Positions 1-64,000 of a stretch of DNA of 64,000 bases are shown in pieces. Within the stretch, counting starts at the first letter, position 1. Each line of letters starts with the position of its first letter. The stretch spans positions 27,751 to 91,750 of the forward strand of contig JAFGJW010000014.1 in NCBI GenBank assembly GCA_016928835.1, given 5' to 3'. The stretch is from Candidatus Woesearchaeota archaeon (GTDB taxonomy: Archaea > Nanobdellota > Nanobdellia > Woesearchaeales > GW2011-AR15). The position numbers and the translations under genes were made by a program. The notes below the pieces were generated by a model. That model saw only the letters and a list, made by a program, of their open reading frames with translations. It ran no database searches and was not told where the DNA came from.

Positions 1-103
1 ACGGTCTGTGCAAAACTACTAAAAATTAGAATAAACATCATCAAGAGAGCTAACAGAAGTTTACCAATTTTTTTAGGATTTTTCATTTTCTATTAGTCTA
101 TTT

Positions 104-868
104 TTATATTTTAATTGATGCAAAATAAAACATGAGGGGCGGCAGGTTATTACCTGTTTGATCATCTTTTAATAAAAAGATTGTTTTAGCACCGCTTGGC
201 ATAATTACACTATGAACTTCGAAGTTATTAAAAAAGTCTGAACTAATTGTTCCTCTGTTTACAATTAGTTCGTTATTAACTTGCTTTGCATAATCATATA
301 TGAGTCCTAGTCTTAATGGGATTGTTGTTGTATACTCAGTGACATCAACTTTGGTGTTATCCGTGCTCAGTTCTATAGGATAAGTGAGTTTAATGAACAC
401 CGAATTTTTGCCAATTGTTGTGTCAACACTAAACTCTCCTAAGTTTATATCTCTACTCATATCTTTAAATGGTCTCAAATCATTAATACAGATAAATAGT
501 GTTTGTTCAACATAGTGTGAGATTTCATTTTCTATAGACTCAAGGGTTGGCATTTTGTCAGCACCGAGATAGTAATAATAAGCAGTGTTAATGTTTGGTG
601 TTAAAATTGATTCTGCCGGCAAATCAATGTAACCGCCTCTTTTAGAGATATAATAAACTGCAGGTAAGGCTGTATCATACAAACACATTTCAACATATGC
701 TTTGATAGATTCCTTTGTAGGAACAATCTTAAAGCTGTCTTTTATAGACGATTCCACCTCAGATTTTTTAGTTTTAGCTATGAGGAAGATTACAGAAACT
801 AAAATCAATAGGCAAATAATTAAGATGATAATTAAAAGGGATAACTGCCCTTTTTTCTTTAATATCAT
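104..868 (-). CDS. hypothetical membrane-anchored protein (N-terminal TM helix, no recognisable domain)
   Basis: Full-length ORF in the track; hydrophobic N-terminus LSLLIIILIICLLILVSVIFLIA; no motif recognised. Confidence 0.45.
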   Translation of the reverse strand: MILKKKGQLSLLIIILIICLLILVSVIFLIAKTKKSEVESSIKDSFKIVPTKESIKAYVEMCLYDTALPAVYYISKRGGYIDLPAESILTPNINTAYYYYLGADKMPTLESIENEISHYVEQTLFICINDLRPFKDMSRDINLGEFSVDTTIGKNSVFIKLTYPIELSTDNTKVDVTEYTTTIPLRLGLIYDYAKQVNNELIVNRGTISSDFFNNFEVHSVIMPSGAKTIFLLKDDQTGNNLPPLMFYFASIKI

Positions 869-926
869 TACACTTCTTTATCAATTACTAGTTTTATAAA
901 TCTTTTCTTATTAATAACAATATTAG

Positions 927-1222
927 GGCGATAGGGGAGACTTTCGAACCGGTTGCGAAGCTTTAGCTGAGCATAAGGGCTTGAGCGGAGCGAAACCCTT
1001 TTTGCGTATTACAAGGAAATTTAACGAATTTCCTGTACAAGAAATTCCAAGGGAATTTCTCTGTAACCGAGCGTAACCAGTTAATCGAACTCCCGCCACA
1101 GGATTGCTGTCAACCTCCGGGGGCTTGAGCAAAGCGAAACCCCCAGAATTTTTGGTTAAGCCTTTTAGCTTGTCTAAAAAGGTTACCACAGTCCTGTATT
1201 CTACCATTAAACTACTACCGCC
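927..1222 (-). tRNA. tRNA-His: tRNA-His (anticodon GUG) with encoded G-1 and two BHB introns: intron 1 at 1105..1185 (canonical 37/38, 81 nt) and intron 2 at 941..1083 (59/60 in the T-loop, 143 nt). Mature length 72 nt, CCA not encoded.
   Basis: Minus-strand read: G-1, acceptor GCGGTAG / CTATCGC (one G-U), U8, D-stem GTTT/GAAT, D-loop AATGGTA (GG present), anticodon stem CAGGA/TCCTG, loop C-U-GUG-G. Intron 1 forms helix-bulge(3)-helix(4 bp CTGT/ACAG)-bulge(3)-helix (AACC/GGTT). Exon 2 gives variable TGGC, T-stem GGGAG, TTCGAT. Intron 2 forms a second hBHBh' (TTCG/CGAA 4 bp central helix, 3-nt bulges ATT and AGT, 8-bp outer helix AACTGGTT/AACCGGTT). Exon 3 gives T60 + CTCCC + CTATCGC + discriminator C73, which pairs with G-1 as expected for tRNA-His. 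Confidence 0.75.
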
Positions 1223-1269
1223 ATAGAACATGAGAATTATAATCTGTTTAAAAAAATTTTGCTATAAGC

Positions 1270-2445
1270 TCAGATTATAGACTCAAATACCTTTTTATAG
1301 GATTTGGCCACATTTCGCCAAAGCATATGTCTAGTACTATTATACGCGTTTTGTCCCAGTCTGCTCCTCAAGTCAGAATCAGACAATAATTTTATAACAG
1401 CATTGCTGATTAACTCAGGTTCTCCAAAGTCATCTAATAAGATTCCCTGTTCAGGTGAAATAAACTCCTTAGCATATAAGAAAGGTGTTGATATGACTGC
1501 GCAGCCGCAGCCCATCGCATAGGATAGAGTGCCGCTGACAATCTGATCAGGGTTAAGCGAAGAGCATATATAGATGTCAGTTGCCTGCAAATACCTAAAT
1601 AACTCTCTTAAAGTTACATATTTGTTAATAAATTTTACATTTTTCTCCAGACCCAATTCAATTACCTTATTTTGAAGAAATTCTCTGTATGACTCACCCT
1701 CTGACTTAAGATATTTGGGATGGGTCACCCCAATAATCAGATAAAGAACATTAGGGTATTTTTCCACTATATCTGGCATTGCATCTATCACATATTCATA
1801 TCCTCTGCCAGAAGATCTTGTGCCTCTTCCGGGCCTAAGAAAACCAAAAGAAGTAATCAAATCTCTATCACTGTAACCAAGCTCCTCTTTCAATGACAAA
1901 TTAGATACATGCTCTACTTTGTGTATACCATGAGGGATAACCTCAATCTTTGATTCATCAATATTGTAATGCTCTTTAAGAATATCAACAGCATTGTTAG
2001 ACATTACTACCAATTTATTAGAATGGTTGGCTATTGCTCTAATAATATCCCTCCTGTGCTCAGAAGGATATGGCAAAACTGTGTGCAGAGTCGTCGCAAC
2101 AGGTTTTTTTAGTGTCTCCAAGAAAGACAGTAAATTCTCACCATAATCACTGCCAAAAATCTTGAATTCATGCTGCACACTAACTAATTTAGTATTCTCA
2201 TCATTGTTTATTTCATTTGCTGCAATAATATATTCTTTTGCATCAGCGTCATTTATCTGAAACATTACTCTATCATCATAATTATACTCGCTGTTATTAT
2301 CATTCATTGCACCAATTTTTGATTTCAGCTTTGGATTAGCTGCTCGGTTAAAAGCTGAAGAAAGATCATACGTAAAAGTGGCAATTCCGCATTTACGCGG
2401 GGGATATGTGCCAAGGAAATAAATGTAAGATTGCTTTTTTATCAT
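1270..2445 (-). CDS. GT-B fold glycosyltransferase (GT4-like), paralog A
   Basis: YFLGTYPPRKCGIATFTYDL N-terminal motif and C-terminal GT-B nucleotide-sugar region; ~45% identical by eye to ORF 3476..4627. Confidence 0.65.
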   Translation of the reverse strand: MIKKQSYIYFLGTYPPRKCGIATFTYDLSSAFNRAANPKLKSKIGAMNDNNSEYNYDDRVMFQINDADAKEYIIAANEINNDENTKLVSVQHEFKIFGSDYGENLLSFLETLKKPVATTLHTVLPYPSEHRRDIIRAIANHSNKLVVMSNNAVDILKEHYNIDESKIEVIPHGIHKVEHVSNLSLKEELGYSDRDLITSFGFLRPGRGTRSSGRGYEYVIDAMPDIVEKYPNVLYLIIGVTHPKYLKSEGESYREFLQNKVIELGLEKNVKFINKYVTLRELFRYLQATDIYICSSLNPDQIVSGTLSYAMGCGCAVISTPFLYAKEFISPEQGILLDDFGEPELISNAVIKLLSDSDLRSRLGQNAYNSTRHMLWRNVAKSYKKVFESII

Positions 2446-2586
2446 AAGAATATTTTTTGGTAAACAGCCCCATTATATTAATTTATCTAATAGAAAGTGC
2501 ATAAAGTCTCTGGTTCTTGTCCCAAAAAAACATATACACTGGATAAAACAAAAAATATTATAAAAGTCAAGCATATTTATTATTGT

Positions 2587-3483
2587 ATGGTGTTTAAAAG
2601 ATATCAAAATAATCCTATCATAAAGCCTGACCCCAATAGAGAGTATGAAAAAAACTTTACATATAATCCATGTGCAATTGTCCACAACAATGAGATATAT
2701 TTGATATATCGAGCAGAAGGAGATTCTGATGTTTCTACACTTTGCCTGGCAACAAGCAATGATGGCTATAACTTCACAAAGTATAATCTTAATCCAATTA
2801 TCAAACCCACAATTCCTGAAGAAAAAGGGGGCTGTGAAGACCCAAGGATAATAAAGATAGATAACACATTCTATCTAACATTTACTGCATACAATGGTAT
2901 GCAGCCTGTTACAAGTGCTACTATTAATACAGCATTCGCTGTCTCAAATGACTTGTTTAATTGGGAAAAAAAGGGGATTCTAGTTAAGGGGATAAAAGCA
3001 GCCACTATTTTCTCTGAAAAAATAAATGAAAAATATCTTATGTTAATTGGAGGAGAATATATAAAGCTGGGATGGTCAAGCGACTTATTTAACTGGGAAA
3101 TCGAGGACAAGCCAATATTGGATGTAAGAGAAGGCAAGTTTGATGACAGATATGTGGAGGTTGGACCCCAGCCATTGGTATTCCAGGATAAACTAGTTTT
3201 ATTTTTCAATACTGCAGACAAACAAGGAGTATTCCATCCTTCTTTAGCTATACTTGATAAAAAAGATCCACATAGAGTCATTTATAGAGCAGATACACCC
3301 TTAATGACACCTGCACAAGATTATGAATTGAAGGGCAAAGTAAAAAATGTGATCTTTGGTACAGGACTGGTTGAATTCAATTCTCAGTATTTTTATTATT
3401 ATGGAGCAGCAGATAAATATGTTTGTCTGGCAACAATTGAAAAAGACATATTAGAAGAATATTTAACAGGTTTAATTAGTTAA
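2587..3483 (+). CDS. GH130-family glycoside phosphorylase/hydrolase-like protein (DUF377 beta-propeller). The track ORF starts at 2497; an internal ATG at 2587 is the more likely start.
   Basis: YNPCAIVHNNEIYLIYRAEG and GCEDPRIIKIDNTFYLTFTAYNG motifs typical of GH130. A TATA-like 'attataaaag' ~25 nt upstream of ATG 2587 suggests a leaderless start. Confidence 0.65.
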   Translation: MVFKRYQNNPIIKPDPNREYEKNFTYNPCAIVHNNEIYLIYRAEGDSDVSTLCLATSNDGYNFTKYNLNPIIKPTIPEEKGGCEDPRIIKIDNTFYLTFTAYNGMQPVTSATINTAFAVSNDLFNWEKKGILVKGIKAATIFSEKINEKYLMLIGGEYIKLGWSSDLFNWEIEDKPILDVREGKFDDRYVEVGPQPLVFQDKLVLFFNTADKQGVFHPSLAILDKKDPHRVIYRADTPLMTPAQDYELKGKVKNVIFGTGLVEFNSQYFYYYGAADKYVCLATIEKDILEEYLTGLIS

Positions 3484-4627
3484 GATTTTGGTCAAATAGA
3501 TCAAGATATGATTTTGCCACATTGCTCCAGAGCATATGCCTTGTGAAATCATAACAATTCTGTCCCATCCTTAACCTTAGCCCTGGATTGGATAGAAGTC
3601 TAATTAATGCCTTTGTGTATGCTTTTGAATTGCCCATGGGCACAAGTATGCCCCGATCAGATGTTACTATTTCCTTTGCATGCATAAAAGGCATTGTGAC
3701 AACAGGCCTGCCGCAGCCCATTGCATATGACAGAGTGCCGCTTGTTATCTGGCCAAGACCTTTACCTGAAGAAACAAAGACATCTGTAGCTCTTAAATAT
3801 TGCAGGAGCTTATTTAATTTCAAATATTTGTTAACAAACCTAATATTTTTCTGAAGGTTTAAACCATCGATAAGTCCAGTCAGATAGTATCTGTATTTTT
3901 CTCCTTCCTGCTTCAAAATACCTGGGTGAGTTGCTCCAATAATCAAGTACAATAGATTTGGGAATTTTTTGACAACTGGCGGAAGCGCCTTAATGATAGT
4001 TTCATAATCCTTGCCTCCGCTTATCAAACCAAATGAAGTAATAACGAGCTTGTTCCTTAATTTTAACTTTTTCTTTTGCTTGCTGCTTCTTTCAAAAGGC
4101 ACTTTATGGATCCCATGAGGTATAACAGTTATTCTCTCTCTTGGTATTTTGTAATCATTTGTAAGTATGTCAACTGCTTTGTCAGCCATGACTATTAGAG
4201 CAGAGGTTTTTTCTGCCAGATACTTGATTGTGTATCTAAGGTTAGCAGGTGGTTTTGGCACAACAGAATGAAGAGTCAAAACAACAGGTTTCTCTATTGT
4301 CTCAAGAAAAGCGCTGAGATAATTAAGGAATTTCCCGCCATAAATCCCGAACTCGTGCTGCACACACACCAATTTTATTGAGCGGGTTTGGTTGATTTTT
4401 TTAGCCACATTGATATAATCCTCTATCAAAGTCTCATTAATATTATACATTACCTCCTTTGGATATTCAAGGTCAGTTGAAAACCCGTTAGTCAGTGCAA
4501 TAATTTTAGGCTTAGTCTTGTATATAGATCTGTTTGAGATAGCTGTGCTCAAATCCTGAGTAAATGTTGCAATACCGCATTGTCTTGGAGGATAGGTACC
4601 TATATATGCAATGTAAGAAGGTCTCAT
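3476..4627 (-). CDS. GT-B fold glycosyltransferase (GT4-like), paralog B
   Basis: YIGTYPPRQCGIATFTQDL; same architecture as 1270..2445. Confidence 0.65.
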   Translation of the reverse strand: MRPSYIAYIGTYPPRQCGIATFTQDLSTAISNRSIYKTKPKIIALTNGFSTDLEYPKEVMYNINETLIEDYINVAKKINQTRSIKLVCVQHEFGIYGGKFLNYLSAFLETIEKPVVLTLHSVVPKPPANLRYTIKYLAEKTSALIVMADKAVDILTNDYKIPRERITVIPHGIHKVPFERSSKQKKKLKLRNKLVITSFGLISGGKDYETIIKALPPVVKKFPNLLYLIIGATHPGILKQEGEKYRYYLTGLIDGLNLQKNIRFVNKYLKLNKLLQYLRATDVFVSSGKGLGQITSGTLSYAMGCGRPVVTMPFMHAKEIVTSDRGILVPMGNSKAYTKALIRLLSNPGLRLRMGQNCYDFTRHMLWSNVAKSYLDLFDQNLN

Positions 4628-4701
4628 CTAATTTTTAAGAAAATAAAATAGTTAAAAAGCTTTTCTATACTTTTCAAAAGAATTTCTGTATGGGGGCACA
4701 A

Positions 4702-5928
4702 TTACTTTGTCTTTATCTTCATGTCTCCTTGGGAACTCAAGAATTCTATCTTATTCTCCCGACTCAACCATCCTATTGCTAAATAAATTAAATCCTCTTT
4801 TCTCTTCAAAGTATTTCTTATTTCAGACAAGTTTCTTGGGGTGTCTTTGCACATTCTATAGATCTCTCCAGCTATTTTGCCAATCTCATAATTCATTTGG
4901 TATGTAACTTGACCAGGCAGCAGTTCGTTGAGCAATTCCGCAGTACTTACTGATGCAACCCCAATCCTTTTATCAGCAGCACCATAGTATATATAAAGTC
5001 TGTCATCAAAAATGGCTGCGCCTTCCGGGAATACAACATTATTAACATCTCCCTGGAGCTCCCAGTCCAATTCAGGAGAGAAAAGTGGTTTTTCTAGCCT
5101 TCCTCTTATCTTTGTGGGATTTGCTTTGTCCAGAAGGGCAGCTGCAGCATGATATACTCTATAATTCTCTGCATTTTGTACTGCATGATAAATAAAAATC
5201 CATCCTTTTTCTGTTTCAATAGGAGGACAGCCGCCCCCAATATTTCTGGATTCATACCAATACTTTGGTTCAAGTATAATATAATTTGGCAATGTTTCCA
5301 GATATCTTTTCCAATAATCCATATCTGCTAATTGCTTGAAATCATCAAAATATATTACTTGTATATCGGGCAGAATTCTATGGATTAATGCAAATTTACC
5401 ATTAATCTTTTTTGGGAATAATATGGCATCTTTTTCCCATAGCAGTACATCTTCACCTTTCACTTCTTTATAAAATGACTTGAAAAAGAAATATCTATCT
5501 TTTAATTTTGAATTAAGGAAAATCTCTCTAACATCATTGTACTTAATCTTTGGACTTATCACTCCTTTCTTTTCCCATTTGATTAAATCTTTGCTGACAG
5601 CATATGCAATAAGGGCATTCTTACCGTCATATGCTGTATAGAGCATATAGTAGGTCTCGTCAATACACACTATCCTAGGGTCCTCTACACCTTGTTTTTC
5701 ATAATCATTTTCAGGAAATAGTATAGGTTTTTGACTGCGCTGGGCAACTTTCAGAGGACCATCAAGTTTACAATACCCAACACAAGAACGAAAATCTTTT
5801 CCAACTGCCCTATAGAACATATGTACATTGTTTTTATCCTTGATGCAGGCAGGATTTAGCACAGCCTGGTTTTCAAACTCTAAGTCTGTAGCTTCAAGAA
5901 TTACTCCCTCTTTTTTTACACTTACCAT
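4702..5928 (-). CDS. GH130-family glycoside phosphorylase-like protein, paralog B
   Basis: VLNPACIKDKNNVHMFYRAVG and GVEDPRIVCIDETYYMLYTAYDG motifs. Confidence 0.65.
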   Translation of the reverse strand: MVSVKKEGVILEATDLEFENQAVLNPACIKDKNNVHMFYRAVGKDFRSCVGYCKLDGPLKVAQRSQKPILFPENDYEKQGVEDPRIVCIDETYYMLYTAYDGKNALIAYAVSKDLIKWEKKGVISPKIKYNDVREIFLNSKLKDRYFFFKSFYKEVKGEDVLLWEKDAILFPKKINGKFALIHRILPDIQVIYFDDFKQLADMDYWKRYLETLPNYIILEPKYWYESRNIGGGCPPIETEKGWIFIYHAVQNAENYRVYHAAAALLDKANPTKIRGRLEKPLFSPELDWELQGDVNNVVFPEGAAIFDDRLYIYYGAADKRIGVASVSTAELLNELLPGQVTYQMNYEIGKIAGEIYRMCKDTPRNLSEIRNTLKRKEDLIYLAIGWLSRENKIEFLSSQGDMKIKTK

Positions 5929-6021
5929 GCGCCACTATATTTATTATACTTCAAGCTCATTAATAAATCTATTCATAAAACAAGGCAAAAATTTAAAAAG
6001 AGAAAAAAATGCATTAAATTT

Positions 6022-6381
6022 ATGATTGAACTATTATTTATCCTGCTCGGGATACTAGCAGGAGCCATAAGCGGATTAATTGGGATAGGTGGAGGTGTTT
6101 TGATTGTTCCTGCACTTGTTTATCTTTTTGGTTTTACTCAACATAAGGCACAGGGAACAACACTTGCGTTACTAGTTGTCCCAGTTGGTTTTTTGGCTGC
6201 TTTAATATATTACAAAGCAGGCCATGTTGACCTAAGAATAGCAGCACTTATTGCCATTGGCTTTTTTATAGGTTGCCTCTTTGGAGCCAAATTTGCTGTT
6301 TCTCTCCCAGACATTTATCTACAAAGGATATTCGGAGTTGCTTTATTTATTTTGGCGTTAAGGATGATATTCTCAAAATAA
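6022..6381 (+). CDS. half-size TauE/SafE (DUF81/TSUP)-like membrane protein
   Basis: GLIGIGGGVLIVPALVYLFG motif; ~4 TM helices; 119 aa versus ~250 aa for a full TSUP. Confidence 0.5.
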   Translation: MIELLFILLGILAGAISGLIGIGGGVLIVPALVYLFGFTQHKAQGTTLALLVVPVGFLAALIYYKAGHVDLRIAALIAIGFFIGCLFGAKFAVSLPDIYLQRIFGVALFILALRMIFSK

Positions 6382-6417
6382 CAAAAATTTAAATAGTATT
6401 AGCCAATTGAAAAAGAT

Positions 6418-6963
6418 ATGATTCAAAGAGTAAAGCAGGATATTTTAGATGTTCTGTCAAAGGTAGTAGATGCAATAAAAAATCACAGGATCTACGAATT
6501 AAGGGAATTAAGCAATCATGTTATCCATAATGCCTCAATCTTCCAGGACAAAGACTCCATAAGAATTGCAGTCATTATTTATGCATTGTCTAAAATCTTG
6601 AAAGAAAGAAATGATTTTGAACAGATAGCGCTAAATAAGATGGAAGATGCCGGCCGGCTTCTTGAAAAAGATGATTTCAACAATTATGATATCTGCATAA
6701 AATCACTGCTAAGTGAAATTTCGAACCAAAGCACCAAAACAAGGTTCTATATTGAGGAAGTGCTAAAAAGAGCAGAGATTAGCAAGGCATCAAAGATGTA
6801 TGAGCACGGCATATCACTTGCGCAGGTAGCCGATGCATTGGATGTTTCCAGATGGGAGCTCATGGACTACATAGGCAAGACCACTATAGCAGATTCCTTT
6901 GAGGACATCAGTGATATAGATGACAGGCTAAGTTTTGCACGATCCATTTTCACAAAAGAATGA
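6418..6963 (+). CDS. UPF0175-like HTH protein (candidate antitoxin) with an extra N-terminal domain
   Basis: C-terminal HGISLAQVADALDVSRWELMDYIGKT resembles the UPF0175 HTH; 4-nt ATGA overlap with the downstream PIN-like gene. Confidence 0.4.
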   Translation: MIQRVKQDILDVLSKVVDAIKNHRIYELRELSNHVIHNASIFQDKDSIRIAVIIYALSKILKERNDFEQIALNKMEDAGRLLEKDDFNNYDICIKSLLSEISNQSTKTRFYIEEVLKRAEISKASKMYEHGISLAQVADALDVSRWELMDYIGKTTIADSFEDISDIDDRLSFARSIFTKE

Positions 6964-7652
6964 AAGCACTCGTATTTGACACAGGACCCTTGATCAGTTT
7001 GTCATTAAATAATCTGCTTGTTCTTTTGCCTAAACTAAGGGATAGATATAAAGGGGATTTTTTCATTACACCAGGTGTCAGGAGAGAGGCTATTGAAAGA
7101 CCTATAGAGTCAAAAAGATTTAAATTTGAAGCTTTGCAGGTATTAAAGCAATTGCATACTGCAATTCTTAAGATGTACGAGAACAATGAGCTCAAAGATA
7201 AAACTCTGAATCTATTGAACTTGGCAAACTCTATTTTCAAGGCTCATGATAATTATATAAAAATCGTGCATTATACCGAAACAGAGGTAATACAAAGCTG
7301 CCTTGATATGAATGCAGAAGCTGTTGTAATTGATGAATTTATCACAAGACAATTAATAGAAAATCCAGAAAAAGTAAAAGAGAGACTTGAGAAAAAGCTG
7401 CATCTGCCGATATATACAGATGAAAACAATTTAAAAAAGTTCCAGGAGATAACTAAAGGGATTAAGGTTATTAGGTCTGTTGAATTAGTTACCATCGCCT
7501 TTGAACTTGGCTTGCTTGATGAGTTTGCACTAGACATACCTGAGCCGAGAAAGACCTTGCTTGATGGATTATTATGGGGTGTTAAGCTAAATGGCTGCTC
7601 TGTTTCTCAAAGGGAAATTGAAAGGATAATTAAGATTGAGAATTCTAAATAG
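6960..7652 (+). CDS. PIN-like (DUF3368-type) nuclease-domain protein, candidate toxin
   Basis: N-terminal MKALVFDTGPLISLSLNNLLVLLPKL...ITPGVRREA matches the DUF3368/PIN-like opening; translationally coupled to the upstream ORF. Confidence 0.45.
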   Translation: MKALVFDTGPLISLSLNNLLVLLPKLRDRYKGDFFITPGVRREAIERPIESKRFKFEALQVLKQLHTAILKMYENNELKDKTLNLLNLANSIFKAHDNYIKIVHYTETEVIQSCLDMNAEAVVIDEFITRQLIENPEKVKERLEKKLHLPIYTDENNLKKFQEITKGIKVIRSVELVTIAFELGLLDEFALDIPEPRKTLLDGLLWGVKLNGCSVSQREIERIIKIENSK

Positions 7653-7815
7653 AACTATCTTTAGAGTTCTAATTCTCGGAAAAAGCAGTATTTTTCCAAA
7701 AGATTTATATAGTAGTTTCTCCTCTATTCATAGACGTGGGGTGTAAAGTAATGTGGGTATCAAGTTAAATATTTACACCAATATACAATTTTAATAATAC
7801 GGAGGTAGATAGAAA

Positions 7816-8049
7816 ATGGCAGAAAAAGTTGCACGAGCAGGTGTTAGAAAAGAAGGCGGCTATCTATATTTTGTAGATAAGCAAGGGGATGTCTCAAGAG
7901 CTAGAATGGCTCGAGGCGGCAGGAAAAAAGGAAAGCAGAAAACAGAGAAAGTAGCTAAAGTCGGCGTCAGAAAAGAAAGAGGATATCTTTATTTTGTAGA
8001 TAAAAGCGGAGACGTCTCAAGAGCTAAGATGGCTCGAGGCAGAAGATAA
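7816..8049 (+). CDS. small basic protein made of two ~37-aa tandem repeats (KVA.xGVRKExGYLYFVDKxGDVSRAxMARGxR)
   Basis: Internal duplication visible at both protein and DNA level (7824..7930 vs 7945..8045); GGAGG RBS 10 nt upstream; oligo-T tract downstream. Confidence 0.5.
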   Translation: MAEKVARAGVRKEGGYLYFVDKQGDVSRARMARGGRKKGKQKTEKVAKVGVRKERGYLYFVDKSGDVSRAKMARGRR

Positions 8050-8095
8050 ATTTATTTTTTATTTCTTTTTATTTTATGAATTCTAGTTAGTTTCA

Positions 8096-10192
8096 TTATG
8101 GATGGATGTATCTAGCTATAATCGCGTTCGCTGCGGCCACAAAATCTATTTTTTCTCTAGTAACATAAGAATAAAAATTTGTTTTAACTGCATCATTTAC
8201 CTCGAAGAATTCTGAAGTGTGGCTCTGGTCCGCAAAAAACCCCTTCTTGGGATGATGGGCATATTCATGGGTTACTAATGCAACTAATGAACTAACCTCT
8301 CCAGGAGTTAATGATTTATTATTTCCTGTTCTCATCATCAATTCTTTAATTAACTCATTCCTTGTATTAAACACAACATATGCAGGTGCACAATAGGGTA
8401 ATCTAATTGTCCATGCTGCTACATCTCGATTACTGACTCCTGTCAGGACTCCAACATCCTGCAACCCATTAGCCTGTGCAATTAGTGAGGATAGGTAACA
8501 TCCAATTTCTTGTAATGCCATTCTTTCTTTTGAATATCCCAACTCTGATGCTAATCTTACCAAAGACCTAGGAACAGGAAATTGATATGGAACAGTGACT
8601 GAAGTCAGCAGGTTTCTTATTGAAAACCCTTTTTTGCCAGCATCTAACCCTCTAACAAAACATTTATATTCTTCACTTAGATATATGCCCTCAGATTCTC
8701 CCACTTCCCCAACATATAACTTACCTCTTCGATTTGCCTTTCTTATCTGGGATAGACTCACTTTCTCTTCGATAGTTTTATCTCTCTTTTTTATATGAGC
8801 TGGAATTATTTTTCGTCTCGATATTAGATATTGTGGCGCGATGCTTGTTAATAGTATTGAACATTTGTGTAAAAAATCTCTCCAACCAGATGCAATGCTT
8901 TCTCCAGCATCATTAAAGGACTCCCGACTAATAATCCTCTTAATTGTGTTAATAGTTGTGTATCCAACTGTCCCAATGCCGGCCACACCAGCTAAAACAC
9001 CTAAACCTACTAGTGCATATCCTACTACTTCTGATATAGTGGGGTTGATATTCTGACTTTGTTCGGCAAGATAAACAAGTAGGCGACCTACAGGGTATAG
9101 CGCAGCCAGACCTACCATTACTTTGGCAAATTGATGTGCCTTTTTAAAACCAAGAACTTCATTTAGCCAATATAGTTGATTCGCATTCAGGTTTTCCAAA
9201 TTACTTAGTAAGTGATTTATATAGATACGTCTGTACCTATTTTTGTTTTTTAGTACATGTTGTCTCACAAAATAGGGTATTTCATTTCTGCCTCTAGTAA
9301 GAATTATTTCTGTTGGTAAATCAATAAGAATTGCTGGGTACTCCTCACCAAACCAATTTGAACTAATATACAGGCCACGCTGAGTGTAGTTACAATGCCC
9401 TGTTACTCCTATTTCTCTACCTGCACCCATAAATACCTCAATTTCGTATTCTTTTTCTCCATCTTTTATTACTTCAACCATCTTAAAATCAAATTCATCT
9501 CTTGAATTAATCTGCTCACCATTTACAATAATTTTAGCAATCCTTGGATCAACATAACCAGCATAAGTCCACAAGGAATTTTCCATAGTTCCATAGCCTA
9601 GTTTAAAATCTTCTAAGGTTATTGTTGTCCCTCCAGCATCTGGATCTGTCTTCTGAAATTCGACCATCCTTTCCCCATTAGACCCAATATATCTTGTTCT
9701 CCAGCCATCTGACTCCACTATAACACTTTTTGAGCGTCCAAGAGCAGCTAGAAAGCCTTGACCATGACATCCAATAGTAGCACCATTATCTGATTTACTA
9801 GAGCTCCCAACTACAGACAGGTGATGTATCACTTGTTGAATAGACATGCCACCACCATTATCTCTAACAGTAGCTGAGTATATGCTCTCAAAGTCAACTT
9901 CTCCTTCTAAGTTGTAGTCTATCACAATTTCTCCTCCTTCGTCTATCTCATCAAGACTGTTCTGTATCAATTCTCTTAAAACTTCATCCCCTGGAAACTG
10001 TGCTTCAATTGTGTGCGTTAATTCTCTTTCACAAAGGGATTTATCAGAATAGGCTCCAATTTCTCTTACAATAGCATCTAATGCAAGAGGATCCTCTTCT
10101 GTGACAGCAGCAACTACACTATCCAATATGGCTCGCTGCATATATATTGGGACCATCTGCCACATTGGGATTCTTATTATTGGATGTGTCAT
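8096..10192 (-). CDS. GHKL (Bergerat-fold) ATPase, Hsp90/MORC-like, with central TM helices and a C-terminal HExxH metallopeptidase-like motif (GHKL-B)
   Basis: N-box ELIQNSLDE, G1 RDNGGGMS, G2 GCHGQGF; hydrophobic segments ~aa 350-420 (MVGLAALYPVGRLLVYLA, GYALVGLGVLAGVAGIGTVGY); C-terminal THEYAHH...SEFFE. A 1-nt gap separates it from the upstream GHKL-A gene (operon). Confidence 0.65.
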   Translation of the reverse strand: MTHPIIRIPMWQMVPIYMQRAILDSVVAAVTEEDPLALDAIVREIGAYSDKSLCERELTHTIEAQFPGDEVLRELIQNSLDEIDEGGEIVIDYNLEGEVDFESIYSATVRDNGGGMSIQQVIHHLSVVGSSSKSDNGATIGCHGQGFLAALGRSKSVIVESDGWRTRYIGSNGERMVEFQKTDPDAGGTTITLEDFKLGYGTMENSLWTYAGYVDPRIAKIIVNGEQINSRDEFDFKMVEVIKDGEKEYEIEVFMGAGREIGVTGHCNYTQRGLYISSNWFGEEYPAILIDLPTEIILTRGRNEIPYFVRQHVLKNKNRYRRIYINHLLSNLENLNANQLYWLNEVLGFKKAHQFAKVMVGLAALYPVGRLLVYLAEQSQNINPTISEVVGYALVGLGVLAGVAGIGTVGYTTINTIKRIISRESFNDAGESIASGWRDFLHKCSILLTSIAPQYLISRRKIIPAHIKKRDKTIEEKVSLSQIRKANRRGKLYVGEVGESEGIYLSEEYKCFVRGLDAGKKGFSIRNLLTSVTVPYQFPVPRSLVRLASELGYSKERMALQEIGCYLSSLIAQANGLQDVGVLTGVSNRDVAAWTIRLPYCAPAYVVFNTRNELIKELMMRTGNNKSLTPGEVSSLVALVTHEYAHHPKKGFFADQSHTSEFFEVNDAVKTNFYSYVTREKIDFVAAANAIIARYIHP

Positions 10193-10193
10193 T

Positions 10194-11807
10194 TTATAAT
10201 ATCTCCAACATAGTACGATTTTCAGCTTCTTCTATTCCATACAAACAGGTTTTTAAAAAAAAGTCCAGAGCAGATTTACGTGTAGATTCTGGCAGCTCAT
10301 CATGAAAAAATCCATGATTTTTATTTATATATAGTTCAGTTACAGGTTCACCATGATACCTAAAATTAGAAGCAAAAGGAGATACAGTATCCTGTGGACC
10401 TTCTATTAGATATACTGTAATATCAGGCGTTTCCAATTCTCTAAGACTATATTGCATTCTTTGCTCCTCTGACATATCTCTTAATTGCACTCTAGTTGCA
10501 GATTCTTTCACATCTTGAAAATCAATGACACCCAAATTAGGATTAACTAATAAGCTTTCAATTATTTCTATATGTCCGACATTATTTGGGTCAACAACAA
10601 GTGCACCTGAATAAAATCTATCTAAGTTCATATGCCTATTTCTTGAGATTATTATTGGCCTCTCTGAAGACATATCTTTATTAAAATAGACACTCAAGAG
10701 ACTACAAACTTCATCAGTTGTTCCAGTAGCAGCAACACCCAGAAAGATTCGGGAGTGTAATGCAGATCTCAATATCCTATCATATGTTGCTAGGGGCAGA
10801 TGCTCTTTTATATATTCCAAGTAAGGTAATATTGCCTGCACAAATACTTCCCTTTGTGCTTGTCTGAACCTTTTATCTTTAATAAAGGCATTTCTCCCCT
10901 CAACAAGTTGACATGATAGGGGATAATCAGTAATCATATCTAAAGCAAAACTATCATGAGTAACATACACACCACCAGACAAAGACAATTGGTCACCATA
11001 ATCCTTTTTTGGTAGACCCAAAACTACTTCAATTGTTTCTCTATCAAATGGGATACTATATGTTTGGGGTTGTCTTATTGGAATTGGATAACCAAAGTTT
11101 ATTTGCTTGCCATTACAGCTGATTATACACCTTTCAGGCGGCACATATTGAACATATTCTTCAATCAGTTTTCTACTTGATTTTACTTTACCTAAACCCA
11201 GCTTGTTTTTTATTCTGCCAAAAAAGCCATCGCGAGAACCTAATTGAATATGTATCGTTGTACCCGGCTCCCTGGTTTCATGTTTAGAATATCTTACAGT
11301 GAGTTTTCCATCCTCCATAAAATACACTGCTCGATAGTGAGTTCCATTTTGTGTATCTACAATAACTCTGCCACCTCTTTGCACAACATTCAATATTGAA
11401 TAAAAACCTACACCAAACCTACCAATTTTATCTACCTTTCCTGAGAAAAAGGGTAATGCCAAGTCATATAAAAGAGTCTCAAAGGTCATTCCAGAACCAT
11501 CATCTTTAATTATGATCTCATCTCCTCTATCCACAAATTGAATATTCTTAGAGCCTGCATCTATTGAATTAGCAATTAATTCAATCAGCTCTCTCCCAGA
11601 TCTCGTGAACTGATGAGTAATTAAGTCGTGCAATTTATTTGATACATAATCTTGGTTATAATCAAAATCAGGTATAGTGTAATCTTCTCCCTGGTCTACA
11701 GCTTTTTGTAGAGCCTCAACCGTTTGTGCAAATTTTCCTGAATTTATTGTCGCTAATGCTATGAGTCTTTCTAAAGGCACTACTATACCCTTTTTTGGCT
11801 CATTCAT
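10194..11807 (-). CDS. GHKL ATPase, Hsp90-like (GHKL-A), soluble
   Basis: N-box ELIANSIDA, G1 IKDDGSGMT, G2 IGRFGVGFYS (almost identical to the Hsp90 IGQFGVGFYS signature). Confidence 0.7.
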   Translation of the reverse strand: MNEPKKGIVVPLERLIALATINSGKFAQTVEALQKAVDQGEDYTIPDFDYNQDYVSNKLHDLITHQFTRSGRELIELIANSIDAGSKNIQFVDRGDEIIIKDDGSGMTFETLLYDLALPFFSGKVDKIGRFGVGFYSILNVVQRGGRVIVDTQNGTHYRAVYFMEDGKLTVRYSKHETREPGTTIHIQLGSRDGFFGRIKNKLGLGKVKSSRKLIEEYVQYVPPERCIISCNGKQINFGYPIPIRQPQTYSIPFDRETIEVVLGLPKKDYGDQLSLSGGVYVTHDSFALDMITDYPLSCQLVEGRNAFIKDKRFRQAQREVFVQAILPYLEYIKEHLPLATYDRILRSALHSRIFLGVAATGTTDEVCSLLSVYFNKDMSSERPIIISRNRHMNLDRFYSGALVVDPNNVGHIEIIESLLVNPNLGVIDFQDVKESATRVQLRDMSEEQRMQYSLRELETPDITVYLIEGPQDTVSPFASNFRYHGEPVTELYINKNHGFFHDELPESTRKSALDFFLKTCLYGIEEAENRTMLEIL

Positions 11808-11943
11808 TTTGAAATCCCCTGAGAAATCGATTTACTGCGTATTCAATCAAATGACTTCTATTCCTAAAAAGACCCTCTTCTAATTGTAAATCAATGTCAT
11901 TAATAGTTACATCTTCTATTGATATTGAAAGTTTCTTTTTCAT
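11800..11943 (-). CDS. ribbon-helix-helix (CopG/Arc/MetJ-like) small regulator, 47 aa; not in the ORF track
   Basis: MKKKLSISIEDVTINDIDLQLEEGLFRNRSHLIEYAVNRFLRGFQNE is a typical beta-strand + two-helix RHH. Its TGA stop overlaps the ATG of GHKL-A (ATGAATGA, 8-nt overlap). Confidence 0.55.
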   Translation of the reverse strand: MKKKLSISIEDVTINDIDLQLEEGLFRNRSHLIEYAVNRFLRGFQNE

Positions 11944-11957
11944 ACTACTTAGTAGTA
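11943..11957. promoter_or_regulatory. 7-bp inverted repeat TACTACT-T-AGTAGTA overlapping the RHH start codon; candidate RHH operator. TATATA box and ATACTACT direct repeats follow in the 282-bp divergent intergenic region.
   Basis: Palindrome read directly from the sequence; position is typical of an autoregulated RHH operator. Confidence 0.3.
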
Positions 11958-12089
11958 AAAGATACTACTATATAAATCTTACTATTTTTTATTACTGTAT
12001 AGTAATTAAACCAGAGAGATTTATCTATAAATAGTTAACTCATGTTAATAACAAAACATTTTAAATAACCCTTTTCTTTCTCTGTTCTT

Positions 12090-13610
12090 ATGAAGGGGCT
12101 TATCATCTCAGGCAAGTTCTCTGAATTAATTGTGAGGCAGAAATCTGATCAGGAAATAGAACTGGGAGAGCTATTGATCGCAGAGAACAAGAATTCAAAA
12201 ATATTGCTGCAGTGTTATGACTTAGTCTATGGAAGCCAGATTTCTCAATTAAACCTTGAGCTGGTTTCTGGGATGAAGCTAGAGGAGGAATCTAATCTAG
12301 AATTCATGGATGAGAAGTTAAGGAATTATAACCTAGCTTTGTTAAAAAATTTAATAACAATTACTCCCAATAAGGCACATTCATCAAAATCATTGCCTGG
12401 TTTTTTTTCTCATGTGAGGGAGGTTAAGAAAGATGATTTAAAGTTTATCACCAAACCAGAGAACCCATTGTTCACTGGCAAACTGAGGTCAGGATCAAAG
12501 GAATTGGATGTTGATATCTTTCTACCCGGGGATAAGGTTTTTACCCATCACGTGCTTTTAGGTGCATCCACTGGCAAAGGGAAATCTAATCTAGCTGCAA
12601 CTATGCTCTGGGATTTAATGAACAGAGACTATGCAGGAATTCTTGTTTTAGACCCGCATGATGAATACTTTGGAAGAAACAAGCTTGGCTTAAAAGACCA
12701 CCCAAATAGAAAGAATCTTGTCTATTACAGCCCTGATGCGCCTCATGGTGCCAGAACATTGAGAATCAATATTAAGCAGATAAGACCAGGCCACTTTAAT
12801 GGTGTTATTGACTGGAGCCAGGCACAGGACGAGGCATTAACTGCGTATTACAGGAAGTATAAAGAAGGCTGGATTGAAGCAGTTTTATTAGAAAAAGAAG
12901 TGCATGGTTTTATGGAAGGCACATTAGCTGTATTGAAAAGGAGATTATTGTCATTGCTGGATTTGGATGTAGCTGAGGAGAAGATTTTCTGTAATGGCAT
13001 ATTTGATTTCAATTCAGGCCGAACAACAATAGCAGACATATGCAGTGACCTGGAAAAAGGGAAGATTGTGGTTATAGATACATCAAATTTCTCTGGCAAT
13101 GTGGAAATCCTTATTGGAAGCCTTGTAACAAGTGAAATATTCTACAGGTACAAGAATTACAAATCCAAAGGTGTGCTGGATGATAAACCCACTATTTCCA
13201 TCTTTCTTGAGGAAGCTCCAAGGGTTTTGGGAAAAGAAGTGCTTGAAAAAGGCCCTAATATTTTTTCAACTATTGCCCGTGAAGGCAGAAAATTTAAAGT
13301 TGGTTTGACAGCAATAACACAGCTCCCTTCTCTAATACCCAGAGAGATACTAGCTAACATAAATACCAAGATAATTCTAGGGATAGAGATGAATGCTGAA
13401 AGGCAGGCAATAATAGAATCTGCAGCCCAGGATCTAAGCTCTGATTCAAGGGCAATTGCCAGTTTAGACAAAGGAGAAGCAATAATTACTTCGAATTTCA
13501 CAAGGTTTGCCATTCCGGTCAAGATTCCTTTGTTTAGTGAGTATGTAAAAAAAGATTTGAAAAAAGAAAAGGAAGTGCAGACTGATTTTAGTGGGATTAA
13601 ATTGAGTTAA
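12090..13610 (+). CDS. HerA/FtsK-superfamily ATPase (DUF87 HerA-like)
   Basis: Walker [12 protein letters not shown] followed by [10 protein letters not shown] (the DUF87 'iiDphGEY' motif), Walker B FLEEAPR, C-terminal [17 protein letters not shown]; N-terminal HAS-barrel-like region. Confidence 0.7.
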
Positions 13611-13648
13611 GCTAAAGATTTATAAGATTTGATTACATACTATAACCT

Positions 13649-14203
13649 ATGAGAGATATGTCTGACAAAAACATCCTGGACGAGTTCTGCATCAAGTTCT
13701 GCAGTATTGTAGAGAAGCACTGCAAATATATTATTGTGTCGGGTTTTGTCGCGATAAGCTCGGGCAGAGTAAGGGCAACCGAGGATATTGACATGATTAT
13801 TGAGAGATTGTCTTTTGAAAAGTATAAACAATTGCATGATGATTTAGTTAAGGCAGGGTTTGTGTGCATGCAGTCAGGCAAAGCAGAAGAGAGTTATGGA
13901 TACTTAAAGGGGAGTTTGGCTATAAGATATACTATAAAAGACAAACCACTGCCAAATATGGAGGTGAAATTCGCTAAAGATGAGCTAGATACATACCAGA
14001 TAAACACAAGAAAAAAACTGCCATTGACAGGGCTTGATGTATGGTTCAGCAGCATAAACATGAATATTGCATTTAAGGAAGAATTACTAAAATCAGATAA
14101 GGATATGAAGGATGCTGAGCATCTTAGGAAGATATACCCTGAAAAAGTTGAAGAGAATGAGATTCACAAGATTAAGAAGATGATCAAAAGGCTGAGATCA
14201 TGA
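13649..14203 (+). CDS. nucleotidyltransferase-fold (Pol-beta-like/MNT-like) protein
   Basis: SGFVAISSGRVRATEDIDMII fits the NTase-fold hG[GS]x9-13Dh[DE]h signature; lies 39 nt after the HerA-like gene. Confidence 0.4.
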   Translation: MRDMSDKNILDEFCIKFCSIVEKHCKYIIVSGFVAISSGRVRATEDIDMIIERLSFEKYKQLHDDLVKAGFVCMQSGKAEESYGYLKGSLAIRYTIKDKPLPNMEVKFAKDELDTYQINTRKKLPLTGLDVWFSSINMNIAFKEELLKSDKDMKDAEHLRKIYPEKVEENEIHKIKKMIKRLRS

Positions 14204-14406
14204 GCGAAGAGATTGACCGCTGGGTAAAGTACATGAATGAGAACCCAGATAAATGGAAGAAGCAGCATACAGAGTTCATCAATGCGCAGTTTGACAAATC
14301 ACAAAGGTTTATTCATAGACTATTAAAAGAGCCGAAGGGCAGAGAAAAAATAATCAAAGCATACCACATAAAGAATGTCAAAGGCTATAAAGGCCTCCTG
14401 GGTTAA
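14200..14406 (+). CDS. small hypothetical protein (68 aa), translationally coupled (ATGA overlap)
   Basis: ORF only; the operon context is the support. Confidence 0.3.
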   Translation: MSEEIDRWVKYMNENPDKWKKQHTEFINAQFDKSQRFIHRLLKEPKGREKIIKAYHIKNVKGYKGLLG

Positions 14407-14412
14407 AATAGT

Positions 14413-14976
14413 ATGCTAAAAAAACAAATTCGCGTACTGGGAATTGATGATTCTCCTTTTAACAAGTTTGAAGAGAAAAAAGTGTTAGTTGTTGCTGCAC
14501 TGTTTAGAGGAGGAGAATTCTTAGATGGTGTAATGTCAACTTATGTTAAGATAGACGGTCCTGATTCCACAAGTAAGCTGATTAAGATGATAAACAAGTG
14601 CAAGTTCAAGCCACAGTTACATGCTATCTTGTTAGATGGGATAGCGTTTGGCGGATTTAATATAATTGATATTGAAGAGCTGTGTCAGGAAACAAATATT
14701 CCTGTTATCGTTGTTATAAGGAATTATCCTGACTTTGACAAAATTGGAAGAGCATTAATAAAAATCAAACAGGAAGAGAAGATAGAATTATTGAAAAAAG
14801 CAGGAGAAGTCCATTCTTTTAACAAAATATTTTTCCAGGCCAAAGGTTGTCCTTTGGATAAAGCTCGGGAAATTCTAAAAGTAACAACAACTCATGCGTA
14901 TATACCAGAGCCTCTGAGAGTTGCTCACTTAATTGGTGCTGGGATAGTCTATGGTGAAAGCAGGGGAAGAGCTTAA
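14413..14976 (+). CDS. UPF0215/DUF99 family protein (archaeal; proposed EndoV/RNase H-like fold)
   Basis: N-terminal IRVLGIDDSPF is the family hallmark; expected length. Confidence 0.6.
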   Translation: MLKKQIRVLGIDDSPFNKFEEKKVLVVAALFRGGEFLDGVMSTYVKIDGPDSTSKLIKMINKCKFKPQLHAILLDGIAFGGFNIIDIEELCQETNIPVIVVIRNYPDFDKIGRALIKIKQEEKIELLKKAGEVHSFNKIFFQAKGCPLDKAREILKVTTTHAYIPEPLRVAHLIGAGIVYGESRGRA

Positions 14977-15033
14977 TTCTTACTTTAAAGTAGTTAAATA
15001 CGGAAATGTTTATAAATTAAGTGACAACCTCTT

Positions 15034-16020
15034 TTGATGAAAATGAGTGATACTAGAACACATATGCAAAATCTTGACTATTCATATTTAACAGGAGATT
15101 CTAAGATAGATGATATTCTCCAGGAAATACCAATAACTGCTATTTATCGCCTTCTTCCAAGTATACGCGCATTGAGAGAAGTTGTACACAATGGTCGTGA
15201 TCCTGTGGAATTTTATAGGGCAATTGATGATTTTTATTTTCTCCCTGATTTGCCATATATGAACGAACTATTAGAAGAGCTGGAAGAGTATGGCCAGAGG
15301 CTAGTTGAGGAGAAAAATGCTTCAGTGCCCATATACCAACCACAAAAATCAGGATCTCATAAGGAGGAACCGGGACAACGGCCTGAAGAAGATATAACTA
15401 CCAAACTATTCACCTTAGCCCCACCCAGAAGCCAGTATGAACAATTAGTGAAACCGAATCTGGCATTCTGTTTTATGGAGAGGTATAGACATACAGGAGG
15501 GATAAGTTACAAATTGTCTTATACTGTACCAGAAGGATATGCCTTTCCAGATAAGCTTTATGGCGTGCTCAGCCAAGATATATATTCATTAATGAAAAAG
15601 AGTGGCTTGTACTTTGAAGATGTTTCAATAATCGTCTATTTGCATCCTGTGCAGCAAAATGGACAATTAAATAGGTATACCGTCATAATATGGCATGAGA
15701 GTGTTGATGAGAGAATCATTGATTATACAACACGAGAATACAAAGGACTAGGTATTTGGATGGAATTAGATAGATACACTTTGGATGAAGATATTGCTGA
15801 TGCATTATTAGATGATGATGCTAAGGATATTCTTAGCAGACTCCGCAGAAATGTAAGACCCTGCGGGACGTGTGGAAAACCTATACATAAACTCGAAGAA
15901 GTTTATGTAAACCTAAATCCCCGGGATGGCGAATTAAAATATCATACTATTCAACACGGCAATAACCTTTCTACGATGACTGAAAAACTTAAACTCAAAA
16001 CAAGATTTTTTAAGGGGTAG
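15034..16020 (+). CDS. hypothetical protein with C-terminal CxxC...H (RPCGTCGKPIH) zinc-ribbon-like motif
   Basis: ORF only; no recognised domain. Confidence 0.35.
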   Translation: MMKMSDTRTHMQNLDYSYLTGDSKIDDILQEIPITAIYRLLPSIRALREVVHNGRDPVEFYRAIDDFYFLPDLPYMNELLEELEEYGQRLVEEKNASVPIYQPQKSGSHKEEPGQRPEEDITTKLFTLAPPRSQYEQLVKPNLAFCFMERYRHTGGISYKLSYTVPEGYAFPDKLYGVLSQDIYSLMKKSGLYFEDVSIIVYLHPVQQNGQLNRYTVIIWHESVDERIIDYTTREYKGLGIWMELDRYTLDEDIADALLDDDAKDILSRLRRNVRPCGTCGKPIHKLEEVYVNLNPRDGELKYHTIQHGNNLSTMTEKLKLKTRFFKG

Positions 16021-16059
16021 TCTTCCTAACTTAAATAACAATAATAATCAGAATTTGTC

Positions 16060-16233
16060 TCATTCAAACTCTTTATCTATGTCTTCTTCTTCGTCTTCTG
16101 CTTCTCCAGATTCCTGGTCATAGCCCTCCATAAATGCAGCTTCCTGCGGACTAACCTCATCGTCTTCCAGTGCTTCCTCTCTAGACTCACTTATTGAGTC
16201 ATCATACTCATCATCTTCATAGTCATCTGCCAT
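16060..16233 (-). CDS. highly acidic 57-aa protein (MADDYEDDEYDDSISESREEALEDDEVSPQEAAFMEGYDQESGEAEDEEEDIDKEFE); not in the ORF track
   Basis: Uninterrupted ATG..TGA frame read on the minus strand, 7 nt downstream of the stop of the 16241..16912 gene; >45% D/E. Confidence 0.4.
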   Translation of the reverse strand: MADDYEDDEYDDSISESREEALEDDEVSPQEAAFMEGYDQESGEAEDEEEDIDKEFE

Positions 16234-16240
16234 GATGAAA

Positions 16241-16912
16241 TTATTTTTTTTTCTTTTTTTTAAATTTTATGTTTTTAAATGACTTACAAAGGAAGACAGA
16301 TAAAAGGATAAGCAGTGATGCTTTAAGCATAATTGAATATAATATCCTTAAAGAGATATTTAAAAAAAATTCATCTGGAAACATATATTTAAGATTTGAA
16401 ATCTTTGGGTCAAAAGCATAATTTCCTGCGAAGAATATTTTATGGAATAATAAGAAGATAGTGTCAAAACCAAATAGAAGATGTAAAACAAAAAATAAAA
16501 AAAGGATAAAACAAAGTGCAATGCCTGTAGTCATGGCAATTTTTGAGCTGATGAAAAGGAATTCCTGCTCATCAAGATGATATAAAATAATAACTGTAAT
16601 TATAAGAAATAGTATTGCTGTACAGTAAATATACTTGCCTTTAAAGATGAGGTTCTTAACATCTTCAAGGTGTGCAATCTCATTAGCGCTAAAAAATTCA
16701 TTATCCAGCTTTTCTTTATTCCTAAAAAATTTAAATAAATTATTGGTAACAGCAATAGTTTTTTCCTCTCCAAATCTTTCATAGGTATTATGTTTTTCGT
16801 ATTCTTCTTGGTAAAAAGACATCTTATACATATTATTAAACAAAGAAGAAAAGAGGGTTACCAAAACAAGACAGATAGGGGCAAAAATAATCAAGTATGC
16901 TCGCAACCGCAT
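16241..16912 (-). CDS. multi-pass membrane protein, unknown function
   Basis: Several hydrophobic helices; poly-Lys C-terminus from an A-tract. Confidence 0.4.
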   Translation of the reverse strand: MRLRAYLIIFAPICLVLVTLFSSLFNNMYKMSFYQEEYEKHNTYERFGEEKTIAVTNNLFKFFRNKEKLDNEFFSANEIAHLEDVKNLIFKGKYIYCTAILFLIITVIILYHLDEQEFLFISSKIAMTTGIALCFILFLFFVLHLLFGFDTIFLLFHKIFFAGNYAFDPKISNLKYMFPDEFFLNISLRILYSIMLKASLLILLSVFLCKSFKNIKFKKKKKK

Positions 16913-16991
16913 ACAGTTATATTAGTTTTATTTAATATAAATTTATTGTTTATAGAAAGTTTATTATACTGATATTGTATTAACAAAAGAA

Positions 16992-17219
16992 ATGGATATC
17001 ATAATCGTCAGTCTGCTTGTAATGCTTGCCTATGATCTATCAATACATATAATTTATCTGTTTAGAAAAGAACAATTTTTTTTTAAAAGGAAAATTAATT
17101 ACTGGCCAGATTTTGGTCAGGGCAAGAATTTTAATAGGTTAAAATATGACCTGTTCTGGACTGTTTATTGGGGTATTGCATTTATTCTAATAATACTCTC
17201 ATTTTATCAACTACTATAG
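16992..17219 (+). CDS. small membrane protein (2 TM), hypothetical
   Basis: ORF with two hydrophobic helices. Confidence 0.25.
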   Translation: MDIIIVSLLVMLAYDLSIHIIYLFRKEQFFFKRKINYWPDFGQGKNFNRLKYDLFWTVYWGIAFILIILSFYQLL

Positions 17220-17308
17220 AAAAGGTATCTTTCCTATTTGAGTGTTTCAATAGCAGAATAAAAAATTATATAAAAGTCAATACTTAAAGATTAGTAATAG
17301 GTGGCAAA

Positions 17309-17989
17309 ATGGAAAAAGAAAAAAATCATTTAGTTAATATTTCGATTGTGGCTATTGTTGGGATAGTGGCAATTTTTGGACTAGTCGTTATAGTAAGAAA
17401 TAATGCAGCGGTTTATTCTGGAGAGGATCTTGCAGGAGCTGCTTTTTCAGTCAGCAAAGCATGTCCCAGCTCACTTAGTTGCAGATCCCCATGTTATATG
17501 AGGTGGACACCAAGCGGATGTATATGTACCTGTCCAAGGGAGTGTCCTGATGACCCAACCTGTATTCTCCCATGTTATATGGAGTGGACACCCAGGGGAT
17601 GCGTGTGCGTGTGCCCAACCACCACCACTACTAGTACTACTACTACAACCTTATCAACTCCACCATGCTGGCCAGATTGCGGTTGCGGATATCCCGACGG
17701 ATGTACAGCGGGTGTTGATTGCCTTTGTTACGACCCAGATTGCACGATGACAGGAAATTATATTGCGAGTTTCCAAACCTCTAATTATGCATATGCTTAT
17801 ACTGGAGGAAGTTGGACAAGCCAGTATGATAACTGCAATGCAGCCTCTCCCAGTGTACCGCTTAATGAAAGGATATGCTTCTGCTCAGGTGGCACTTGCA
17901 GCATCCAATCAGTGTCAGAATCTTGTGGCAATATCTGCGGAGGATGCACTTGTCATTATAACGGAGACCCTGACTGGTGCGGTCCGTAA
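17309..17989 (+). CDS. Cys-rich secreted/anchored protein with a conserved N-terminal signal-anchor and a Thr-rich linker
   Basis: N-terminus NHLVNISIVAIVGIVAIFGLVVIVRNNA...AGAAF shared with ORF 38555..39781; repeated CYM(R/E)WTP(S/R)GC(I/V)C(T/V)CP module; TTTTSTTTTT linker. Confidence 0.55.
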   Translation: MEKEKNHLVNISIVAIVGIVAIFGLVVIVRNNAAVYSGEDLAGAAFSVSKACPSSLSCRSPCYMRWTPSGCICTCPRECPDDPTCILPCYMEWTPRGCVCVCPTTTTTSTTTTTLSTPPCWPDCGCGYPDGCTAGVDCLCYDPDCTMTGNYIASFQTSNYAYAYTGGSWTSQYDNCNAASPSVPLNERICFCSGGTCSIQSVSESCGNICGGCTCHYNGDPDWCGP

Positions 17990-18044
17990 AGTTTTTTTTA
18001 TTTTTTTAACAACTTTTAAATAAACTTCTTTTTTCTTTTATTCT

Positions 18045-19802
18045 ATGCCAAGAATTGCTGTAGTTAAGAAACCATTGTGTAACCCCGAGGTATGCGGAAA
18101 TTACCTCTGCACTAGAGTGTGCCCTGTCAACAGGGCCAAAAAAGACTGCATTGTTCGAAGTGAAGATAACAAGGTAGAGATAGATGAAAAGCTCTGCATT
18201 GGCTGTAACATATGTGTACAGAAATGCCCTTTTGAAGCAATTCATATTATTAACCTTCCAGAAGAACTGAAGAAAGCACCAATACACCGCTACGGCCCGA
18301 ACCAGTTTGCACTATATAATCTACCAATACCTGTTTTCGGGAAAGTAGTTGGTATTGTCGGCATCAATGGAATTGGAAAGACAACTGCAATCAATATTTT
18401 GGCAGGAGTGTTAAAACCTAATTTGGGAAGTTATGAAAAAGAAGCTAATGTCAATGAAGTGATTGATTACTTTAAAGGAACAGAGGCACAGCTGTTCTTT
18501 CAAAAGATTAGAGATGGAGAAATTAAGGTCAGTTATAAACCTCAGCATGTTGATTTAATACCAAAAAAATTCAATGGAAATGTAATTGATCTGCTGAGAA
18601 AGGCTGATGAAAAAAAGCAAGCAGATGAAATAATCAGATTGCTGGAATTGGAAAAAATAAGAGAGCATAATATAAAAAATATCTCTGGGGGAGAGCTGCA
18701 GAGGGTGGCTGTTGCTGCAACTGTGCTGAAAAAAGCAAACCTCTATATTTTTGACGAAGTGACTTCCTACCTTGATATTAAACAAAGACTAAAAGTGGCA
18801 AAATTCATACGCGAGCTGGCAGATGAAAAAACTGCTGTAATAGTAATTGAGCATGATTTAATAGCACTAGACTATATGACTGATTTGGTAAATATTATGT
18901 ATGGCAAAGCTGGCTGCTTTGGCATCGTTTCAAATCTAAAACCAACCAAAAACGGTATCAATGCATTTCTTGAAGGTTATTTAAAAGAGGAAAATGTAAG
19001 ATTCAGAGACCATAAAATAAAGTTTGAGGTCAAGCCGCCACAGACCTACAAGAGGGAACATACTCTTACCAATTGGCCTGAGTTGACTAAAAAATTAAAC
19101 GGATTTACATTGGAATCAAAACAAGGTGAATTATATATAAATGAAAAGGTTGGTGTCCTGGGAGAGAATGGAATTGGAAAAACAACTTTTGTAAAATTAC
19201 TGGCAGGAGTAATTGAACCAGATAAAAATAAACTGGATTTAAAGGTTAAAGTTGCATATAAACCCCAATACATTGATTCAAATTCTGGAGACATGGTCAT
19301 GGTTGTATTGCAGAATGCAATTAAAAAATATGAGGTTGAGCTAATAAGGCCGTTAAATATAAAACCCTTGCTTAAGATGAAAATATCTGAGTTAAGCGGA
19401 GGAGAGCTGCAGAGAGTGGCAGTCTGCTCATGTCTTTCTCAAGAAGCAGATTTGTTTTTATTAGATGAACCATCAGCTTATTTAGATGTTGAGCAGAGAC
19501 TAATTGTATCAAAAGTTGTTGCCAATGTTGTTGAAAAACGGAAAGTGTGCGCGCTGGTAGTTGACCATGATTTGCTGTTTCTAGATTATTTATCTGACCG
19601 ATTACTAGTATTTTCAGGCGAACCTGCAATTCATGGTATTGCAGAAGGCCCATTTAACATGGAAAAAGGGATGAATGCTCTACTAAAAGAACTTGAGATT
19701 ACACTAAGAAGAGACCAGGAATCAAAAAGACCAAGGATAAATAAGCTTAGCTCAGTCAAAGACAGAGAGCAAAAAGGCAAAGGCAAGTACTATTACGCAT
19801 AA
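18045..19802 (+). CDS. abcE1: ABCE1/Rli1 ribosome-recycling ATPase (RNase L inhibitor homolog)
   Basis: N-terminal 4Fe-4S ferredoxin Cys clusters (CIGCNICVQKCP), two ABC cassettes (GINGIGKTT / GENGIGKTT, LSGGELQR twice). Confidence 0.9.
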   Translation: MPRIAVVKKPLCNPEVCGNYLCTRVCPVNRAKKDCIVRSEDNKVEIDEKLCIGCNICVQKCPFEAIHIINLPEELKKAPIHRYGPNQFALYNLPIPVFGKVVGIVGINGIGKTTAINILAGVLKPNLGSYEKEANVNEVIDYFKGTEAQLFFQKIRDGEIKVSYKPQHVDLIPKKFNGNVIDLLRKADEKKQADEIIRLLELEKIREHNIKNISGGELQRVAVAATVLKKANLYIFDEVTSYLDIKQRLKVAKFIRELADEKTAVIVIEHDLIALDYMTDLVNIMYGKAGCFGIVSNLKPTKNGINAFLEGYLKEENVRFRDHKIKFEVKPPQTYKREHTLTNWPELTKKLNGFTLESKQGELYINEKVGVLGENGIGKTTFVKLLAGVIEPDKNKLDLKVKVAYKPQYIDSNSGDMVMVVLQNAIKKYEVELIRPLNIKPLLKMKISELSGGELQRVAVCSCLSQEADLFLLDEPSAYLDVEQRLIVSKVVANVVEKRKVCALVVDHDLLFLDYLSDRLLVFSGEPAIHGIAEGPFNMEKGMNALLKELEITLRRDQESKRPRINKLSSVKDREQKGKGKYYYA

Positions 19803-19870
19803 TTCTGTTAAGAATATTTTTTTCAATAAGATTTTTAATGTAGACATTATTTATGCTGGAGAAATAGAGG

Positions 19871-22243
19871 TTGAGAATGGATTTCATTACGAGATTAAAA
19901 AACCAAGTATTGATAATGAACGGCGCAATGGGCACCTTTTTCCACGGCAAGTATCCAAGGGATATGTGCTTATATGAACTTAACTTTAAGATGCCTGAGC
20001 TTGTTAACTCTGTGCAAGAGCAATATATCAAGGCAGGAGCTGATTTTATTGAGTGCCTGACCTTTAGTGCAAATAGATACAAACTAAAAGAATTTGGTTT
20101 GGGTAACAAAACAAGAGAGATAAACAGGGCAGCTGTAGACATTGGCAGAAAGCTCGCAAATGAATACAGCAATGTCTTTGTCTTTGCATCAATAGGTCCG
20201 CTAGGGCAGTATATCGAGCCTTTGGGTAAGCTAAGTTCCAAGCAAGCTTATGAATTATATAAGGAACAAGTGGAAGCATGCAGAGAAGCTGACTTCATTA
20301 TGTTTGAGACATTTTCAGATACAAAAGATATGAAAGCTGCAATTTTAGCTGCAAAAGACACTATGAGAAAACCAATTGTCATGGAGGTTACCTTTGATAA
20401 TAATTTAAGAACATCTACTGGCACTGATCCGTTAACTGCATTAAATATCTGCCAGAGTCTCGGAGTCAGTGTTTTTGGGATAAATTGCGGGTTAAGACCA
20501 TATGAAATGGAACCAATTGTTGAGATTCTTGTTAAAAAATCAAAGATTCCTTTAATAGTCCAGCCCAATGGAGGGATCCCTAAACTGGTTAACGGTAAAA
20601 CTGTTTTTGAATCGAACCCAAAAGAATTTGCCAAGTATATGAAGAAGTTTGCTGATCTCGGCATTAATATTGTTGGGGCATGCTGCGGGACAACGCCCGA
20701 GCATGTTAATGAAATAAAGAGGTTAGTGGCAGATATGAAGCCCGTTGAAAGAAACATAAAAAATTATTTTATGTTATCTTCAAGAACAACAACAGTTGAG
20801 TTTGATAATGCAACTGTTCCAGTCATTATTGGAGAACGGATTAATCCAACAAACAGGGAAGATTTGCAGGCAGAACTTAAAAGCGATAAATTTTCTATTC
20901 TAATAAATGATGCAGTTCAGCAATCAAAGATAGCGGATTGTATTGATGTTAATGTTGGCATGCCTTTAATTGATGAAATAAAAATTCTAAAAAAAGCTGT
21001 TCTCAGAATCCAGGAAAAGGTAAGCACACCTTTAGTCATTGATACTTCTAATATCAAAGCACTTGAAGGAGCACTGATGGAATCAAACGGCAAAGTACTG
21101 GTAAATTCTGTAACCGGTGAAGACAGGTCATTAAATATAATTTTGCCACTGGCAAAAAGATATGGTGCTGCTGTGATAGGGCTCTGTATTGATGAAAACG
21201 GAATCCCAGAAAAGGCTCATGATAAAGTAAGAATAGGAAAAAAGATTATTGAGAAGTGCCTTGACTATGGAATCCTGGAGAAGGACATAATTATTGATTG
21301 TGTAACAATGAGTGTTGCCACAAACCAGCAATCTGCAGTTAACACGCTAAATGCTATAGAAGAATTTTCAAGGCTTGGTTATAACACAGTTCTTGGCATC
21401 AGTAATGTCTCTCATGGACTGCCAAACAGGGCTTTATTGAATTCCACCTTTTTTATGCTGGCTGTACAAAAAGGGCTTTCAGCTGCAATACTTAACCCTT
21501 TTGATGCAAGCACTAAAAATAGTCTTTATGCACTTAGAGCATTGATGGGCAAAGACAGCAACTGTTTAAGATATATCAATAGCCAGAAAAATGTTAAGAC
21601 AGAAAAAAGAGAAGGTAAAAAAAAGTCAATTGATGAGCAATTGCACAATGCTGTTATAAATGGAGATAACGAAGTTATTAGTGATTTGGTGGCAGAAGCT
21701 CTACAACACACCAAACCATTGAAGATAAATAATATTCTTGTGTCAGCACTTAAAGAAGTTGGGAAAGAGTATAAATGTGAGAACATTTTTTTGCCGCAGG
21801 TTCTGGCTTCTGCAGAAGTCGTGAAAAAGGCTTTTTCTATACTTAAAGAGCATCTAAATCACCAAGATAGCAAACCAAAAGGGACCATAATGATTGCCAC
21901 AGTGAAAAATGATGTTCATGACATTGGCAAGAATATTGTGATTGCTTTGCTTGAAACACAGGGGTATAAAATAATTGATCTTGGTACAAACGTAGATGAG
22001 GCAACTATTGTCAAAGAAGCAAAAGCTCATAATGCTAAGTTGATTGCTTTGTCTGCTCTTATGACCACAACAATGACAGAGATGGAAAAGGTTATTGGAT
22101 TGTTGAAAAAGGAAAATCTCAAGATACCGGTCATTATTGGCGGTGCTGTAGTTAATCAAGAATATGCAGATGAAATAGGGGCAGATTATGCTAAAGATGC
22201 CCTGGAAGCAATAGAGAAAGTGCAGAATGTTTTGAGAGGATAA
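19871..22243 (+). CDS. metH: cobalamin-dependent methionine synthase core (Hcy-binding + pterin-binding + B12-binding; no AdoMet reactivation domain). The track start is probably TTG; the first ATG is at 19877.
   Basis: Hcy domain with GINCG...GACCGTTPEH zinc ligands; pterin-binding ERINPT; B12 motif DVHDIGKNIV and cap region. Confidence 0.8.
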   Translation: MRMDFITRLKNQVLIMNGAMGTFFHGKYPRDMCLYELNFKMPELVNSVQEQYIKAGADFIECLTFSANRYKLKEFGLGNKTREINRAAVDIGRKLANEYSNVFVFASIGPLGQYIEPLGKLSSKQAYELYKEQVEACREADFIMFETFSDTKDMKAAILAAKDTMRKPIVMEVTFDNNLRTSTGTDPLTALNICQSLGVSVFGINCGLRPYEMEPIVEILVKKSKIPLIVQPNGGIPKLVNGKTVFESNPKEFAKYMKKFADLGINIVGACCGTTPEHVNEIKRLVADMKPVERNIKNYFMLSSRTTTVEFDNATVPVIIGERINPTNREDLQAELKSDKFSILINDAVQQSKIADCIDVNVGMPLIDEIKILKKAVLRIQEKVSTPLVIDTSNIKALEGALMESNGKVLVNSVTGEDRSLNIILPLAKRYGAAVIGLCIDENGIPEKAHDKVRIGKKIIEKCLDYGILEKDIIIDCVTMSVATNQQSAVNTLNAIEEFSRLGYNTVLGISNVSHGLPNRALLNSTFFMLAVQKGLSAAILNPFDASTKNSLYALRALMGKDSNCLRYINSQKNVKTEKREGKKKSIDEQLHNAVINGDNEVISDLVAEALQHTKPLKINNILVSALKEVGKEYKCENIFLPQVLASAEVVKKAFSILKEHLNHQDSKPKGTIMIATVKNDVHDIGKNIVIALLETQGYKIIDLGTNVDEATIVKEAKAHNAKLIALSALMTTTMTEMEKVIGLLKKENLKIPVIIGGAVVNQEYADEIGADYAKDALEAIEKVQNVLRG

Positions 22244-22295
22244 ATTTACAAAAAATCAATTAATTTTTATCTAACCAAAATTTTATTTCATATAA

Positions 22296-22904
22296 ATGAG
22301 CAAAGATATAGACCTATCAAGATACAAAAAATATTTTACTATCAGATATTTTCTTATAATCAGTATTTGCGTCTTAAGCTTTTTTGTTTTCACAAAGTTA
22401 AGGAGATTGTTCTTTATTCTAATTTTGGTTAGTTTAAATTGTGGCTTTGGATATTTAAAGCGCTTGTTATTCATAAATCTTAAACTTGATAGTATTATCA
22501 CAAAATCAATTAATCTTAGACATATAGCAAATGCAGTAGAATTAATCACCTTTACTACGGTACTGAGCAGCTATGCATTTGATTATCTGGCTGGAATGGT
22601 GGTTGGAGGACTGTCAATCATAGGCACATATATTTTTGAAAGGAGAGTATCAAGGTACAGTCTGGCAACTGTTCCTTTATATATACTTTTGGGTTACCTG
22701 GCTTTCCTTTTGAAACCATGTCTCATTGATATTAGGGCACTAGGCATCATTCTTTCACTGGTATATAATATTATCATTAATTCTATTCTATTTACCTTTT
22801 TCAGGGCTAAGCTAGTTAAAATGGGCAGTTTCAGTGTGGTAAATATATTATTGAATGTTTATCTATTTACAAACATAGCGCCGCTCCTTATAAAGATAAT
22901 ATGA
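22296..22904 (+). CDS. multi-pass membrane protein, hypothetical
   Basis: ORF with ~6 hydrophobic helices. Confidence 0.35.
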   Translation: MSKDIDLSRYKKYFTIRYFLIISICVLSFFVFTKLRRLFFILILVSLNCGFGYLKRLLFINLKLDSIITKSINLRHIANAVELITFTTVLSSYAFDYLAGMVVGGLSIIGTYIFERRVSRYSLATVPLYILLGYLAFLLKPCLIDIRALGIILSLVYNIIINSILFTFFRAKLVKMGSFSVVNILLNVYLFTNIAPLLIKII

Positions 22905-22908
22905 GAAT

Positions 22909-24489
22909 TTACATATAGTGTCTTTGACTCTCAAAACCAAAACAATGCCTACAAATCTGATGGCTCTCTCTTCCAGTAATTGAAAGTAACTCTTCTGGAT
23001 GTAGGAACATTAAGGAAGTAACTCCAAGATCATCTCGCATCCAATCAACAAGCTTTCTGTACCTCTCTGAACTAGGATCTGCATATTCAAGGATAACCTC
23101 CCTTGGGACTTGATAAATTAAGTTTATGTCTGGTAAATGATCATCTTCTAGAGCTATTCCTTCAAGTTGGGCTATTCCTCTCCAGGCTAGAAGTTCCCTC
23201 CTATTTTTAATAGAGCGATTAAAAGGACAGTCATCAATGAGAATCGGGCTTCCAACTCTTATATGAACTTCCTGCGGCCCGTATCTTAATATCTTATCTT
23301 CGAGAAGTTGCCGAAGCTGTGTGCCTCTAACAATTGAGTCCTCGAATAAAATAACCTTTCTCCCCTTGATATACTCTGGAAGGGGAATTATTTTCATAGC
23401 TCCCACAAGATCTCTTCTTTCTTGCGTAGGAGGTTGATAACTTCTACCCCATCCGGCTGTATATTTGACTACCAAACGATATATGTCAGGAATTTCTTGT
23501 AGGATTAGAGTATGATCACGTTGCTCTTTGAAGGCTCTTTTCAACAAATGGATTTTACCATTTAAATAACCATAAGCATATGCAATACCAGAATCAGGCA
23601 CCCCGCAGACTGCATCTACATTTGCCCTGTCTCTTGATGCAAGTATCTCTCCTGCTCTGTACCTGTATTCTTCTGCTGTAAAACCAAAAGAGCCAATCGC
23701 CGCCGGAAAATCAGTGTAAATATCCATGAAGGGACATGGTTCTGATTTGCCTGGATCCGCTAACTTCCCAATGTTTTCTTCTAAATTAGTTGCTGTAAAA
23801 TGTATTATTTCTCCTGGAGCCAGGATGCGAAAATAGTTGTAACCAAGATTATTGAAAGGTGTAGTGCTGGTGGCAATACACCTTCCTTGTTTATTCCTTG
23901 CAAGATGCAGCGGACTATTCCCGTATTCATCTGCTGCAGCCCATACACTTGACCCTTCAGAACCATTTACAATCATCACTAGAGTAATTGCTCCTTTTAT
24001 CTTGCTCCTCATATATTCAATACCCTGCTCAATTGCAGATTTCTGGCAGATAAGTTGGTAGACAATATCTGTTTGATTAGGGGTATCTACTCCTTGAGTT
24101 CCGATGGTATCATCACTCACTTGAGTTTGGACAGGATTTCCTCTCTTTAATAGTTCAATTGCTAATTCCTCAAGATTATTTATCTTACCGGCGGTTGCAA
24201 TTGCCACATCCCCCCATATTGAAAAATATGTTAGAGGTTGTGGTTCGCCATCACTAATTACTCCAAGTGCGGTGTGGATTAGAGAGTCTGATCGTAATTC
24301 AATAAGTTTCGCTCTTAATGCTGCTTTAAACTGCGATGAAGAAATTGATCGGATGCTTTTTGTTACTGTCCCATCTCTTACTACTGCAATTCCACCATAT
24401 CTGGTACCCAAGTGGGATAGGTAGTCTGTTCCATAATATCCAGGTAAAAGACAATCTTCTAATGATGTAATAGCAAATATCCCACTCAT
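22909..24489 (-). CDS. purF: amidophosphoribosyltransferase (PurF-like), with Ser instead of the catalytic Cys at position 2
   Basis: Class-II Ntn amidotransferase fold; PRTase motif ILFEDSIVRGTQL; C-terminal Cys (CRHCFGF); N-terminus MSGIFAI instead of MCGI(V/F)G. Confidence 0.75.
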   Translation of the reverse strand: MSGIFAITSLEDCLLPGYYGTDYLSHLGTRYGGIAVVRDGTVTKSIRSISSSQFKAALRAKLIELRSDSLIHTALGVISDGEPQPLTYFSIWGDVAIATAGKINNLEELAIELLKRGNPVQTQVSDDTIGTQGVDTPNQTDIVYQLICQKSAIEQGIEYMRSKIKGAITLVMIVNGSEGSSVWAAADEYGNSPLHLARNKQGRCIATSTTPFNNLGYNYFRILAPGEIIHFTATNLEENIGKLADPGKSEPCPFMDIYTDFPAAIGSFGFTAEEYRYRAGEILASRDRANVDAVCGVPDSGIAYAYGYLNGKIHLLKRAFKEQRDHTLILQEIPDIYRLVVKYTAGWGRSYQPPTQERRDLVGAMKIIPLPEYIKGRKVILFEDSIVRGTQLRQLLEDKILRYGPQEVHIRVGSPILIDDCPFNRSIKNRRELLAWRGIAQLEGIALEDDHLPDINLIYQVPREVILEYADPSSERYRKLVDWMRDDLGVTSLMFLHPEELLSITGRESHQICRHCFGFESQRHYM

Positions 24490-24656
24490 AGCAACCCCTA
24501 ATTCAATATCCAGAATTTTGATTAATAAAGTTATATATTCTTAAGTATACAATTGACCCTACTTTAAAATACTAACAAAGGAAAAATATTTATACTTCAA
24601 GTGTAAAAGGTTATCTAAATGGGGGAGCTTTTTTAACACATTATAAGGTTATCTAA

Positions 24657-27600
24657 ATGGGAAATCTGATTACACCCGAGTTTAGGAAGGGATTCTTCTA
24701 TCTTCTTCCACCCGAAATTACGGGGAAAGTAGTCTCTAGTATACAAGTCGGACCTTTTCACGAAGTGGGCTTAGCAGCTGAACTCAATAAATTTTTCGGC
24801 TTGTCAATTGAAGATTTGTGGAGAATTAATCAATATATACTAGTTCATTCTCAAGGGATACAAGGATTAGAGCAACTTGTCCAAGGCAAACCATTTGTTG
24901 ATCCTGTCATTCAGAGAGCCTCACTCAATAGTCCACTAATAACAGAACTGGGCATTGATTACGACCATGTTCTACATAGCATGCTAAGGCCCGGTACAAG
25001 TGATGCACAGGGCAATATTGCTTTACAGCAAGCTTTGCTTGCCCTTGGGCAACCATTAACAGATGGTGACCAGGGATTTTTTGCTAGACAATATTTTCTT
25101 AAAGGCAAGTTAACTCTTGAGGAAGTAGAAGCAGTATCTGCTTTTCTGGCAAATCCTGAATTAATGTTAAGATATAACTTAAGCAGGGCAGATTATCAGC
25201 AGGGATTTCAGGTTCAAGTTCCGATTGTAACCCTTAAACCAGAAACTAAGGTTGAAAGATTTGATGTTGCTAATATGTCTGATCAGGAGTTGTTAGAACT
25301 TAATGCACAAAGAAAGCTTGCCGCATCGCTCGAAGAGCTGCATCAATTTAGGGACATGTACAGAGATAAAAAATTCTTAGAAAAAAGAGGAGACTATGGT
25401 CTAGATCATCATGCAACAGATATTGAAATTGAAACCTGGTTTGGTTTAAGATCAGAACACTGTTTCCATAAAGAGTTCAATGCATGCATAACTTTAGCGG
25501 ATCTTGCTAATGATCCTATATTTGCAAAGGCATTAGCAGAAGGATTTCTCAGCACAGATGCAGATGGCAACTATGTATTAGGAGATGGATTGTTTAAAAT
25601 ATTTATAGAAGCACCTGCAAGAGCAATCCATGCAAGACTAGTAGAGAGAGGAAGGAACTGGATTGCCAGCATGTTTGATGACAATTCTGGTGTTGTTTTT
25701 TATGATCAGGATTATATGTTCTGCATAAAATTTGAAACCCATAACTCGCCTTCAAATAAAGAACCTATCCAAGGTGCAAAAACAGGTATAGATGGAGTTA
25801 ATAGAGACATCTTCGGAACAATGCTTGGCACATTTGATGCTATTGCGAATTTCTTTTTTTATTGCACGGGCGATCCAAGTTATGCAGGATGGTTGCCTAG
25901 AGGTGTCAAACACCCGTACGTTATTCTGAAAGGCATAACACAGGGAGTTAGAGAAGGAGGAAATGAAAGTCAGATACCAACTTTGGGAGGAGGTATTATA
26001 ACTGACCCGAGGTATATGGCAAAATGTTTAGTATACTGTGGCACAGTCGGCTGGTCTCCTGTCTGCTCAGATGAAGGAAGGAGTTATCTTGTTAAGAATC
26101 CACAAGTGGATGACATTGTTCTTGTTGCCGGCCAACCAGTTGGAATTGATGGGGTTCATGGAGCCACAGAAAGCTCTTTAAGTGCGGGAGCACACATTAG
26201 CCTAGGCCACGTGCAGGCTGACTTTTCATTTATACAGGCAAAACTAAAACAATACTTACTTGAAGTTGCGAGAGCTCGCTTGCTGAGCTCTGTTACAGAT
26301 TTTGGTGCAATGGGTCTTGGTTCTGCTGCAATTGAAACTGCAAGAGCAACTAATGGCTTGGAGTTAGACTTAGCATTGCACCCAGTGAAATACCAAGGCA
26401 TACAACCTTGGCAGGTCATTGCTTCTGAAACCCAGGATAGGATGCTCCTTGTTGCAAGACCAGATAACCTCAGTCAGCTTCTAGAGAAAGCTGGAGTCCA
26501 TGATGTTGAAGTCGCACAATTGGGAAGACTCACAGACACTGGTTATGTACATTTAACATATAATGGGAAATCTGTTGCATTGATAGATATTGACAGATTG
26601 TTTGATAAAGAGCCAAGAAAAAGAATGTATGCCACATGGACACAACGAGCAGTCCAAGAAGAGATAAGTATACGGGGCTGCTATTCATTGGAAGAGTCTC
26701 TCTGTATGGTAATGCAAAGGCCAGATGTTGCTTCGAAGGAGTGGTTCTTCAGGCAGAAGGACTCTGGCGTTAAAGGCGGCACAATACAAGGCCCGTTGAT
26801 AGGGTTGGAACAGGCAGTAGAAGCAGATGCAACCATACAAAAGCCGTTAGAAACAGAAGGAAGGGATTATGGTGCAATTGCCTATGCATTGGGGATTGCT
26901 CCCAAATTATGCGATATTGATCCTTATTTTGCAGCTCAGCGTTCATTCATTGATATGGTCGGAAAGATTATTGCTCTAGGTGGTGCTTTGCCTGACATGC
27001 AGACTCCTCAGTGGGATGCATGGGCTGTTTGTGGGAATTACTGCCAGCCAAACTCAGATGCAAATACAACATTGGCAAGTGAAAGCGGAGAACACAATTT
27101 AGCTGCATTAATTAGAGAAGGAATTGCAGTAAGGGAATGTGTTGAAAAATTTGGTATACCTGTTATTTCGGGCAAAGACAGTATGAAATGTTCATGCAGA
27201 TATGAAGTTGATGAAAGTTTTCAACTGGAGGTTGTACCACCTGACCTTAGAAAACATATTACACTTATCAGGAGAGGGGATAAGCGATTTATTGAAATCC
27301 ATAATCCTCCAACATATCTTGCTTCAGCAGCAGTAAAAATTGAAGATTATAGAAAATGTGTAAATACTGCGTTCAAACAGGCAGGTGATCTAATATACAT
27401 AGTCGGAACAACAGGGAATCACTTGGGGGCTTCGCAATATTTGCAGGCCATTGGTTATAGAGAACAAGGTACACCATTACTAGGAGGCATATGTCCGCAA
27501 GCAGACCTTGACGAGTTTGTTGAAGTAGCTCATGCTGTTCATGCTGTCATTGATCAAGAACTTGTGGCATCATGCAGCTACATACATAACGGAGGACTTG

Positions 27601-27929
27601 CAGTTGCTGTGGCCAAGGCTGCTATGGCAGGCCAACTGGGAGCAAGCATCAACCTAGGGTCCTTGTCCTCTGAAATACTTTCTATTGATGAACGACTCCT
27701 CTATTCTGAGACTCCTGGAAGGTTCATTATTACAATAGCCCCGCAGGATAAAGAGAGCTTTGAGAAACTTCTCGGACAAGTGCCATATTATCAAATTGGA
27801 ACAGTTGTTACTCAAGATATTCATATAACAAGAGTAAATGGGTCTAAAGAATCTCTTGCACTCCAAAAAATAAAATCAGCTTACCAAGGTCCATTAAGTT
27901 TCAGCTTGCAGGAAGTGAAAGATGGTTAA
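24657..27929 (+). CDS. purL: FGAM synthase, large-type PurL (N-terminal PurS-like region + linker + synthetase) lacking the glutaminase domain
   Basis: ETHNSPSNKEPIQGAKTGIDGVNRDI catalytic motif at ~aa 357; duplicated AIRS-like halves; 1090 aa. Confidence 0.85.
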   Translation: MGNLITPEFRKGFFYLLPPEITGKVVSSIQVGPFHEVGLAAELNKFFGLSIEDLWRINQYILVHSQGIQGLEQLVQGKPFVDPVIQRASLNSPLITELGIDYDHVLHSMLRPGTSDAQGNIALQQALLALGQPLTDGDQGFFARQYFLKGKLTLEEVEAVSAFLANPELMLRYNLSRADYQQGFQVQVPIVTLKPETKVERFDVANMSDQELLELNAQRKLAASLEELHQFRDMYRDKKFLEKRGDYGLDHHATDIEIETWFGLRSEHCFHKEFNACITLADLANDPIFAKALAEGFLSTDADGNYVLGDGLFKIFIEAPARAIHARLVERGRNWIASMFDDNSGVVFYDQDYMFCIKFETHNSPSNKEPIQGAKTGIDGVNRDIFGTMLGTFDAIANFFFYCTGDPSYAGWLPRGVKHPYVILKGITQGVREGGNESQIPTLGGGIITDPRYMAKCLVYCGTVGWSPVCSDEGRSYLVKNPQVDDIVLVAGQPVGIDGVHGATESSLSAGAHISLGHVQADFSFIQAKLKQYLLEVARARLLSSVTDFGAMGLGSAAIETARATNGLELDLALHPVKYQGIQPWQVIASETQDRMLLVARPDNLSQLLEKAGVHDVEVAQLGRLTDTGYVHLTYNGKSVALIDIDRLFDKEPRKRMYATWTQRAVQEEISIRGCYSLEESLCMVMQRPDVASKEWFFRQKDSGVKGGTIQGPLIGLEQAVEADATIQKPLETEGRDYGAIAYALGIAPKLCDIDPYFAAQRSFIDMVGKIIALGGALPDMQTPQWDAWAVCGNYCQPNSDANTTLASESGEHNLAALIREGIAVRECVEKFGIPVISGKDSMKCSCRYEVDESFQLEVVPPDLRKHITLIRRGDKRFIEIHNPPTYLASAAVKIEDYRKCVNTAFKQAGDLIYIVGTTGNHLGASQYLQAIGYREQGTPLLGGICPQADLDEFVEVAHAVHAVIDQELVASCSYIHNGGLAVAVAKAAMAGQLGASINLGSLSSEILSIDERLLYSETPGRFIITIAPQDKESFEKLLGQVPYYQIGTVVTQDIHITRVNGSKESLALQKIKSAYQGPLSFSLQEVKDG

Positions 27930-28785
27930 GGTATATGTTGTTTATGGAGAGGGTATAGGTTGCCATGAAGAAGCAGCTCATGCTTATAGATTGGCAGGTG
28001 CTGGTATTGTTGAACTTATTCATATGAGGGAATTATTAGCGGGAAAAGATATATCTGACGGACAAATCCTTAATCTATCTGGTGGTTTTTTGCATGGAGA
28101 TATTTTAGGAGCAGGCATGTGCGCTGCAAATGAGATTGAACACGCAGTAGTTGGAGATAATGGGGAAAGATTGAAGGAATTGCTCTTAAGATTTGCACAA
28201 AAAGGAGTAATATATGGCCAGTGCAACGGATTCCAGGTTCTTGTACGGACAGGTTTATTGCCAGGTATTGACAGAGATTATTCGAGACAGACAGCAACAC
28301 TTGCACCTAATGATTGCGGCAGTTATTTTGTTTCACAAGTAATGCACCTTGTGGAGCAGAAAAAGAATCATTTTGCCTTTGATAGTATAGATTTTTTATA
28401 TTTGCCCTGCAGACATGGCGAAGGAAAAGTTGTATTTTATAGTCCGCACGGATCCATATCGGCAGAGGATGCAGAACAAAACCGAGCCAGAGTGAATGCA
28501 GAACATGTTCTATTGAGATATGTTCATCCTGAAACAAGGGAACAGACACAACAATTTCCTTACAACCCAAATGGTTCAATCGACGCGATTGCGGGTCTTG
28601 TTGATCCAACAGGACATATCTTTGGTCATATGGCACATCCTGAGGCAATTGTTCATCCATCGAGAGACCCCTGGTGGTTCCATATGAAAGATGAGCTAAG
28701 AAGACAAGGTTATTCTCTTAGGGACATTGTAGAGGAAGGGATCGCTCTCAGTATCTTTAGGAATGTTGTTGAATATGTGAGGTGA
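27922..28785 (+). CDS. purQ: FGAM synthase glutaminase subunit (PurQ-like class I GATase), separate gene overlapping purL by 8 nt
   Basis: GQCNGFQ catalytic Cys motif, HMAHPE His. Confidence 0.8.
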   Translation: MVKVYVVYGEGIGCHEEAAHAYRLAGAGIVELIHMRELLAGKDISDGQILNLSGGFLHGDILGAGMCAANEIEHAVVGDNGERLKELLLRFAQKGVIYGQCNGFQVLVRTGLLPGIDRDYSRQTATLAPNDCGSYFVSQVMHLVEQKKNHFAFDSIDFLYLPCRHGEGKVVFYSPHGSISAEDAEQNRARVNAEHVLLRYVHPETREQTQQFPYNPNGSIDAIAGLVDPTGHIFGHMAHPEAIVHPSRDPWWFHMKDELRRQGYSLRDIVEEGIALSIFRNVVEYVR

Positions 28786-28789
28786 GAAG

Positions 28790-29812
28790 ATGGGAATAAC
28801 TTATGCAAGTGCAGGAGTCAATGTTCAAACTGGAGAAAAAGTTGCCGGAGCATTAGACCAAGTAGTTAGGAAAACCTGGACCCATGATGTTGTGCCGGGT
28901 GTTTCCGGTTTCAAAGCAATGGTAGATAGGGGCAGCTATTATTTAATTGCTGGGATGGATGGAGTTGGTACAAAAGTACTTATAGCTGTGATGGCTAATA
29001 GTCTAACTACAGTTGGACAAGACCTTGTGGCAATGTGTGCTAATGATGTCTTAAGAGTAGGCGCAAAACCAATAATGTTTTTGGATTACATAGCCACTGG
29101 AATACTCTCACCAGAACAGCATTTACAGATTGTTGACGGAGTTGCTGAAGGCTGCAGAGTTGCAGGAGTTCCTCTAATAGGAGGAGAAACTGCTGAGATG
29201 CCTGGAATGTACAAAGAAGGCCATTTTGATTTAGTAGGGACTTGTGTGGGCATGGTTGAGAAGCATGGATTAATCGACGGAAGCCAAATAAGACCTGGCG
29301 CTGTGCTTGTTGGCATTGCATCTTCTGGTTTGCATAGCAATGGTTATTCACTGGTAAGACATGTGATTTTTAATAAACTTATGCATGGAATTGATGATTA
29401 TATTGGGGAAGTAGGTTGCACACTAGGTGAAGAATTATTAAGACCTACATTAATCTATTGTCAACCTGTTTTTGATTTATTGGCGGAATATCCGTGTTCA
29501 ATCCAGGGCCTAGCTCATATTACTGGCGGAGGTATGCCAAATAAACTGCCAAAAGCTCTTCCTGAAGGACTGGGTGCTGAGATTGTGTGGGGTAGCTGGC
29601 CGGTGCATCCAATATTTGGTTATATTGCCAAACATGGACCTGTTGAGCTAGATGAGATGAGAAGAACTTTCAATATGGGCATCGGCATGGTGGCGGTTGT
29701 TAATGATGCCAACATAGTACCTGATTTAATTGCCCGGTTAAGAGAGGGACATAATCTCCTAGCATATAATATCGGCAGAATAGTCGAAGGAGAGGGAGTA
29801 GAATATGTATAA
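28790..29812 (+). CDS. purM: phosphoribosylformylglycinamidine cyclo-ligase (AIR synthetase)
   Basis: N-terminal ITYASAGVNVQTGEK, PurM N/C domains. Confidence 0.9.
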   Translation: MGITYASAGVNVQTGEKVAGALDQVVRKTWTHDVVPGVSGFKAMVDRGSYYLIAGMDGVGTKVLIAVMANSLTTVGQDLVAMCANDVLRVGAKPIMFLDYIATGILSPEQHLQIVDGVAEGCRVAGVPLIGGETAEMPGMYKEGHFDLVGTCVGMVEKHGLIDGSQIRPGAVLVGIASSGLHSNGYSLVRHVIFNKLMHGIDDYIGEVGCTLGEELLRPTLIYCQPVFDLLAEYPCSIQGLAHITGGGMPNKLPKALPEGLGAEIVWGSWPVHPIFGYIAKHGPVELDEMRRTFNMGIGMVAVVNDANIVPDLIARLREGHNLLAYNIGRIVEGEGVEYV

Positions 29813-29916
29813 TCCATAAGGTAATCAAAATATTAGAAGAACAAAAATATGAAATCAAAATAGTTGGAAAATACTGTATGATAAGGAAAGGATAATTGAC
29901 TTTATGAGGTGTTGAA

Positions 29917-31365
29917 ATGGTCCAAACAAAACCAAAACCAATATTTCCAAAAGAATATGTTATCGACCCAAATACTCTTGCAGCACAGAGATATGGTACT
30001 CTAGAGATGGTGGAAATCTGGGGAGCAGAAGCTACGATGGATTACAGTTTACAAGTGCAAGGTCAGGCAGCAGTAACCTTATCTGAACTCTACCCAGACC
30101 TAGTTCCCCCGGATCATGCATCAGAGATAGCTGGAAAAGCGTCTATTCGCTACGTCTCACCTGATAGAATTCGAGAACTTGAGGCAAGAACCGGACATGA
30201 TGTTATTGCAATAAACACAGCTCTGGAAGAGCAGGTTAGTCCTGAAGCAGGTGCTCACATCAATAAAGCTAAAACTAGCGCTGACACAACACAGCCTGCA
30301 AGGGCTTTGCAGTTAAAAAGGTCACTAGTGGTTATTGCTGATTCAGTTGAAAATCTCAGGGATATTTTGCTTGAGGTAGCAATGGAAGGGATGGCTATTC
30401 CTCATATGGACCAATCTCATTTGATAGATGCTTTGCCAACATTTGCAGGAAGACCTCTTGTGCATTATGCAGAAATGCTGCAATCAGATTTGAGATGTTT
30501 AAAATATGTCCATGACAACTCAATAATAGGTAAATGGGCAGATGCAACAGGCAATCATCATTCCGCAACTCTTCTAGGGATAGATGGAATCCTTCTACAG
30601 CAGGAGTACTGCAAAGCTTTGGGAATAGGGTACATGGATGCGCCTGCACAACTCCCCGGCTTGGAATTTGAAGCGGATATTGCGTTTGCAATGGCAAGAA
30701 TAGCAGAAACAATGAATAATATTGCCAGGTACCTTGCTATGGGCAAAGGCACTGACACCAATGTTTTTAGTGACACTAACCCAAGAAGGAGAAAAGGTTC
30801 TTCAGGAATGCCGCACAAAGATATGGTCGGAGGGAATCCAACTGCTGAGGAACAAGTTATGTCTCTGAGAAATTATCTTCATGGTCTGGTCGCCACTGCA
30901 CTTGATAATTGCCAGTTCCCATATTGCAGAGATCTGTCAGCATCATCTAATGCAAGAATTAATTTTGAGGACGGATTTAAGTATTTGGACCATTGCATTC
31001 GAAGACTTGCCAGCGCCGTCTATTGGCTCGGAATAAATGAAGATAGATCCAGAGAAAGGGTTGAAAGAACGTTTGGTGTTGTTACATCGCAGGCAGTGAT
31101 GACTTATCTCACAGACCAAAGGTTTGTAGCAAATCCTATGGTAAGAAGTGAAGCGCATAATCTTACAGCAAGACTGGCAACAGAAGCATATGAACAGAGA
31201 AGACCTTATATTGAGGTTTTATTAGAATGTGAGGAAGTTACCTCAAGAATTGATGAACAAACCTTAAGGAAAATAACAGATCCTTCACAGTATGTAGGTG
31301 AAAGTCAAAGAATAATTCAGACTGTTTTTAATAAATATTATCAAGTAAAAACTCTAACAGGTTAG
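29917..31365 (+). CDS. purB: adenylosuccinate-lyase-like (fumarate lyase superfamily), divergent
   Basis: GSSGMPHKDMVGGNP resembles the GSSxMPxKxN signature; N-terminal RYGT.EM..IW; pur-cluster context. Confidence 0.55.
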   Translation: MVQTKPKPIFPKEYVIDPNTLAAQRYGTLEMVEIWGAEATMDYSLQVQGQAAVTLSELYPDLVPPDHASEIAGKASIRYVSPDRIRELEARTGHDVIAINTALEEQVSPEAGAHINKAKTSADTTQPARALQLKRSLVVIADSVENLRDILLEVAMEGMAIPHMDQSHLIDALPTFAGRPLVHYAEMLQSDLRCLKYVHDNSIIGKWADATGNHHSATLLGIDGILLQQEYCKALGIGYMDAPAQLPGLEFEADIAFAMARIAETMNNIARYLAMGKGTDTNVFSDTNPRRRKGSSGMPHKDMVGGNPTAEEQVMSLRNYLHGLVATALDNCQFPYCRDLSASSNARINFEDGFKYLDHCIRRLASAVYWLGINEDRSRERVERTFGVVTSQAVMTYLTDQRFVANPMVRSEAHNLTARLATEAYEQRRPYIEVLLECEEVTSRIDEQTLRKITDPSQYVGESQRIIQTVFNKYYQVKTLTG

Positions 31366-31448
31366 ACAATATAAAGGTAAATATAAATATCTAAGAAATA
31401 TTAACAAATCACTAAATATTTAAAAGAAAAACATTATTTCTTATTCTA

Positions 31449-32057
31449 ATGATAGTAACAAAGAAAAAGAGTTTTGAAGAGGTATTAGAATTAATTAACG
31501 AGTATAACAAGATAATTCTTATTGGCTGCGGTGATTGTGCCACATTATGCAAGACAGGCGGAGAAGAGGAAGTATTGGAACTAAAAAAACAATTGGAGGA
31601 CAAAGGTAAATCTGTTGTATACACTTCTGTTATTGACACTGCCTGCGATCAAAGACTTGTGAAATTAGAAATAAAAAAATTTCCAAAAGAGTATGATTGC
31701 ATTCTCAGCCTGAGTTGCGGCTCTGGTGCACAGGCAATTTCCTCTTTAATAGGAAAACCTATTTTTCCTGCAACTGATACATTATATGCTGGTGTTACAA
31801 AGAGGATTGGAGATTTTAAAAAAATGTGTTTATTATGTGGCAGATGCATTATCGGAGAATATGCTGGCATCTGCCCGATAACAATGTGCTCCAAGTCATT
31901 ACTCAACGGCCCGTGCGGAGGCTCAGACAACGGCAAGTGTGAAACAGATCCAGACAAGGATTGTGCATGGCAGTTGATTTTTGACAGATTGAAAGAACAA
32001 AAAAAGCTGCATATACTTGACAGCTATAAAGAACCTAAAGAATGGAACATAAAATGA
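31449..32057 (+). CDS. MetV-like zinc/FeS Cys-rich protein (MTHFR C-terminal-domain-like small subunit)
   Basis: Cys-rich segments CGDCATLC, LSCGSGAQA, CLLCGRC...CPITMC...NGPCGG..GKCE...DCAW; overlaps metF start. Confidence 0.55.
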   Translation: MIVTKKKSFEEVLELINEYNKIILIGCGDCATLCKTGGEEEVLELKKQLEDKGKSVVYTSVIDTACDQRLVKLEIKKFPKEYDCILSLSCGSGAQAISSLIGKPIFPATDTLYAGVTKRIGDFKKMCLLCGRCIIGEYAGICPITMCSKSLLNGPCGGSDNGKCETDPDKDCAWQLIFDRLKEQKKLHILDSYKEPKEWNIK

Positions 32058-32926
32058 ATTTTGCCACCAAATTGTCAAATAATAAATTCACAGTTTGTGC
32101 AGAAGTAAATCCACCTCATGGAACAAATACCTTAGAAATAATTAATGACCTCAAGAAAATCAAAGATAAGGTAGATGCATTCAATGTTACAGATAACTCT
32201 CTTTCCAGAATGACAATGTCACCGCTTGCGTTTTCAAAAATCTTGCTAGATAATGGATTAGAGCCGATTATGCATATTACATGCAGGGATAAAAATAGAC
32301 TGGCTATGCAGTCAGAGCTATTGGGTGCCTATGCACTTGGGATAAGAAACCTACTGGCGCTTACAGGAGATGCTATCTCGGTTGGCAACTTTCCTGATGC
32401 GAAGGCTGTATTTGATATTGATTCTGTCCAGTTGGTAGATTTGATTTCAAAATTGAATAAGAGTTTTGATTTAAACAACAAAGGGTTGTCTTCTAGAACT
32501 GATTTTCTTATTGGAGCAGCTGTAAATCCGAACACAACTTTTGTGGATGGCCAAATACTTAAAATGAAAAAAAAGAGAGAACATGGGGCTTCTTTTTTTC
32601 AGACCCAGCCGATCTTTGATGTTGATAAATATAAAAAGTTTATTAATAAAATAAAAAAGATCAAACAACTCCAAAATGTAAAAATTATTTGCGGAATTAT
32701 TATTTTAAAGTCTGTGAAGCATGCCCATTTCTTGAACAAGAAAGCGCCGGGAATAAAGATACCGGAGCGCATAGTACAGGATCTCGCCAATGCCAAGTTC
32801 CCTGAAAAAAGAGCAATAGAGATAGCTTCTAACATTATTAATGAAGTGAAACCAATTAGCCAAGGCATACATTTTGCCAATATAGATGACTACTCTGTTC
32901 TTGCGCAATTTCTTAATAAACTATAA
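32042..32926 (+). CDS. metF: 5,10-methylenetetrahydrofolate reductase
   Basis: FSVEVNPP-like FTVCAEVNPPHG, HITCRD, LALTGD motifs. Confidence 0.75.
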   Translation: MEHKMNFATKLSNNKFTVCAEVNPPHGTNTLEIINDLKKIKDKVDAFNVTDNSLSRMTMSPLAFSKILLDNGLEPIMHITCRDKNRLAMQSELLGAYALGIRNLLALTGDAISVGNFPDAKAVFDIDSVQLVDLISKLNKSFDLNNKGLSSRTDFLIGAAVNPNTTFVDGQILKMKKKREHGASFFQTQPIFDVDKYKKFINKIKKIKQLQNVKIICGIIILKSVKHAHFLNKKAPGIKIPERIVQDLANAKFPEKRAIEIASNIINEVKPISQGIHFANIDDYSVLAQFLNKL

Positions 32927-33060
32927 ATATTCTTATTGGAATAATTATTAAAGTATTTTATGAACTTGATTAGAAACATATAATAAAAATTAGAAAAATT
33001 TATATACTAATGATAACATTAAAAATTGCACATATAATTAACATAAAAGAGGTAACAAAA

Positions 33061-33141
33061 ATGCCAAAAAAGAAAGCAAAAAAGAAAGCTACTAAAAAGA
33101 AGACTACTAAGAAAAAAACTAAAAAAAAGAAAAAAAGGTAG
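33061..33141 (+). CDS. 26-aa extremely Lys-rich peptide ORF (MPKKKAKKKATKKKTTKKKTKKKKKR); speculative
   Basis: ATG preceded by GAGGT; followed 35 nt later by a perfect hairpin plus T-run. Confidence 0.2.
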   Translation: MPKKKAKKKATKKKTTKKKTKKKKKR

Positions 33142-33176
33142 TTGTCTAATACCTGCAAAATCGTCATTTTCTTTTT

Positions 33177-33192
33177 CCCCACGACAGTGGGG
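33177..33192 (+). terminator. perfect 6-bp GC hairpin CCCCAC-gaca-GTGGGG flanked by T-runs
   Basis: Read directly from the sequence; T-tracts on both sides (archaeal terminators are oligo-T). Confidence 0.4.
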
Positions 33193-33243
33193 TTTTCCTT
33201 TCTTCGCAAAACTTTTTAAGTTTCTTCAAGTTCTTTTGCATAT

Positions 33244-35574
33244 ATGAATGGATTTATTGTATATCCCACTTATAGAATTATTGAAAAAAAGGCTTTTGTT
33301 TATCTTTTTGGAAGACTTGAGAATGGAGAATCCTTCCTTACAATAAATGAGTTCAAACCATATTTTTATATTGATGAGAAAGCCATTGAAACAGCAAAGA
33401 AGATTGAGTTTGAGGGAGCATATGAAATTGAAAGGACCAGATTAAAGAATTTTAATAATCAACCTGTAGCCAAGGTTACCCTTGAAGTACCAAAAGAAGT
33501 GCCGATTCTAAGAGACAAATTAAAAGAACAAAATATTGAGACATATGAAGCTGATATAAGATTTGTGTATAGGTTCCTGATAGACCATGGACTTAAGGGA
33601 GCAGTTAGCATAAAAGGAGAATATAAGAAAGGAAACTTTGTAAACAGGATTTATGAGAACCCAAAATTAGCTCCAGCTGAGTTTAAGCCGCAACTTAAAG
33701 TCCTTTCTTTTGACATTGAAACTAGTCCTGAGGCAGATGAAATTTATTCTATCGCACTTTATTGTGAGAATTACAAAAAAGTGCTGATAGTGTCAGATAC
33801 AAAATTAAACAATGCTGTTAGCTTTTCAGATGAAAAATCAATGCTTGAATTTTTTAAGGAAAAAATCATCGAGCTTGATCCAGATATAATCACAGGATGG
33901 AATGTAATTGATTTTGATTTGAGCGTAATCAAAAACAGGCTTGATAATTACAATATCAAGTTTAATATAGGCAGGGCAGAATGGCCTACCAGAATCAGAG
34001 TATATGAATCTTTTTGGAAAGATTCTGATGCTGATGTTCCGGGCAGGATGGTTTTAGATGGAATGCACTTAATAAGAATTTCTTTTTTAAGATTAGAAGA
34101 TTACAAACTGGAGACTGCTGCCCGCGCGTTGCTTGGTGAATCCAAATTACAAGTGTTTAACTATAAAGATAAAGCAGCAGAGATAAGGAGGTTATTTGAT
34201 AAAGAGCCGCAAAAATTGGCAGACTATAATTTAAAGGATGCGGAGCTTGTTTACAAAATTCTTGAAAAAAAGGGATTAATTGACTTAAGTATACAGAGAT
34301 CTCTGCTTACTGGAATGCAGCTTGACAGGGTAAAGGCTTCTATCGCCTCATTAGATAACCTGTATTTGAGAGAGACTAAAACACTCGGCTATGTCTGCAA
34401 GTCATCTGATTATAAAGAAAGGGGGGCAAGGATCATTGGCGGCTATGTCCGCGACTCAATACCTGGGATATATGATAATATAATTGTCCTGGATTTCAAG
34501 AGCCTGTATCCAAGCATAATGCGTACTTTCAACATTGACCCCTTGTCTTATGTTCCAGAAGATAAAGAAAAGAATTATAAAAACTCAGAGCTGATCGAAT
34601 CACCTAATGGCGCAAAATTCCTTAAAAAGGATGGCATCATGCCTCAAATAATCCAGCGGTTATGGGAACAGAGGGATAAGGCAAAGAGAAAAGGGAATAA
34701 AGAAGAAAGTTATGCAATCAAAATTACCATGAATAGTTTCTTTGGGGTAATGGCAAATCCGATGTGCCGCTTTTATAATTTAAACACTGCGAATGCAATA
34801 ACCCATTTTGGACAATACATTGTAAAGGAAACAGCTGAGCTGGTACATAAAGAAGGTTATATTGTAATATATGGGGACACAGACAGTATTTTTGTAAAAA
34901 CAGATGCCAACAAGCTAGAAGAAGCAGAGAAGATTGGCAGGCATATCCAGGAAGAGATTAACATCTACTGGAATAATTATGTGAAGAAAAAATACAATAA
35001 AAAATCTTTCCTTGAGCTTCAGTTTGAGAAAACCTACTTAAGGTTTTTAATGCCCAGGATAAGGGGGAGTGAGAAGGGCGCCAAGAAGAGGTATGTTGGC
35101 TTGCTTATTCAAGACGGCAAAGAAAAGATTGATTTTACTGGGTTAGAGTTTGTAAGAAGGGACTGGACAGAGCTGTCCAAAAAATTTCAGATGGATCTGC
35201 TAGACAGAATATTTCATAAAAAAGAGATTAGTGATTATATCAAACAATTTGTTGATGATGTAAAACAAGGAAAATACAACTCCCTTTTGATATATAAAAA
35301 GGCAATTAGAAAGGACTTAAGGAGATATGTAAAGACAACTCCGCCGCATGTTAAAGCAGCAAGAAAATTGGACAAGTTGACGAGCAATATTATTGAATAT
35401 GTTATTACAGAAGACGGTCCTGAGCCTGTGCAGGATATAAGGCATCCGATTGACTATGAACACTACATAGAAAAGCAGATAAAACCCATTGCTGACTCTG
35501 TCTTAATATTTTATAAACAGAAGTTTGATGACATTGTCAAAGGAAGTTCTCAGAAGACATTATTTAGCTATTAA
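33244..35574 (+). CDS. polB: family B DNA polymerase
   Basis: Exo motifs (FDIET), DFKSLYPSIM (motif A), YGDTDSIFV (motif C), KKRY. Confidence 0.9.
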   Translation: MNGFIVYPTYRIIEKKAFVYLFGRLENGESFLTINEFKPYFYIDEKAIETAKKIEFEGAYEIERTRLKNFNNQPVAKVTLEVPKEVPILRDKLKEQNIETYEADIRFVYRFLIDHGLKGAVSIKGEYKKGNFVNRIYENPKLAPAEFKPQLKVLSFDIETSPEADEIYSIALYCENYKKVLIVSDTKLNNAVSFSDEKSMLEFFKEKIIELDPDIITGWNVIDFDLSVIKNRLDNYNIKFNIGRAEWPTRIRVYESFWKDSDADVPGRMVLDGMHLIRISFLRLEDYKLETAARALLGESKLQVFNYKDKAAEIRRLFDKEPQKLADYNLKDAELVYKILEKKGLIDLSIQRSLLTGMQLDRVKASIASLDNLYLRETKTLGYVCKSSDYKERGARIIGGYVRDSIPGIYDNIIVLDFKSLYPSIMRTFNIDPLSYVPEDKEKNYKNSELIESPNGAKFLKKDGIMPQIIQRLWEQRDKAKRKGNKEESYAIKITMNSFFGVMANPMCRFYNLNTANAITHFGQYIVKETAELVHKEGYIVIYGDTDSIFVKTDANKLEEAEKIGRHIQEEINIYWNNYVKKKYNKKSFLELQFEKTYLRFLMPRIRGSEKGAKKRYVGLLIQDGKEKIDFTGLEFVRRDWTELSKKFQMDLLDRIFHKKEISDYIKQFVDDVKQGKYNSLLIYKKAIRKDLRRYVKTTPPHVKAARKLDKLTSNIIEYVITEDGPEPVQDIRHPIDYEHYIEKQIKPIADSVLIFYKQKFDDIVKGSSQKTLFSY

Positions 35575-36114
35575 AGAATATATCGGCTGTGCGATTGTTG
35601 AGAAGAGAATTACATTGATAACCGCGTTTGTTATAAAGTGAGGCAGTGATTTAGGTAAAGCAGAGGGTGTAATGAGCAGAGTAAGTAAAATAAAAGCCAA
35701 GTTTAGTACAACAGTCAACACGATACCTAAAGTAATAATATTCACTGTTGGGAAAACTCCTGAGATAACACCAACTATGCTATAACCTGGTATGACCCAC
35801 AAGATATAAGGACCCATATGCCTGGACATCATTAAATGAAATACAATTAAAACAAATCCAATAAAAAAACCAGTTATGCTACCATAAACTATTCCACTTA
35901 TAACAGCAGCTAAGGTTACTAGCTCTAAACCAATATTTCTGCCTACAAGAGTATTTTGAAAAAAACTCACTAGGAAACTTAACGCAATTAGAACCGCTAG
36001 TACAAATATCTTTTTAAAGAATAAAAGTAATAGTAAGACAATTGCTAAGAGCAAGAGAATACTTCTGTGTCTATGATAAAAAGTCTCCTTAGACTTTTCA
36101 CTAAGCTTTTTCAT
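35560..36114 (-). CDS. multi-pass membrane protein, hypothetical
   Basis: ORF with 5-6 hydrophobic helices. Confidence 0.35.
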   Translation of the reverse strand: MKKLSEKSKETFYHRHRSILLLLAIVLLLLLFFKKIFVLAVLIALSFLVSFFQNTLVGRNIGLELVTLAAVISGIVYGSITGFFIGFVLIVFHLMMSRHMGPYILWVIPGYSIVGVISGVFPTVNIITLGIVLTVVLNLAFILLTLLITPSALPKSLPHFITNAVINVILFSTIAQPIYSLIAK

Positions 36115-36118
36115 AGAA

Positions 36119-36562
36119 TTAAGAAAAATGGCTTTGAGTTATAAATTTATTTATGGTTATATTAAGTAATTTGTCTTTTAATTTAAAATCAATTTTCTCT
36201 GGCTCTACCCATAAGAACTCTGTGTGTTCATCACTCAATTTTGTCTGATGGTTTTTGACAGTGCATAGATAGGTTATCCTAATAATCTGTTCATTGTCAT
36301 CTTTATGTATAGTAGAAGCATCAAGTATCTGTCTTATACTGTTAATCTCTAATCCGGTTTCTTCATATACCTCTCTCTTTAACCCTTCTATTGGTTCTTC
36401 TCCAAAATTAAGCCTGCCACCAGGTATGTCCCAGAATTCATGTGCATCATAGTTTTCATATTTATGAGAGCGTTTTATTAACAAGACTTTTCCATTATGA
36501 ACAATTAATGCTTTCACACCAATGAAAAATTTAGACATTATGATTATGTTCCTTCTCTCCAT
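36119..36562 (-). CDS. Nudix hydrolase (likely starts at the internal Met, ~36538)
   Basis: Nudix box GGRLNFGEEPIEGLKREVYEETGL. Confidence 0.75.
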   Translation of the reverse strand: MERRNIIIMSKFFIGVKALIVHNGKVLLIKRSHKYENYDAHEFWDIPGGRLNFGEEPIEGLKREVYEETGLEINSIRQILDASTIHKDDNEQIIRITYLCTVKNHQTKLSDEHTEFLWVEPEKIDFKLKDKLLNITINKFITQSHFS

Positions 36563-37812
36563 GAAGACATATATTTTTTCTGTTCTATGGTCAATTCATC
36601 AATTTTGATCCCCATTGCCTCTAATTGCAGTCTAGCAACCTCATCATCTCTTTCTGGCGGCAGTACATATACTCTCGGTTCCAGCTTTCCCTTGTTCTGA
36701 ACAAGGTACTCGCAAGCAAATGCCTGGTTGCAGAAAGACATTGCCATTATTGAAGAGGGATGGCCTTCAGCAGCTGCTAAATTAATAAGCCGCGCCTCTC
36801 CCAAGATATAAATTTTTTTATCATTAAGTTTGAATTCGTCCATAAAAGGTCGTATTCTTCTCTCCTTAGCTATTTTCTTCAAACTATTAATGTTTATTTC
36901 AGCGTCAAAATGTCCTGAATTTGCCAAGACAGCTCCGTCTTTCATTAATTTCATGTGCTCAATATCAATGACATTTTTGTTCCCAGTCACTGTAACAAAG
37001 ATATCACCTATTTTGGCAGCTTCTTTTATCGGCATTACTCTGAAACCGTCCATAACTGCCTGCAGTGCTCTAAAAGCATCAACTTCTGCAACAATAACAT
37101 TTGCATCAAAGCCCTGGGCTCTCTTTGCTACACCCTTGCCGCAACTTCCATAGCCACAAACAACAAAGTTCTTTCCTGCGACTAAAATATTGGTGGCCCT
37201 TAAAATGCCATCAATTGTGCTCTGGCCAGTACCCTTGATATTATCCATCAAATGCTTTGTATTTGACTCATTTACAGCAATTATTGGGTAGTTTAATGCA
37301 TCGTCTTTTTCCATTGCTCTTAATCTAATGACGCCTGTAGTAGTTTCTTCGCAACCGCCGATTATGTGGGGGATTAGATTTCTGTGATGCAGGTGAATCT
37401 CGCTTACAAGATCGCAGCCGTCATCAATTGTTATATGCGGCTTTTGTTTGATTATGTATGTAATGTACCTATAGTAATCTTCTCTACTTTCACCTTTATA
37501 TGCCCATACTTTTACGCCAAGCTTTGCCAGAGCAGCTGCAACATCATCTTGTGTTGATAAAGGGTTGCAGCCAGTTATCGCAACATCTGCCCCGCCAGCA
37601 ACTAAGGTCTTAACAAGAACTGCGGTTTCTTTTGTGACATGCAGCGCCATTCCCACTCTCAGACCCCTCAATGGTTTTTCTTTTTCAAACCTGTGTTTCA
37701 CTTTAAGCAATGCACCCATCTGCATCTCGGCCCATTCAATATTCTTTGAACCTTGCTCAGCTAATTTTAAATCCTTAACTTCATAGTTTTGAGATTTGTC
37801 CATATTATTCAC
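36544..37812 (-). CDS. ahcY: S-adenosyl-L-homocysteine hydrolase
   Basis: Full-length AdoHcyase with NAD-binding GYGSCGKG and conserved catalytic regions. Confidence 0.9.
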   Translation of the reverse strand: MNNMDKSQNYEVKDLKLAEQGSKNIEWAEMQMGALLKVKHRFEKEKPLRGLRVGMALHVTKETAVLVKTLVAGGADVAITGCNPLSTQDDVAAALAKLGVKVWAYKGESREDYYRYITYIIKQKPHITIDDGCDLVSEIHLHHRNLIPHIIGGCEETTTGVIRLRAMEKDDALNYPIIAVNESNTKHLMDNIKGTGQSTIDGILRATNILVAGKNFVVCGYGSCGKGVAKRAQGFDANVIVAEVDAFRALQAVMDGFRVMPIKEAAKIGDIFVTVTGNKNVIDIEHMKLMKDGAVLANSGHFDAEININSLKKIAKERRIRPFMDEFKLNDKKIYILGEARLINLAAAEGHPSSIMAMSFCNQAFACEYLVQNKGKLEPRVYVLPPERDDEVARLQLEAMGIKIDELTIEQKKYMSSWREGT

Positions 37813-38455
37813 CTAATTGTTTTATTTTTTCTAAATTTAATTCAGTAATACCATTGAGAATTAAATCTGCTTTTTTAAAATTATGGTGTTTAGTAAACTC
37901 ATCTAATATTATAATACATTTCATGCCAGCTTTTTGCGCAGCGTTCAGTCCGTGTTGAGCATCTTCCACAACTATGCATTCTCCTGGCTCAGCATTAAGT
38001 TGTTCTGCTGCTCTTAAAAAGATTTCTGGATCCGGCTTTGAATTCTGTACCTGGTCTCCACCAATGATAAAATCAAAAAGATCCAAGATATTTAACTGCC
38101 TTAGAATCAGTACTGCACGATCATATTCAGCGCCTGTTGCCAGTGCAAATTTAAATTTATTTTTGTGTTCTTTCAAAAATTCTCTTATCCCAGGCTTTAG
38201 TCTAATCTTCAAGTTAAACTCAGGCTCATTTTTTCTTACAATGCCCAATAATTCCTCTGGAGGCACATCTAGATTATGATTCTGAATAAATGCTTTTGAA
38301 AATACAATCGCGCTCTCTCCAAGATTGTGCGCAAACTCCTGTTTTGTAATTTTCACTTGAAACCACTTTTTTAAAACATAACTCCATCTCTCATATAAAA
38401 GATGGTTTGTATCTATGACAACGCCATCCATGTCCCATATTATAGCTCTAATCAT
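37805..38455 (-). CDS. HAD-superfamily hydrolase (beta-PGM/phosphatase-like)
   Basis: Motif I IIWDMDGVVIDT, motif III/IV ...K..GDQV..SKPDP / VVEDA. Confidence 0.75.
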   Translation of the reverse strand: MIRAIIWDMDGVVIDTNHLLYERWSYVLKKWFQVKITKQEFAHNLGESAIVFSKAFIQNHNLDVPPEELLGIVRKNEPEFNLKIRLKPGIREFLKEHKNKFKFALATGAEYDRAVLILRQLNILDLFDFIIGGDQVQNSKPDPEIFLRAAEQLNAEPGECIVVEDAQHGLNAAQKAGMKCIIILDEFTKHHNFKKADLILNGITELNLEKIKQLGE

Positions 38456-38554
38456 TCAGTTTTGGAAAATATTGTCTGCTTATATATTTTTAGAAAAGAG
38501 AAAGTTATATATAGTGCCACTCAGATAGAAATATAAAGCAGAAAAGGTGAGAAA

Positions 38555-39781
38555 ATGGAACATAAGGAAAAAAACAATTTAATGTATATTTCGATTGTGG
38601 CTGTTGTAGCAATAGTTGCAATATTCGGGTTGGTTGTAATAGTTAGAAATAATGCTGTACAAGTAGCTCCCTATGGAGATGATACTGCTGGGGCTGCTTT
38701 TGATGTGAGCAGAGAAGGCGGAGGAATATTGTCAGCCTGTTCTGGAAAGCCAGATGGTACAGATTGCACTGTACAACCAAGCGGTTACCCGGGAGAATGT
38801 TTTAATGGGCAATGCAATGAATGTACACCAACAGATAATCCTTACGGGAGTCAATGCGACGGACATCACCCTTGCTGCGATATGGGTGAATGTGACACTT
38901 ATAATGGACAGTATGATGTCTGCTGGTACACAGGCAACTGCAGAGTGCATGATGACTGCATCCAAGGAAATATATGTGTAAATGGACAATGTGTTTACGG
39001 CACAACAACAACGCTGCCAGAGACCGTTATAGCGGTAAATACTTCAGCCTTTGAACCAGCAATAGAATGTCAACAATTCTATATAAGTGAAGTGCCTCCA
39101 GGATGGACAACTGTCCCAGGAGTAACCTCTTGTTCAGAGGTAACTGGGATTAATGTTAATATAAACTCCTGGCTGGGATTACCTGTAAGGGCTGCAATAG
39201 ACGCACAGATTAATCATGATTTCTATATCCCTCCACTAACTTTCTATATGCCATTTGATCTTGGAACGCATGAAGTGGTATCACTGCAGGGAGTCTATCC
39301 TACAAATGATAAAGTTGGTATAGCTTATGACTATGTGACTTTAACCCAAGGGGCGCGTCCTTCTGTAACAACAGACTTTAATGATTGCTGCGGCTCAGGG
39401 CATGATTACATTGAACTTCGATTACATCCTGAGAGCGGCCAAGCAGATGGTAGAGCTGTAGAGAGTCGAAAAACAGGAACCACAACATATTATACAACAG
39501 GTATTACCGCAGGTACAATTGAGCTGAGAGCAAAAAAAGGAATCTCATACGACTTTCTGGTGCATGTAGGACCAAAAGGGGGGACTGTAACGCTATTTGC
39601 TGATGATTCACAAAACCATAGAAAATACTGCACGTGTGCGAAGTGGGATCCACCTCATCCATGCAACGGTTTAATCTGGGAAGTTCCCTGGGACGAAACC
39701 TGTAAGCAAGGAGCCTCCTGGGACAATTGTGATATTGGCAACTGCGCAGGAGAAAAGAGGGATCAACCTAGCGTAGAATAA
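38555..39781 (+). CDS. Cys-rich secreted/anchored protein, paralog of 17309..17989 in the N-terminal leader
   Basis: NLMYISIVAVVAIVAIFGLVVIVRNNA...AGAAFDVS N-terminus; many Cys. Confidence 0.55.
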   Translation: MEHKEKNNLMYISIVAVVAIVAIFGLVVIVRNNAVQVAPYGDDTAGAAFDVSREGGGILSACSGKPDGTDCTVQPSGYPGECFNGQCNECTPTDNPYGSQCDGHHPCCDMGECDTYNGQYDVCWYTGNCRVHDDCIQGNICVNGQCVYGTTTTLPETVIAVNTSAFEPAIECQQFYISEVPPGWTTVPGVTSCSEVTGINVNINSWLGLPVRAAIDAQINHDFYIPPLTFYMPFDLGTHEVVSLQGVYPTNDKVGIAYDYVTLTQGARPSVTTDFNDCCGSGHDYIELRLHPESGQADGRAVESRKTGTTTYYTTGITAGTIELRAKKGISYDFLVHVGPKGGTVTLFADDSQNHRKYCTCAKWDPPHPCNGLIWEVPWDETCKQGASWDNCDIGNCAGEKRDQPSVE

Positions 39782-39793
39782 CTCTTCTTTTTT

Positions 39794-41017
39794 TCAACTT
39801 GTATTTATTTTTATTATATCTTTATTTTTTAAAATATAGTCTTTACCTAATCGTTTCTTTGTTCTGATATCAATAGCACAATTGAATTTGTTCCCAATAT
39901 CAGTATGAATTTTATATGCCAAATCAATGGGTTTTGATCCTTTTAGAACCAGAATCACATCCGGCAAAACATTATTTCTTGAGTCAGTTAATCTGCTTTC
40001 GTTTTCAACAGGGTAAACTGCAATATAATTCAACAATTCAAAAACAGCCTTATTTAAGACGTCCTGAACACCAGTTGTGTTGTATTTTTCAAGGACATTA
40101 TTTTTAATAAATTCTAGTGCTCTTTTCTGTTTCTCAGTTAATTTATCCTCTTGTAGAATTCTAAAACCTTTTTCTCCTGGTACATAGTCAATCAATTTTG
40201 TTCGCGAAGCTTCTCTTAATGCAAGTTCGCATTCTGCGCTGCATGGAATTATTGTGTACTGAGAAAATTCTTTTTTAATTCTTTCAAAATTTTCATAAGC
40301 TCCTTTGACATCAATCTTGTTAGCAGCAATAATCATCTGTTTGGTTGATTTTCTTAATTCAATTGCAAAATTTTTTAATTCTTTTTCAGACCAGCCAATT
40401 AATTTTTTGCTTTGCAGGTTCAATTTTTTCAGAGCCCTTTTAACATCATCTTCATCTACTTTCAAACCAGAGAATTGTTTTACTATTGCCTTAACCATAT
40501 CCTCTTTTTCTTGGTTGGTCTGGTAGGTAAATTTCTTCCAGATTTTCTGAAATATTGAGTAATACCACATATCAAGCTCATGCTCAAAGAATTTGATGTC
40601 GTTGGCTGGGTCATAGCTGCCTGGAGGCACTGTCTCTCCCTGGTCATTTGTACTGCCTGAGATATCTATAACGTGAATAAACGCATCTGCCTGCCTCAAG
40701 TCATCCAGAAATTGATTGCCCAATCCTTTGCCTTCATGGGCACCTGGGACAAGACCTGCCACATCCAAAAGCTCAACAGGAACAAATCTAAAGCCATGCT
40801 CACAATAACCGTGCTTGGGATCACATTTAATTTTAAAATCAGAATCAACACATTTTATCTTAATATAGCCTGTTCCATGATTTGGTTTGATTGTAACAAA
40901 AGGCCTGTTAGAAATTTCAACATCAGCTAAAGTGAGAGCTTTGAATAAGGTTGACTTTCCTATGTTGGTTTTTCCTATCACTCCCACTAACATAATCCAA
41001 AGGTAATTTAGAATCAA
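39794..41017 (-). CDS. Obg-family GTPase with C-terminal TGS domain (Drg/YchF-like)
   Basis: G1 GKTNIGKST, DVAGLVPGAHEGKGLGNQFL (Obg-family signature), G4 NKID, C-terminal TGS. Confidence 0.75.
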   Translation of the reverse strand: MILNYLWIMLVGVIGKTNIGKSTLFKALTLADVEISNRPFVTIKPNHGTGYIKIKCVDSDFKIKCDPKHGYCEHGFRFVPVELLDVAGLVPGAHEGKGLGNQFLDDLRQADAFIHVIDISGSTNDQGETVPPGSYDPANDIKFFEHELDMWYYSIFQKIWKKFTYQTNQEKEDMVKAIVKQFSGLKVDEDDVKRALKKLNLQSKKLIGWSEKELKNFAIELRKSTKQMIIAANKIDVKGAYENFERIKKEFSQYTIIPCSAECELALREASRTKLIDYVPGEKGFRILQEDKLTEKQKRALEFIKNNVLEKYNTTGVQDVLNKAVFELLNYIAVYPVENESRLTDSRNNVLPDVILVLKGSKPIDLAYKIHTDIGNKFNCAIDIRTKKRLGKDYILKNKDIIKINTS

Positions 41018-41034
41018 ATAAAAAGGTTATGTAA

Positions 41035-41337
41035 TTATGATGAATATGAGAGCATTTCTGCAAAGAGAGTAAACCGAAGAACTGCAAGTACAATCAGCAA
41101 AACTAGCAGCAGGGATTTAACCATTAGGTTGCTGATCCTGAAATCAGACCCAGACTTAATATCCCTATGCATGCTCAAACAAAGAAGTGCCAGACCAATA
41201 CCCCAAATAATCCCTCCTGCCACAACAGTTATAAGTGAAACAATAAAACCAAGAACTCCGGTCATTGCTGCGGCACCCACAATATTTGACCTTGTAGCGG
41301 CCTTTAAATAAGAGTTTGCCTCAGTTTTTTGGTTCAT
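41035..41337 (-). CDS. small membrane protein, hypothetical
   Basis: ORF with 2-3 hydrophobic helices; 4-nt overlap with the glyS stop. Confidence 0.3.
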   Translation of the reverse strand: MNQKTEANSYLKAATRSNIVGAAAMTGVLGFIVSLITVVAGGIIWGIGLALLCLSMHRDIKSGSDFRISNLMVKSLLLVLLIVLAVLRFTLFAEMLSYSS

Positions 41338-42821
41338 TTTATGCCATGAATCAGTTTAGTAATTGTTTTCTCCAACTCATCAATCTTTACCCTAATCTGC
41401 TTTGTGGTGTCCCTGTCCCTAATAGTTACTGCATTATCCTCTAATGTATCAAAATCTATTGTGACGCAGAAAGGGATTCCTTGCTCATCAGCTCTCGCGT
41501 ATCTACGTCCAATACTTCCCCCCCTATCAAAAGTGCAGCTAAAGTCTGTCTTTAAAATATCAAATATTTCTCTTGATTTACCATCCAGTTTGTTCACCAA
41601 TGGAAAAACACCAACAGCAATAGGTGCTAATTTTGGATTTAGTTTCAGGACAATATTCCCTCTTTTCTTATCGTCATTGTAAGCATCAACCAAAACAGCT
41701 AAAAATACCCGCTCCATGCCGAAGGTTGGTTCTATTGCCCTTGGAATGATTTTTGATTTAGTTTCTTCATCATATAGTTCCATGCTCTTCCCTGATTCTT
41801 TCATATGCTGCGTTAGATCATAGATGCCTCTATTGGCAATTCCTGCCACTTCTTTTGAGCCAAAAGGATATTCAAAATCAATATCAAAGGTAGCAGATGA
41901 GTAATGTGAAAGTTCGTTTTTTGTATGCTCTCTAATCTTTAATTTTTTCATATCTAGCCCAAGAGTTCTAAACCATAGAATCTGCTCAGCAAGCCAGTAT
42001 GCATGCCACTCATCCAGTCTTTTTTCTTTTAGCAGCCCACCAATAGTTTTTTCTTTGTATGCTTTTTTACCATTTTCCTGTGCCTCTGCATCTAGGAAAA
42101 ATAATTTGATATCTCTGCATTTTTTAATGAGATATGGACATTTCTTCTGTTTGGGATGGACAAAGAACTCCAGCTCAGCTATGGTAAATTCCCTGCTTCT
42201 GAATAAGAAATCTCTTGGAGAGATTTCATTTCTAAAGCATTTGCCTATCTGTGCAATCCCAAAAGGCAGCTTTTGCCTTGATGTTTCTGCAATCAATCTA
42301 AAATCAGTAAACATCCCCTGCGCTGTCTCGCCTCTCAAATATGCCGCAGAAGCTGAGTCTTCTTCTGCTCCTACATGTGTTTTAAAAAGCAGGTTGAAGC
42401 CTTTTAACTCCTTAAGATTAGAGCTACATTTTGGGCATTTAAGATTGTTTTTCTTAATTATTTTATTTAAGTCCAGTATGCTCATTCCCTCAACATTGAT
42501 ATCCAGTTTTTCATCAATAAAGTGGTCTGCCCTTAGTTTTGTTTTGCATTTACTGCAGGTTAATACAATGTCCTGAAAACTTTCAAGATGACCAGAAGCT
42601 TTCCATATTTTTGGATTGGAGATGATGCTCCCATCCATGCCAACAATATCTTCTCTTGATTGCACAAAATACTTCCACCACCCAGCTCTTATATTGTTTA
42701 ATAACTCTACCCCCAGTGGCCCAAAATCCCAGAAACCAGCTATGCCGCCATAAATATCAGAACTCGGATATACAAAACCTTTCTTTTTACAGAATACTGC
42801 CAGTTCGTCGATTGATATCAT
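41334..42821 (-). CDS. glyS: glycyl-tRNA synthetase (archaeal/eukaryotic alpha2 type)
   Basis: N-terminal FVYPSSDIYGGIAGFWDFGPLG; class II motifs; anticodon-binding C-terminus. Confidence 0.9.
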   Translation of the reverse strand: MISIDELAVFCKKKGFVYPSSDIYGGIAGFWDFGPLGVELLNNIRAGWWKYFVQSREDIVGMDGSIISNPKIWKASGHLESFQDIVLTCSKCKTKLRADHFIDEKLDINVEGMSILDLNKIIKKNNLKCPKCSSNLKELKGFNLLFKTHVGAEEDSASAAYLRGETAQGMFTDFRLIAETSRQKLPFGIAQIGKCFRNEISPRDFLFRSREFTIAELEFFVHPKQKKCPYLIKKCRDIKLFFLDAEAQENGKKAYKEKTIGGLLKEKRLDEWHAYWLAEQILWFRTLGLDMKKLKIREHTKNELSHYSSATFDIDFEYPFGSKEVAGIANRGIYDLTQHMKESGKSMELYDEETKSKIIPRAIEPTFGMERVFLAVLVDAYNDDKKRGNIVLKLNPKLAPIAVGVFPLVNKLDGKSREIFDILKTDFSCTFDRGGSIGRRYARADEQGIPFCVTIDFDTLEDNAVTIRDRDTTKQIRVKIDELEKTITKLIHGIK

Positions 42822-42977
42822 TAAAATCAGTATTATTTGTCATTATTTAATAATTTTTGTATTTTCAGTTAGTTTAATAATAATCTATGACCGACCGTTG
42901 GAAAAATAGCTTGCCAAAGAGGTTTATTAATAAAATAAATATTCTGTTAATATAACAAACAAAGAGATAAAAATAGA

Positions 42978-43391
42978 TTGATTCCGTTGGTAATACAAAC
43001 AAAGTTTATAGTACCAACAAAAAAATTTAAATATATAATGTCTGTTAATAAGACCAACATGGAAGAATTATTAAAAAACATTAAGATGTTTCTGAAATCC
43101 GCAAAGTTAGTTTATGATTCTAGAGATTATACATCTGCCACTATTTTATATTTTAAATCCGTTTTTGTTATTCTAGACTATATTATCTTTAGATCAGAAG
43201 GAAAAACACCAAAAGATCATTCTGAAAGATTTAGGATTCTGGAGGAAGGGCATCCTGATTTATATCTGTTTTTGGACAAATATTTTCATATTTATAGATA
43301 TACCTATTCATTGAAGATTAGTAAAACACAATGTGACGAAGTCCGGAGGAAGGCTAATGAGATTATTAGACAATACAAAATTCCTATCTAA
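42978..43391 (+). CDS. HEPN-like protein (partner of the downstream MNT)
   Basis: Helical; R-x5-H (RILEEGH) candidate HEPN motif; overlaps the MNT gene. Confidence 0.4.
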   Translation: MIPLVIQTKFIVPTKKFKYIMSVNKTNMEELLKNIKMFLKSAKLVYDSRDYTSATILYFKSVFVILDYIIFRSEGKTPKDHSERFRILEEGHPDLYLFLDKYFHIYRYTYSLKISKTQCDEVRRKANEIIRQYKIPI

Positions 43392-43947
43392 CCTAAAGGA
43401 GGTTTATAATCAACATAGGGAGGAGATATTAGATATAATTTTGTTTGGATCTTCTGTTAAAGGAAAGGATAAACCAGGAGACATAGACATCTTAGTTGTC
43501 TATAAGGACAAAGAAGATCTGGAGATTAGTTATAAACTAAAAAAAATGCTTCAAGAATACAATGTCGAGGTGGTTTCTAAAACCTATGAAACATTAATAT
43601 CTAAATCATTCAAAGCAAGAGAAGCGTATTTAACAGAAGGCATAAGCCTTATTAGGAAAAAATCAATAGCAGAAAGCCTCGGTTTTTTTAATGGAATTAT
43701 GTTTAAATATTCTCTTAAAGGAAAAACAAAATCCAACAGGATGAGATTCTACTATAGTTTATATGGAAGAAATAAAAATGACAAGGGAATAATTCATAAA
43801 TATAATCTTATAAAGTTCTCTGAAACAATACTCCTGTCCCCAGTGCAGGAGTCTGAGAACATTAGAGAATTTTTTAAACTCTGGGACATTAAGTACAAAG
43901 AGTTTCCTATACTAATGCCAGAAAGATTAAAGCATGTGTTAGGCTGA
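43333..43947 (+). CDS. minimal nucleotidyltransferase (MNT-like)
   Basis: ILFGSSVKGKDKPGDIDILVVY NTase-fold signature. Confidence 0.65.
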   Translation: MTKSGGRLMRLLDNTKFLSNLKEVYNQHREEILDIILFGSSVKGKDKPGDIDILVVYKDKEDLEISYKLKKMLQEYNVEVVSKTYETLISKSFKAREAYLTEGISLIRKKSIAESLGFFNGIMFKYSLKGKTKSNRMRFYYSLYGRNKNDKGIIHKYNLIKFSETILLSPVQESENIREFFKLWDIKYKEFPILMPERLKHVLG

Positions 43948-43961
43948 GAAATGGTAAAAAA

Positions 43962-46766
43962 TTAATTTTCAAGGTATCTTTCAAGGAAATATCTTTCAGC
44001 ATAATTCTCTTCAAAAATTAGTCTTGTTAGCAACACAGAAGCTTTAAGTGTCTGCATGAGATCTTGTCCTCCAGTTTCACCTGGCTCCATGTTTGTGAGA
44101 TAATATCCCTGTGCTTCTAAAAAGTAGGTTGCATCTTGATCTATCTCTGTAGGAAACTCTACTACTAGTTCTTCATTGAATGAGACTTCTGCGTAATTAT
44201 TGTCTTTTTCTAATAGTTGTTGTGTAAAATCTTGACCCTCTTTTACTGCCTTTGTCGGTTTATAGGATTTCACTTCCATTGGCAGATCTACGCTTGTGTC
44301 AGCACCAATATAATCAAATGCATATGCTCCTCGCCAGAACTCTAATCTGATTTTATTATCTTTTAATAAACTTGAATCCAATGGTATTACTATTGTTTTA
44401 TAAGTTCCCACAACGAACTGTGTAAGTTCTTTGTCAGGATAGTCAATCCAATTTCCATTAGAATCTTTTATCATTGTTTTTAATGAAGATGCTCTCTGAA
44501 TTTTTGAGATTATTTTATCTCCAATGACCGGCATTTTCATTAACCCAACCACAGTACTTATATCAAATGATGAAGACCCAAATAGATCAGCTTCTGCAAA
44601 ATTTAGCTGCCCTGTCTCAGACAGCGAAACAACCAATTTTATTATTGATTGCGACTCAGGCAAACTGATTTCCAAATAATCACGTGGACTATCTTCTACA
44701 TCAGCAATCTTACTTGTGTATGCATGCTTTCCGTAATCTTCTTCAGAAATGATTTTAGCTTCTGGAATCTGCACCATATATCTTTTTAATTCTGTGTCTA
44801 TTGTCTTAATTAGTGAAGTACAGTCTGTCCCAGAACTGTCTACGCACTCTACAGGCGTAAGTTCTTGAATAGTATGAGAAATACCATTATTGTCCTGCAG
44901 TATTTCTGTAATTGGCACAGTAGTCTGAACTTCAATTAATTTAATTTCATCTAAGTAATATGTTTCATCAAAAAATTCTGTGAGTTTTACGCTTGGTTCG
45001 CTTAGGCCATTTAACTTTGTATAATAACCAGAGACCATAAGCTCGCTGAATTGTCCTAAGGATATATCCTCTGCATATACATATCCCTTCTTCGTCTTAT
45101 AATACAGCGAAGGACAGCCACCGCCTCCTCCTCCAGAAGGTTGTGTTGTTGTGGTTACTGATGGTGGCATGGTTGTTGGTATTGATGGTGGTGTGGTTGT
45201 GGTTGGTGTTGATGGTGGTGTGGTGCCTCCTTCAGGACAATCGTCACAATGAGACCAAGGACAACAAGGACCTGAACCGCCTGCAGCCTCACATTCACAT
45301 GTGCCTTCTTTATAACAATTTCTGGTACTTCCATCGGGACATGTTTCTTGATACACCTCATCACAAGATTTACCAGTACATCCTGTAACACAAACATGGC
45401 CATTTCCGCCACATGATTCACCGCAACAAAGCGGTGTCGTTGTCGTAGTTGTAGAAGAGCCACCTCCACCAAAATCATCTGGATCAGGACATTCAGTATC
45501 ATCTCTACATCCCACAATCTGATAATAATAATCTTGAGAAGGCATGTGCTCATACTTTGCCACAAGACAGCCCGTCTGGAAATGAATATTAGGGTTATTA
45601 TCACTTCCTCCTTTAACTCGTGTACAATACATAAGCATATAATCTTCTTGTGAAGAAGGCGGATTTGGATGTAAGAAGGAATACTCATTAACTAGTTTTC
45701 CACCAGTATAGCCTTCCTGACATCTACAAGCAAACTGACTATAAGTGTCTCCTGTTGAGGTGTCTCCAAACCCCCAGTAACTAAATGGTCCGTAGTTTGG
45801 ATTATTAACTGCAAACCATCTATAATTTGTGTATTGTGTATTAATCGGATAAGGATACTGACTAATATGGTCAAGCCAATATTGTACACTCTCAGCGTCA
45901 CATAAATTTGAATCTGGAGCTATAGGATTATAGAAGATGCTACCTGAATCTGTGAAATCTTCTCTCCTATTTAAATCCCACCAATTAACTGCACCTCCAG
46001 CACCGCTCCCACAATGAAGAGCATATGACCAGCAAGTCGGATTGGTTATCCCTACATATGATATTTGTTTACCAACATCAGAAGTGCCTTTACCACACCA
46101 GTCAAACGCTAAGTTAACATAATCTTCAAAACAATGGGGATTGCCATCACTATCTGGAGCATAGGGCCTGGATCCACCATTATCAGAGCGCTCCCATAGT
46201 TGGATACCAAAGTTACCATTATTCAAATCAAGATTACACCAATGCATGCCTATATAATCTGTATCAACAAAATCTGGTGGAACATAATGATTTCCTCCAG
46301 TTTGTTCTTGTCTTTTCCACTCGTCCCAGAAGTTCAAGTTATCTAGTCTTTCTTTAATTTCCTTAAGATTTTGCTGTGCAGCATCCTCAAAGTCTTGAGC
46401 TGCACAATCTGGACATATTGTATAATATCCTGGCCGGCAAAGTAGTTCTCCAGCACGACATCTTGCTCTAAAATTTGGTTTTACTCCTAATATGTAATCC
46501 CAAGGATTGCAACCTTGGCATATCCCAAAAGAATATGCCATACACGCTGTACATTGGTCAAGTGTTGGTTGATCAGTCCAACCGTACGTGGCCATATCAC
46601 AACATACGGGCCAGCATGTGGGATTAGAACCCTCAGGACATATACCTGCTTGAAAATAACCAGTCTCAAACATCTCTCCGTTATAGCCAATACCTGCATA
46701 AACAGCAACCAATACTGCTGCAAATATAAATACAAAGCCAGAAATAAAAAATATTTTCTTATTCAT
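43962..46766 (-). CDS. large Cys-rich surface protein with an N-terminal TM anchor and PT-rich linkers
   Basis: 934 aa; hydrophobic N-terminus; Thr/Pro stretches (TPPSTPTTTTPPSIPTT); many Cys. Confidence 0.5.
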   Translation of the reverse strand: MNKKIFFISGFVFIFAAVLVAVYAGIGYNGEMFETGYFQAGICPEGSNPTCWPVCCDMATYGWTDQPTLDQCTACMAYSFGICQGCNPWDYILGVKPNFRARCRAGELLCRPGYYTICPDCAAQDFEDAAQQNLKEIKERLDNLNFWDEWKRQEQTGGNHYVPPDFVDTDYIGMHWCNLDLNNGNFGIQLWERSDNGGSRPYAPDSDGNPHCFEDYVNLAFDWCGKGTSDVGKQISYVGITNPTCWSYALHCGSGAGGAVNWWDLNRREDFTDSGSIFYNPIAPDSNLCDAESVQYWLDHISQYPYPINTQYTNYRWFAVNNPNYGPFSYWGFGDTSTGDTYSQFACRCQEGYTGGKLVNEYSFLHPNPPSSQEDYMLMYCTRVKGGSDNNPNIHFQTGCLVAKYEHMPSQDYYYQIVGCRDDTECPDPDDFGGGGSSTTTTTTPLCCGESCGGNGHVCVTGCTGKSCDEVYQETCPDGSTRNCYKEGTCECEAAGGSGPCCPWSHCDDCPEGGTTPPSTPTTTTPPSIPTTMPPSVTTTTQPSGGGGGGCPSLYYKTKKGYVYAEDISLGQFSELMVSGYYTKLNGLSEPSVKLTEFFDETYYLDEIKLIEVQTTVPITEILQDNNGISHTIQELTPVECVDSSGTDCTSLIKTIDTELKRYMVQIPEAKIISEEDYGKHAYTSKIADVEDSPRDYLEISLPESQSIIKLVVSLSETGQLNFAEADLFGSSSFDISTVVGLMKMPVIGDKIISKIQRASSLKTMIKDSNGNWIDYPDKELTQFVVGTYKTIVIPLDSSLLKDNKIRLEFWRGAYAFDYIGADTSVDLPMEVKSYKPTKAVKEGQDFTQQLLEKDNNYAEVSFNEELVVEFPTEIDQDATYFLEAQGYYLTNMEPGETGGQDLMQTLKASVLLTRLIFEENYAERYFLERYLEN

Positions 46767-46775
46767 TCTATTACC

Positions 46776-48335
46776 TCACTGAACACTGAATCTAGGAATA
46801 TTAAACTGGTTAAAACTATTGTAGCAATTCATACTAACAGTGACTCCTGAGTAGATTTTATCTGATGGGCCCCATAGAACATAATCCCCTGGCTGAGGGT
46901 AATATGTAATATCCAGATTTCCCTCAGAATCTTCTGTTGTATTTGTCTGCGGAATCATTATAGTTAATCTACTTCTGTCTTCTGCAGTCACTGGCACAAG
47001 CTCTTCCCAGCCGCTGTTTTCAATATTGATTTCATAGCAATAATCGTTTGCTAGAGATATTTTATAATATTCATCTGTAGTAAAAGAAAATTCAATTCTT
47101 TGTCTAGCAGGGTCAACTGCGAGCGTGCAGCCATTATCATTAGTAAAATTATATCTGTTGTTCTCAGATAAGAGCACTCCAAAAACATCATCAGTGCTGC
47201 ATCTGTGTGATAAGTCTTTAATGATTACCAGTTTTTCTGTACTCCGGGACCTAAATGAAAACAATTGGTAAGTAATAGGATCAAAACCAGGTTTCTCTGT
47301 TGTTATCTCTCTTGTTATTGGCCGCAGCTCATTAATTGAGTAAGATGTTGTTAAATAATCATATATATCACCACTGACAAACAAACCAGTGCCAAAATCA
47401 TAATAAGCATTGTCAAAAGCAGTATACTGCTCATTAACTGGCACATCACCAATATTGAATGTTGCTGCAAAATAAGGATTATTTGTATTTGAGAACATAC
47501 CTGCAACAGCTCCAGATGTACTAGTCAGACTATCTAATTGCGTCCACTCAAGCCCGGGGCTTTTTGAAGCTCTGATCTGATTATAGTTAAGAGAATTTGG
47601 TTTGTTCTCTTGTGAATAACGCATTGTGATTTTAACAGGCTGACTAAAGACTAAGTGTTGTGGTGAGATAACATATACTCTGTTTCCAACTACCACCTCA
47701 TTGCTTGGTGAAAATCCGTATGATCTGTCAAGAATAAAGAAGCTGATTCTATCCACATGAGGAGTAATCTCAGTACCCGAGTAAAAAGTAAGAGAGGTGC
47801 TGTCATCTAAACTGATTGTGTGGTCCCTTGTTAATCTGCCTGCGCTCATAGGCAGCTCAAAATAATAGTTCACATTGAACTTTGTTGAGAATTCCCTTAA
47901 TTCAATTTGTGAATCCTGCTTGGCAATGGTTATTGGAAGCTCAACAGATACAATAATATTATTACTGTTGTCAAAAGCGACAGTCGTGCTGCTTGAAGAG
48001 TAATCTGTCACAATTTCTGCTCCAATCATTTCTTTTATATTATTTAAATCACAATCAGACAAATGATTGTAGATATATGTCTCATACCTAAATCTTGTGT
48101 CTTCATTATTTAAAACCCCATATTCAATATTGGCCTGCAAGGTTAACTCATTTAAACAATCCTGCATATAGCTCTCTGCCTGCTGTTTCACATTTGCCAG
48201 GTTTATGGTCTGCTGTGTCTCTTTTTCAACATCTTCTTTCACAGGTCTTGCTGCCAAATAAACAACTAGACCGACTACAATAAGAATAAGAACACCAAGT
48301 ATTATCAAAATCGTGAGCTGCGCTTTCCTTCTCAT
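46776..48335 (-). CDS. membrane-anchored surface protein, hypothetical
   Basis: 519 aa; N-terminal TM; Ser/Thr/Asn-rich extracellular region. Confidence 0.45.
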   Translation of the reverse strand: MRRKAQLTILIILGVLILIVVGLVVYLAARPVKEDVEKETQQTINLANVKQQAESYMQDCLNELTLQANIEYGVLNNEDTRFRYETYIYNHLSDCDLNNIKEMIGAEIVTDYSSSSTTVAFDNSNNIIVSVELPITIAKQDSQIELREFSTKFNVNYYFELPMSAGRLTRDHTISLDDSTSLTFYSGTEITPHVDRISFFILDRSYGFSPSNEVVVGNRVYVISPQHLVFSQPVKITMRYSQENKPNSLNYNQIRASKSPGLEWTQLDSLTSTSGAVAGMFSNTNNPYFAATFNIGDVPVNEQYTAFDNAYYDFGTGLFVSGDIYDYLTTSYSINELRPITREITTEKPGFDPITYQLFSFRSRSTEKLVIIKDLSHRCSTDDVFGVLLSENNRYNFTNDNGCTLAVDPARQRIEFSFTTDEYYKISLANDYCYEINIENSGWEELVPVTAEDRSRLTIMIPQTNTTEDSEGNLDITYYPQPGDYVLWGPSDKIYSGVTVSMNCYNSFNQFNIPRFSVQ

Positions 48336-48455
48336 CTATGGATAATAAAATATATAGGGTATATAAAGATTTTCAAAAATAAAAAGATTTATATAGAGTT
48401 AGAATCATGTAAATCATATTCAGGATTTCAATCTAATTGTGGAGGGATTTTCAAT

Positions 48456-51400
48456 ATGAAAAAAAAGAATGCATTCTTTGCGGTATTTGTTCTCTGCCTT
48501 GTAGTTTCTTCAACTGCAGCATATGCACTCACATTCAGTGATGTTTGGCGTTTTGTAGTCAAGGTTTTTACAGGAAGGGACTTGGCTGGAGAGGCTACTA
48601 CAATACAGCCAATTGAGCTTGATACTCGGACACCTGAGGCAAGCTGTTCATGCACCTATACTTGCAGAGATGGGATAACAACAGGCCCTTGTGCAGGACA
48701 ATGCGGCACTTGCGATGGTGTTTGTCCGTATTGTGAAGGTATTGTAGACGGGTGGTGTGATATTGAATGCGAATTCTATGGCCTCACTTGCACTCAACCT
48801 GGACAAATGCAACGATGTATTGGCGGGGCACATTGCGGTGAGTTCTCATGTTGTGACTGTCCAAGTCCACCTCCATGTCCAGAAAATTACATTTATGTAA
48901 ACCATGGCCATACTCAAGATGTTATTGACCAATGCCACGCCCAGCCATTCTGGGCACCTTATACCTTCCCTTGTGATAATTGCAATAATGAAGGAGTTTG
49001 CATATATTGCTGTAAGGAGGCTCCACCTGCGCCATATTGCACCATGACGCTTGATAAATCCTGTGAGTATATTAATGGAAATTTCAGAGTAAGTGGTACA
49101 TATACTGTTGACTCTAATCTTGAGTGTCAAAAAGACTATAATATATTTAGATATGAAAATGGAGACCTCACTGTGGAAATTGCTGCCGGAAGCAGTTGGA
49201 GTAATGGTCCTTTAACCTTCCAAGGCGATGATGAAAATCCTACGCAAGATTACACATACCGAATCTGGGCAAAAGCGCAAGGAGAGTGCAGTGGTTATTC
49301 ACAATGCGGAAAATCATTATATATTACTTGTACCCTGCCTCCTTCATCAACAACAACAACCACACCAACTACTACTACAACAATACCTCAATGCAGCGTT
49401 GATGTGGATGCGTCATGTAAGGTAGGTTCGCCAGTACCCCCTGCAGTAGCATGGTTAGTTACAATGAATACAACATGGGACGTGGATCAGACACCGCAGT
49501 GGCCAAATCCATATATAAATTTTACATTGCAGCAATATATAGGATATTGGGATATCATATGGGAGAAAATCCTTGATTCTGGAACATATGGTTATGAAGG
49601 TTTTTACCCTTCTTCTAAATGGGTACAGATTACCCAACATAAAAATTTTAAGGTAGTTTCAAGAATCTATAAAGAAGACGGCAGTGTAATTCCCGGGTGT
49701 TATAATGTTACTTATGTCACCTGTCCGACATTGCCACCAACTACCACTACAACCCAACCACCAACCACTACCACTCAACCGCCCACTACTACAACACAGC
49801 CACCAACCACCACTACACAACCGCCCACTACTACAACACAACCGCCTACTACTACAACCCAACCACCAACTACCACCACTCAGCCGCCTACTACTACAAC
49901 ACAGCCACCGACTACTACAAGCACTTCAACATCAACCACAACAACAACGATTCCGTGCAAAGTTACTCTGAGCATAGAGTGCATCCAAACAGGATATCCA
50001 AATTATGAGATAAGAGGAACAACTTGGTGTAAATATTTATGTGGGGATTATACCAATGTAAGTGTTTCATATGGGTTATTCAATGATATAAACAAGAATG
50101 TTAATGCATTACCTCCAATTCCAGGAGACTGGGATTTCGGGCCATTTGCATGCGATTGTGCAGGACCATCTCCAGATGCGGACCATGATTTCAGTTTTGT
50201 TACAAATCAAGCTGGATGGTACTCAGGAATTAGCCATGTGCACCACCCAGACACAAGGTACCAGCCAAATGGGTTTTTCGGGTGGCTGGCAGGATTATTC
50301 AGGAGAACAGAACAAATACAACCAGTCCCTCCTGAATGCATTGCTATTGATGTAACAGAATGCATACCCTATGTGACCACAACAAGTATGAGTACAACAT
50401 CAACAAGCACAACATCCAGCAGCACTACAACAAGCTCGACCACAACAACTACTGTGCCTTGCTTTGTTGATCTGGAAGCTGTGTGTGATTGTCCTGAGTT
50501 TGTTGACAATGATGTAGTGTTCCCAACTTCAGCATTTATATTTGATTGCACAAATAATTTTGATGTAGATTGTGAAGATGACGATAACCATGATATTCTT
50601 GATATACTAAGAGATTGCAGCGGTATTACTAATGTTTCAATTAATGTTGATAAGAAATGCGGTGGCCAATGGGCAACCCGCGCTGTGTATGTGGGATGGC
50701 ACAATTTGACACCTGAGAATTATGAGTATTTAACTAAAGTTGACCTTACATATATTGAAGAAAAATCAACTACTGGAAAATATCTTATACAGATTTACAC
50801 AGATTACTCTGGTGCATATCAATGGGAATACCTGTGTGATGAATTTGGTACCTATGGCACAACATGCGATCAACCATTTAACTTAACTCAGTATTGGGAC
50901 AGAGATGAATTAAGCCTTGCTAAAATACGAGTATTAGCTGTACACCCTTCTGGTAGTTTCAATTACTATTCAGGGGCAGAAACTCCAAGTGATGAAAATT
51001 ATACAAACTGCTATGAACCACATGCTCAGGGCATGGGCGGGGGTATTCAGTGTCATTCTTATTCCAACTGTGTGTTTGTGAATGTCAGCTACTGCCCATA
51101 TTATGAGATAAGAGGCAACATAACATGGGATTACTTAGAAGACTCAAATACACATGTCTCTATTCCGCCGTCCAGCCCGTATCTATGGGATGAGTGGCTG
51201 GATACACTAAGTGAGTGCAACCAATATATATACCAATACTGCAATGTTTTCACAGCAGAGGGATTTGATATTGAGCCTGGAGATTTCTATGATGTGTATG
51301 GACAAGTGCATTACAATGGCCCAATACCATTATGCGATGACCTGGCAACTGTATGGTGCGAAGCACCTGATATCACGACAACCACGACTCTGCCTTCAAC

Positions 51401-52154
51401 TACAACAACTACCCCACCAACAACCACTACTACATATCCAACTACCACTTCATCAACTACAACAATTACTCAAATTAGCACTACAACCTCCACAACAACA
51501 ACCACAGGCCCATGTGGATATACCCCTGGTGGATGGGGAACTGATTGTCCAAATCCTGACCCTTGTGCGCAAACTAGTCAACCAGGATGCCTAAGGGACT
51601 GCTATTGGCTGCAGGCTTTCCCAAATTCCCCTCATGACTTTGTGATTGGAGATGGAAACCAGCCAGGAGGATACACTGTAACATTCAATATTGATGATGA
51701 ACCCTATTACGGACAGAATGTTGCTGACTTCCTGCCATCACAAGCAACAGGTCCTGCATCATGCCTTTATAAAGATTGGACAAATCCCAAGTATTATGAA
51801 GACATTGGCACTGGACAGTTTATAGACAATCTCGCAGCAGCCAAGCTTAATCTGGTGTATTCAGATGCTGGAGCAACACCACCTGGATTTGGTGACATAA
51901 TTGTCACTTTCCAAGGCAATCAAATGACAGCACGTGATTTCATTGCGATAGCTGAAGGAATCATTAGCTGTAGACAGGAAAACTGTTGTTATGACAAAGC
52001 AACGATGGTTGAGGCAAGTGAAGTGTGTGATTATCTAAATAATGATTTCCATTGTGATGAGGGGCTTGAGATAACGCCTGCTGAACCTGCTGCTCGTCGG
52101 AATGTATTACAAAGGTTCTTTGGATGGCTGACAGCTTTGCTTGGGCCGCGTTAA
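48456..52154 (+). CDS. large secreted Cys-rich surface protein with PT-rich tandem linkers
   Basis: 1232 aa; signal peptide MKKKNAFFAVFVLCLVVSSTAAYA; (PPTTTTQ)n linkers. Confidence 0.55.
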   Translation: MKKKNAFFAVFVLCLVVSSTAAYALTFSDVWRFVVKVFTGRDLAGEATTIQPIELDTRTPEASCSCTYTCRDGITTGPCAGQCGTCDGVCPYCEGIVDGWCDIECEFYGLTCTQPGQMQRCIGGAHCGEFSCCDCPSPPPCPENYIYVNHGHTQDVIDQCHAQPFWAPYTFPCDNCNNEGVCIYCCKEAPPAPYCTMTLDKSCEYINGNFRVSGTYTVDSNLECQKDYNIFRYENGDLTVEIAAGSSWSNGPLTFQGDDENPTQDYTYRIWAKAQGECSGYSQCGKSLYITCTLPPSSTTTTTPTTTTTIPQCSVDVDASCKVGSPVPPAVAWLVTMNTTWDVDQTPQWPNPYINFTLQQYIGYWDIIWEKILDSGTYGYEGFYPSSKWVQITQHKNFKVVSRIYKEDGSVIPGCYNVTYVTCPTLPPTTTTTQPPTTTTQPPTTTTQPPTTTTQPPTTTTQPPTTTTQPPTTTTQPPTTTTQPPTTTSTSTSTTTTTIPCKVTLSIECIQTGYPNYEIRGTTWCKYLCGDYTNVSVSYGLFNDINKNVNALPPIPGDWDFGPFACDCAGPSPDADHDFSFVTNQAGWYSGISHVHHPDTRYQPNGFFGWLAGLFRRTEQIQPVPPECIAIDVTECIPYVTTTSMSTTSTSTTSSSTTTSSTTTTTVPCFVDLEAVCDCPEFVDNDVVFPTSAFIFDCTNNFDVDCEDDDNHDILDILRDCSGITNVSINVDKKCGGQWATRAVYVGWHNLTPENYEYLTKVDLTYIEEKSTTGKYLIQIYTDYSGAYQWEYLCDEFGTYGTTCDQPFNLTQYWDRDELSLAKIRVLAVHPSGSFNYYSGAETPSDENYTNCYEPHAQGMGGGIQCHSYSNCVFVNVSYCPYYEIRGNITWDYLEDSNTHVSIPPSSPYLWDEWLDTLSECNQYIYQYCNVFTAEGFDIEPGDFYDVYGQVHYNGPIPLCDDLATVWCEAPDITTTTTLPSTTTTTPPTTTTTYPTTTSSTTTITQISTTTSTTTTTGPCGYTPGGWGTDCPNPDPCAQTSQPGCLRDCYWLQAFPNSPHDFVIGDGNQPGGYTVTFNIDDEPYYGQNVADFLPSQATGPASCLYKDWTNPKYYEDIGTGQFIDNLAAAKLNLVYSDAGATPPGFGDIIVTFQGNQMTARDFIAIAEGIISCRQENCCYDKATMVEASEVCDYLNNDFHCDEGLEITPAEPAARRNVLQRFFGWLTALLGPR
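49738..49920 (+). repeat. ~8 tandem copies of a 24-nt unit encoding PPTTTTQP
   Basis: Direct tandem repeat read from the sequence. Confidence 0.6.
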
Positions 52155-52360
52155 TTATCTATTTTTCTTTAATTTTTACTTCTTTTTAGTAACAAAAAGC
52201 AAAAGATTTATATACTAGTTTTACTTACTTATTAGTAATAAAATGACACTTACAGAGCTTGTTCAAAAAGATGAACAGACAACTAATGTCAGAGTCCAGG
52301 ATAAGCTCATAGAAAGTGAATACTCAGAAATATTATGTTAACACCCCTCCGTGTTTTATT

Positions 52361-52397
52361 AGGTGGAGAGAACTTTTTCTAAATAACCTCTCCACTT
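52361..52397. other. 10-bp inverted repeat AGGTGGAGAG...(17 nt)...CTCTCCACTT between two convergent genes
   Basis: Read directly from the sequence; preceded by a small ACAC-CCCTCC-GTGT hairpin. Confidence 0.3.
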
Positions 52398-52471
52398 ATT
52401 TCTTATAAAAAGTAAGAACAGAAAAAGCTTTAGACATTAGCTATGTGCAATTTTTTAAACTAAAAAACTGT

Positions 52472-53998
52472 TTAATAATCACTAGGACCAGCACAGTAAA
52501 AAGGGTTAAGTGTATATAACCCTTGTTCCACACCAACTTGTAATATAGGGTCTCGCCGTCGCCGTGCGACTTCCAATGTTGCATATCCTAATAAAGCCTG
52601 AAGGCAAGGTCTAAGATTAGCTGTTATAAGTAAGTCCTTTTTCATTCCGTCACTTAACCCTCCCTTAATATGAAGATTCTGAATTGCTTCAGTGACCTGA
52701 CGGAGATACCGATCAAATTCAGTGGCTTGAAATCTACAAAAGTCCATCTTACTTCCTGATTTCACTACAACTCTTACATCATTTAAAATGGTTCTAAGGT
52801 CTTCTGCAGTTAGATAGGCTGCCATTTCAATATGTGGTCCCAATTCAGAAAGGTTTTTATCAGGGTATTCAAGATATTGCTGCAATGCCCTAAAAGGTTT
52901 TAGGAAATTATAACTTTCAATGCTCCTGTCAACAGCATCTTGTGTCCATAAACCCCATTCAGCACCCATATTTAACATATCACGATAAGTCAAATTTTCA
53001 TGCCTATCAACAACTGGCTTAATCCCCTCAGTGCTAGATTTATCAGTCTTATATCTCATTTCCATCCAAGGACCATACAAGAGGAGTTCATATCTCGAAT
53101 CAGGATCCCTATTACCAGCAGCAACTTCCTGTAGAATCCCTCTGACAAGTTTCGCATTGATATAGGAAGACAATACTTCATCACTAATCTCTCTCAGATC
53201 TGGAAAATAAGGAACTTCTGCTTTAACAGCCGCAGCCGTCTTTTCTAAAGTTGAATACAAGCCTTTACGCACTCTAGCTAATAGTCCAGCATAATTATCT
53301 ATATCTAGGGAGGCCGCAGGTGCAATTTCCAACCCATACAAAGATTGGAGACGCAATAGCTCTTGCTTTCTTCTCTCTTTTCTCTCTCGCTCAGTGCTAC
53401 TATCATACAAGCGGCAGTTTGATAATACACTTATCAGCCTATTTAATCCTTGTGACCTATGTATTCCGTCCCACACCCCCTCAGTTAAAAAACCCCGGGT
53501 TATTCCGTCATTAACAAGTCGGTAAGATGTTTCTCTATATTCTAGAGGAAAACAAGTTTCATCATTTTCATCCTCTGTACTCTGGGAAACAACTCCATTA
53601 ATTGCTCCATAAAGGTGATAAGCTACCTTATGCAAATCCATGGCCTTATCTGTGAATATCCCGTTCTCAATCAGGTCGGATAATTCCTCAGGGACAGTAA
53701 TTCCTCCTGAAGGATTCTTAAAGATATCTGGATTTGTTAAAGTTCTATCCCGGAAGAAGTCTGGAGTTGATAAAGCCCTGCGCAACACAAACAATGCCTC
53801 TTCAGCTTGTCTATATTTTTCTCCAAGACAAACAGCTTTCTGTGTAAAAAGCCCTCTTTTTATTCCTTCAGTATCCACTTCTTCATATTCATCTCCAGAA
53901 AAGTCTAATGTATGCTTCCAATTAGGAGCCACTCGTGAATAAAATGCTCTGATAAGAACTACATCCAATAGTTTCTCAACCTCAATTGCATTTTCCAT
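52472..53998 (-). CDS. hypothetical 508-aa protein, GC-richer than its flanks
   Basis: Long ORF; no confident domain. DGITRG / DGIHRSQGL segments vaguely resemble ParB/DGQHR-like DGQ(Q/H)R motifs. Confidence 0.4.
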   Translation of the reverse strand: MENAIEVEKLLDVVLIRAFYSRVAPNWKHTLDFSGDEYEEVDTEGIKRGLFTQKAVCLGEKYRQAEEALFVLRRALSTPDFFRDRTLTNPDIFKNPSGGITVPEELSDLIENGIFTDKAMDLHKVAYHLYGAINGVVSQSTEDENDETCFPLEYRETSYRLVNDGITRGFLTEGVWDGIHRSQGLNRLISVLSNCRLYDSSTERERKERRKQELLRLQSLYGLEIAPAASLDIDNYAGLLARVRKGLYSTLEKTAAAVKAEVPYFPDLREISDEVLSSYINAKLVRGILQEVAAGNRDPDSRYELLLYGPWMEMRYKTDKSSTEGIKPVVDRHENLTYRDMLNMGAEWGLWTQDAVDRSIESYNFLKPFRALQQYLEYPDKNLSELGPHIEMAAYLTAEDLRTILNDVRVVVKSGSKMDFCRFQATEFDRYLRQVTEAIQNLHIKGGLSDGMKKDLLITANLRPCLQALLGYATLEVARRRRDPILQVGVEQGLYTLNPFYCAGPSDY

Positions 53999-54191
53999 TT
54001 TTAATTGCTATTCAAATATAATCCTATTGCTTATAAAGCCTAACCATAAAATCAGGCCTTTAAGAGGGTTCAAACACAACTTATTTATATATTTTACTAC
54101 TTCCTAGAAACAATAAAGCTATAACGGGCTTGGTTTAATGTGTTGTATAGTGTGTGAAGGACTTTTCAAGCCAACTAGTTGAAAAAATATC

Positions 54192-55400
54192 CTATCTCCT
54201 TAGCCATATTATCTCTTCCTTATCTAATTGTAATTCCTCTGCTATATGCTCAGCCATTTGCTTATTCTTCTTAAAAATAGTCTCTACATAAGGCAAAGTC
54301 TCTTTCAGTGCAACATTTACAGAGGTGTGTGTGTTTTCTGCAATCTTCTCAGCTATTGATTTTCTTTTTGCAAACTTTCTATTGGCCTGCCATATCTTGA
54401 ATATGCGTTTCGGCCTGGCGTATTTAGTAAAACCATGATATTTTTCTATTTTTGATATGGCAACTCCGGCTGAGAGCAGATTGTATATGTACACCAAGAA
54501 ACGCCAGTGCTGCCATCTTCTAATCCTTCCCCTGTACACATCTGCTAGGCTCATATTCTCATAAGCTTTTGCTATATCTTCTGTTTTGGAATACTCTTTT
54601 GGCAGATTCTCATCCAGCCATAAAAAAATCTGTTCATGATCCTCTTCAACATTATCATATGCTTTTAAGGCAATTTCGGGATTAGTTGTTTTTAGCACCC
54701 TCATTAGTGCATTTATCATTGAATCAGTTTTTCTTCTTGCAGAGATCTCATCTACTGCTTCTTTTGACAGTGTCCTAGAATATTGAGCAAGTGTCTGCAG
54801 GTCTGTTATTGCCCCCCGGAGATCTCCTGCAGCATGTCTTGATAGCATAGTTAATGCCATGTCATTATACTTAATTTGCTCATTCCCGCATATGCTTCTT
54901 AGAACTGCCCTCACTGAAGTATAGGCTAGTGTCCTAAACTCAATCATTTCTGATTTTCTTCTCAATGTAGAAAATTTGGAATCCCAGGGATCATTAGCTG
55001 TAAATATTATTGGGAATGAGGTTATGCTCATAAGCCTATTTACTGTCTGAAGTCCTCCTCTATCCTTTCTGCCTGCAATTCCGTCAATCTCCTCAACAAG
55101 AATTATCTTTCCCTTTGAGAAGAGTGATTGCTGCCTAATTGCAGGCCCTAATTTCTGCTCAATAGCATCCTTATTACGGGCGTCGCTGGCATTAATTTCA
55201 ATAACCTCATAATCAAATTCATTTGCTAAAGCATATACTGCTGCTGTCTTTCCGCACCCAGTTGGACCGTATAATAAAGCTGCTTTATTCTTCTGTTTCC
55301 TGAAATTCAAGACAAAATCTTTTAATCTAGTAACTGCAGAATCCTGGCCTTGGATATCAGATAATTGTCTAGGCCTGTATTTAATCACCCACGGCTCCAT
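54192..55400 (-). CDS. rfcL: replication factor C large subunit
   Basis: PWVIKYRP...; Walker A GPTGCGKTA; clamp-loader AAA+ arrangement; archaeal RFC-L C-terminal domain. Confidence 0.85.
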   Translation of the reverse strand: MEPWVIKYRPRQLSDIQGQDSAVTRLKDFVLNFRKQKNKAALLYGPTGCGKTAAVYALANEFDYEVIEINASDARNKDAIEQKLGPAIRQQSLFSKGKIILVEEIDGIAGRKDRGGLQTVNRLMSITSFPIIFTANDPWDSKFSTLRRKSEMIEFRTLAYTSVRAVLRSICGNEQIKYNDMALTMLSRHAAGDLRGAITDLQTLAQYSRTLSKEAVDEISARRKTDSMINALMRVLKTTNPEIALKAYDNVEEDHEQIFLWLDENLPKEYSKTEDIAKAYENMSLADVYRGRIRRWQHWRFLVYIYNLLSAGVAISKIEKYHGFTKYARPKRIFKIWQANRKFAKRKSIAEKIAENTHTSVNVALKETLPYVETIFKKNKQMAEHIAEELQLDKEEIIWLRR

Positions 55401-55433
55401 TATATAGGAGAATCAAAGTTAATTTATTAAGAT

Positions 55434-56645
55434 TTAGGATTTCTTGTTTTTCATGAGTTTATAAAAGAAGTATATATTGAAGATAATAAGTAGTACAACC
55501 AAAATTGTAAGAACGGATATAGACCTAAATATTGATTCCTCTTTGCCTTGCATTTGTGACTGGCCGCCAATAATCCTTCCTATGCCGATAGTATCTATTC
55601 TATCCAGCGAGACCATAATATCAAATGTCTTTTTTGTGACTTTATCAGCATAATTAAGGACTACATCAACATAGTACTTGCCGACTTCTATCCCCTGCGT
55701 GTCCCAATAAGAGGTAATATTCATCTCTCCTAAAGGCGCAATATCAAATTCATGTATTTTAAAAGATGCAATCGACTGCTCATCATTTCTTACAACAACC
55801 TCTCCTGTCACTTGCCTCATATAGTCTGTCCATGCATTTTCCAGGAGGATATTAAGCTTGGCAATCTGTCCGAGCTGGAAATTATTGACATTCAATTCTT
55901 TTATCAATATTAAACCCTCTCCAATTAAGAAGTCTGTCTCTGCCTGAGCTGTCCTGTCATCATAATTAATTATTGCTTCTGCATGATACTTGCCTATGCC
56001 CACATTCGGCACCCATTTGGCAACCAGTTCTGTCTTAGCTTTTGAATTGACTGGTTTCTGATTACTATGTATGGTAGCTATTCTCTCATTAGTAGGGCCT
56101 ATGATCGTGATTGCGGCTTTTGCATCTGAGATATCTTCTTCACCATAATTAAACAATTCAACAAAGAAATTAATGCCCCCATCATCTGATTTCTCTGCCC
56201 TCAGGGTTGCCTCTGCATATTTGCCTGGGTAAGGAACTCTTACTTTAAGCTTTGAAATTACTGCAACACGCGCTCCGATAAAAGTGCCCTGAGCCTCGTT
56301 CTCTTCTGGAATCTCCATCACGATTATCTTAGTTTCGTGAATACCCGGCCTCCCGATATCAGCAGGAAAATCAATCTCGTAATTGTATGTCCTTTTTTCA
56401 TCCTTGTCTGTAAAGCTAACAAGCGAGTCATGCAGCGTGATATATTCTGCTAGCTCTCCCTCAGTATATATTACTGCCTTAAAAAATTCATTATTTGTAT
56501 TGTGTATGGTAAATTGGAGCTGCTGTTTTATATTAGGCTCAAATTCAATTTCTTTTATGCCTGGACTTATGCCAAATGCAAGTGTATCTTTCATTAACAT
56601 AATAAACAGCAAAAATACAACTCCTGCAATTATTCTCTTTTTCAT
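55434..56645 (-). CDS. secreted protein with signal peptide and C-terminal TM anchor
   Basis: N-terminal signal; C-terminal ILVVLLIIFNIYFFY helix. Confidence 0.4.
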   Translation of the reverse strand: MKKRIIAGVVFLLFIMLMKDTLAFGISPGIKEIEFEPNIKQQLQFTIHNTNNEFFKAVIYTEGELAEYITLHDSLVSFTDKDEKRTYNYEIDFPADIGRPGIHETKIIVMEIPEENEAQGTFIGARVAVISKLKVRVPYPGKYAEATLRAEKSDDGGINFFVELFNYGEEDISDAKAAITIIGPTNERIATIHSNQKPVNSKAKTELVAKWVPNVGIGKYHAEAIINYDDRTAQAETDFLIGEGLILIKELNVNNFQLGQIAKLNILLENAWTDYMRQVTGEVVVRNDEQSIASFKIHEFDIAPLGEMNITSYWDTQGIEVGKYYVDVVLNYADKVTKKTFDIMVSLDRIDTIGIGRIIGGQSQMQGKEESIFRSISVLTILVVLLIIFNIYFFYKLMKNKKS

Positions 56646-59600
56646 GTTTGTTCTGCGTAAAATGTCAAAGTTGATTTTTTCTCTCCAGGCGATTCAGGTA
56701 GTGGCACAAGCACCAAGATGTCTGTCTCTGCCAAGTCCTTGCTGTCAGTCCAGTTCAGATATGCAAACACTTTTATTGGTGTTCCGTCCTGAACATAGGC
56801 CCATGTATTCTGAGAGCTGTCATAATCTATTGAACCTTGCTCGCTTGAATTGTCTGCTTTGTATTGGAAATACTGTGTGTTCAATGCCTGCGAGCTCCAC
56901 AGCTGCGTCGCATTCATTGTAACATTGACTTCAACATTTCCATTGTTCTCAATAGTCAAGGGATAAGGTGAATCATCAGATGTATTATCAGTTGTATTCA
57001 TACTCACTAGTCCAAAGTCCACACTTGAGTTAATAAGAGTAATAGACACAAGAGAGTCCACGGTGAAATTGGAGTGGGAGGAATTGCTGCTGCACTCACC
57101 TGTGTCGTCACATGCCTTTACTTTCCACCAATAGGTCTGGAATTCAAGAGCTGTTTGTATTATATAATTTGCATCATCTGACTCATACTTAAGAGGACTG
57201 CTGAATTCTTCGTATTCATCAAAGTATATTGTGTAGTTAACAGAATCACCGTCAGGATCTGAAGAAGAGGTCCAATTTAGATTAGGCATTCTATTGGTGA
57301 TTGTCTCATTCTTTGGATAGAGTATTGTAGGTGTCGGCGGCGGCAGATTCCCTATATGTCTCTCGCTTGAATTTAGAATATTTCCATCAGCATAGCCGTC
57401 GTTAGGTGTAACCTCGCACTTCCATGATTCTCCTTTTGATGTCTCATTAGGGACAATTGTGTTTGGTACGTGATTTGCAAGGCCTGCCTGGTAATTAGCT
57501 GATATCTGTTCTGCAGATAATGAATAATTATAGATGCGGACTTCGTCTATTGAGCCGTTGAAGTAGCTTCCCTGTCCATTGTAACCATCACCTATTCCTA
57601 CTGTACTTGCAGTAAAACTAAATTCAACAACTTCTGTAGTTCCCTCTTCCTCGATATCTCCATTAACATATATATTTCTTTCCCCTGTTGTTCCATCCCA
57701 TGTACATACTATATGATACCATTCACCAAAGGAAGATATTGGGCTTGATGTAGTTGTGGTTTCATCATTTGTATCAGCAGGGACTGAATTGTTGCCTCTA
57801 AGCCAACAAGTTACTTCATCTGAATTAGCTAATCCTATCCTAAAATGTCCTCCTTGACCAACAAAATAATCTGTGCCAGATAATGCATTAGGTTTTATCC
57901 ATGCTTCAGCTGTTAAATAATTGCCTCCATAGGTAAAGATTCCTGTGCGATAAATATTGTCATTGCTACCGTCAAACTCATACCCCCCACCAACCTTTCC
58001 TCCTGTCCTGTTCCAAGTTGCATCACTTACTGTCCCATCATTTCCATATCCAGAATAATCTTTTGTGTATGTTGAATTACTGCCGCCCTCAAACGGCATA
58101 TAGAGCACCATTATGCTTTGGTTGTTTTTGTACCAGTTAGTGATGTTGACAACATCATCACCATCCACATCTTGTACATTGTTCCAGTTGCATGTCAGAG
58201 TGTTATTTGTGTATGCAGGGTCTGGTGTAATAGTTGGCGCATCTTGTGTTGGTGCAGTGTTTTCAATTGAGCGGGTGGTTGAGTTATAAGAAGAGGATGC
58301 ACCGCCGTCATGAGCCATTATTGTGCAGTTCCAGAGCTCTCCGGCTGTTGTACTGCTCGAATCAATAGTTGATATAGCAGTATCAGTATTATTTGAGACG
58401 CTGGTATTTCCTCCCTGGACAAATACTGAGTTATTATACCACCAGTATTCTATTCTAACGCTTGTATTGTAATCATCAACTGCTGTGACATTACAATCTA
58501 AGTTATGGCTTATATTGGCAATCAAAGGGTATATTACCAAGGAAGTAATATCAGGCGCATTATTTGAGCATGAATTTGCCACACAGACCTCATAGTCATG
58601 GCAGTCATCATCATTATAGCAGTCCAACCAGTCACCAGAGTTACAATAATCTGTATCTCCGTCGCTATCCTCATCATGCGTGTTATAGCTTTGGTCTGAG
58701 AATGAGCTGTAATCATCAAAACATGCATTGGAACAGACATGCTGACTAGTCCCAACAACAATTCCTGTAGCAGAGCCGTGACTGCATGAATAAATATAAT
58801 TTGTATCAACACTTGTTGTGCCTGAGCTTCCTCCTGTGTAATCAGAATCATCATTGTCTAAGGTGGACCACAACCTCCATGTAGAAGAAGTCCTAGTATC
58901 TCCAGGAATTGCATAATATTCAGGGTAATAGCGAATTGTGGTCCATGGATCTGCTGTCAAATTGAATTGGCAATTCAGGGCACTGCTTTGATCAGGATTC
59001 AGATTGGAATTATAATCAGGATAGCAGTCATTTCCTCCAGAATTATTAAACAACAAAATTGAGGTACTCAGATTAAATTCTTCTGGATCAAAGCCAAGAG
59101 TCTCTGCCTTGAATGCAGCTGCATCATAACCGCAGTCACCAAGATACAGGTTAGGTGTTAAAGTCCCATTATCTATCCTTATACTAATATTAATATGATC
59201 ATCCTCTAAAGTTTCAGATGAAGTTGATTCCCTAATAAAGAAGTGTAGGATATCATATTCTGTTGTTGTTGTGCCATATGTGCCTTTGCAGCTAATATAA
59301 TCTGCATCCTGAGTACAGGACTCATCTCCTTCATAATCTGTAAAAACTAAATTTACGCCGATAGGAACACTGGTGTCGTAGTAATGCCATTCATTATCAC
59401 TCTTTTTTCTGATAGTAATGTTCCAATCATGGACTCCATCCAGCGAGTCCCCAAATTGGACTTGGTATATTATGTACTGCTGGTTCCATCCTGACTCATG
59501 CATATAACTGGAATAAATAAATCTGAAAACTGTAACAGCTCCTCCGTTTTGCTGCAGCGTGTTTCCGCTATCTAGGTCATATTCATTACAAAGTTCTCCT

Positions 59601-62600
59601 GCATATAACCTATGTAGGGTATCAATATAATACCCCCCGCTTTGTCCTGTGTTGTTTATCAACGAATCACAGAAATCTGTTACTAGATCGCCAGCAGAGA
59701 TATTTGCCCTATCGCCGCAGTCTCCAGTCCCATATGTTTCATCTCCCCAGACATCTAATGAATATAATCTGAATGAAGAATTGCCCTCATCATAATTATT
59801 GCTTGCATCTGACACATTGAACATAAAAGTATAATTCCCATTATTGCCAATATACCAATTATAATCAGTTTGAATACAGCTTGTAAAGTTAGTGGCTTCA
59901 GTCCCTCCAATTGGACAGGTGCATGAATTCCAAGCGGAATCGTCCGGATCTTTATAATAACATTCAACATCGCTTGTTGTCAGCTCATCATTTGGATCTG
60001 TTATATTTGCCTTAACAGTTACATTCATCTGCTGTATTGGGTTTGATGGTTCAAAATACAATCCTCCAATAATTGGACTTGCGTCAATACAATCATTAGC
60101 ACTGCAATATTGTGAGCTGCTACACTCGCTGTCAGTGTCGCAGTCATACCATGTTCCGGAGTTGCAGTAATCATTGTCACCGTCATTGTCAACATCATAT
60201 GCAACTGAGCCTGAATTAACAGCACATTGTCCAGAATCGCAATCAGCCATATTATCATCCCAATCATGATCCAATGGACAGTTGCTTGAGTTAATACAAG
60301 TATCATACATGTCTGCTGCGCCCCCAGTGCATACTGCACCAGTTGAACTATCGCAGGCACCTGCTGCCACGCGCGTATCATAATCAGTATCCTGGAGACA
60401 ACTATCTCCAACACATGCGCTATTAACATCACAATCAGAGTAGCCTTCATTTCTCTCATAGATACAGTTATTTGATGTACACGCCTCAGTACACTCATCT
60501 GAATCTGTGCATGGCTGGCTAAAATCATCTCCATATGCTGCCTCTCCTGCTGGATCACAATCTGCTACTGAGTTACAGTCAACCCATTGGCCAGAATTGC
60601 AGTATTCATTATCACCATTTGAGTCTATATCTATAGTATTGTCAGTATTTGCATAGCAGGTGCTGGAATTAACGCAATCACTATTTTGGTCACAGCAGGC
60701 ATCTGTGGTTATTGTTGGAAGAGGATTGCCAGAACTATCATTAATATTGGTATTATAATCAGAATAAACAACCCATTCTCCTGTTGTGTTTTCACAGCAT
60801 ACTGTTGCATTGCTGTCTCCTCCTATATTCCAGTAATCAGGATTAGTTCCCATTGTACAGTTGCAGGTATTTTCATTTGCATCACCATCAGTATAGTAAG
60901 TACAGTCATCAGCAACATAACCACTAGTGCCTCTGCATTCAGCTCTGTATTCATCTGCATTATCATTGAGACCCGTGTTAGCGTCCTCTTCACAATCATT
61001 ATCCTCGCCATCATAATTGCCCGAAGCAGTGAAGCACCAGCCATCATCAGCTGCACCAACACCATCATTATCACAATCTCCCGATGAGCAGGCCTCGTCC
61101 TCACTTGTTGAAGTATCTTCATACGTTTCTCCATTACAAGTTGCTCCATCTGCAAGTACTGCTTGGCAGGTGCCTTCATCACCACAGAAATATCCTGAGG
61201 GACATTGTGAATTTGCTGTACAATCTGAAGTACAGTCATTTGCTGAGCAGTGAAGTCCATTTCCAGTATCACACTCGCTGTCAGTATTGCAGTCATACCA
61301 TGTTCCGCTATTACAGTAATCATTGTCACCATCACAGTCAACGTCTGCTGTTACGTTACTGTCAAGTATGTATGTAGTAATACCTGATGAATCACAATCT
61401 GGATCATATCCGCATGCATTGCTCGGTATGCACATGTCGCCTCCGCTAGCAGCATCACACACCGGCTGATCAGTTGTGTCGCAGGCTCCTGCATCATAAT
61501 GATTGCCTTCATCATCAAAACAATTATCTGAGCAGCATCTTCTATCCCTGCCCGTGCCATCACCATCATTATCACAATCACTATAACCATTATTTCGGCA
61601 GTAATAGCAGTCATTGCTTGTACAGCTCTCTATTGTACATTCTCCAGCTGAACAAATCTCACCATCTAGTGTTAACCAAGTTGGATCCGAGTCACAATCT
61701 CCTGTGTTATAACAATCATACCATGTAGCGCTTAAGCAGTATTCATCATCACTATTACTGTCTGCGTCATGAGTATGTGTACCGCTTGTATAACACGTAT
61801 TTGAATCCACACAATCAGTGCCTGCATCGCAGCAGGCCTGATCTCCTGAATCAGTTGTGCATGCATAAGTATTATCACATGTCTTAGAAAGAGAGTTCTC
61901 ATTTGCATCATCTTCACAGCAGAAAGCTCCGCTTCCGTCTCCGCAGCTTACACCATCTGAGCAGTCAGTTGAATCAACTACATTATCACCATATGCACCT
62001 GCAAGCCAATCATAACTTAGAGCAGAGCATATACTTGATGTGCCGTCTCCGTCATATGCCTGGCAAGCTGGGCTGGACGCTATAAGACAACTGCTGTATG
62101 CAGGACACCCAAGATATGCAGATCCGCTGGCTCTATTATCATATGACCAGCCAGGGTCATGCTCATCTGAAAATAAATCAGAACCACAAGCATATTCACA
62201 GTTGCCATCTCCATTTAAATCAGAGTCCGGCGCACTTGTTTCCTCCCTGTCACTAGAGTCACAGCTTATGCATGTATTATCAGTATCATCACATCTGAAT
62301 TTATCTGTTCCTTCTGTATCTCCAGCATCCCAAGAGCCATCATCAACATCATCACAATAGTCACCGTTATTTCCATTGCACACTGTTGACTCAGTTCCGC
62401 AGGTAGAGGGAGCATCTGAATTATCTTGGTCAATACCAAAATCAGTGCAGCATGTAGCATGCGATGTAGCGCCGCAAACACCATTAGCAGAATAACCGCC
62501 AGCCAAGCTACCCAGATCACATTCATGAGCATAGTCTGCAGCAGAATCAGCACAAGCATATAAATAATCAGCGCCTCCGTGTGTTGCGTTTGTCTCATCA

Positions 62601-64000
62601 CAGCTCCATCCTGTACCTGTTTGTAAAGTGCAAATACCATCTGCATTGTAAGCATTGCTGCCATCATCTGAGCAGACAGTTCCATCATATGTGTTATTGC
62701 ACGCACCCCTGCAATAGCCATCAATACATAAGCTTGAATCGCAGTCTGTTCCATAAGTGCAACCACAGCCAAGTGGCAAGCTGGTTATCCATGTGTTGCT
62801 TGAGTTGCAATAGTACCCGTCCCTGTCTGTGCAATCAGTAACATCAACATTTGTTTCAGCGTCTGGTGAAGTAGATCCCTGGTTGCCGCAATCATAAAAC
62901 TGACTGTCACTGCACAGTATGCTCTCATTTATGTATCCATCAGCCACCAAATCACCATTGAAACAACAATCGTTAGCACCACCAGATCCTGCGTGTTCAT
63001 AGTCCAGGTCATCATAACAACAGACATAAGTACCACTTCTATAGACTATGTCTCCATTACTAGAATAACCCGAAATATTAACGTCATTGTCACATCTGTC
63101 TCCTAATCCACATTGGGTCATAGTACCATAATACGTAAAAGCCGGCCAACCTCTACAAACATCATCAGTATCACATATGCTACCATTTACACATAGGCCA
63201 GCCTCAGCATCAGCCAATCCGCTTCCCACATTACCAATATCATAACAAGTTCTTCCATTTGTACAATTATCATCACAATTTTCCCAGGGCGTATTATCTG
63301 TTTCGCTGCTGCCAAATGCAAAATATGTTTCACCCTCACAGCATGTTGAAGTAGCACTCGCAATAACACCCATTACACTAATTCCATCTGCAAGTGTGCC
63401 ATCACATAGCACACCATAAGAAGCAGTTGTGTCGCAGTGATCAAGTGTGGTGTCAGTTTTGCTGTCACTATATGCAATCTCATTATTAGTATCATCACAA
63501 CATGTCGCGGAAATACAAGTACCGTCTCTCAAATAATCTCCATCTCCTATACTCTCATCACAGCCATAGCCATTAACACAATCATCAAAATAAGTGGAAC
63601 TGCCGTCATTTGCAACAGTTCCATCAGTATCACATGATTTACCTGAATCATTAATGCAAATACCATCTGGGTCGTATCCAATACTTTCCACAGCACTATC
63701 ACAGGAATAACCTCCTACTGCTCCTGCAGCTGCGCAGCCAAAGAAGAAATTCGCATCACTAAAGTCTCCAGTAGCGCATGTATCTCCACATATAAGGCCA
63801 ACCTCATTTGGGTCACAGACACTGTCCCTGCATATGCCGTCACCACTAATTGCGCCGTTTTCAGGGGTACTGTCACATACTTCGCCTGCATCTCCTGATG
63901 CACATGTACATGTCTCATCATCACCGTCTGTGAAAGTAGCAGCAGCGCCCCAGTTGCTGCCATATTCTCCGCTGACAATCTCGTCTGTGCAGCAGCTTGT
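56642..64000 (-). CDS. giant (>2450 aa) Cys/Asp/Gly/Thr-rich surface protein with a LamG/ConA-like lectin domain and repeated D-x-D-x-DGD..DYCNSGxWxDC modules; 5' end lies beyond the window
   Basis: The track ORF starts on GTG at ~63690, but the same frame stays open and Cys-rich up to coordinate 64000. LamG-like segment YLTAEAWIKP...WYHIVCTWDG...GSIDEVRIYN. Confidence 0.6.
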   Translation of the reverse strand, partial: TSCCTDEIVSGEYGSNWGAAATFTDGDDETCTCASGDAGEVCDSTPENGAISGDGICRDSVCDPNEVGLICGDTCATGDFSDANFFFGCAAAGAVGGYSCDSAVESIGYDPDGICINDSGKSCDTDGTVANDGSSTYFDDCVNGYGCDESIGDGDYLRDGTCISATCCDDTNNEIAYSDSKTDTTLDHCDTTASYGVLCDGTLADGISVMGVIASATSTCCEGETYFAFGSSETDNTPWENCDDNCTNGRTCYDIGNVGSGLADAEAGLCVNGSICDTDDVCRGWPAFTYYGTMTQCGLGDRCDNDVNISGYSSNGDIVYRSGTYVCCYDDLDYEHAGSGGANDCCFNGDLVADGYINESILCSDSQFYDCGNQGSTSPDAETNVDVTDCTDRDGYYCNSSNTWITSLPLGCGCTYGTDCDSSLCIDGYCRGACNNTYDGTVCSDDGSNAYNADGICTLQTGTGWSCDETNATHGGADYLYACADSAADYAHECDLGSLAGGYSANGVCGATSHATCCTDFGIDQDNSDAPSTCGTESTVCNGNNGDYCDDVDDGSWDAGDTEGTDKFRCDDTDNTCISCDSSDREETSAPDSDLNGDGNCEYACGSDLFSDEHDPGWSYDNRASGSAYLGCPAYSSCLIASSPACQAYDGDGTSSICSALSYDWLAGAYGDNVVDSTDCSDGVSCGDGSGAFCCEDDANENSLSKTCDNTYACTTDSGDQACCDAGTDCVDSNTCYTSGTHTHDADSNSDDEYCLSATWYDCYNTGDCDSDPTWLTLDGEICSAGECTIESCTSNDCYYCRNNGYSDCDNDGDGTGRDRRCCSDNCFDDEGNHYDAGACDTTDQPVCDAASGGDMCIPSNACGYDPDCDSSGITTYILDSNVTADVDCDGDNDYCNSGTWYDCNTDSECDTGNGLHCSANDCTSDCTANSQCPSGYFCGDEGTCQAVLADGATCNGETYEDTSTSEDEACSSGDCDNDGVGAADDGWCFTASGNYDGEDNDCEEDANTGLNDNADEYRAECRGTSGYVADDCTYYTDGDANENTCNCTMGTNPDYWNIGGDSNATVCCENTTGEWVVYSDYNTNINDSSGNPLPTITTDACCDQNSDCVNSSTCYANTDNTIDIDSNGDNEYCNSGQWVDCNSVADCDPAGEAAYGDDFSQPCTDSDECTEACTSNNCIYERNEGYSDCDVNSACVGDSCLQDTDYDTRVAAGACDSSTGAVCTGGAADMYDTCINSSNCPLDHDWDDNMADCDSGQCAVNSGSVAYDVDNDGDNDYCNSGTWYDCDTDSECSSSQYCSANDCIDASPIIGGLYFEPSNPIQQMNVTVKANITDPNDELTTSDVECYYKDPDDSAWNSCTCPIGGTEATNFTSCIQTDYNWYIGNNGNYTFMFNVSDASNNYDEGNSSFRLYSLDVWGDETYGTGDCGDRANISAGDLVTDFCDSLINNTGQSGGYYIDTLHRLYAGELCNEYDLDSGNTLQQNGGAVTVFRFIYSSYMHESGWNQQYIIYQVQFGDSLDGVHDWNITIRKKSDNEWHYYDTSVPIGVNLVFTDYEGDESCTQDADYISCKGTYGTTTTEYDILHFFIRESTSSETLEDDHINISIRIDNGTLTPNLYLGDCGYDAAAFKAETLGFDPEEFNLSTSILLFNNSGGNDCYPDYNSNLNPDQSSALNCQFNLTADPWTTIRYYPEYYAIPGDTRTSSTWRLWSTLDNDDSDYTGGSSGTTSVDTNYIYSCSHGSATGIVVGTSQHVCSNACFDDYSSFSDQSYNTHDEDSDGDTDYCNSGDWLDCYNDDDCHDYEVCVANSCSNNAPDITSLVIYPLIANISHNLDCNVTAVDDYNTSVRIEYWWYNNSVFVQGGNTSVSNNTDTAISTIDSSSTTAGELWNCTIMAHDGGASSSYNSTTRSIENTAPTQDAPTITPDPAYTNNTLTCNWNNVQDVDGDDVVNITNWYKNNQSIMVLYMPFEGGSNSTYTKDYSGYGNDGTVSDATWNRTGGKVGGGYEFDGSNDNIYRTGIFTYGGNYLTAEAWIKPNALSGTDYFVGQGGHFRIGLANSDEVTCWLRGNNSVPADTNDETTTTSSPISSFGEWYHIVCTWDGTTGERNIYVNGDIEEEGTTEVVEFSFTASTVGIGDGYNGQGSYFNGSIDEVRIYNYSLSAEQISANYQAGLANHVPNTIVPNETSKGESWKCEVTPNDGYADGNILNSSERHIGNLPPPTPTILYPKNETITNRMPNLNWTSSSDPDGDSVNYTIYFDEYEEFSSPLKYESDDANYIIQTALEFQTYWWKVKACDDTGECSSNSSHSNFTVDSLVSITLINSSVDFGLVSMNTTDNTSDDSPYPLTIENNGNVEVNVTMNATQLWSSQALNTQYFQYKADNSSEQGSIDYDSSQNTWAYVQDGTPIKVFAYLNWTDSKDLAETDILVLVPLPESPGEKKSTLTFYAEQT

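Follow-up and report, generated by a model that had tools for sequence, protein, structure and literature searches.

Multi-intron tRNA genes with non-canonical BHB introns have been described in archaea such as the Thermoproteales, Nanoarchaeum, ARMAN/Micrarchaeota and other DPANN, and position 59/60 is one of the listed non-canonical intron positions (PMC4090602). DPANN archaea possess EndAs with an L3 loop, more disrupted tRNA genes and disrupted tRNAs that go undetected, and incomplete tRNA sets have been reported for their genomes (PMC5829648). In the Thermoproteales, near-identical introns found at different positions and in different tRNAs make up transposed intron families (Fujishima et al. 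2010, as summarized in PMC4090602). Integrative elements that target tRNA genes carry a copy of the gene end and restore the gene, as at the att sites of tyrosine integrases and in the Caldiarchaeum model (PMC3293823).

The gene studied here is a member of the class of multi-intron archaeal tRNAs. It lies on the minus strand of the window (the whole stretch of 64,000 nt of DNA that was analysed), and we read it as a tRNA-His(GUG) with two BHB introns, with a probability of about 0.88. Judged from the sequence, the locus appears best explained as a functional though disrupted tRNA-His(GUG) gene of a Woesearchaeales-type DPANN archaeon. Like the multi-intron tRNAs already described, it has BHB-defined, protein-spliced introns at 37/38 and 59/60 and is unseen by standard tRNA finders (PMC4090602), and its lineage, like other DPANN hosts, is known for a broad-specificity EndA (PMC5829648). 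Unlike them, it is the tRNA-His of a Woesearchaeales-type genome, with a 143-nt T-loop intron and a hairpin common to both introns. The window has a G+C content of 37.7% and encodes ABCE1, a family B DNA polymerase and HerA, which indicate an archaeal origin. Its proteins share 60-72% identity with those at loci of MAGs that bear the deposit names Nanoarchaeota, Nanoarchaeia and Woesearchaeota. A scan of 30 window ORFs turned up no EndA gene, which counts against the tRNA reading. The features of the locus are as follows.

1222..927, minus strand: whole tRNA-His(GUG) gene (296 nt), read from the sequence, with three exons and two introns.
1222-1186, minus strand: exon 1, containing G-1, the acceptor 5' strand, the D arm, the anticodon-stem 5' strand and the loop through G37.
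1105..1185, minus strand: intron 1, 81 nt at position 37/38, in which hairpins hp1 and hp2, joined by a linker, are followed by a tail, GGAGGTTGACAGCA, paired with the anticodon loop.
1104-1084, minus strand: exon 2, containing A38, the anticodon-stem 3' strand, a 4-nt variable loop, the T-stem 5' strand and T54-T59.
941..1083, minus strand: intron 2, 143 nt at position 59/60, with a canonical hBHBh' motif.
940-927, minus strand: exon 3, containing T60, the T-stem 3' strand, the acceptor 3' strand and discriminator C73.
1247..1256, minus strand: A/T-rich box TTTTTTTAAA, 25-34 nt upstream of G-1, read from the sequence.
923..1231, minus strand: ORF of 102 aa, ATG to stop, overlying the pre-tRNA throughout.

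Exon 1 runs from G-1 through the acceptor strand GCGGTAG, U8 and A9, the D arm GTTT-AATGGTA-GAAT, A26 and the stem strand CAGGA to the loop CTGTGG, and the anticodon GTG lies inside it, at 34-36. Exon 2 consists of A38, TCCTG, the variable loop TGGC, the T-stem strand GGGAG and TTCGAT, and exon 3 of T60, CTCCC, CTATCGC and C73. CCA is unencoded, the bases after C73 being CTA. The box TTTTTTTAAA is a candidate archaeal TATA box of the pre-tRNA, proposed from its position.

When both introns were removed, ARAGORN called the spliced 72-mer as tRNA-His(gtg), and it reported no tRNA at the locus in unspliced genomic DNA. Its intron mode left the gene unseen or mis-assigned it on genomic DNA, and with only intron 2 removed it returned a tRNA-Ala, a false call. 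Rfam gave zero matches across the whole window at the gathering threshold and zero on 850-1300 at E<=10; at E<=5 the whole window yielded two weak matches, both elsewhere and well under their gathering scores. An unconstrained fold of the 296-nt precursor recovered the anticodon stem, the T stem and an 8-bp acceptor stem including G-1:C73, in which G 1222 pairs with C 927 as the eighth acceptor pair. The fold has a z-score of -3.7, and 0 of 200 shuffles fold as well. Forcing the cloverleaf and both BHBs gave -95.7 kcal/mol against an MFE of -100.2, a cost of 4.5 kcal/mol.

Because two free deletions in 296 nt allow many combinations, independent evidence was sought in related genes. A contig reached through the neighbouring glycosyltransferase breaks off within exon 1, about 28 nt into the gene, and DNA identical to the flank is present in SRR13394437. 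A metagenome scan with a D-arm/anticodon pattern yielded 69 related tRNA-His loci. The tRNA-His of metagenome contig L188 is intronless and colinear with the predicted spliced product over both junctions, with 69 of 72 positions identical and exon 1 identical throughout (37/37). The two genes differ at G50-C64, which is U50.G64 in L188 so that the T-stem pair is kept, and at U69, which is C in L188 and turns the G4.U69 wobble into G4-C69. The Rfam tRNA model RF00005 (cut-off 29) gives 68.1 bits for L188 and 72 bits for a second intronless relative. G-1 is present in 69/69 metagenomic relatives and in the MAG L020, and C73 in nearly all relatives. The sequence-only reading had proposed a minus-strand tRNA-His with an encoded G-1:C73 and a GUG anticodon, interrupted at 37/38 and 59/60. 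The ARAGORN call on the 72-mer and the G-1:C73 pair in the fold bear out this identity, and intronless L188 confirms both junctions. The 143 nt given for intron 2 agree with coordinates 1083-941, and the TTCGATT T-loop and GGGAG/CTCCC T-stem that splicing was said to restore are present in the spliced sequence.

A strict parse gave 48 tRNA-His genes, namely 46 metagenomic relatives, L020 and the window gene. Eight have no intron, 23 carry only the 37/38 intron, 16 carry both and one carries only a T-arm intron; the unparsed relatives are mostly intronless by eye. In L020 the tRNA-His gene (5748-5905) is interrupted at both of these positions as well, by introns of 45 and 40 nt that are unrelated in sequence. 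The 4-bp central BHB helix is intact in 31 of 34 distinct 37/38 introns, compared with 2.8% of shuffled introns, and the outer helix covaries among relatives (AACT/AGTT, AACA/TGTT, TGAGCGC/GCGTTCA, AACTGGTT/AACCGGTT). Thirteen distinct T-arm introns, that of the window included, divide into ten at 59/60 and three at 53/54. Throughout, the junctions are colinear with intronless alleles and the BHB motif is kept while the intron sequence varies; the exon/intron boundaries, the BHB geometry and the colinearity with intronless homologues are thus direct observations. The window's 143-nt T-loop intron is long beside the 19-40 nt of its relatives, an observation that counts against the tRNA reading.

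In intron 1 the central helix is formed by C32-U35 (1191-1188) with ACAG (1110-1107), giving CUGU/ACAG of 4 bp. The 5' bulge is GG|U (1187-1185) and the 3' bulge CA|A (1106-1104), of 3 nt. The outer helix pairs AACC (1184-1181) with GGUU (1115-1112) and leaves an extra G at 1111. This G lies opposite the 5' bulge, and the result can be drawn as a 3x1 internal loop or as a 2-nt bulge that a U.G pair closes; the motif is predicted to be slightly relaxed, with a non-canonical 5' bulge, a point against the tRNA reading. The same layout, GTTG plus an extra base, is seen again in relatives. In intron 2 the 5-bp T stem (1094-1090 with 939-935, GGGAG/CUCCC) is followed by the central helix UUCG (1089-1086) with CGAA (946-943), the bulges AU|U (5', 1085-1083) and AG|U (3', 942-940), and an 8-bp outer helix of AACUGGUU (1082-1075) with AACCGGUU (954-947). 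Intron 2 shows the strict hBHBh' arrangement exactly, with two 3-nt bulges, a 4-bp helix and a cut after the second bulge base. The T arm mimics the anticodon arm: its stem has 5 bp, its loop 7 nt, and the cut follows the sixth base of the loop. Folding of the exon-intron junctions, a check that the sequence-only reading had proposed, recovered the BHB at intron 2 and the relaxed form at intron 1. The description of both motifs as textbook therefore holds for 59/60, with its exact hBHBh', and fails for 37/38, where the 5' bulge faces the extra G. Position 59/60, which the sequence-only reading had called rare, is listed as non-canonical (PMC4090602), and a T-arm intron is common in this lineage (17/48).

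By analogy with the known archaeal pathway, a precursor of about 300 nt would be transcribed from the upstream A/T-rich box, and RNase P would trim the leader and keep the encoded G-1. EndA would then cut the 3-nt bulges of the two BHBs, in the anticodon arm (37/38) and the T arm (59/60), and the RtcB ligase would join the three exons and circularize the introns. The predicted exon junctions are CTGTGG|ATCCTG and TTCGAT|TCTCCC, and the predicted circle junctions are GACAGCA|TAACCTT and TTCGAAAG|TAACTGG. CCA would be added last.

An inspection of the two introns revealed a hairpin, hp2 (GGGTTTCGCNNNGCTCAAGCCC), that the sequence-only reading had overlooked and that occurs in both, at 1142-1121 and 998-977. 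By pattern match the window holds two copies of GGGTTTCGCNNNGCTCAAGCCC against zero expected, with 0 mismatches for copy 1. The hairpin belongs to a module of about 60 nt in which a hairpin of variable sequence, hp1, is joined through a linker of 6-9 nt to the constant hp2, itself closed by two covarying pairs. Its parts in the window are as follows.

1155..1184, minus strand: hp1 of intron 1, AACCTTTTTAG...CTAAAAGGCTTAAC, of the subtype CAACC-TTTTT/AAAAA-GCTTGACC.
1119..1144, minus strand: hp2 copy 1, GG-GGGTTTCGCTTTGCTCAAGCCC-CC, a hairpin in the MFE structure.
1065..1082, minus strand: hp1 of intron 2, AACTGGTTACGCTCGGTT, of the subtype CAACTGGTTACGCTCGGTTGAC.
1008..1064, minus strand: extra segment of 57 nt with two small hairpins, splitting the intron 2 module between hp1 and the ACGCAA linker.
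975..1000, minus strand: hp2 copy 2, AA-GGGTTTCGCTCCGCTCAAGCCC-TT, with closing pairs compensatory to those of copy 1.

The outer pairs of hp2 are GG/CC in copy 1 and AA/TT in copy 2. As the two copies have different hp1 subtypes, they point to independent acquisitions and not to an internal duplication. The CAACTGGTTACGCTCGGTTGAC subtype of hp1 is also found in L004, L022, L031, L039, L064, L084, L087, L101 and L104. The other copies of this subtype are contiguous where the 57-nt segment interrupts the module of intron 2, and the segment itself has no match in any fetched locus. Four tRNA-His genes (L121, L141, L164 and L165) have 37/38 introns that begin with the hp1 subtype of the window's intron 1 and are without hp2. 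Relatives' tRNA-His introns at 37/38 have hp1 and the tail in common with intron 1 but carry another hairpin where hp2 would be. A search of the window for further split tRNAs or module copies gave nothing convincing, only three weak matches within long ORFs.

Scanning species-representative genomes for hp2 returned at least 119 loci. Among the matches listed, about 93 loci are archaeal and come from about 70 assemblies, deposited as Woesearchaeota, Nanoarchaeota, Nanobdellati, two Altiarchaeales and one Aenigmatarchaeota; many of the module MAGs bear the deposit name 'uncultured Methanosarcinales' but resemble DPANN. The 26 matches in G+C-rich bacteria, again among those listed, are without hairpin context and include a repeated coding sequence. 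Beside hp2, two pairs are Watson-Crick in 87/91 and 83/91 of the archaeal copies listed, with four pair types, compared with 22/91 in a shifted control, and the third flanking position is unpaired in the archaeal copies. In the archaeal copies listed, hp1 always lies upstream of hp2 and is variable in sequence. The hp1 region has a mean MFE of -9.3 kcal/mol, against -4.6 kcal/mol for random 40-mers (P = 6e-27). The 418 kb of metagenome contigs around the related tRNA-His genes contain 0 copies, so the module is sparse and low-copy.

Known RNA motifs were also considered for hp2. A K-turn was dropped, as hp2 is without tandem G.A pairs, and so were a C/D box sRNA and a known self-cleaving ribozyme, with no box motifs visible and no Rfam match. 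Neither hp2 nor the module matched any Rfam family. A scan of viral contigs gave four matches, of which one repeats the coding sequence also matched in bacteria and one is chance-like; the related viral contigs L191 and L193 carry an hp2-like hairpin. In the literature outside subscription journals, we found no description of the hairpin sequence or of mobile introns or MITEs in DPANN.

The module occurs in tRNA introns of the D-loop (L023, L041, L014), of position 37/38 (L006 and the window) and of position 59/60 (L064, L054, L031 and the window). Most intron copies are sense to the tRNA and at least one, in L020, is antisense. Forty of the 94 copies listed are inside or within 300 nt of an ARAGORN-detectable tRNA, a figure that is too low, as ARAGORN does not see multi-intron tRNAs. 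Intron 1 of the window is about 85% identical over its full length to the D-arm intron of the L023 tRNA-Gly(GCC). This similarity and the presence of hp2 in three loops are what characterizes transposed introns, that is, similar introns at different positions and in different tRNAs.

Some copies bear traces of insertion. At 23 of the 86 copies listed the module is flanked by exact direct repeats 14 to 45 nt long (minimum counted, 14 nt), compared with 3 of 382 control positions within these loci. The upstream repeat stops at the hp1 5' edge. The repeats are often gene termini, either the tRNA leader plus positions 1-16 or the part from the T-loop to the gene end plus the trailer. Protein genes are affected as well: in L070 the direct repeat covers codons 1-13 of a gene for S-adenosylhomocysteine hydrolase (SAHH), and in L081 and L098 it consists of the final ~18 nt of the SAHH gene. 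The end of the window's own SAHH gene (~36544) represents the empty site for the L081/L098 insertion. In all cases with gene-terminus repeats the polarity is fixed, with the relic abutting hp1 and the intact gene past hp2. A repeat length that varies from 14 to 45 nt and a fixed polarity are unexplained by standard transposition and count against a mobile reading.

Two explanations of the repeats were rejected. As it could pair with the adjacent gene, the repeat beside hp1 might have been a guide sequence, and yet its orientation relative to the gene is sense at some copies and antisense at others. Partial overwriting of an intron gene by spliced cDNA predicts the opposite polarity in the sense T-loop cases, which was never seen. 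No protein family recurs as a neighbour near the 93 module loci when integrases, transposases and reverse transcriptases are considered, and the lack of a transposase or partner gene likewise counts against a mobile reading.

As in the transposed introns of the Thermoproteales, at least as the summary of that work presents them, the window's intron 1 resembles an intron elsewhere, in the D arm of a tRNA-Gly, and both window introns have the same hairpin. Such sharing of intron sequence and hairpin across tRNA positions implies intron movement. On the same summary, the window differs in phylum, in that the unit is a discrete ~60-nt two-hairpin cassette, and in that this cassette also occurs outside tRNAs with 14-45-nt target duplications and an empty site. 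A shared cassette with target duplications and an empty site is new relative to the Thermoproteales intron-transposition families. We know of no report of such physical insertion traces for Thermoproteales introns. The module resembles tRNA-targeting integrative elements in that its repeats are the tRNA 3' part from the T-loop or the 5' part to the D-loop, with an intact gene and a relic on opposite sides. Unlike those elements, the insert is only ~60-110 bp, non-coding, without an integrase nearby and also found at the ends of protein genes. Like hairpin elements of the MITE, REP and PATE types, the module is short, structured, non-coding, multi-copy and dispersed. Unlike MITEs, it is without long terminal inverted repeats, its target duplication is long and variable, and it is tied to tRNA loops and BHB introns. 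The terminal inverted repeats and fixed short duplication of a MITE or IS are absent, the only terminal complementarity being CAAC...GTTG, and no transposase is nearby.

The locus might instead hold a true protein gene, its tRNA-like pieces being a coincidence. A 102-codon ATG-to-stop frame is indeed present on the same strand. However, ORF 923..1231 contains no Pfam family and has no homologue among 5.8 billion protein clusters, and for these reasons we regard it as spurious, as the sequence-only reading had claimed. Its peptides GFALLKP and GFAPLKP are hp2 translated, and the pre-tRNA accounts for the ORF fully. The exon pieces are moreover colinear with, and at 69/72 positions identical to, a genuine intronless tRNA-His (L188), and the introns of relatives at the same sites differ in length and sequence so that a reading frame would break. 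A coding gene is hardly credible here. Rather less far-fetched, though still very improbable, is a tRNA-His pseudogene that was disabled by two mobile modules while a working gene lies elsewhere. Such a history would account for a dispersed repeat in both inserts and for an unusually long intron 2 with a nested 57-nt segment, and the gene content was read within the 64,000-nt window. Against decay stand the intact exon positions, all of them retained, and the nature of the differences from L188, where pair 50:64 stays paired and G4.U69 becomes G4-C69. Both BHB motifs are intact as well, though the introns are otherwise free to vary, and relatives retain introns at both positions with conserved BHB helices. 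Genomes in this group are small, as a rule with a single gene for each isoacceptor, which also speaks against a second tRNA-His. We thus retain the reading of a tRNA-His(GUG) with two BHB introns.

With the introns taken as real, the module could be a selected functional element, bound by protein or acting as RNA (e.g. a circular intron RNA or a processing-factor site), and not a selfish one. About 70 species-level genomes show identical bases at the 19 fixed positions of hp2 while their proteins share only ~50-70% identity, the closing pairs covary, which implies structure under selection, and the intron copies are mostly sense to the tRNA. The exact conservation of hp2 could in itself mean a cellular function. 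Such a selected function is nevertheless difficult to reconcile with an antisense intron copy (L020), with the many copies that are intergenic or at gene ends and flanked by target duplications, and with the lack of a matching Rfam family. Most relatives are without the module, as its absence from the 418 kb illustrates, and the tRNA-His introns of close relatives do without it. We consider a selected function unlikely, and mobility probable: the module would be a non-autonomous mobile cassette riding in, or creating, BHB introns. It would survive where it is harmless, being spliced out of BHB introns, while at gene ends the duplicated target would keep the gene intact. A more specific proposal, to which we give rather less than even odds, is that the module may be a new mobile element of DPANN that prefers tRNA loops, becomes or enlarges a spliceable intron where a BHB forms, and elsewhere needs a long target duplication.

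In practice, gene callers give a hypothetical protein at this locus and tRNA finders miss the gene, so that the genome would wrongly seem to be without a tRNA-His. tRNA finding also fails at the tRNA-His genes of L020 and L141, and the missed gene of the window is consistent with the incomplete tRNA sets of DPANN genomes (PMC5829648). If the proposal of a mobile element is true, the module would provide a first tractable vehicle by which tRNA introns are gained in archaea. The filled and empty sites, the target duplications and the strictly conserved recognition hairpin would then point to an insertion enzyme, or to an RNA-level mechanism, for instance reverse splicing followed by reverse transcription. 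A cassette that is found both in working introns of three tRNA loops and as plain insertions offers concrete junctions at which intron gain may be tested, and its invariant hairpin may serve as bait in the search for a protein that recognizes it.

One copy of a module of about 60 nt, in which a variable upstream hairpin (hp1) is followed by a linker and the constant hairpin GGGTTTCGCNNNGCTCAAGCCC (hp2), lies in each of the two introns (37/38 and 59/60) of the tRNA-His(GUG) gene. The window features that bear on the module are listed below.

975-1000 and 1119-1144, minus strand: the two hp2 hairpins GGGTTTCGCNNNGCTCAAGCCC, with other copies in the fetched loci L002-L120
1008-1064, minus strand: a segment of 57 nt that contains two small hairpins and splits the module inside the second intron
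36500-36560: the empty site at the 3' end of the S-adenosylhomocysteine hydrolase (SAHH) gene (36544-37812, minus strand); loci L081 and L098 carry the module at the same gene end

Among the matches listed, the module is present in at least about 70 DPANN species genomes, where it occupies gene ends as well as introns in three different tRNA loops. Its closing pairs covary, and long direct repeats flank it. Throughout the 605-nt locus L037, the module and its 5' flank are found in tandem copies upstream of tRNA-Gln, one of which bears a variant hairpin (GGGTTTCCCCGCGGTCGAGCCC). Two related viral contigs from IMG/VR, L191 (10983-11004) and L193 (4652-4673), also contain a hairpin that resembles hp2 and whose flanks pair (AG...CT), with no recognisable hp1 beside it in either.

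The 57-nt segment at 1008-1064 found no match among the fetched loci and may be a nested insertion. In the metagenomic tRNA-His relatives L140, L146 and L161, the second intron is located at 53/54, not 59/60. Three introns, in the D, anticodon and T loops, interrupt tRNA genes in L054 (3590-3950) and L014 (minus strand, around 3570-3900), and the T-loop intron of L054 contains hp2 with hp1 duplicated on either side as a 36-nt repeat. Many MAGs deposited as "uncultured Methanosarcinales archaeon" (L002, L010, L014, L015, L020 and similar) have low G+C and multi-intron tRNAs. Genes in such MAGs share 60-70% identity with the DPANN-like window, and the deposited name is probably wrong for them.

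No tRNA besides the split tRNA-His, and no RNA of another Rfam family, was detected across the 64 kb of the window (1-64000). Directly upstream of the tRNA-His gene, a cluster at 1270-5928 comprises two genes for group-1 glycosyltransferases and a pair of GH130 phosphorylase-like genes. A HerA-type helicase adjoined by two neighbouring HATPase_c_3 (GHKL ATPase) domain proteins is encoded at 8096-13610, a cluster with a possible role in defence or DNA maintenance. Two long ORFs are also present, the shorter of which gave no match in Pfam or NCBIfam.

43962-46766, minus strand: ORF of 934 aa
56642-63691, minus strand: ORF of 2349 aa

At the filled SAHH sites of L081 and L098, an imperfect duplication of about 18 nt that spans the last codons flanks the module, and in L070 the module lies at the SAHH 5' end with a 45-nt duplication. 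Wherever long direct repeats flank the module, the truncated relic of the target is found next to hp1, with the intact gene on the side of hp2, in about 20 cases versus 0 for the opposite arrangement (the loci include L002, L010, L019, L034, L047, L070, L075, L081, L093, L094, L098 and L101, plus others). The direct repeat itself varies in length from 14 to 45 nt. This combination of fixed polarity and variable repeat length is unexplained by any standard transposition model.

Follow-up and report, generated by a model that had tools for sequence, protein, structure and literature searches.

What does a gene trio joining a small ribbon-helix-helix (RHH) protein to two Hsp90-like ATPases do in an archaeon of the Candidatus Woesearchaeota? 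The initial annotation of the window (the whole stretch of 64,000 nucleotides that was analysed) proposed a conflict or defence module. The three ORFs are present on the minus strand at the annotated positions. The RHH gene (11800-11943) encodes a protein of 47 residues that matches Pfam RHH_8 just under the cutoff (E 5.9e-5; 23.6 bits versus 25.4). The second gene, designated S (10194-11807), encodes a soluble Hsp90-like GHKL ATPase of 537 residues. The third, designated L (8096-10192), encodes a protein of 698 residues combining an Hsp90-like GHKL ATPase with a zincin. Reading of the ORFs confirmed the two reported junctions in the sequence: RHH and S share 8 nucleotides, ATGAATGA, and a single nucleotide separates the stop codon of S from the start codon of L. 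RHH, S, and L form a single tightly coupled operon.

S and L scored 31.9 and 29.3 bits, respectively, against Pfam HATPase_c_3, both over the gathering cutoff of 25. The ATP-binding core of S spans residues ~66-195 (~11223-11612, minus strand), and no domain was assigned to its last ~200 residues. Residues 1-345 of L (9158..10192, minus strand) comprise an N-terminal helical extension, the Hsp90-like ATPase domain, and a middle/transducer domain with a conserved G301-R302 pair ('TRGRN'). The Bergerat motifs, annotated as complete in the two proteins, are conserved across both families: GHKL motifs I to IV (ExxxNxxD with its catalytic Glu and Asn, DxGxG, the Gly-rich G2 box, and GT) are invariant. 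The family-wide residues are E74, N78, D81, D111, G115, G141, G144, G146, and G188 in L, and E76, N80, D83, D102, G104, G106, G129, G132, G134, and G182-T183 in S, the latter family showing IGRFGxGF, E303, and R305 as further invariants. S and L are each shown to have an intact Hsp90-type ATP-binding domain. The two proteins are also paralogous, as first annotated, with a BLASTP E value of 2e-14 and a profile-profile match (99.8 %, E 7.6e-30) over the first ~305 residues.

Comparison of the family profiles with PDB sequences returned only Hsp90 proteins among the top 60 matches, both for L (Hsp90, TRAP1, GRP94, and HtpG; E 1e-23) and for S (HtpG, 8.7e-19; TRAP1, 1.2e-16). By these profiles, the ATPase domains of S and L are each specifically Hsp90-like. 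The G2 box had been described as Hsp90/MORC-like; the likeness to Hsp90 holds in sequence, whereas that to MORC is found at the fold level only, the predicted structure of L showing a middle domain of the Hsp90/MORC type. Profile searches for housekeeping families gave no assignment above cutoff. An HtpG/HSP90 orthologue was rejected for L (PRK14083, 28.5 bits versus 455; HtpG, 12.2 versus 371) and for S (HtpG, 24.1 versus 371), as were MutL (S against TIGR00585, 20.3 bits versus a cutoff of 180; no MutL domains by Pfam), topo VI-B (15.8 bits versus cutoffs of 274-381; gene for the A subunit absent nearby), and MORC/paraMORC (fold-level match only; no MORC in the top 60 PDB sequence matches). 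Neither Pfam nor NCBIfam has a model for the family outside the ATP-binding domain.

In the structural model of L, Hsp90-like N-terminal and middle domains lead into a membrane hairpin, after which come a region similar to the Hsp90 C-terminal domain and, last, a Wss1/SprT-like zincin. The predicted hairpin (residues 355-412; 8957..9130, minus strand) consists of two hydrophobic Gly-rich helices with both ends cytoplasmic, is preceded by a Lys-rich stretch and followed by Lys and Arg residues, and is modelled with low pLDDT. Its hydrophobic segments (residues 355-377 and 385-412; Kyte-Doolittle 19-residue mean >1.6, values 1.6-2.0) have no equivalent in S. Thus, the transmembrane helices ascribed to L alone are indeed confined to L, but the hairpin is specific to some clades and does not define the family, since the segment is variable or missing among homologues and most family members have no membrane segment. 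The region similar to the C-terminal (dimerisation) domain of Hsp90 is an alpha/beta segment covering residues ~452-545 (8558..8839, minus strand; approximate boundaries).

The minimal zincin domain covers residues ~546-698 (8099..8557, minus strand) and contains the HEYAH motif (H642-E643-x-x-H646; 8255-8269, minus strand) and the third metal ligand H658 (8219-8221, minus strand). In the model, it adopts a zincin fold with the third His, and HExxH-x11-H is near-universal among 55 L homologues. The annotated metallopeptidase-like motif, HEYAH...E, is therefore conserved in its HExxH part and embedded in a zincin fold, the third ligand being His rather than Glu. The L protein of the window had no match to SprT-like (PF10263) or WLM (PF08325) in Pfam; five of 30 relatives did match, all below threshold (three and two, respectively; best E 0.0088 and 0.071). 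In structural comparison, the domain is closest to Wss1 and also matches Spartan. As in L, HExxH is followed in Wss1 and SPRTN by a third His and an aromatic residue (HG/SxxF). L also resembles these proteases in working with an ATPase, since Wss1 and SPRTN cooperate with Cdc48/p97 (PMC10308373, PMC9127365), but the putative partner in L is a GHKL module fused in cis and not an AAA+ protein. The sequence similarity lies under Pfam thresholds, and binding of DNA or of ubiquitin/SUMO is not indicated for L.

Wss1 and Spartan are DNA-dependent crosslink proteases (PMC5127644, PMC4559962). This relationship would fit a DNA-associated machine, in which the GHKL pair clamps DNA, as do MORC, MutL, and topo VI-B, and the zincin degrades crosslinked or stuck proteins. 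The operon of the window diverges from a gene for a HerA-like translocase and has an Endo_dU/DUF99 nuclease gene in its vicinity, and MutL is encoded four genes upstream of S in locus L003. We nevertheless consider such a machine very unlikely. S and L are Hsp90-like in sequence, with Hsp90 as the only top profile matches, and not MORC- or MutL-like; no DNA-binding domain could be recognised; HerA and Endo_dU are missing at all other loci; and a membrane hairpin fits poorly with a clamp scanning chromatin. Topo VI-A and MutL_C partners are absent, restriction-modification, HEPN, or nuclease partner genes of the MORC-type context were not found beside the pair in the examined loci, and the neighbours are housekeeping genes.

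Minimal zincins sharing the fold of L also include membrane proteases of the BlaR1 and HtpX types. L might accordingly be imagined as a membrane-tethered, site-specific regulatory protease cutting one substrate, such as a membrane-bound regulator, with the ATPase pair as gate or sensor in a BlaR1/ImmA-like manner. Coupling of the pair to small transcription factors that differ by lineage is compatible with this function. It appears highly improbable to us, as most members have no membrane segment and no conserved third gene, which could encode the substrate, accompanies the pair. In addition, the catalytic residues of the ATPase are fully conserved in both subunits, which suggests that real mechanical work is performed.

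S was located directly upstream of L in every locus examined, comprising ~12 archaeal or uncultured loci (among them L001, L002, L005, L007/L089, L009, L010, L011, L144, L145, and L146) and 33 myxobacterial loci (L013 and 32 of 32 Polyangia loci). Elsewhere than in the window, the two genes usually overlap by 1-4 nucleotides. The pair is found in DPANN archaea and in myxobacteria (Sorangium, Polyangium, and Chondromyces). In giant proteins, S-like and L-like modules are fused with the zincin in S-then-L order: the first module favours the S profile, the second the L profile, and HExxH comes after. The constant adjacency and the giant fusions support a heterodimer, so that the heterodimeric clamp suggested by the initial annotation remains plausible. 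The Hsp90-type ATP domain (RELIxNSxDA, DxGxGM, and IGxFGxGFYS) is shared with HtpG, TRAP1, and GRP94, but Hsp90 is a homodimer whereas S and L are two distinct subunits. L further differs from Hsp90 by its N-terminal helical extension, the hairpin of some clades, and the C-terminal metalloprotease, the latter being present in no described Hsp90.

For S, L, and their relatives, the NCBIfam model for the N-terminal ATP-binding domain of sacsin ranked first or second among the matches, the two-gene forms scoring 27-38 versus a cutoff of 50. Sacsin has been described as a chaperone (PMC3710099); with several Hsp90-like modules per chain, it resembles the giant two-module relatives. It is a single eukaryotic chain ending in DnaJ and HEPN domains, not in a zincin.

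The RHH gene is preceded by a putative promoter and operator region (11943..11976, minus strand), to which roles were assigned from sequence and repeats. A TATA-like element, TTTATATA (11969-11976), is followed downstream by three ATACTACT/TAGTAGTA half-sites extending to the RHH start codon. Inverted repeats are located at 11950-11957/11963-11970 and 11943-11949/11951-11957, and a direct repeat was also found. The palindrome initially reported over the RHH start codon, TACTACT-T-AGTAGTA (11943-11957), is present and forms part of this larger putative operator. A 21-nucleotide candidate site, TAGTAGTA-N5-TACTACTA (11950-11970), occurs once in the 64-kb window and was produced by 0 of 100 shuffles. 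RHH is probably an autorepressor of the operon: translationally coupled to S, it would bind the triple TAGTAGTA site over the TATA box and transcription start.

The regulator is not a constant companion of the pair. No RHH homologue was detected upstream of S in six other loci tested, and no RHH gene adjoining the pair was called in the gene tables of further loci. In L146, a 49-aa ORF, AbrB-like on visual inspection, precedes the pair. Small DNA-binding proteins upstream of the pair thus differ by lineage, RHH being, on these searches, restricted to the present one. The proposal of an RHH-GHKL-GHKL trio as a conserved unit was not sustained; as far as gene order and homology indicate, the conserved unit is the S-L pair only.

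These comparisons bear on the conflict or defence module originally proposed, in which an invader or its effects would be sensed by the GHKL pair, ATP-driven closure would free the metalloprotease as an effector of abortive infection, and RHH would be an antitoxin-like silencer. Toxin-antitoxin and defence loci typically have small RHH- or AbrB-like regulators, toxin-antitoxin-like pairs are found close by, both in the window and in L007, and giant multidomain fusions are known. The family is sparse and fast-diverging, with 38 % identity to the nearest relative. A variant operon (L001 and L046) encodes an additional MoxR-like AAA protein and another HExxH protein, which we take to resemble NTPase-centred conflict systems and counted in favour of defence. 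The nearest PADLOC models were those of Tiamat TmtA, which shares the HATPase_c_3-type GHKL core. The likeness is limited to ~90 residues of the ATP-binding core, or ~90 of 1300-1800 profile positions, giants included, and the rest of the protein has no detected homology. TmtA was rejected as an assignment because only positions ~18-160 of profiles of 1063-1782 positions aligned with S, L, their relatives, or the giants. No other PADLOC family matched S, L, or the L001 partners, and the pair is, as initially suspected, undescribed. Full-length family members were not found in viral contigs.

The genomic context also speaks against defence. The 'island' of toxin-antitoxin, HerA-like, NTase, and DUF99 genes was weak as a description, since the flanks consist of glycosyltransferases, GH130, a MetH-like cobalamin-dependent methyltransferase, and an ABC ATPase of two domains that carries a 4Fe-4S domain at its N-terminus and has an ABCE1/RLI-like architecture. 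HerA, NTase, and DUF99 (Endo_dU) genes were not present beside S-L in the gene table of any other locus, and neither RHH nor HerA recurs. In Sorangium, the pair occupies one collinear position and diverges at the rate of its flanks; across genera, S-L alone is still alignable around this locus. A type II toxin-antitoxin or defence island was rejected on these grounds, together with the absence of RHH from the six other loci tested and the housekeeping neighbours. The defence interpretation is not supported, and we regard it as unlikely.

In L005/L006, S and L are followed on one strand by genes for GrpE, a 106-aa protein, DnaK, the thermosome, and DnaJ, with a divergent ArsR-type regulator. 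This arrangement recalls Hsp90 HtpG, which works with DnaK (PMC9478669). Other neighbours of the pair include the proteasome and aCPSF1, SOD and MsrA, a 16S rRNA gene, a tRNA synthetase, and GatD/E. The location of the pair amid ordinary chromosomal genes in DPANN archaea and myxobacteria looks like protein quality control and less like an antiviral function. A clear association with proteostasis genes is confined to a single lineage. DPANN genomes have a high density of housekeeping genes, so such proximity could be due to chance.

We propose, with confidence that is evenly balanced, that S-L is an undescribed two-subunit Hsp90-like ATPase machine with a metalloprotease, likely acting in protein quality control or stress and repressed by RHH in the present lineage. 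S and L would pair as a heterodimer, as suggested by synteny and fusion, in place of the Hsp90 homodimer. ATP binding would shut the two N-domains as a clamp round a polypeptide client, which the metalloprotease attached in cis to L would then cut; in the present archaeal clade, the hairpin may anchor the machine to the membrane on its cytoplasmic side. The most probable function would be that of a chaperone-protease driven by GHKL rather than AAA+ ATPases. Several observations weigh against proteostasis: the family is small for a core chaperone (89 cluster representatives at E<=1e-3), upstream regulators swap between lineages as they also do in toxin-antitoxin and defence loci, the L001/L046 operon is reminiscent of conflict systems, and Wss1/SprT relatives act on DNA-bound rather than misfolded proteins.

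To our knowledge, the energy-dependent proteases that have been studied well (Lon, FtsH, Clp, HslUV, and the proteasome) are all AAA+-driven, and Hsp90-type ATPases have been described as chaperones rather than as motors of proteolysis. Tentatively, S-L could represent the first ATP-dependent protease in which an Hsp90/GHKL ATPase takes the place of the AAA+ ring: a heterodimeric clamp that would seize a polypeptide and pass it to a Wss1/SprT-like zincin attached in cis, and that would give some DPANN archaea an Hsp90-type quality-control machine, membrane-tethered in the present clade. If true, a conserved Hsp90-like pair carrying its own metalloprotease would extend the known means by which ATP is coupled to proteolysis. 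Some culturable myxobacteria are genetically tractable, and the occurrence of the family in Sorangium, Polyangium, and Chondromyces may make the idea directly testable. For annotation, the lesson is that an 'RHH plus ATPase' operon in DPANN archaea need not be a defence system. Archaea have generally been reported to lack Hsp90 (PMC1525184, PMC12874294), and the finding bears on this old observation (PMC1525184).

Three consecutive open reading frames on the minus strand were confirmed at the coordinates proposed by the initial annotation: RHH, the 47-aa ribbon-helix-helix gene (11800-11943), S, encoding the soluble GHKL ATPase of 537 aa (10194-11807), and L, encoding the 698-aa GHKL ATPase with a C-terminal HExxH motif (8096-10192). 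The overlap of the RHH and S ORFs (ATGAATGA) and the gap of a single base between the stop of S and the start of L, both previously claimed, were read in the sequence. The RHH product scored slightly below the threshold of the Pfam model RHH_8 (23.6 vs 25.4 bits). The palindrome described at the RHH start is real and belongs to a larger array of three ATACTACT/TAGTAGTA half-sites located around this start (11943-11970). The 21-nt core of the array was found once in the 64 kb and in 0 of 100 shuffles, and TTTATATA is present directly upstream from the array on the coding strand. RHH would act as a repressor of the operon, from a site overlapping the putative TATA box and a start that is probably leaderless.

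Both S and L scored above the threshold of Pfam HATPase_c_3, and the catalytic residues of Hsp90-type ATPases are intact in the two proteins. Their paralogy, as initially proposed, was confirmed by BLASTP (2e-14) and by comparison of the family profiles (probability of 99.8 % and E of 7.6e-30 for residues 1 to ~305), the homology extending to a helical extension N-terminal to the ATPase fold. Searches with single sequences gave weak matches only, the scores being far under the cutoffs of the models concerned (those of the HSP90 family, sacsin, topo VI-B, MutL, and restriction enzymes). Neither protein was confidently assigned to a housekeeping family (HtpG, topo VI-B, or MutL), and the possibility that they are HtpG orthologues was rejected on the basis of these scores. 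No Pfam or NCBIfam model was found for the family outside the ATPase domain. Word-indexed homology searches with L, S, or a 38-sequence profile detected almost nothing beyond the query. When L was searched exhaustively with HMMER against 1.84 billion cluster representatives, 89 relatives were identified at E<=1e-3, including 7 at <1e-30. The profile of 38 L relatives matched the N-domains of Hsp90 among PDB sequences (E 1e-23), the top 60 matches being all Hsp90, and the S-family profile behaved likewise, matching HtpG (8.7e-19) and TRAP1 (1.2e-16). Since both family profiles match Hsp90, S and L are, at the level of sequence profiles, specifically Hsp90-like, and not MORC-, MutL-, or topo VI-B-like. 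Of the Hsp90/MORC-like character initially ascribed to the G2 boxes of the two ATPases, the first term was retained and the second abandoned at this level. Hsp90 has been reported to be missing from Archaea, with the exception of sporadic 'HSP90-like' genes and some recent cases (PMC1525184, PMC12874294).

An S homologue (526-573 aa) was found directly upstream from an L homologue at every retrieved locus, usually with an overlap of 1-4 nt. These loci were archaeal or uncultured (L002-L004, L005/L006, L007/L008/L089, L009, L010, L011, L144, L145, L146, and the variant L001) or probably bacterial (L013). Adjacency was also observed at 32 of 32 loci of the Polyangia, including Sorangium cellulosum So ce56, many other Sorangium strains, Minicystis, Polyangium, Chondromyces, and Byssovorax. 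A metagenome scan added one more locus and a scan of genome contigs with a close-clade alignment produced no matches, the phyletic pattern of the family resting on pattern-limited scans. An RHH homologue was present upstream from S in none of the six other loci tested, and RHH, HerA/DUF87, NTase, or Endo_dU genes adjoining the pair were not called in the further loci. Conservation is thus limited to the S-L pair and does not extend to the RHH-S-L trio initially proposed as the module. A divergent regulator of the ArsR/HTH_20 type was found upstream from the pair in L005. In L146, a 49-aa ORF (332-481) stops 1 nt short of S, contains SNSIIVIPKLLKEEL, and has no Pfam match; it looks AbrB/SpoVT-like by eye and, if real, may place a different small DNA-binding fold in the position of RHH. 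The pair was collinear with its upstream flank in Sorangium strains and diverged to the same extent as this flank (84-96 % nucleotide identity), and S-L was the only alignable part between genera. Such a pattern is indicative of a vertically inherited pair maintained by purifying selection.

Giant proteins of 1500-2300 aa containing two GHKL modules accounted for about a third of the HMMER matches. In these proteins (P0016 encoded by locus L012, P0027, P0044, and others), an S-like module comes first and is joined by a long linker to an L-like module, after which the HExxH domain is found. The first module was scored higher by the S profile and the second by the L profile, as exemplified by P0027 (132.8 vs 98.2 for module 1 and 61.9 vs 162.8 for module 2, for the S and L profiles, respectively). 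Fusion in the order of the genes is a classical hint of physical interaction. Additional features were an ACTMAP-like peptidase domain in P0044, a transglutaminase core in P0011, and a bacterial-type peptidyl-tRNA hydrolase gene on the contig encoding P0016. In sacsin, several Hsp90-like modules are strung together (PMC3710099).

The HEYAH sequence of L (residues 642-646) is part of a conserved motif, hhhH[EH]xxH, which was detected in 55 of 90 distinct homologues about 50-110 residues before the C-terminus and was followed 9-14 residues later by (S/T)H(G/N)xxF(Y/F). In an alignment of 30 sequences, N609, H642, E643, and H646 were invariant, and H658 and F662 were conserved in at least 90 % of the sequences. 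The initial annotation had proposed an HExxH...E metallopeptidase-like motif. The HExxH portion is present and conserved; the gluzincin reading was ruled out, as the downstream Glu is not conserved. H658 is conserved, and the third ligand is therefore a His residue, as in Wss1 and SprT. The zincin domain of L was not recognized by Pfam in the protein encoded by the window, the only recurrent matches among relatives being weak (SprT-like in 3 of 30 and WLM in 2 of 30). HHxxH replaces HExxH in three long relatives, P0062, P0064, and P0080, the latter being the 1210-aa protein of L001. The hypothesis that the C-terminus of S is a degenerate copy of the zincin (a pseudo-protease) was not supported by hhalign (E 0.18, 0.11, and 0.022) or by a separate test.

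Structural matches listed for the C-terminal half of L comprised Wss1 (score of 7.7), a C-terminal fragment of yeast Hsp90 (7.6), the C-terminal domain of E. coli HtpG (7.3; 87 residues, 3.6 Å), selecase (7.1), jannalysin (6.6), abylysin and HtpX (both 6.5), and Spartan (5.8). The top 15 Foldseek matches for this half were middle and C-terminal structures of Hsp90, all weak (best E 6.6e-3). Moderate evidence thus assigns residues ~452-545 to a predicted Hsp90-C-domain-like segment, and good evidence assigns residues ~546-698 to a predicted minimal zincin. The resemblance to Wss1 and Spartan would also fit a DNA clamp associated with a crosslink protease, as would the HerA and Endo_dU genes, which are a feature of the window only; we regard this possibility as improbable. 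The AAA+ unfoldase Cdc48/p97 is a partner of Wss1 and SPRTN (PMC10308373, PMC9127365).

Transmembrane helices had been attributed to L only. Hydropathy confirmed two strongly hydrophobic segments in this protein (355-377 and 385-412) and none in S. Lys and Arg residues border the two segments at their outer ends and the intervening loop is devoid of basic residues, as expected for a predicted hairpin (355-412) with both ends in the cytoplasm. The hairpin is clade-specific.

Ordinary chromosomal genes adjoin S-L across loci. Among their products are aCPSF1, a subunit of the proteasome, MutL, a thioredoxin-like protein, a tRNA synthetase, SOD and MsrA, GatD/GatE, and ADP-forming acetyl-CoA synthetase. 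In L089 (1-955) and L007, an archaeal 16S rRNA gene (Rfam RF01959, 891 bits) is divergent from S and ~250 nt upstream from it, the small 'ORFs' of this region in L089 being translations of rRNA. In L005 (804-10854) and L006, S-L and the genes that come after it on its strand, encoding GrpE, a 106-aa ORF product, DnaK, a thermosome subunit, and DnaJ, may form a heat-shock supra-operon of an uncultured archaeon. A variant operon of five genes, in L001 (5751-15329) and L046 (1826-11094), encodes a MoxR-like AAA protein, proteins of 272 and 634 aa, S (567 aa), and the 1210-aa L-type protein, with HHYAH in place of HExxH. A separate 'THEYGHH' motif is found N-terminally in the 634-aa protein. Apart from a weak match of the MoxR-like protein to AAA_5, the partner proteins of L001 were not assigned to any PADLOC or Pfam family.

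The flanks of the operon in the window include glycosyltransferases, GH130 enzymes, a MetH-like cobalamin-dependent methyltransferase, and a two-domain ABC ATPase with an N-terminal 4Fe-4S domain, which is ABCE1/RLI-like by its architecture. The 'island' label initially applied to the region is therefore weak. At positions 1270-5928, two GT4 glycosyltransferase genes are clustered with a pair of GH130 genes of the mannoside phosphorylase-like type, one of which is fused to a DUF2582 winged-helix domain. The putative 'TA pair' of the initial annotation (6418-7652, plus strand) encodes a 181-aa HTH/UPF0175-like protein, overlapping by 4 nt a 230-aa protein without family. A 77-aa basic protein (7816-8049, plus strand), convergent on the 3' end of L, is built from two tandem copies of a ~38-aa repeat that share about 80 % identity and contains KVARAGVRKEGGYLYFVDKQGDVSRARMARG twice; Pfam gave no significant match for it. 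Divergent from the RHH operon, positions 12090-14976 (plus strand) encode a HerA/DUF87-like ATPase (506 aa), a 184-aa protein (weak PADLOC match to PDC-M21B), an overlapping 68-aa ORF, and an Endo_dU/DUF99 nuclease; no NurA was evident in this cluster, which does not recur with S-L at other loci.

A role of S-L in defense or abortive infection appears unlikely. PADLOC detected only the Tiamat anti-phage protein TmtA, over ~90 residues of the ATP-binding core of S, L, their relatives, and the giants. Scans of viral contigs of IMG/VR only matched the GHKL core, over at most 278 residues of S, and revealed no full-length member. The identification of the giant relatives as TmtA was rejected since the match is confined to the ATP-binding core.

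The locus with the heat-shock cluster, together with the housekeeping neighborhoods, favors protein quality control, and we consider that there is about an even chance that this is the role of S-L. In such a machine, S and L would form an Hsp90-like heterodimer closing its N-domains on ATP. Candidates for the role of the middle-domain arginine of Hsp90 are two conserved motifs located past the middle-domain strand, G-R in L (301-302) and E-x-R in S (303-305). The zincin of L would cleave the polypeptide held in the clamp, and, in the archaeon of the window, the machine would be anchored at the inner side of the membrane. That S-L instead acts as a dedicated regulatory protease is given little probability. 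In the open-access literature searched, which covered GHKL or Hsp90-like proteins in connection with HExxH, SprT, sacsin, or DPANN, we found no description of this architecture, in which a zincin lies at the C-terminus of one member of a pair of Hsp90-like proteins. The Hsp90-like GHKL ATPase is itself of a known kind; S-L is new in its subunit organization and in its effector domain.

Follow-up and report, generated by a model that had tools for sequence, protein, structure and literature searches.

A Cys-less PurF paralogue beside purine biosynthesis genes in a woesearchaeote, and its possible role as an ammonia-using 5-phosphoribosylamine synthase

The committed step of de novo purine synthesis, at which feedback regulation acts, is catalysed by PurF, a current drug target whose Cys1 glutaminase mechanism is textbook material. 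What, then, is the function of a PurF-like protein in which Cys1 is missing? The question is raised by a gene in a 64,000-nt stretch of DNA from Candidatus Woesearchaeota archaeon, the whole of which was analysed and is referred to below as the window. An earlier note had read the encoded protein as a PurF-like amidotransferase with Ser in place of the nucleophile and had proposed either an ammonia-dependent 5-phosphoribosylamine (PRA) synthase or a regulatory paralogue. On the residue patterns described below, these remain the leading readings, with the second as the main rival of the first. The gene lies on the minus strand (no strand had been given previously) and is organized as follows.

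22909..24489, minus strand: Cys-less PurF paralogue, ORF of 526 aa plus stop (TIGR01134, AF2, Foldseek)
23770..24489, minus strand: N-terminal Ntn-type (class II amidotransferase-like) domain, residues 1–240 (GATase_7 and residue mapping)
22912..23769, minus strand: phosphoribosyltransferase domain and C-terminal segment, residues 241–526
24484..24486, minus strand: Ser2 codon AGT, at the position of the canonical nucleophile Cys1

The start of the ORF is well defined. An ATG at 24487–24489 is followed by AGT (24484–24486) and GGG to give MSGIFAI, and a purine-rich AGGGG lies ~7 nt 5′ of the ATG. An in-frame TAA is located 18 codons upstream and the 17 codons that follow it (EYITLLIKILDIELGVA) include no ATG, GTG, TTG or Cys codon; therefore neither an MCG start nor a propeptide followed by Cys is possible. 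An upstream start or propeptide supplying the Cys is thereby ruled out, including the in-frame MCG start that had been named as grounds for rejecting the MSGIFAI reading, and MSGIFAI stands as the genuine start of the protein. The identical protein is present as NCBI JW930_05955 (‘hypothetical protein’, Candidatus Woesearchaeota archaeon) and in an independent Logan assembly.

The two-domain fold of PurF is predicted for this protein with high model confidence. The AF2 model (pLDDT 90.1, pTM 0.90) finds B. subtilis PurF 1ao0 as its best PDB match in Foldseek (E 7e-33, target-normalised TM 0.83), and the top matches 1ao0, 6lbp and 1gph span E-values of 1e-31 to 7e-33. The N-terminal domain matches Pfam GATase_7 with an E-value of 9.6e-07. 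Profile scores, however, place the protein well outside the canonical group: the window protein scores 109.2 bits on TIGR01134 (purF) and a typical main-family member, from an Omnitrophota locus, 207.6 bits, against a curated equivalog cutoff of 350. The paralogues form a monophyletic family apart from the canonical PurFs, to which they are 26–31% identical.

The position of the missing nucleophile can be assigned in two ways. HMMER pairs Gly3 with residue Gly2 of mature B. subtilis PurF, which puts Ser2 at the catalytic Cys1 position, and the same correspondence is seen in a MAFFT alignment with 10 canonical PurFs. That part of the earlier reading holds, but the Ser itself is not conserved in the family. 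Position 2 is variable (Gly, Ser, Thr or Ala), with counts of 164 Ser, 31 Gly, 4 Thr and 0 Cys in an alignment of 199 family members; Gly is the commonest residue among diverse representatives (84 Gly, 34 Ser, 3 Thr, 3 Ala and 0 Cys for the best 149 of the 50%-identity representatives). No Cys was found at this position among ~350 family members inspected. In 142 of 153 full-length database proteins of the family, M-[S/G/T/A]-G is the exact start and there is no propeptide. Methionine aminopeptidase specificity permits Met removal before Gly, Ser, Thr and Ala alike. Because all four residues share this property and a propeptide is lacking, a free N-terminus at residue 1 appears to have been selected, with the side chain dispensable.

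The loss extends to the remainder of the glutamine site. Each of the 10 canonical PurFs aligned retains Arg26, Gln28, His71, Arg73, Tyr74, Thr76, Asn101 and Asp127, and Gly102 as well; family-wide (n = 199) the changes are R26 to L/M, Q28 to T, H71 to V, R73 to S (197/199), Y74 to D, T76 to D/E and N101 to A/V/N/S, with D127 variable. In the window protein, R73 corresponds to S79, Y74 to D80 and N101 to A100, and the D127 equivalent is non-acidic; of the glutamine-site residues tested in this protein (R73, Y74, N101, Gly102 and D127), the Gly102 equivalent (G101) is the only one kept. These comparisons strongly support the view that the whole canonical glutaminase machinery (Cys1, Arg26, Arg73, Tyr74, Thr76, Asn101 and Asp127) is gone in the family, and with it, as had been predicted, canonical glutamine hydrolysis. 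The N-terminal domain is not decaying: family members share a mean identity of 0.55 across it, versus 0.51 in canonical PurFs, and it has acquired family-specific invariant residues (D22, Y23, H26, S79 and N138). This conservation, together with the new invariant residues, suggests that the domain may be more than a passive entrance for ammonia.

The phosphoribosyltransferase (PRTase) side of the protein presents the opposite picture. The following elements were located.

23317..23343, minus strand: PRPP-binding loop EDSIVRGTQ, residues 383–391 (E. coli D366–T374)
23443..23466, minus strand: PRTase flexible loop, K342 to R349 (E. coli K326, R332), with K and R invariant in 199/199
23734..23736, minus strand: Cys252, predicted as the first [4Fe-4S] ligand (Cys in 198/199 of the family and in 10/10 canonical PurFs)
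23227..23229, minus strand: Cys421, predicted as the second [4Fe-4S] ligand (Cys in 199/199 of the family and in 9/10 canonical PurFs)
22942..22953, minus strand: Cys513-x-x-Cys516, third and fourth predicted [4Fe-4S] ligands, invariant in both family alignments

The equivalents of D367, S368, R371, G372 and T373 do not vary in the 199 family members, and Cys513-x-x-Cys516 pairs with the CxxC of B. subtilis PurF. The one canonical exception at the Cys421 position is E. coli PurF, which has Asn there and which we take to be without an Fe-S cluster. The description of the PRTase motifs and C-terminal Cys residues as intact is thus borne out, and PRTase catalysis would be expected to persist. Several other positions that are the same in 10/10 canonical PurFs have changed in the family, however: Y74 to D, I335 to T/M, F259 to T/Y, E255 to L, T374 to Q, G406 to N and D408 to S. 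Y74 and I335 are presumably residues of the PurF ammonia channel. Because these canonical-invariant positions are altered, the acceptor site of the family may differ from that of canonical PurF.

The absence of Cys is common to every relative examined, which makes it a family trait rather than a product of chance or error. The family is a large, old and strongly conserved paralogue group, often coexisting with a Cys-type PurF in one operon. It spans at least 599 species, mostly anaerobic bacteria and archaea, among them gut Bacteroidales, Clostridia, Omnitrophota, Desulfobacterales, methanogens and DPANN archaea, and its mean identity across phyla is 0.59, versus 0.46 for canonical PurFs. The named host groups are generally regarded as anaerobes of ammonia-rich habitats. 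When a Muribaculaceae member served as the query of a homologue search, the matches were all close relatives from the Muribaculaceae.

We tentatively favor, at somewhat less than even confidence, the reading in which this genuine PurF-family gene encodes an enzyme that makes PRA from PRPP with free ammonia, not glutamine. The following lines of evidence support this interpretation: (i) position 1 of the mature chain is never Cys and the glutamine site is replaced, while the PRTase residues and four Cys are kept; (ii) the fold is that of B. subtilis PurF; (iii) the recurrent context is purine operons; (iv) the hosts are anaerobes of ammonia-rich habitats and (v) E. coli PurF C1S and C1A keep ammonia-dependent activity (Mei & Zalkin 1989, as cited by Brown et al. 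2011, PMC3261824, where the same activity was proposed for crenarchaeal Cys-less PurF′). Under this reading the paralogue would still form 5-phosphoribosylamine from PRPP in purine biosynthesis and would draw its nitrogen from free ammonia or ammonium in place of glutamine. The old glutamine pocket is predicted to have gained acidity (Asp80, Glu82) and some hydrophobic character (Leu27, Ala100), and Met removal would expose the free α-amine of residue 1. The remodelled pocket and this α-amine could together provide an entry and deprotonation site for ammonium, feeding the interdomain channel.

The genomic context bears on both leading readings. In the window, the paralogue is divergent from a purL-purQ-purM-purB block.

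24490..24656: intergenic spacer separating the divergent paralogue and purL genes
24604–24623 and 24642–24661: 20-nt direct repeat in the paralogue/purL region
24657..27929, plus strand: PurL, medium-length, 1090 aa (322.5 bits on TIGR01736, short of its cutoff, 525.75)
27922..28785, plus strand: PurQ glutaminase, catalytic motifs QCNGFQ and HPE intact
28790..29812, plus strand: PurM (TIGR00878, 366.4 bits, above the cutoff)
29917..31365, plus strand: PurB-like adenylosuccinate lyase (225 bits on TIGR00928, short of its cutoff, 326)

An Rfam search of 22000–33000 gave no match, and hence no riboswitch or known RNA in the pur block. Neither a canonical purF nor any further pur gene was found elsewhere in the 64-kb window or in ~10 kb beyond its start. 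The purine pathway visible around the paralogue is partial. Among 80 genome loci, purine operons are the sole recurrent context, with purL, purQ, purM, purB, purD or purE near the paralogue in ~15. In the Omnitrophota locus L036 the paralogue lies between purQ and purM, which corresponds to the gene order of the B. subtilis pur operon; a canonical purF was not found within 17.7 kb. Neither of the two closest homologues (P0002 and P0003) lies in a purine cluster, and their surroundings offer no functional clue.

Other loci point toward an arrangement with two kinds of PurF. A Cys-type canonical purF lies within 10 kb of the paralogue in 9/80 loci; in L006, L012 and L062 the two genes are direct neighbours, those of L012 sharing 4 nt, and canonical PurF is also close by in both Woesearchaeota main-family loci that were looked up (L084 and L085). 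These pairings argue against a lone ammonia synthase: two isozymes in one operon would be unusual, and a two-subunit arrangement fits at least as well. It is therefore possible, though we think it doubtful, that the paralogue is a partner of canonical PurF, either non-catalytic or only binding nucleotide or PRPP, whose hetero-oligomers regulate or stabilise the glutamine-dependent enzyme. A parallel for such a subunit is HisZ, which serves the short form of HisG. Canonical PurF is a tetramer with nucleotide sites at subunit interfaces, and the very high cross-phylum conservation of the paralogues would be expected of a protein with several interaction surfaces. On the other hand, all PRPP-binding and flexible-loop catalytic residues are invariant, which is atypical of pseudoenzymes, and no canonical purF was found in the 5–64 kb seen at L036, L027, the window, P0002 and P0003.

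A broader possibility, in which we place rather limited confidence, is that the former glutaminase domain has been rebuilt as a new functional site, be it for ammonium capture, for nitrogen from another donor or for assembly of a PurF/PurF′ hetero-enzyme. A further reading, which we consider unlikely, is a neofunctionalised enzyme in which the Ntn pocket binds nitrogen from, or releases it from, a non-glutamine donor, or in which the PRTase uses an acceptor other than ammonia. The strongly constrained N-terminal domain, with new invariant residues in the former active site, is consistent with this, as are the near-uniform M-[S/G/T/A]-G start, with its seemingly selected free N-terminus, and the systematic changes near the acceptor site and channel. 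But purine biosynthesis is the only conserved genomic context, and the neighbouring genes offer no candidate donor or acceptor. We note that the pocket concerned would be formed by the free Gly/Ser α-amine with D22, Y23, H26, S79 and N138.

Ser and Thr serve as N-terminal nucleophiles in other Ntn hydrolases, and both are found at position 2. It is nevertheless very improbable that Ser2 is an alternative nucleophile in a protein that is still a glutamine amidotransferase. A conserved hydroxyl at residue 1, as in Ser/Thr-type Ntn hydrolases, is not a feature of the family: Gly is commonest there among the 50%-identity representatives and Ala occurs, and the glutamine-binding Arg73 and Asp127 and the oxyanion-hole Asn101 are missing. 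As a general explanation, a substitute Ser nucleophile is ruled out by the many members with Gly or Ala and by the loss of the glutamine-binding residues. E. coli PurF C1S, moreover, lacks glutamine-dependent activity (cited in PMC3261824).

An artefact, be it the error that the earlier note had offered as its alternative (a TGT-to-AGT sequencing mistake or a mis-called start) or a decaying pseudogene, is for practical purposes refuted by the family-wide pattern and has a negligible probability, because, although a single T-to-A change would suffice and the PGAP name of the window protein is only ‘hypothetical’, the stop 18 codons upstream leaves no alternative start or Cys codon, an independent assembly holds the identical protein, all relatives lack the Cys and carry many correlated substitutions, and the 526-aa ORF is intact, with a confident AF2 model and every family-invariant residue present. 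Sequencing or assembly error is accordingly ruled out as the origin of the missing Cys.

These distinctions matter for the annotation of purine metabolism. Most family members are labelled plain ‘amidophosphoribosyltransferase’ in databases, and reconstructions may therefore assume the wrong nitrogen source, gene or redundancy; those of gut Bacteroidales, Clostridia, Omnitrophota, methanogens and DPANN archaea may be affected. An ammonia-dependent isozyme would show how anaerobes get round glutamine at the PurF step, and a partner subunit would reveal a hitherto unrecognised regulation of purine synthesis. Should the rebuilt-site interpretation hold, purine synthesis would have a second, so far unrecognised route through its committed step, widespread in anaerobes including the dominant gut Bacteroidales and Clostridia. 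Since only a partial pathway is visible in the window, the paralogue also bears on the purine-making ability of the DPANN lineage to which this woesearchaeote belongs.

How does the family compare with known systems? With B. subtilis-type PurF (1ao0, 1gph; TIGR01134; EC 2.4.2.14) it shares the Ntn and type I PRTase domains, the PRPP loop, the flexible-loop Lys and Arg, the VPDSG motif, the four Cys and a location in purine operons, whereas it lacks Cys1 and the propeptide, has eight glutamine-site residues replaced, scores 109 bits (window protein) or 208 bits (typical member) on TIGR01134 and constitutes a separate monophyletic family. Loss of a nucleophile beside an active partner domain has a precedent in β-lactam synthetase, an AsnB homologue with a vestigial Ntn domain and an active synthetase domain; the synthase domain there belongs to a different family, but the loss of the nucleophile beside a synthetase or transferase domain that stays active, as predicted for the paralogues, is alike.

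Cys-less PurF paralogues and the ammonia hypothesis have been known from archaea since 2011. Brown et al. (PMC3261824) described Cys-less PurF′ proteins in Crenarchaeota, and Mlab_0150 in Methanocorpusculum labreanum, encoded near purF and other purine genes, and proposed that they are ammonia-dependent PRPP aminotransferases. Our literature search found no study of a Cys-less PurF family besides this bioinformatic note and no test of its ammonia hypothesis; the searched passages of the Fibro-purF riboswitch paper make no mention of a Cys-less PurF. The present family resembles PurF′ in being PurF-like without an N-terminal Cys. The window paralogue adjoins purL, purQ, purM and purB, and no canonical purF was found in the 64-kb window or ~10 kb beyond its start; relatives do have one as a neighbour. 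As described, crenarchaeal PurF′ has Ala or Val at the Cys position (PMC3261824), against Gly, Ser, Thr or Ala in the present family, and the 2011 analysis dealt with archaea only, whereas the present family extends across many bacterial phyla, gut Bacteroidales and Clostridia included. The E. coli variants C1S and C1A, which lost glutamine-dependent activity and kept ammonia-dependent activity (Mei & Zalkin 1989, as cited in PMC3261824), likewise carry a small residue at Cys1. Those are laboratory point mutants of an otherwise intact site; in the family, the site is wholly remodelled and conserved in its new form.

The Cys-less PurF paralogue of the window is encoded as follows:

22909-24489, minus strand, Cys-less PurF paralogue, 526 aa (ORF call)

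Its opening codons (ATG AGT GGG ATA TTT GCT ATT) specify MSGIFAI. An earlier note had read this start as a Ser replacement of the nucleophile Cys1, and the AGT codon and two alignments bear that out: HMMER pairs query residue 3 with Gly2, and Ser2 with the catalytic Cys1, of the mature PurF chain from B. subtilis, and a MAFFT alignment with 10 canonical PurFs gives the same Ser2–Cys1 correspondence. An upstream in-frame start giving MCG, which would have undone this reading, is ruled out. A TAA precedes the ATG by 17 in-frame codons (EYITLLIKILDIELGVA) that include no ATG, GTG, TTG or Cys codon, and therefore no longer frame can begin with MCG or carry a Cys-terminated propeptide. An identical protein is present in NCBI (hypothetical protein JW930_05955, Candidatus Woesearchaeota archaeon), and again in an independent Logan assembly, and the archaeal host is confirmed by RLI/ABCE1 and family-B DNA polymerase genes nearby.

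Against TIGR01134, the PurF equivalog (cutoff 350), the window protein reaches only 109 bits. Its AlphaFold2 prediction has high confidence (pLDDT 90.1, pTM 0.90). Among solved structures, the model comes closest to PurF of B. subtilis, Arabidopsis and E. coli (E 7e-33 to about 2e-27; target-normalised TM 0.83 for 1ao0); the PDB matches are all Cys-type PurFs, with none from the Cys-less family. Thousands of relatives turned up among 5.8 billion proteins searched. Full-length identity is 36–51% for the best 120, all of which lack Cys at position 2: they begin with MSG (108), MTG (3), MGG (2) or VSG (1), and the remaining six have a miscalled upstream start with an internal M-S-G behind it. When one genome per GTDB species was scanned, relatives were encoded in at least 599 of at least 600 matching stretches. 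Hosts among the matches listed include bacteria (Omnitrophota, Planctomycetota, Desulfobacterales, Lentisphaerae, Clostridia and, within Bacteroidales, Alistipes, Muribaculaceae and Paramuribaculum intestinale DSM 100749) and archaea (Thermoplasmatota, Methanosarcinales, Altiarchaeota and Hermodarchaeota). At Cys1, a combined alignment (199 family members, 10 canonical PurFs) shows Ser in 164 members, Gly in 31, Thr in four and Cys in none. Searched against 1.84 billion 50%-identity representatives, the window N-domain has 227 matches with E ≤ 1e-10; the best 149 of these show Gly (84), Ser (34), Thr (3) or Ala (3) and no Cys. Because the position is S/G/T/A and never C across the family, the Ser is neither a sequence or annotation error, the alternative given in the earlier note, nor the conserved feature; the family trait is a small residue at the PurF nucleophile position.

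A neighbour-joining tree separates the family from canonical PurFs as a monophyletic group. Mean identity is 0.59 among main-family members, 0.31 between them and canonical PurFs and 0.46 among the latter. The window protein clusters with its two closest homologues, P0002 (from another Woesearchaeote, 50% identity) and P0003, in a divergent sister subclade that has 39% identity to the main family and four insertions. One of these insertions, residues 125–133, is the sole low-confidence stretch of the model.

The glutamine site is remodelled as a whole (E. coli PurF numbering, combined alignment). Family replacements are R26 to L/M, Q28 to T, H71 to V, R73 to S (197 of 199), Y74 to D, T76 to D/E and N101 to A/V/N/S, with D127 variable; H25, G27, Q86, P87 and G102 are retained. 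All catalytic residues are present in 10 of 10 canonical PurFs, nine of which are genomic neighbours of family members. Replacement of Cys1 together with the surrounding glutamine-site residues strongly supports the proposed loss of canonical glutamine hydrolysis, an activity that we predict with high confidence to be excluded for the window protein. Mean pairwise identity of the N-domain is 0.55 in the family versus 0.51 in the canonical set, and D22, Y23, H26, S79, N105 and N138 (window-protein numbering) are invariant and peculiar to the family, all being found in the window protein; judged by its sequences, the family N-domain is not degenerating. An exact M-[S/G/T/A]-G start, without propeptide, is found in 142 of 153 full-length database proteins, and residues precede the Cys in 9 of 9 canonical neighbour PurFs. 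Since G, S, T and A alike permit methionine excision, our inference is that selection maintains a free alpha-amine at this first position, the side chain being dispensable.

The PRTase half was said in the earlier note to have intact motifs and C-terminal Cys residues, and this holds family-wide. K326, R332, D367, S368, R371, G372 and T373 are invariant in 199 of 199 members, and D366 is E or D. Also conserved are C252, C421, C513 and C516 (window-protein numbering), at the positions of the [4Fe-4S] ligands in B. subtilis PurF. In the window protein the corresponding site is:

K342, R349 and E383-DSIVRGT-Q391, PRTase catalytic residues (alignment to E. coli PurF)

Other canonical-invariant positions are changed in the family: E255 to L, F259 to T/Y, I335 to T/M, T374 to Q, G406 to N and D408 to S. 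Y74 and I335, which line the ammonia channel of PurF, are both altered, and the acceptor path of the Cys-less family may thus differ from that of PurF.

In the window the paralogue is divergent from four purine genes, purM and:

24657-27929, purL, 1090 aa, medium type
27922-28785, purQ, catalytic QCNGFQ and HPE motifs intact
29917-31365, purB-like gene

No canonical PurF or further pur gene is found in the 64 kb window or about 10 kb beyond its start, and only pathway steps 1, 4, 5 and 8 are seen in the window. PurM is above its NCBIfam equivalog cutoff; PurL (322 vs 526), PurQ (107–123 vs 178–298) and the PurB-like protein (225 vs 326) are below theirs. The divergent promoter holds a 20-nt direct repeat, TA[A/T]AAGGTTATCTAAATGGG, at 24604-24623 and 24642-24661 (38 nt start to start). 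The ATG of purL (24657) falls in the second copy, and an ATG in the first opens a 5-codon ORF, MGELF*; the repeat could have arisen by duplication of an RBS/start region, encode a leader peptide or bind a regulator. The pur block and a 202-aa membrane protein (22296-31365) lie between metH and metV(DUF5981)-metF (19871-22243 and 31449-32926), genes that are often adjacent or fused. This split, and a G+C of 0.40–0.43 over 26–32 kb versus 0.32–0.37 in the flanks, suggests an inserted gene block, possibly horizontally acquired.

Elsewhere, two GH130 mannoside phosphorylase-like genes (one with a winged-helix fusion) cluster with two GT4 glycosyltransferases at 1270-5928. At 8096-13610, two adjoining GHKL-type ATPase-domain proteins (HATPase_c_3; 698 and 537 aa) lie beside a divergent HerA-like DUF87 ATPase, an arrangement that resembles defence or DNA-processing modules. 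A giant ORF at 56642-63691 (2349 aa in the window) runs past its end into an extending contig piece (L088:1-10004); the full product on record has 4469 aa and a Laminin_G_3 domain, and the next protein has a weak WxL-interacting-protein host-binding domain match. Both are likely to serve at the cell surface of this DPANN archaeon or in host attachment. An intein carrying a LAGLIDADG endonuclease domain splits the eRF1 gene (L087:6313-8931, 872-aa product), which lies about 5–8 kb outside the window on its start side.

Across 80 genome loci of family members, the recurrent neighbours are purine genes only: purM (8), large PurL (7), purE (5) and purD (4). An Omnitrophota locus (L036) has the order purB, purL, a LOG-family gene, purQ, paralogue, purM, with purD, purE, rpiB and glyA further on, and canonical purF is absent within 17.7 kb. 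A canonical Cys-type PurF lies within 10 kb of the paralogue at 9 of the 80 loci and directly adjoins it at three (L006, L012 and L062). In L012 (Omnitrophota) the paralogue (407-1801) and canonical purF (1798-3225) overlap by 4 nt at stop and start, consistent with translational coupling. Both Woesearchaeota main-family loci with context examined (L084 and L085) have a canonical PurF nearby. In L085 a canonical-type PurF of 510 aa and two purP genes lie beside the paralogue. In L084 (Woesearchaeote GCA_019322815.1) it is divergent from purL-purQ, as in the window, after which come a canonical MCGI PurF-PurD fusion, folD, purN and a purC-purE fusion:

L084:3455-6130, minus strand, PurF-PurD fusion, 891 aa
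L084:1-1461, PurC-PurE fusion

In the PurF-PurD fusion, phosphoribosylamine, which is unstable, would pass straight to the enzyme of the following step.

The predicted competent PRTase site and the purine-operon setting point to PRA synthesis with a non-glutamine nitrogen source. We tentatively favor the window protein as an ammonia-using PRA synthase, which would convert PRPP and ammonia to PRA independently of glutamine; in work cited in PMC3261824, ammonia was able to replace glutamine as nitrogen source in E. coli PurF C1S and C1A mutants. Frequent pairing with canonical PurF, tight conservation and a rebuilt pocket leave weight on two rivals: that the paralogue is a partner or regulatory subunit of canonical PurF, which is unlikely but deserves serious attention, and that it is neofunctionalised for another nitrogen donor or acceptor chemistry, which is doubtful. 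Ser2 as the nucleophile is highly improbable and a sequence or annotation artefact scarcely credible; both are essentially excluded. The earlier note's interpretation, an ammonia-dependent PRA synthase or regulatory paralogue, or else an error, is supported in part, its error branch having fallen away.

A Cys-less PurF paralogue is already known as a concept from Brown et al. 2011 (PMC3261824), who recorded Ser instead of Cys in Mlab_0150 and a second, Cys-less cluster in Crenarchaeota, PurF′, that adjoins purF and other purine genes and was proposed, as a hypothesis only, to be a possible ammonia-dependent PRPP aminotransferase. A full-text literature search found no follow-up to that proposal. 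Our analysis adds the breadth of the family across many bacterial phyla, including gut taxa, a residue-level account of the rebuilt site, the strict N-terminus and the divergent Woesearchaeota subclade that includes the window gene. The family is mislabelled by current annotation pipelines, and the gene offers an inexpensive, clearly framed test case for a textbook enzyme. Compared by published description only, crenarchaeal PurF′ has Ala or Val at the Cys position, whereas the present family has G, S, T or A.
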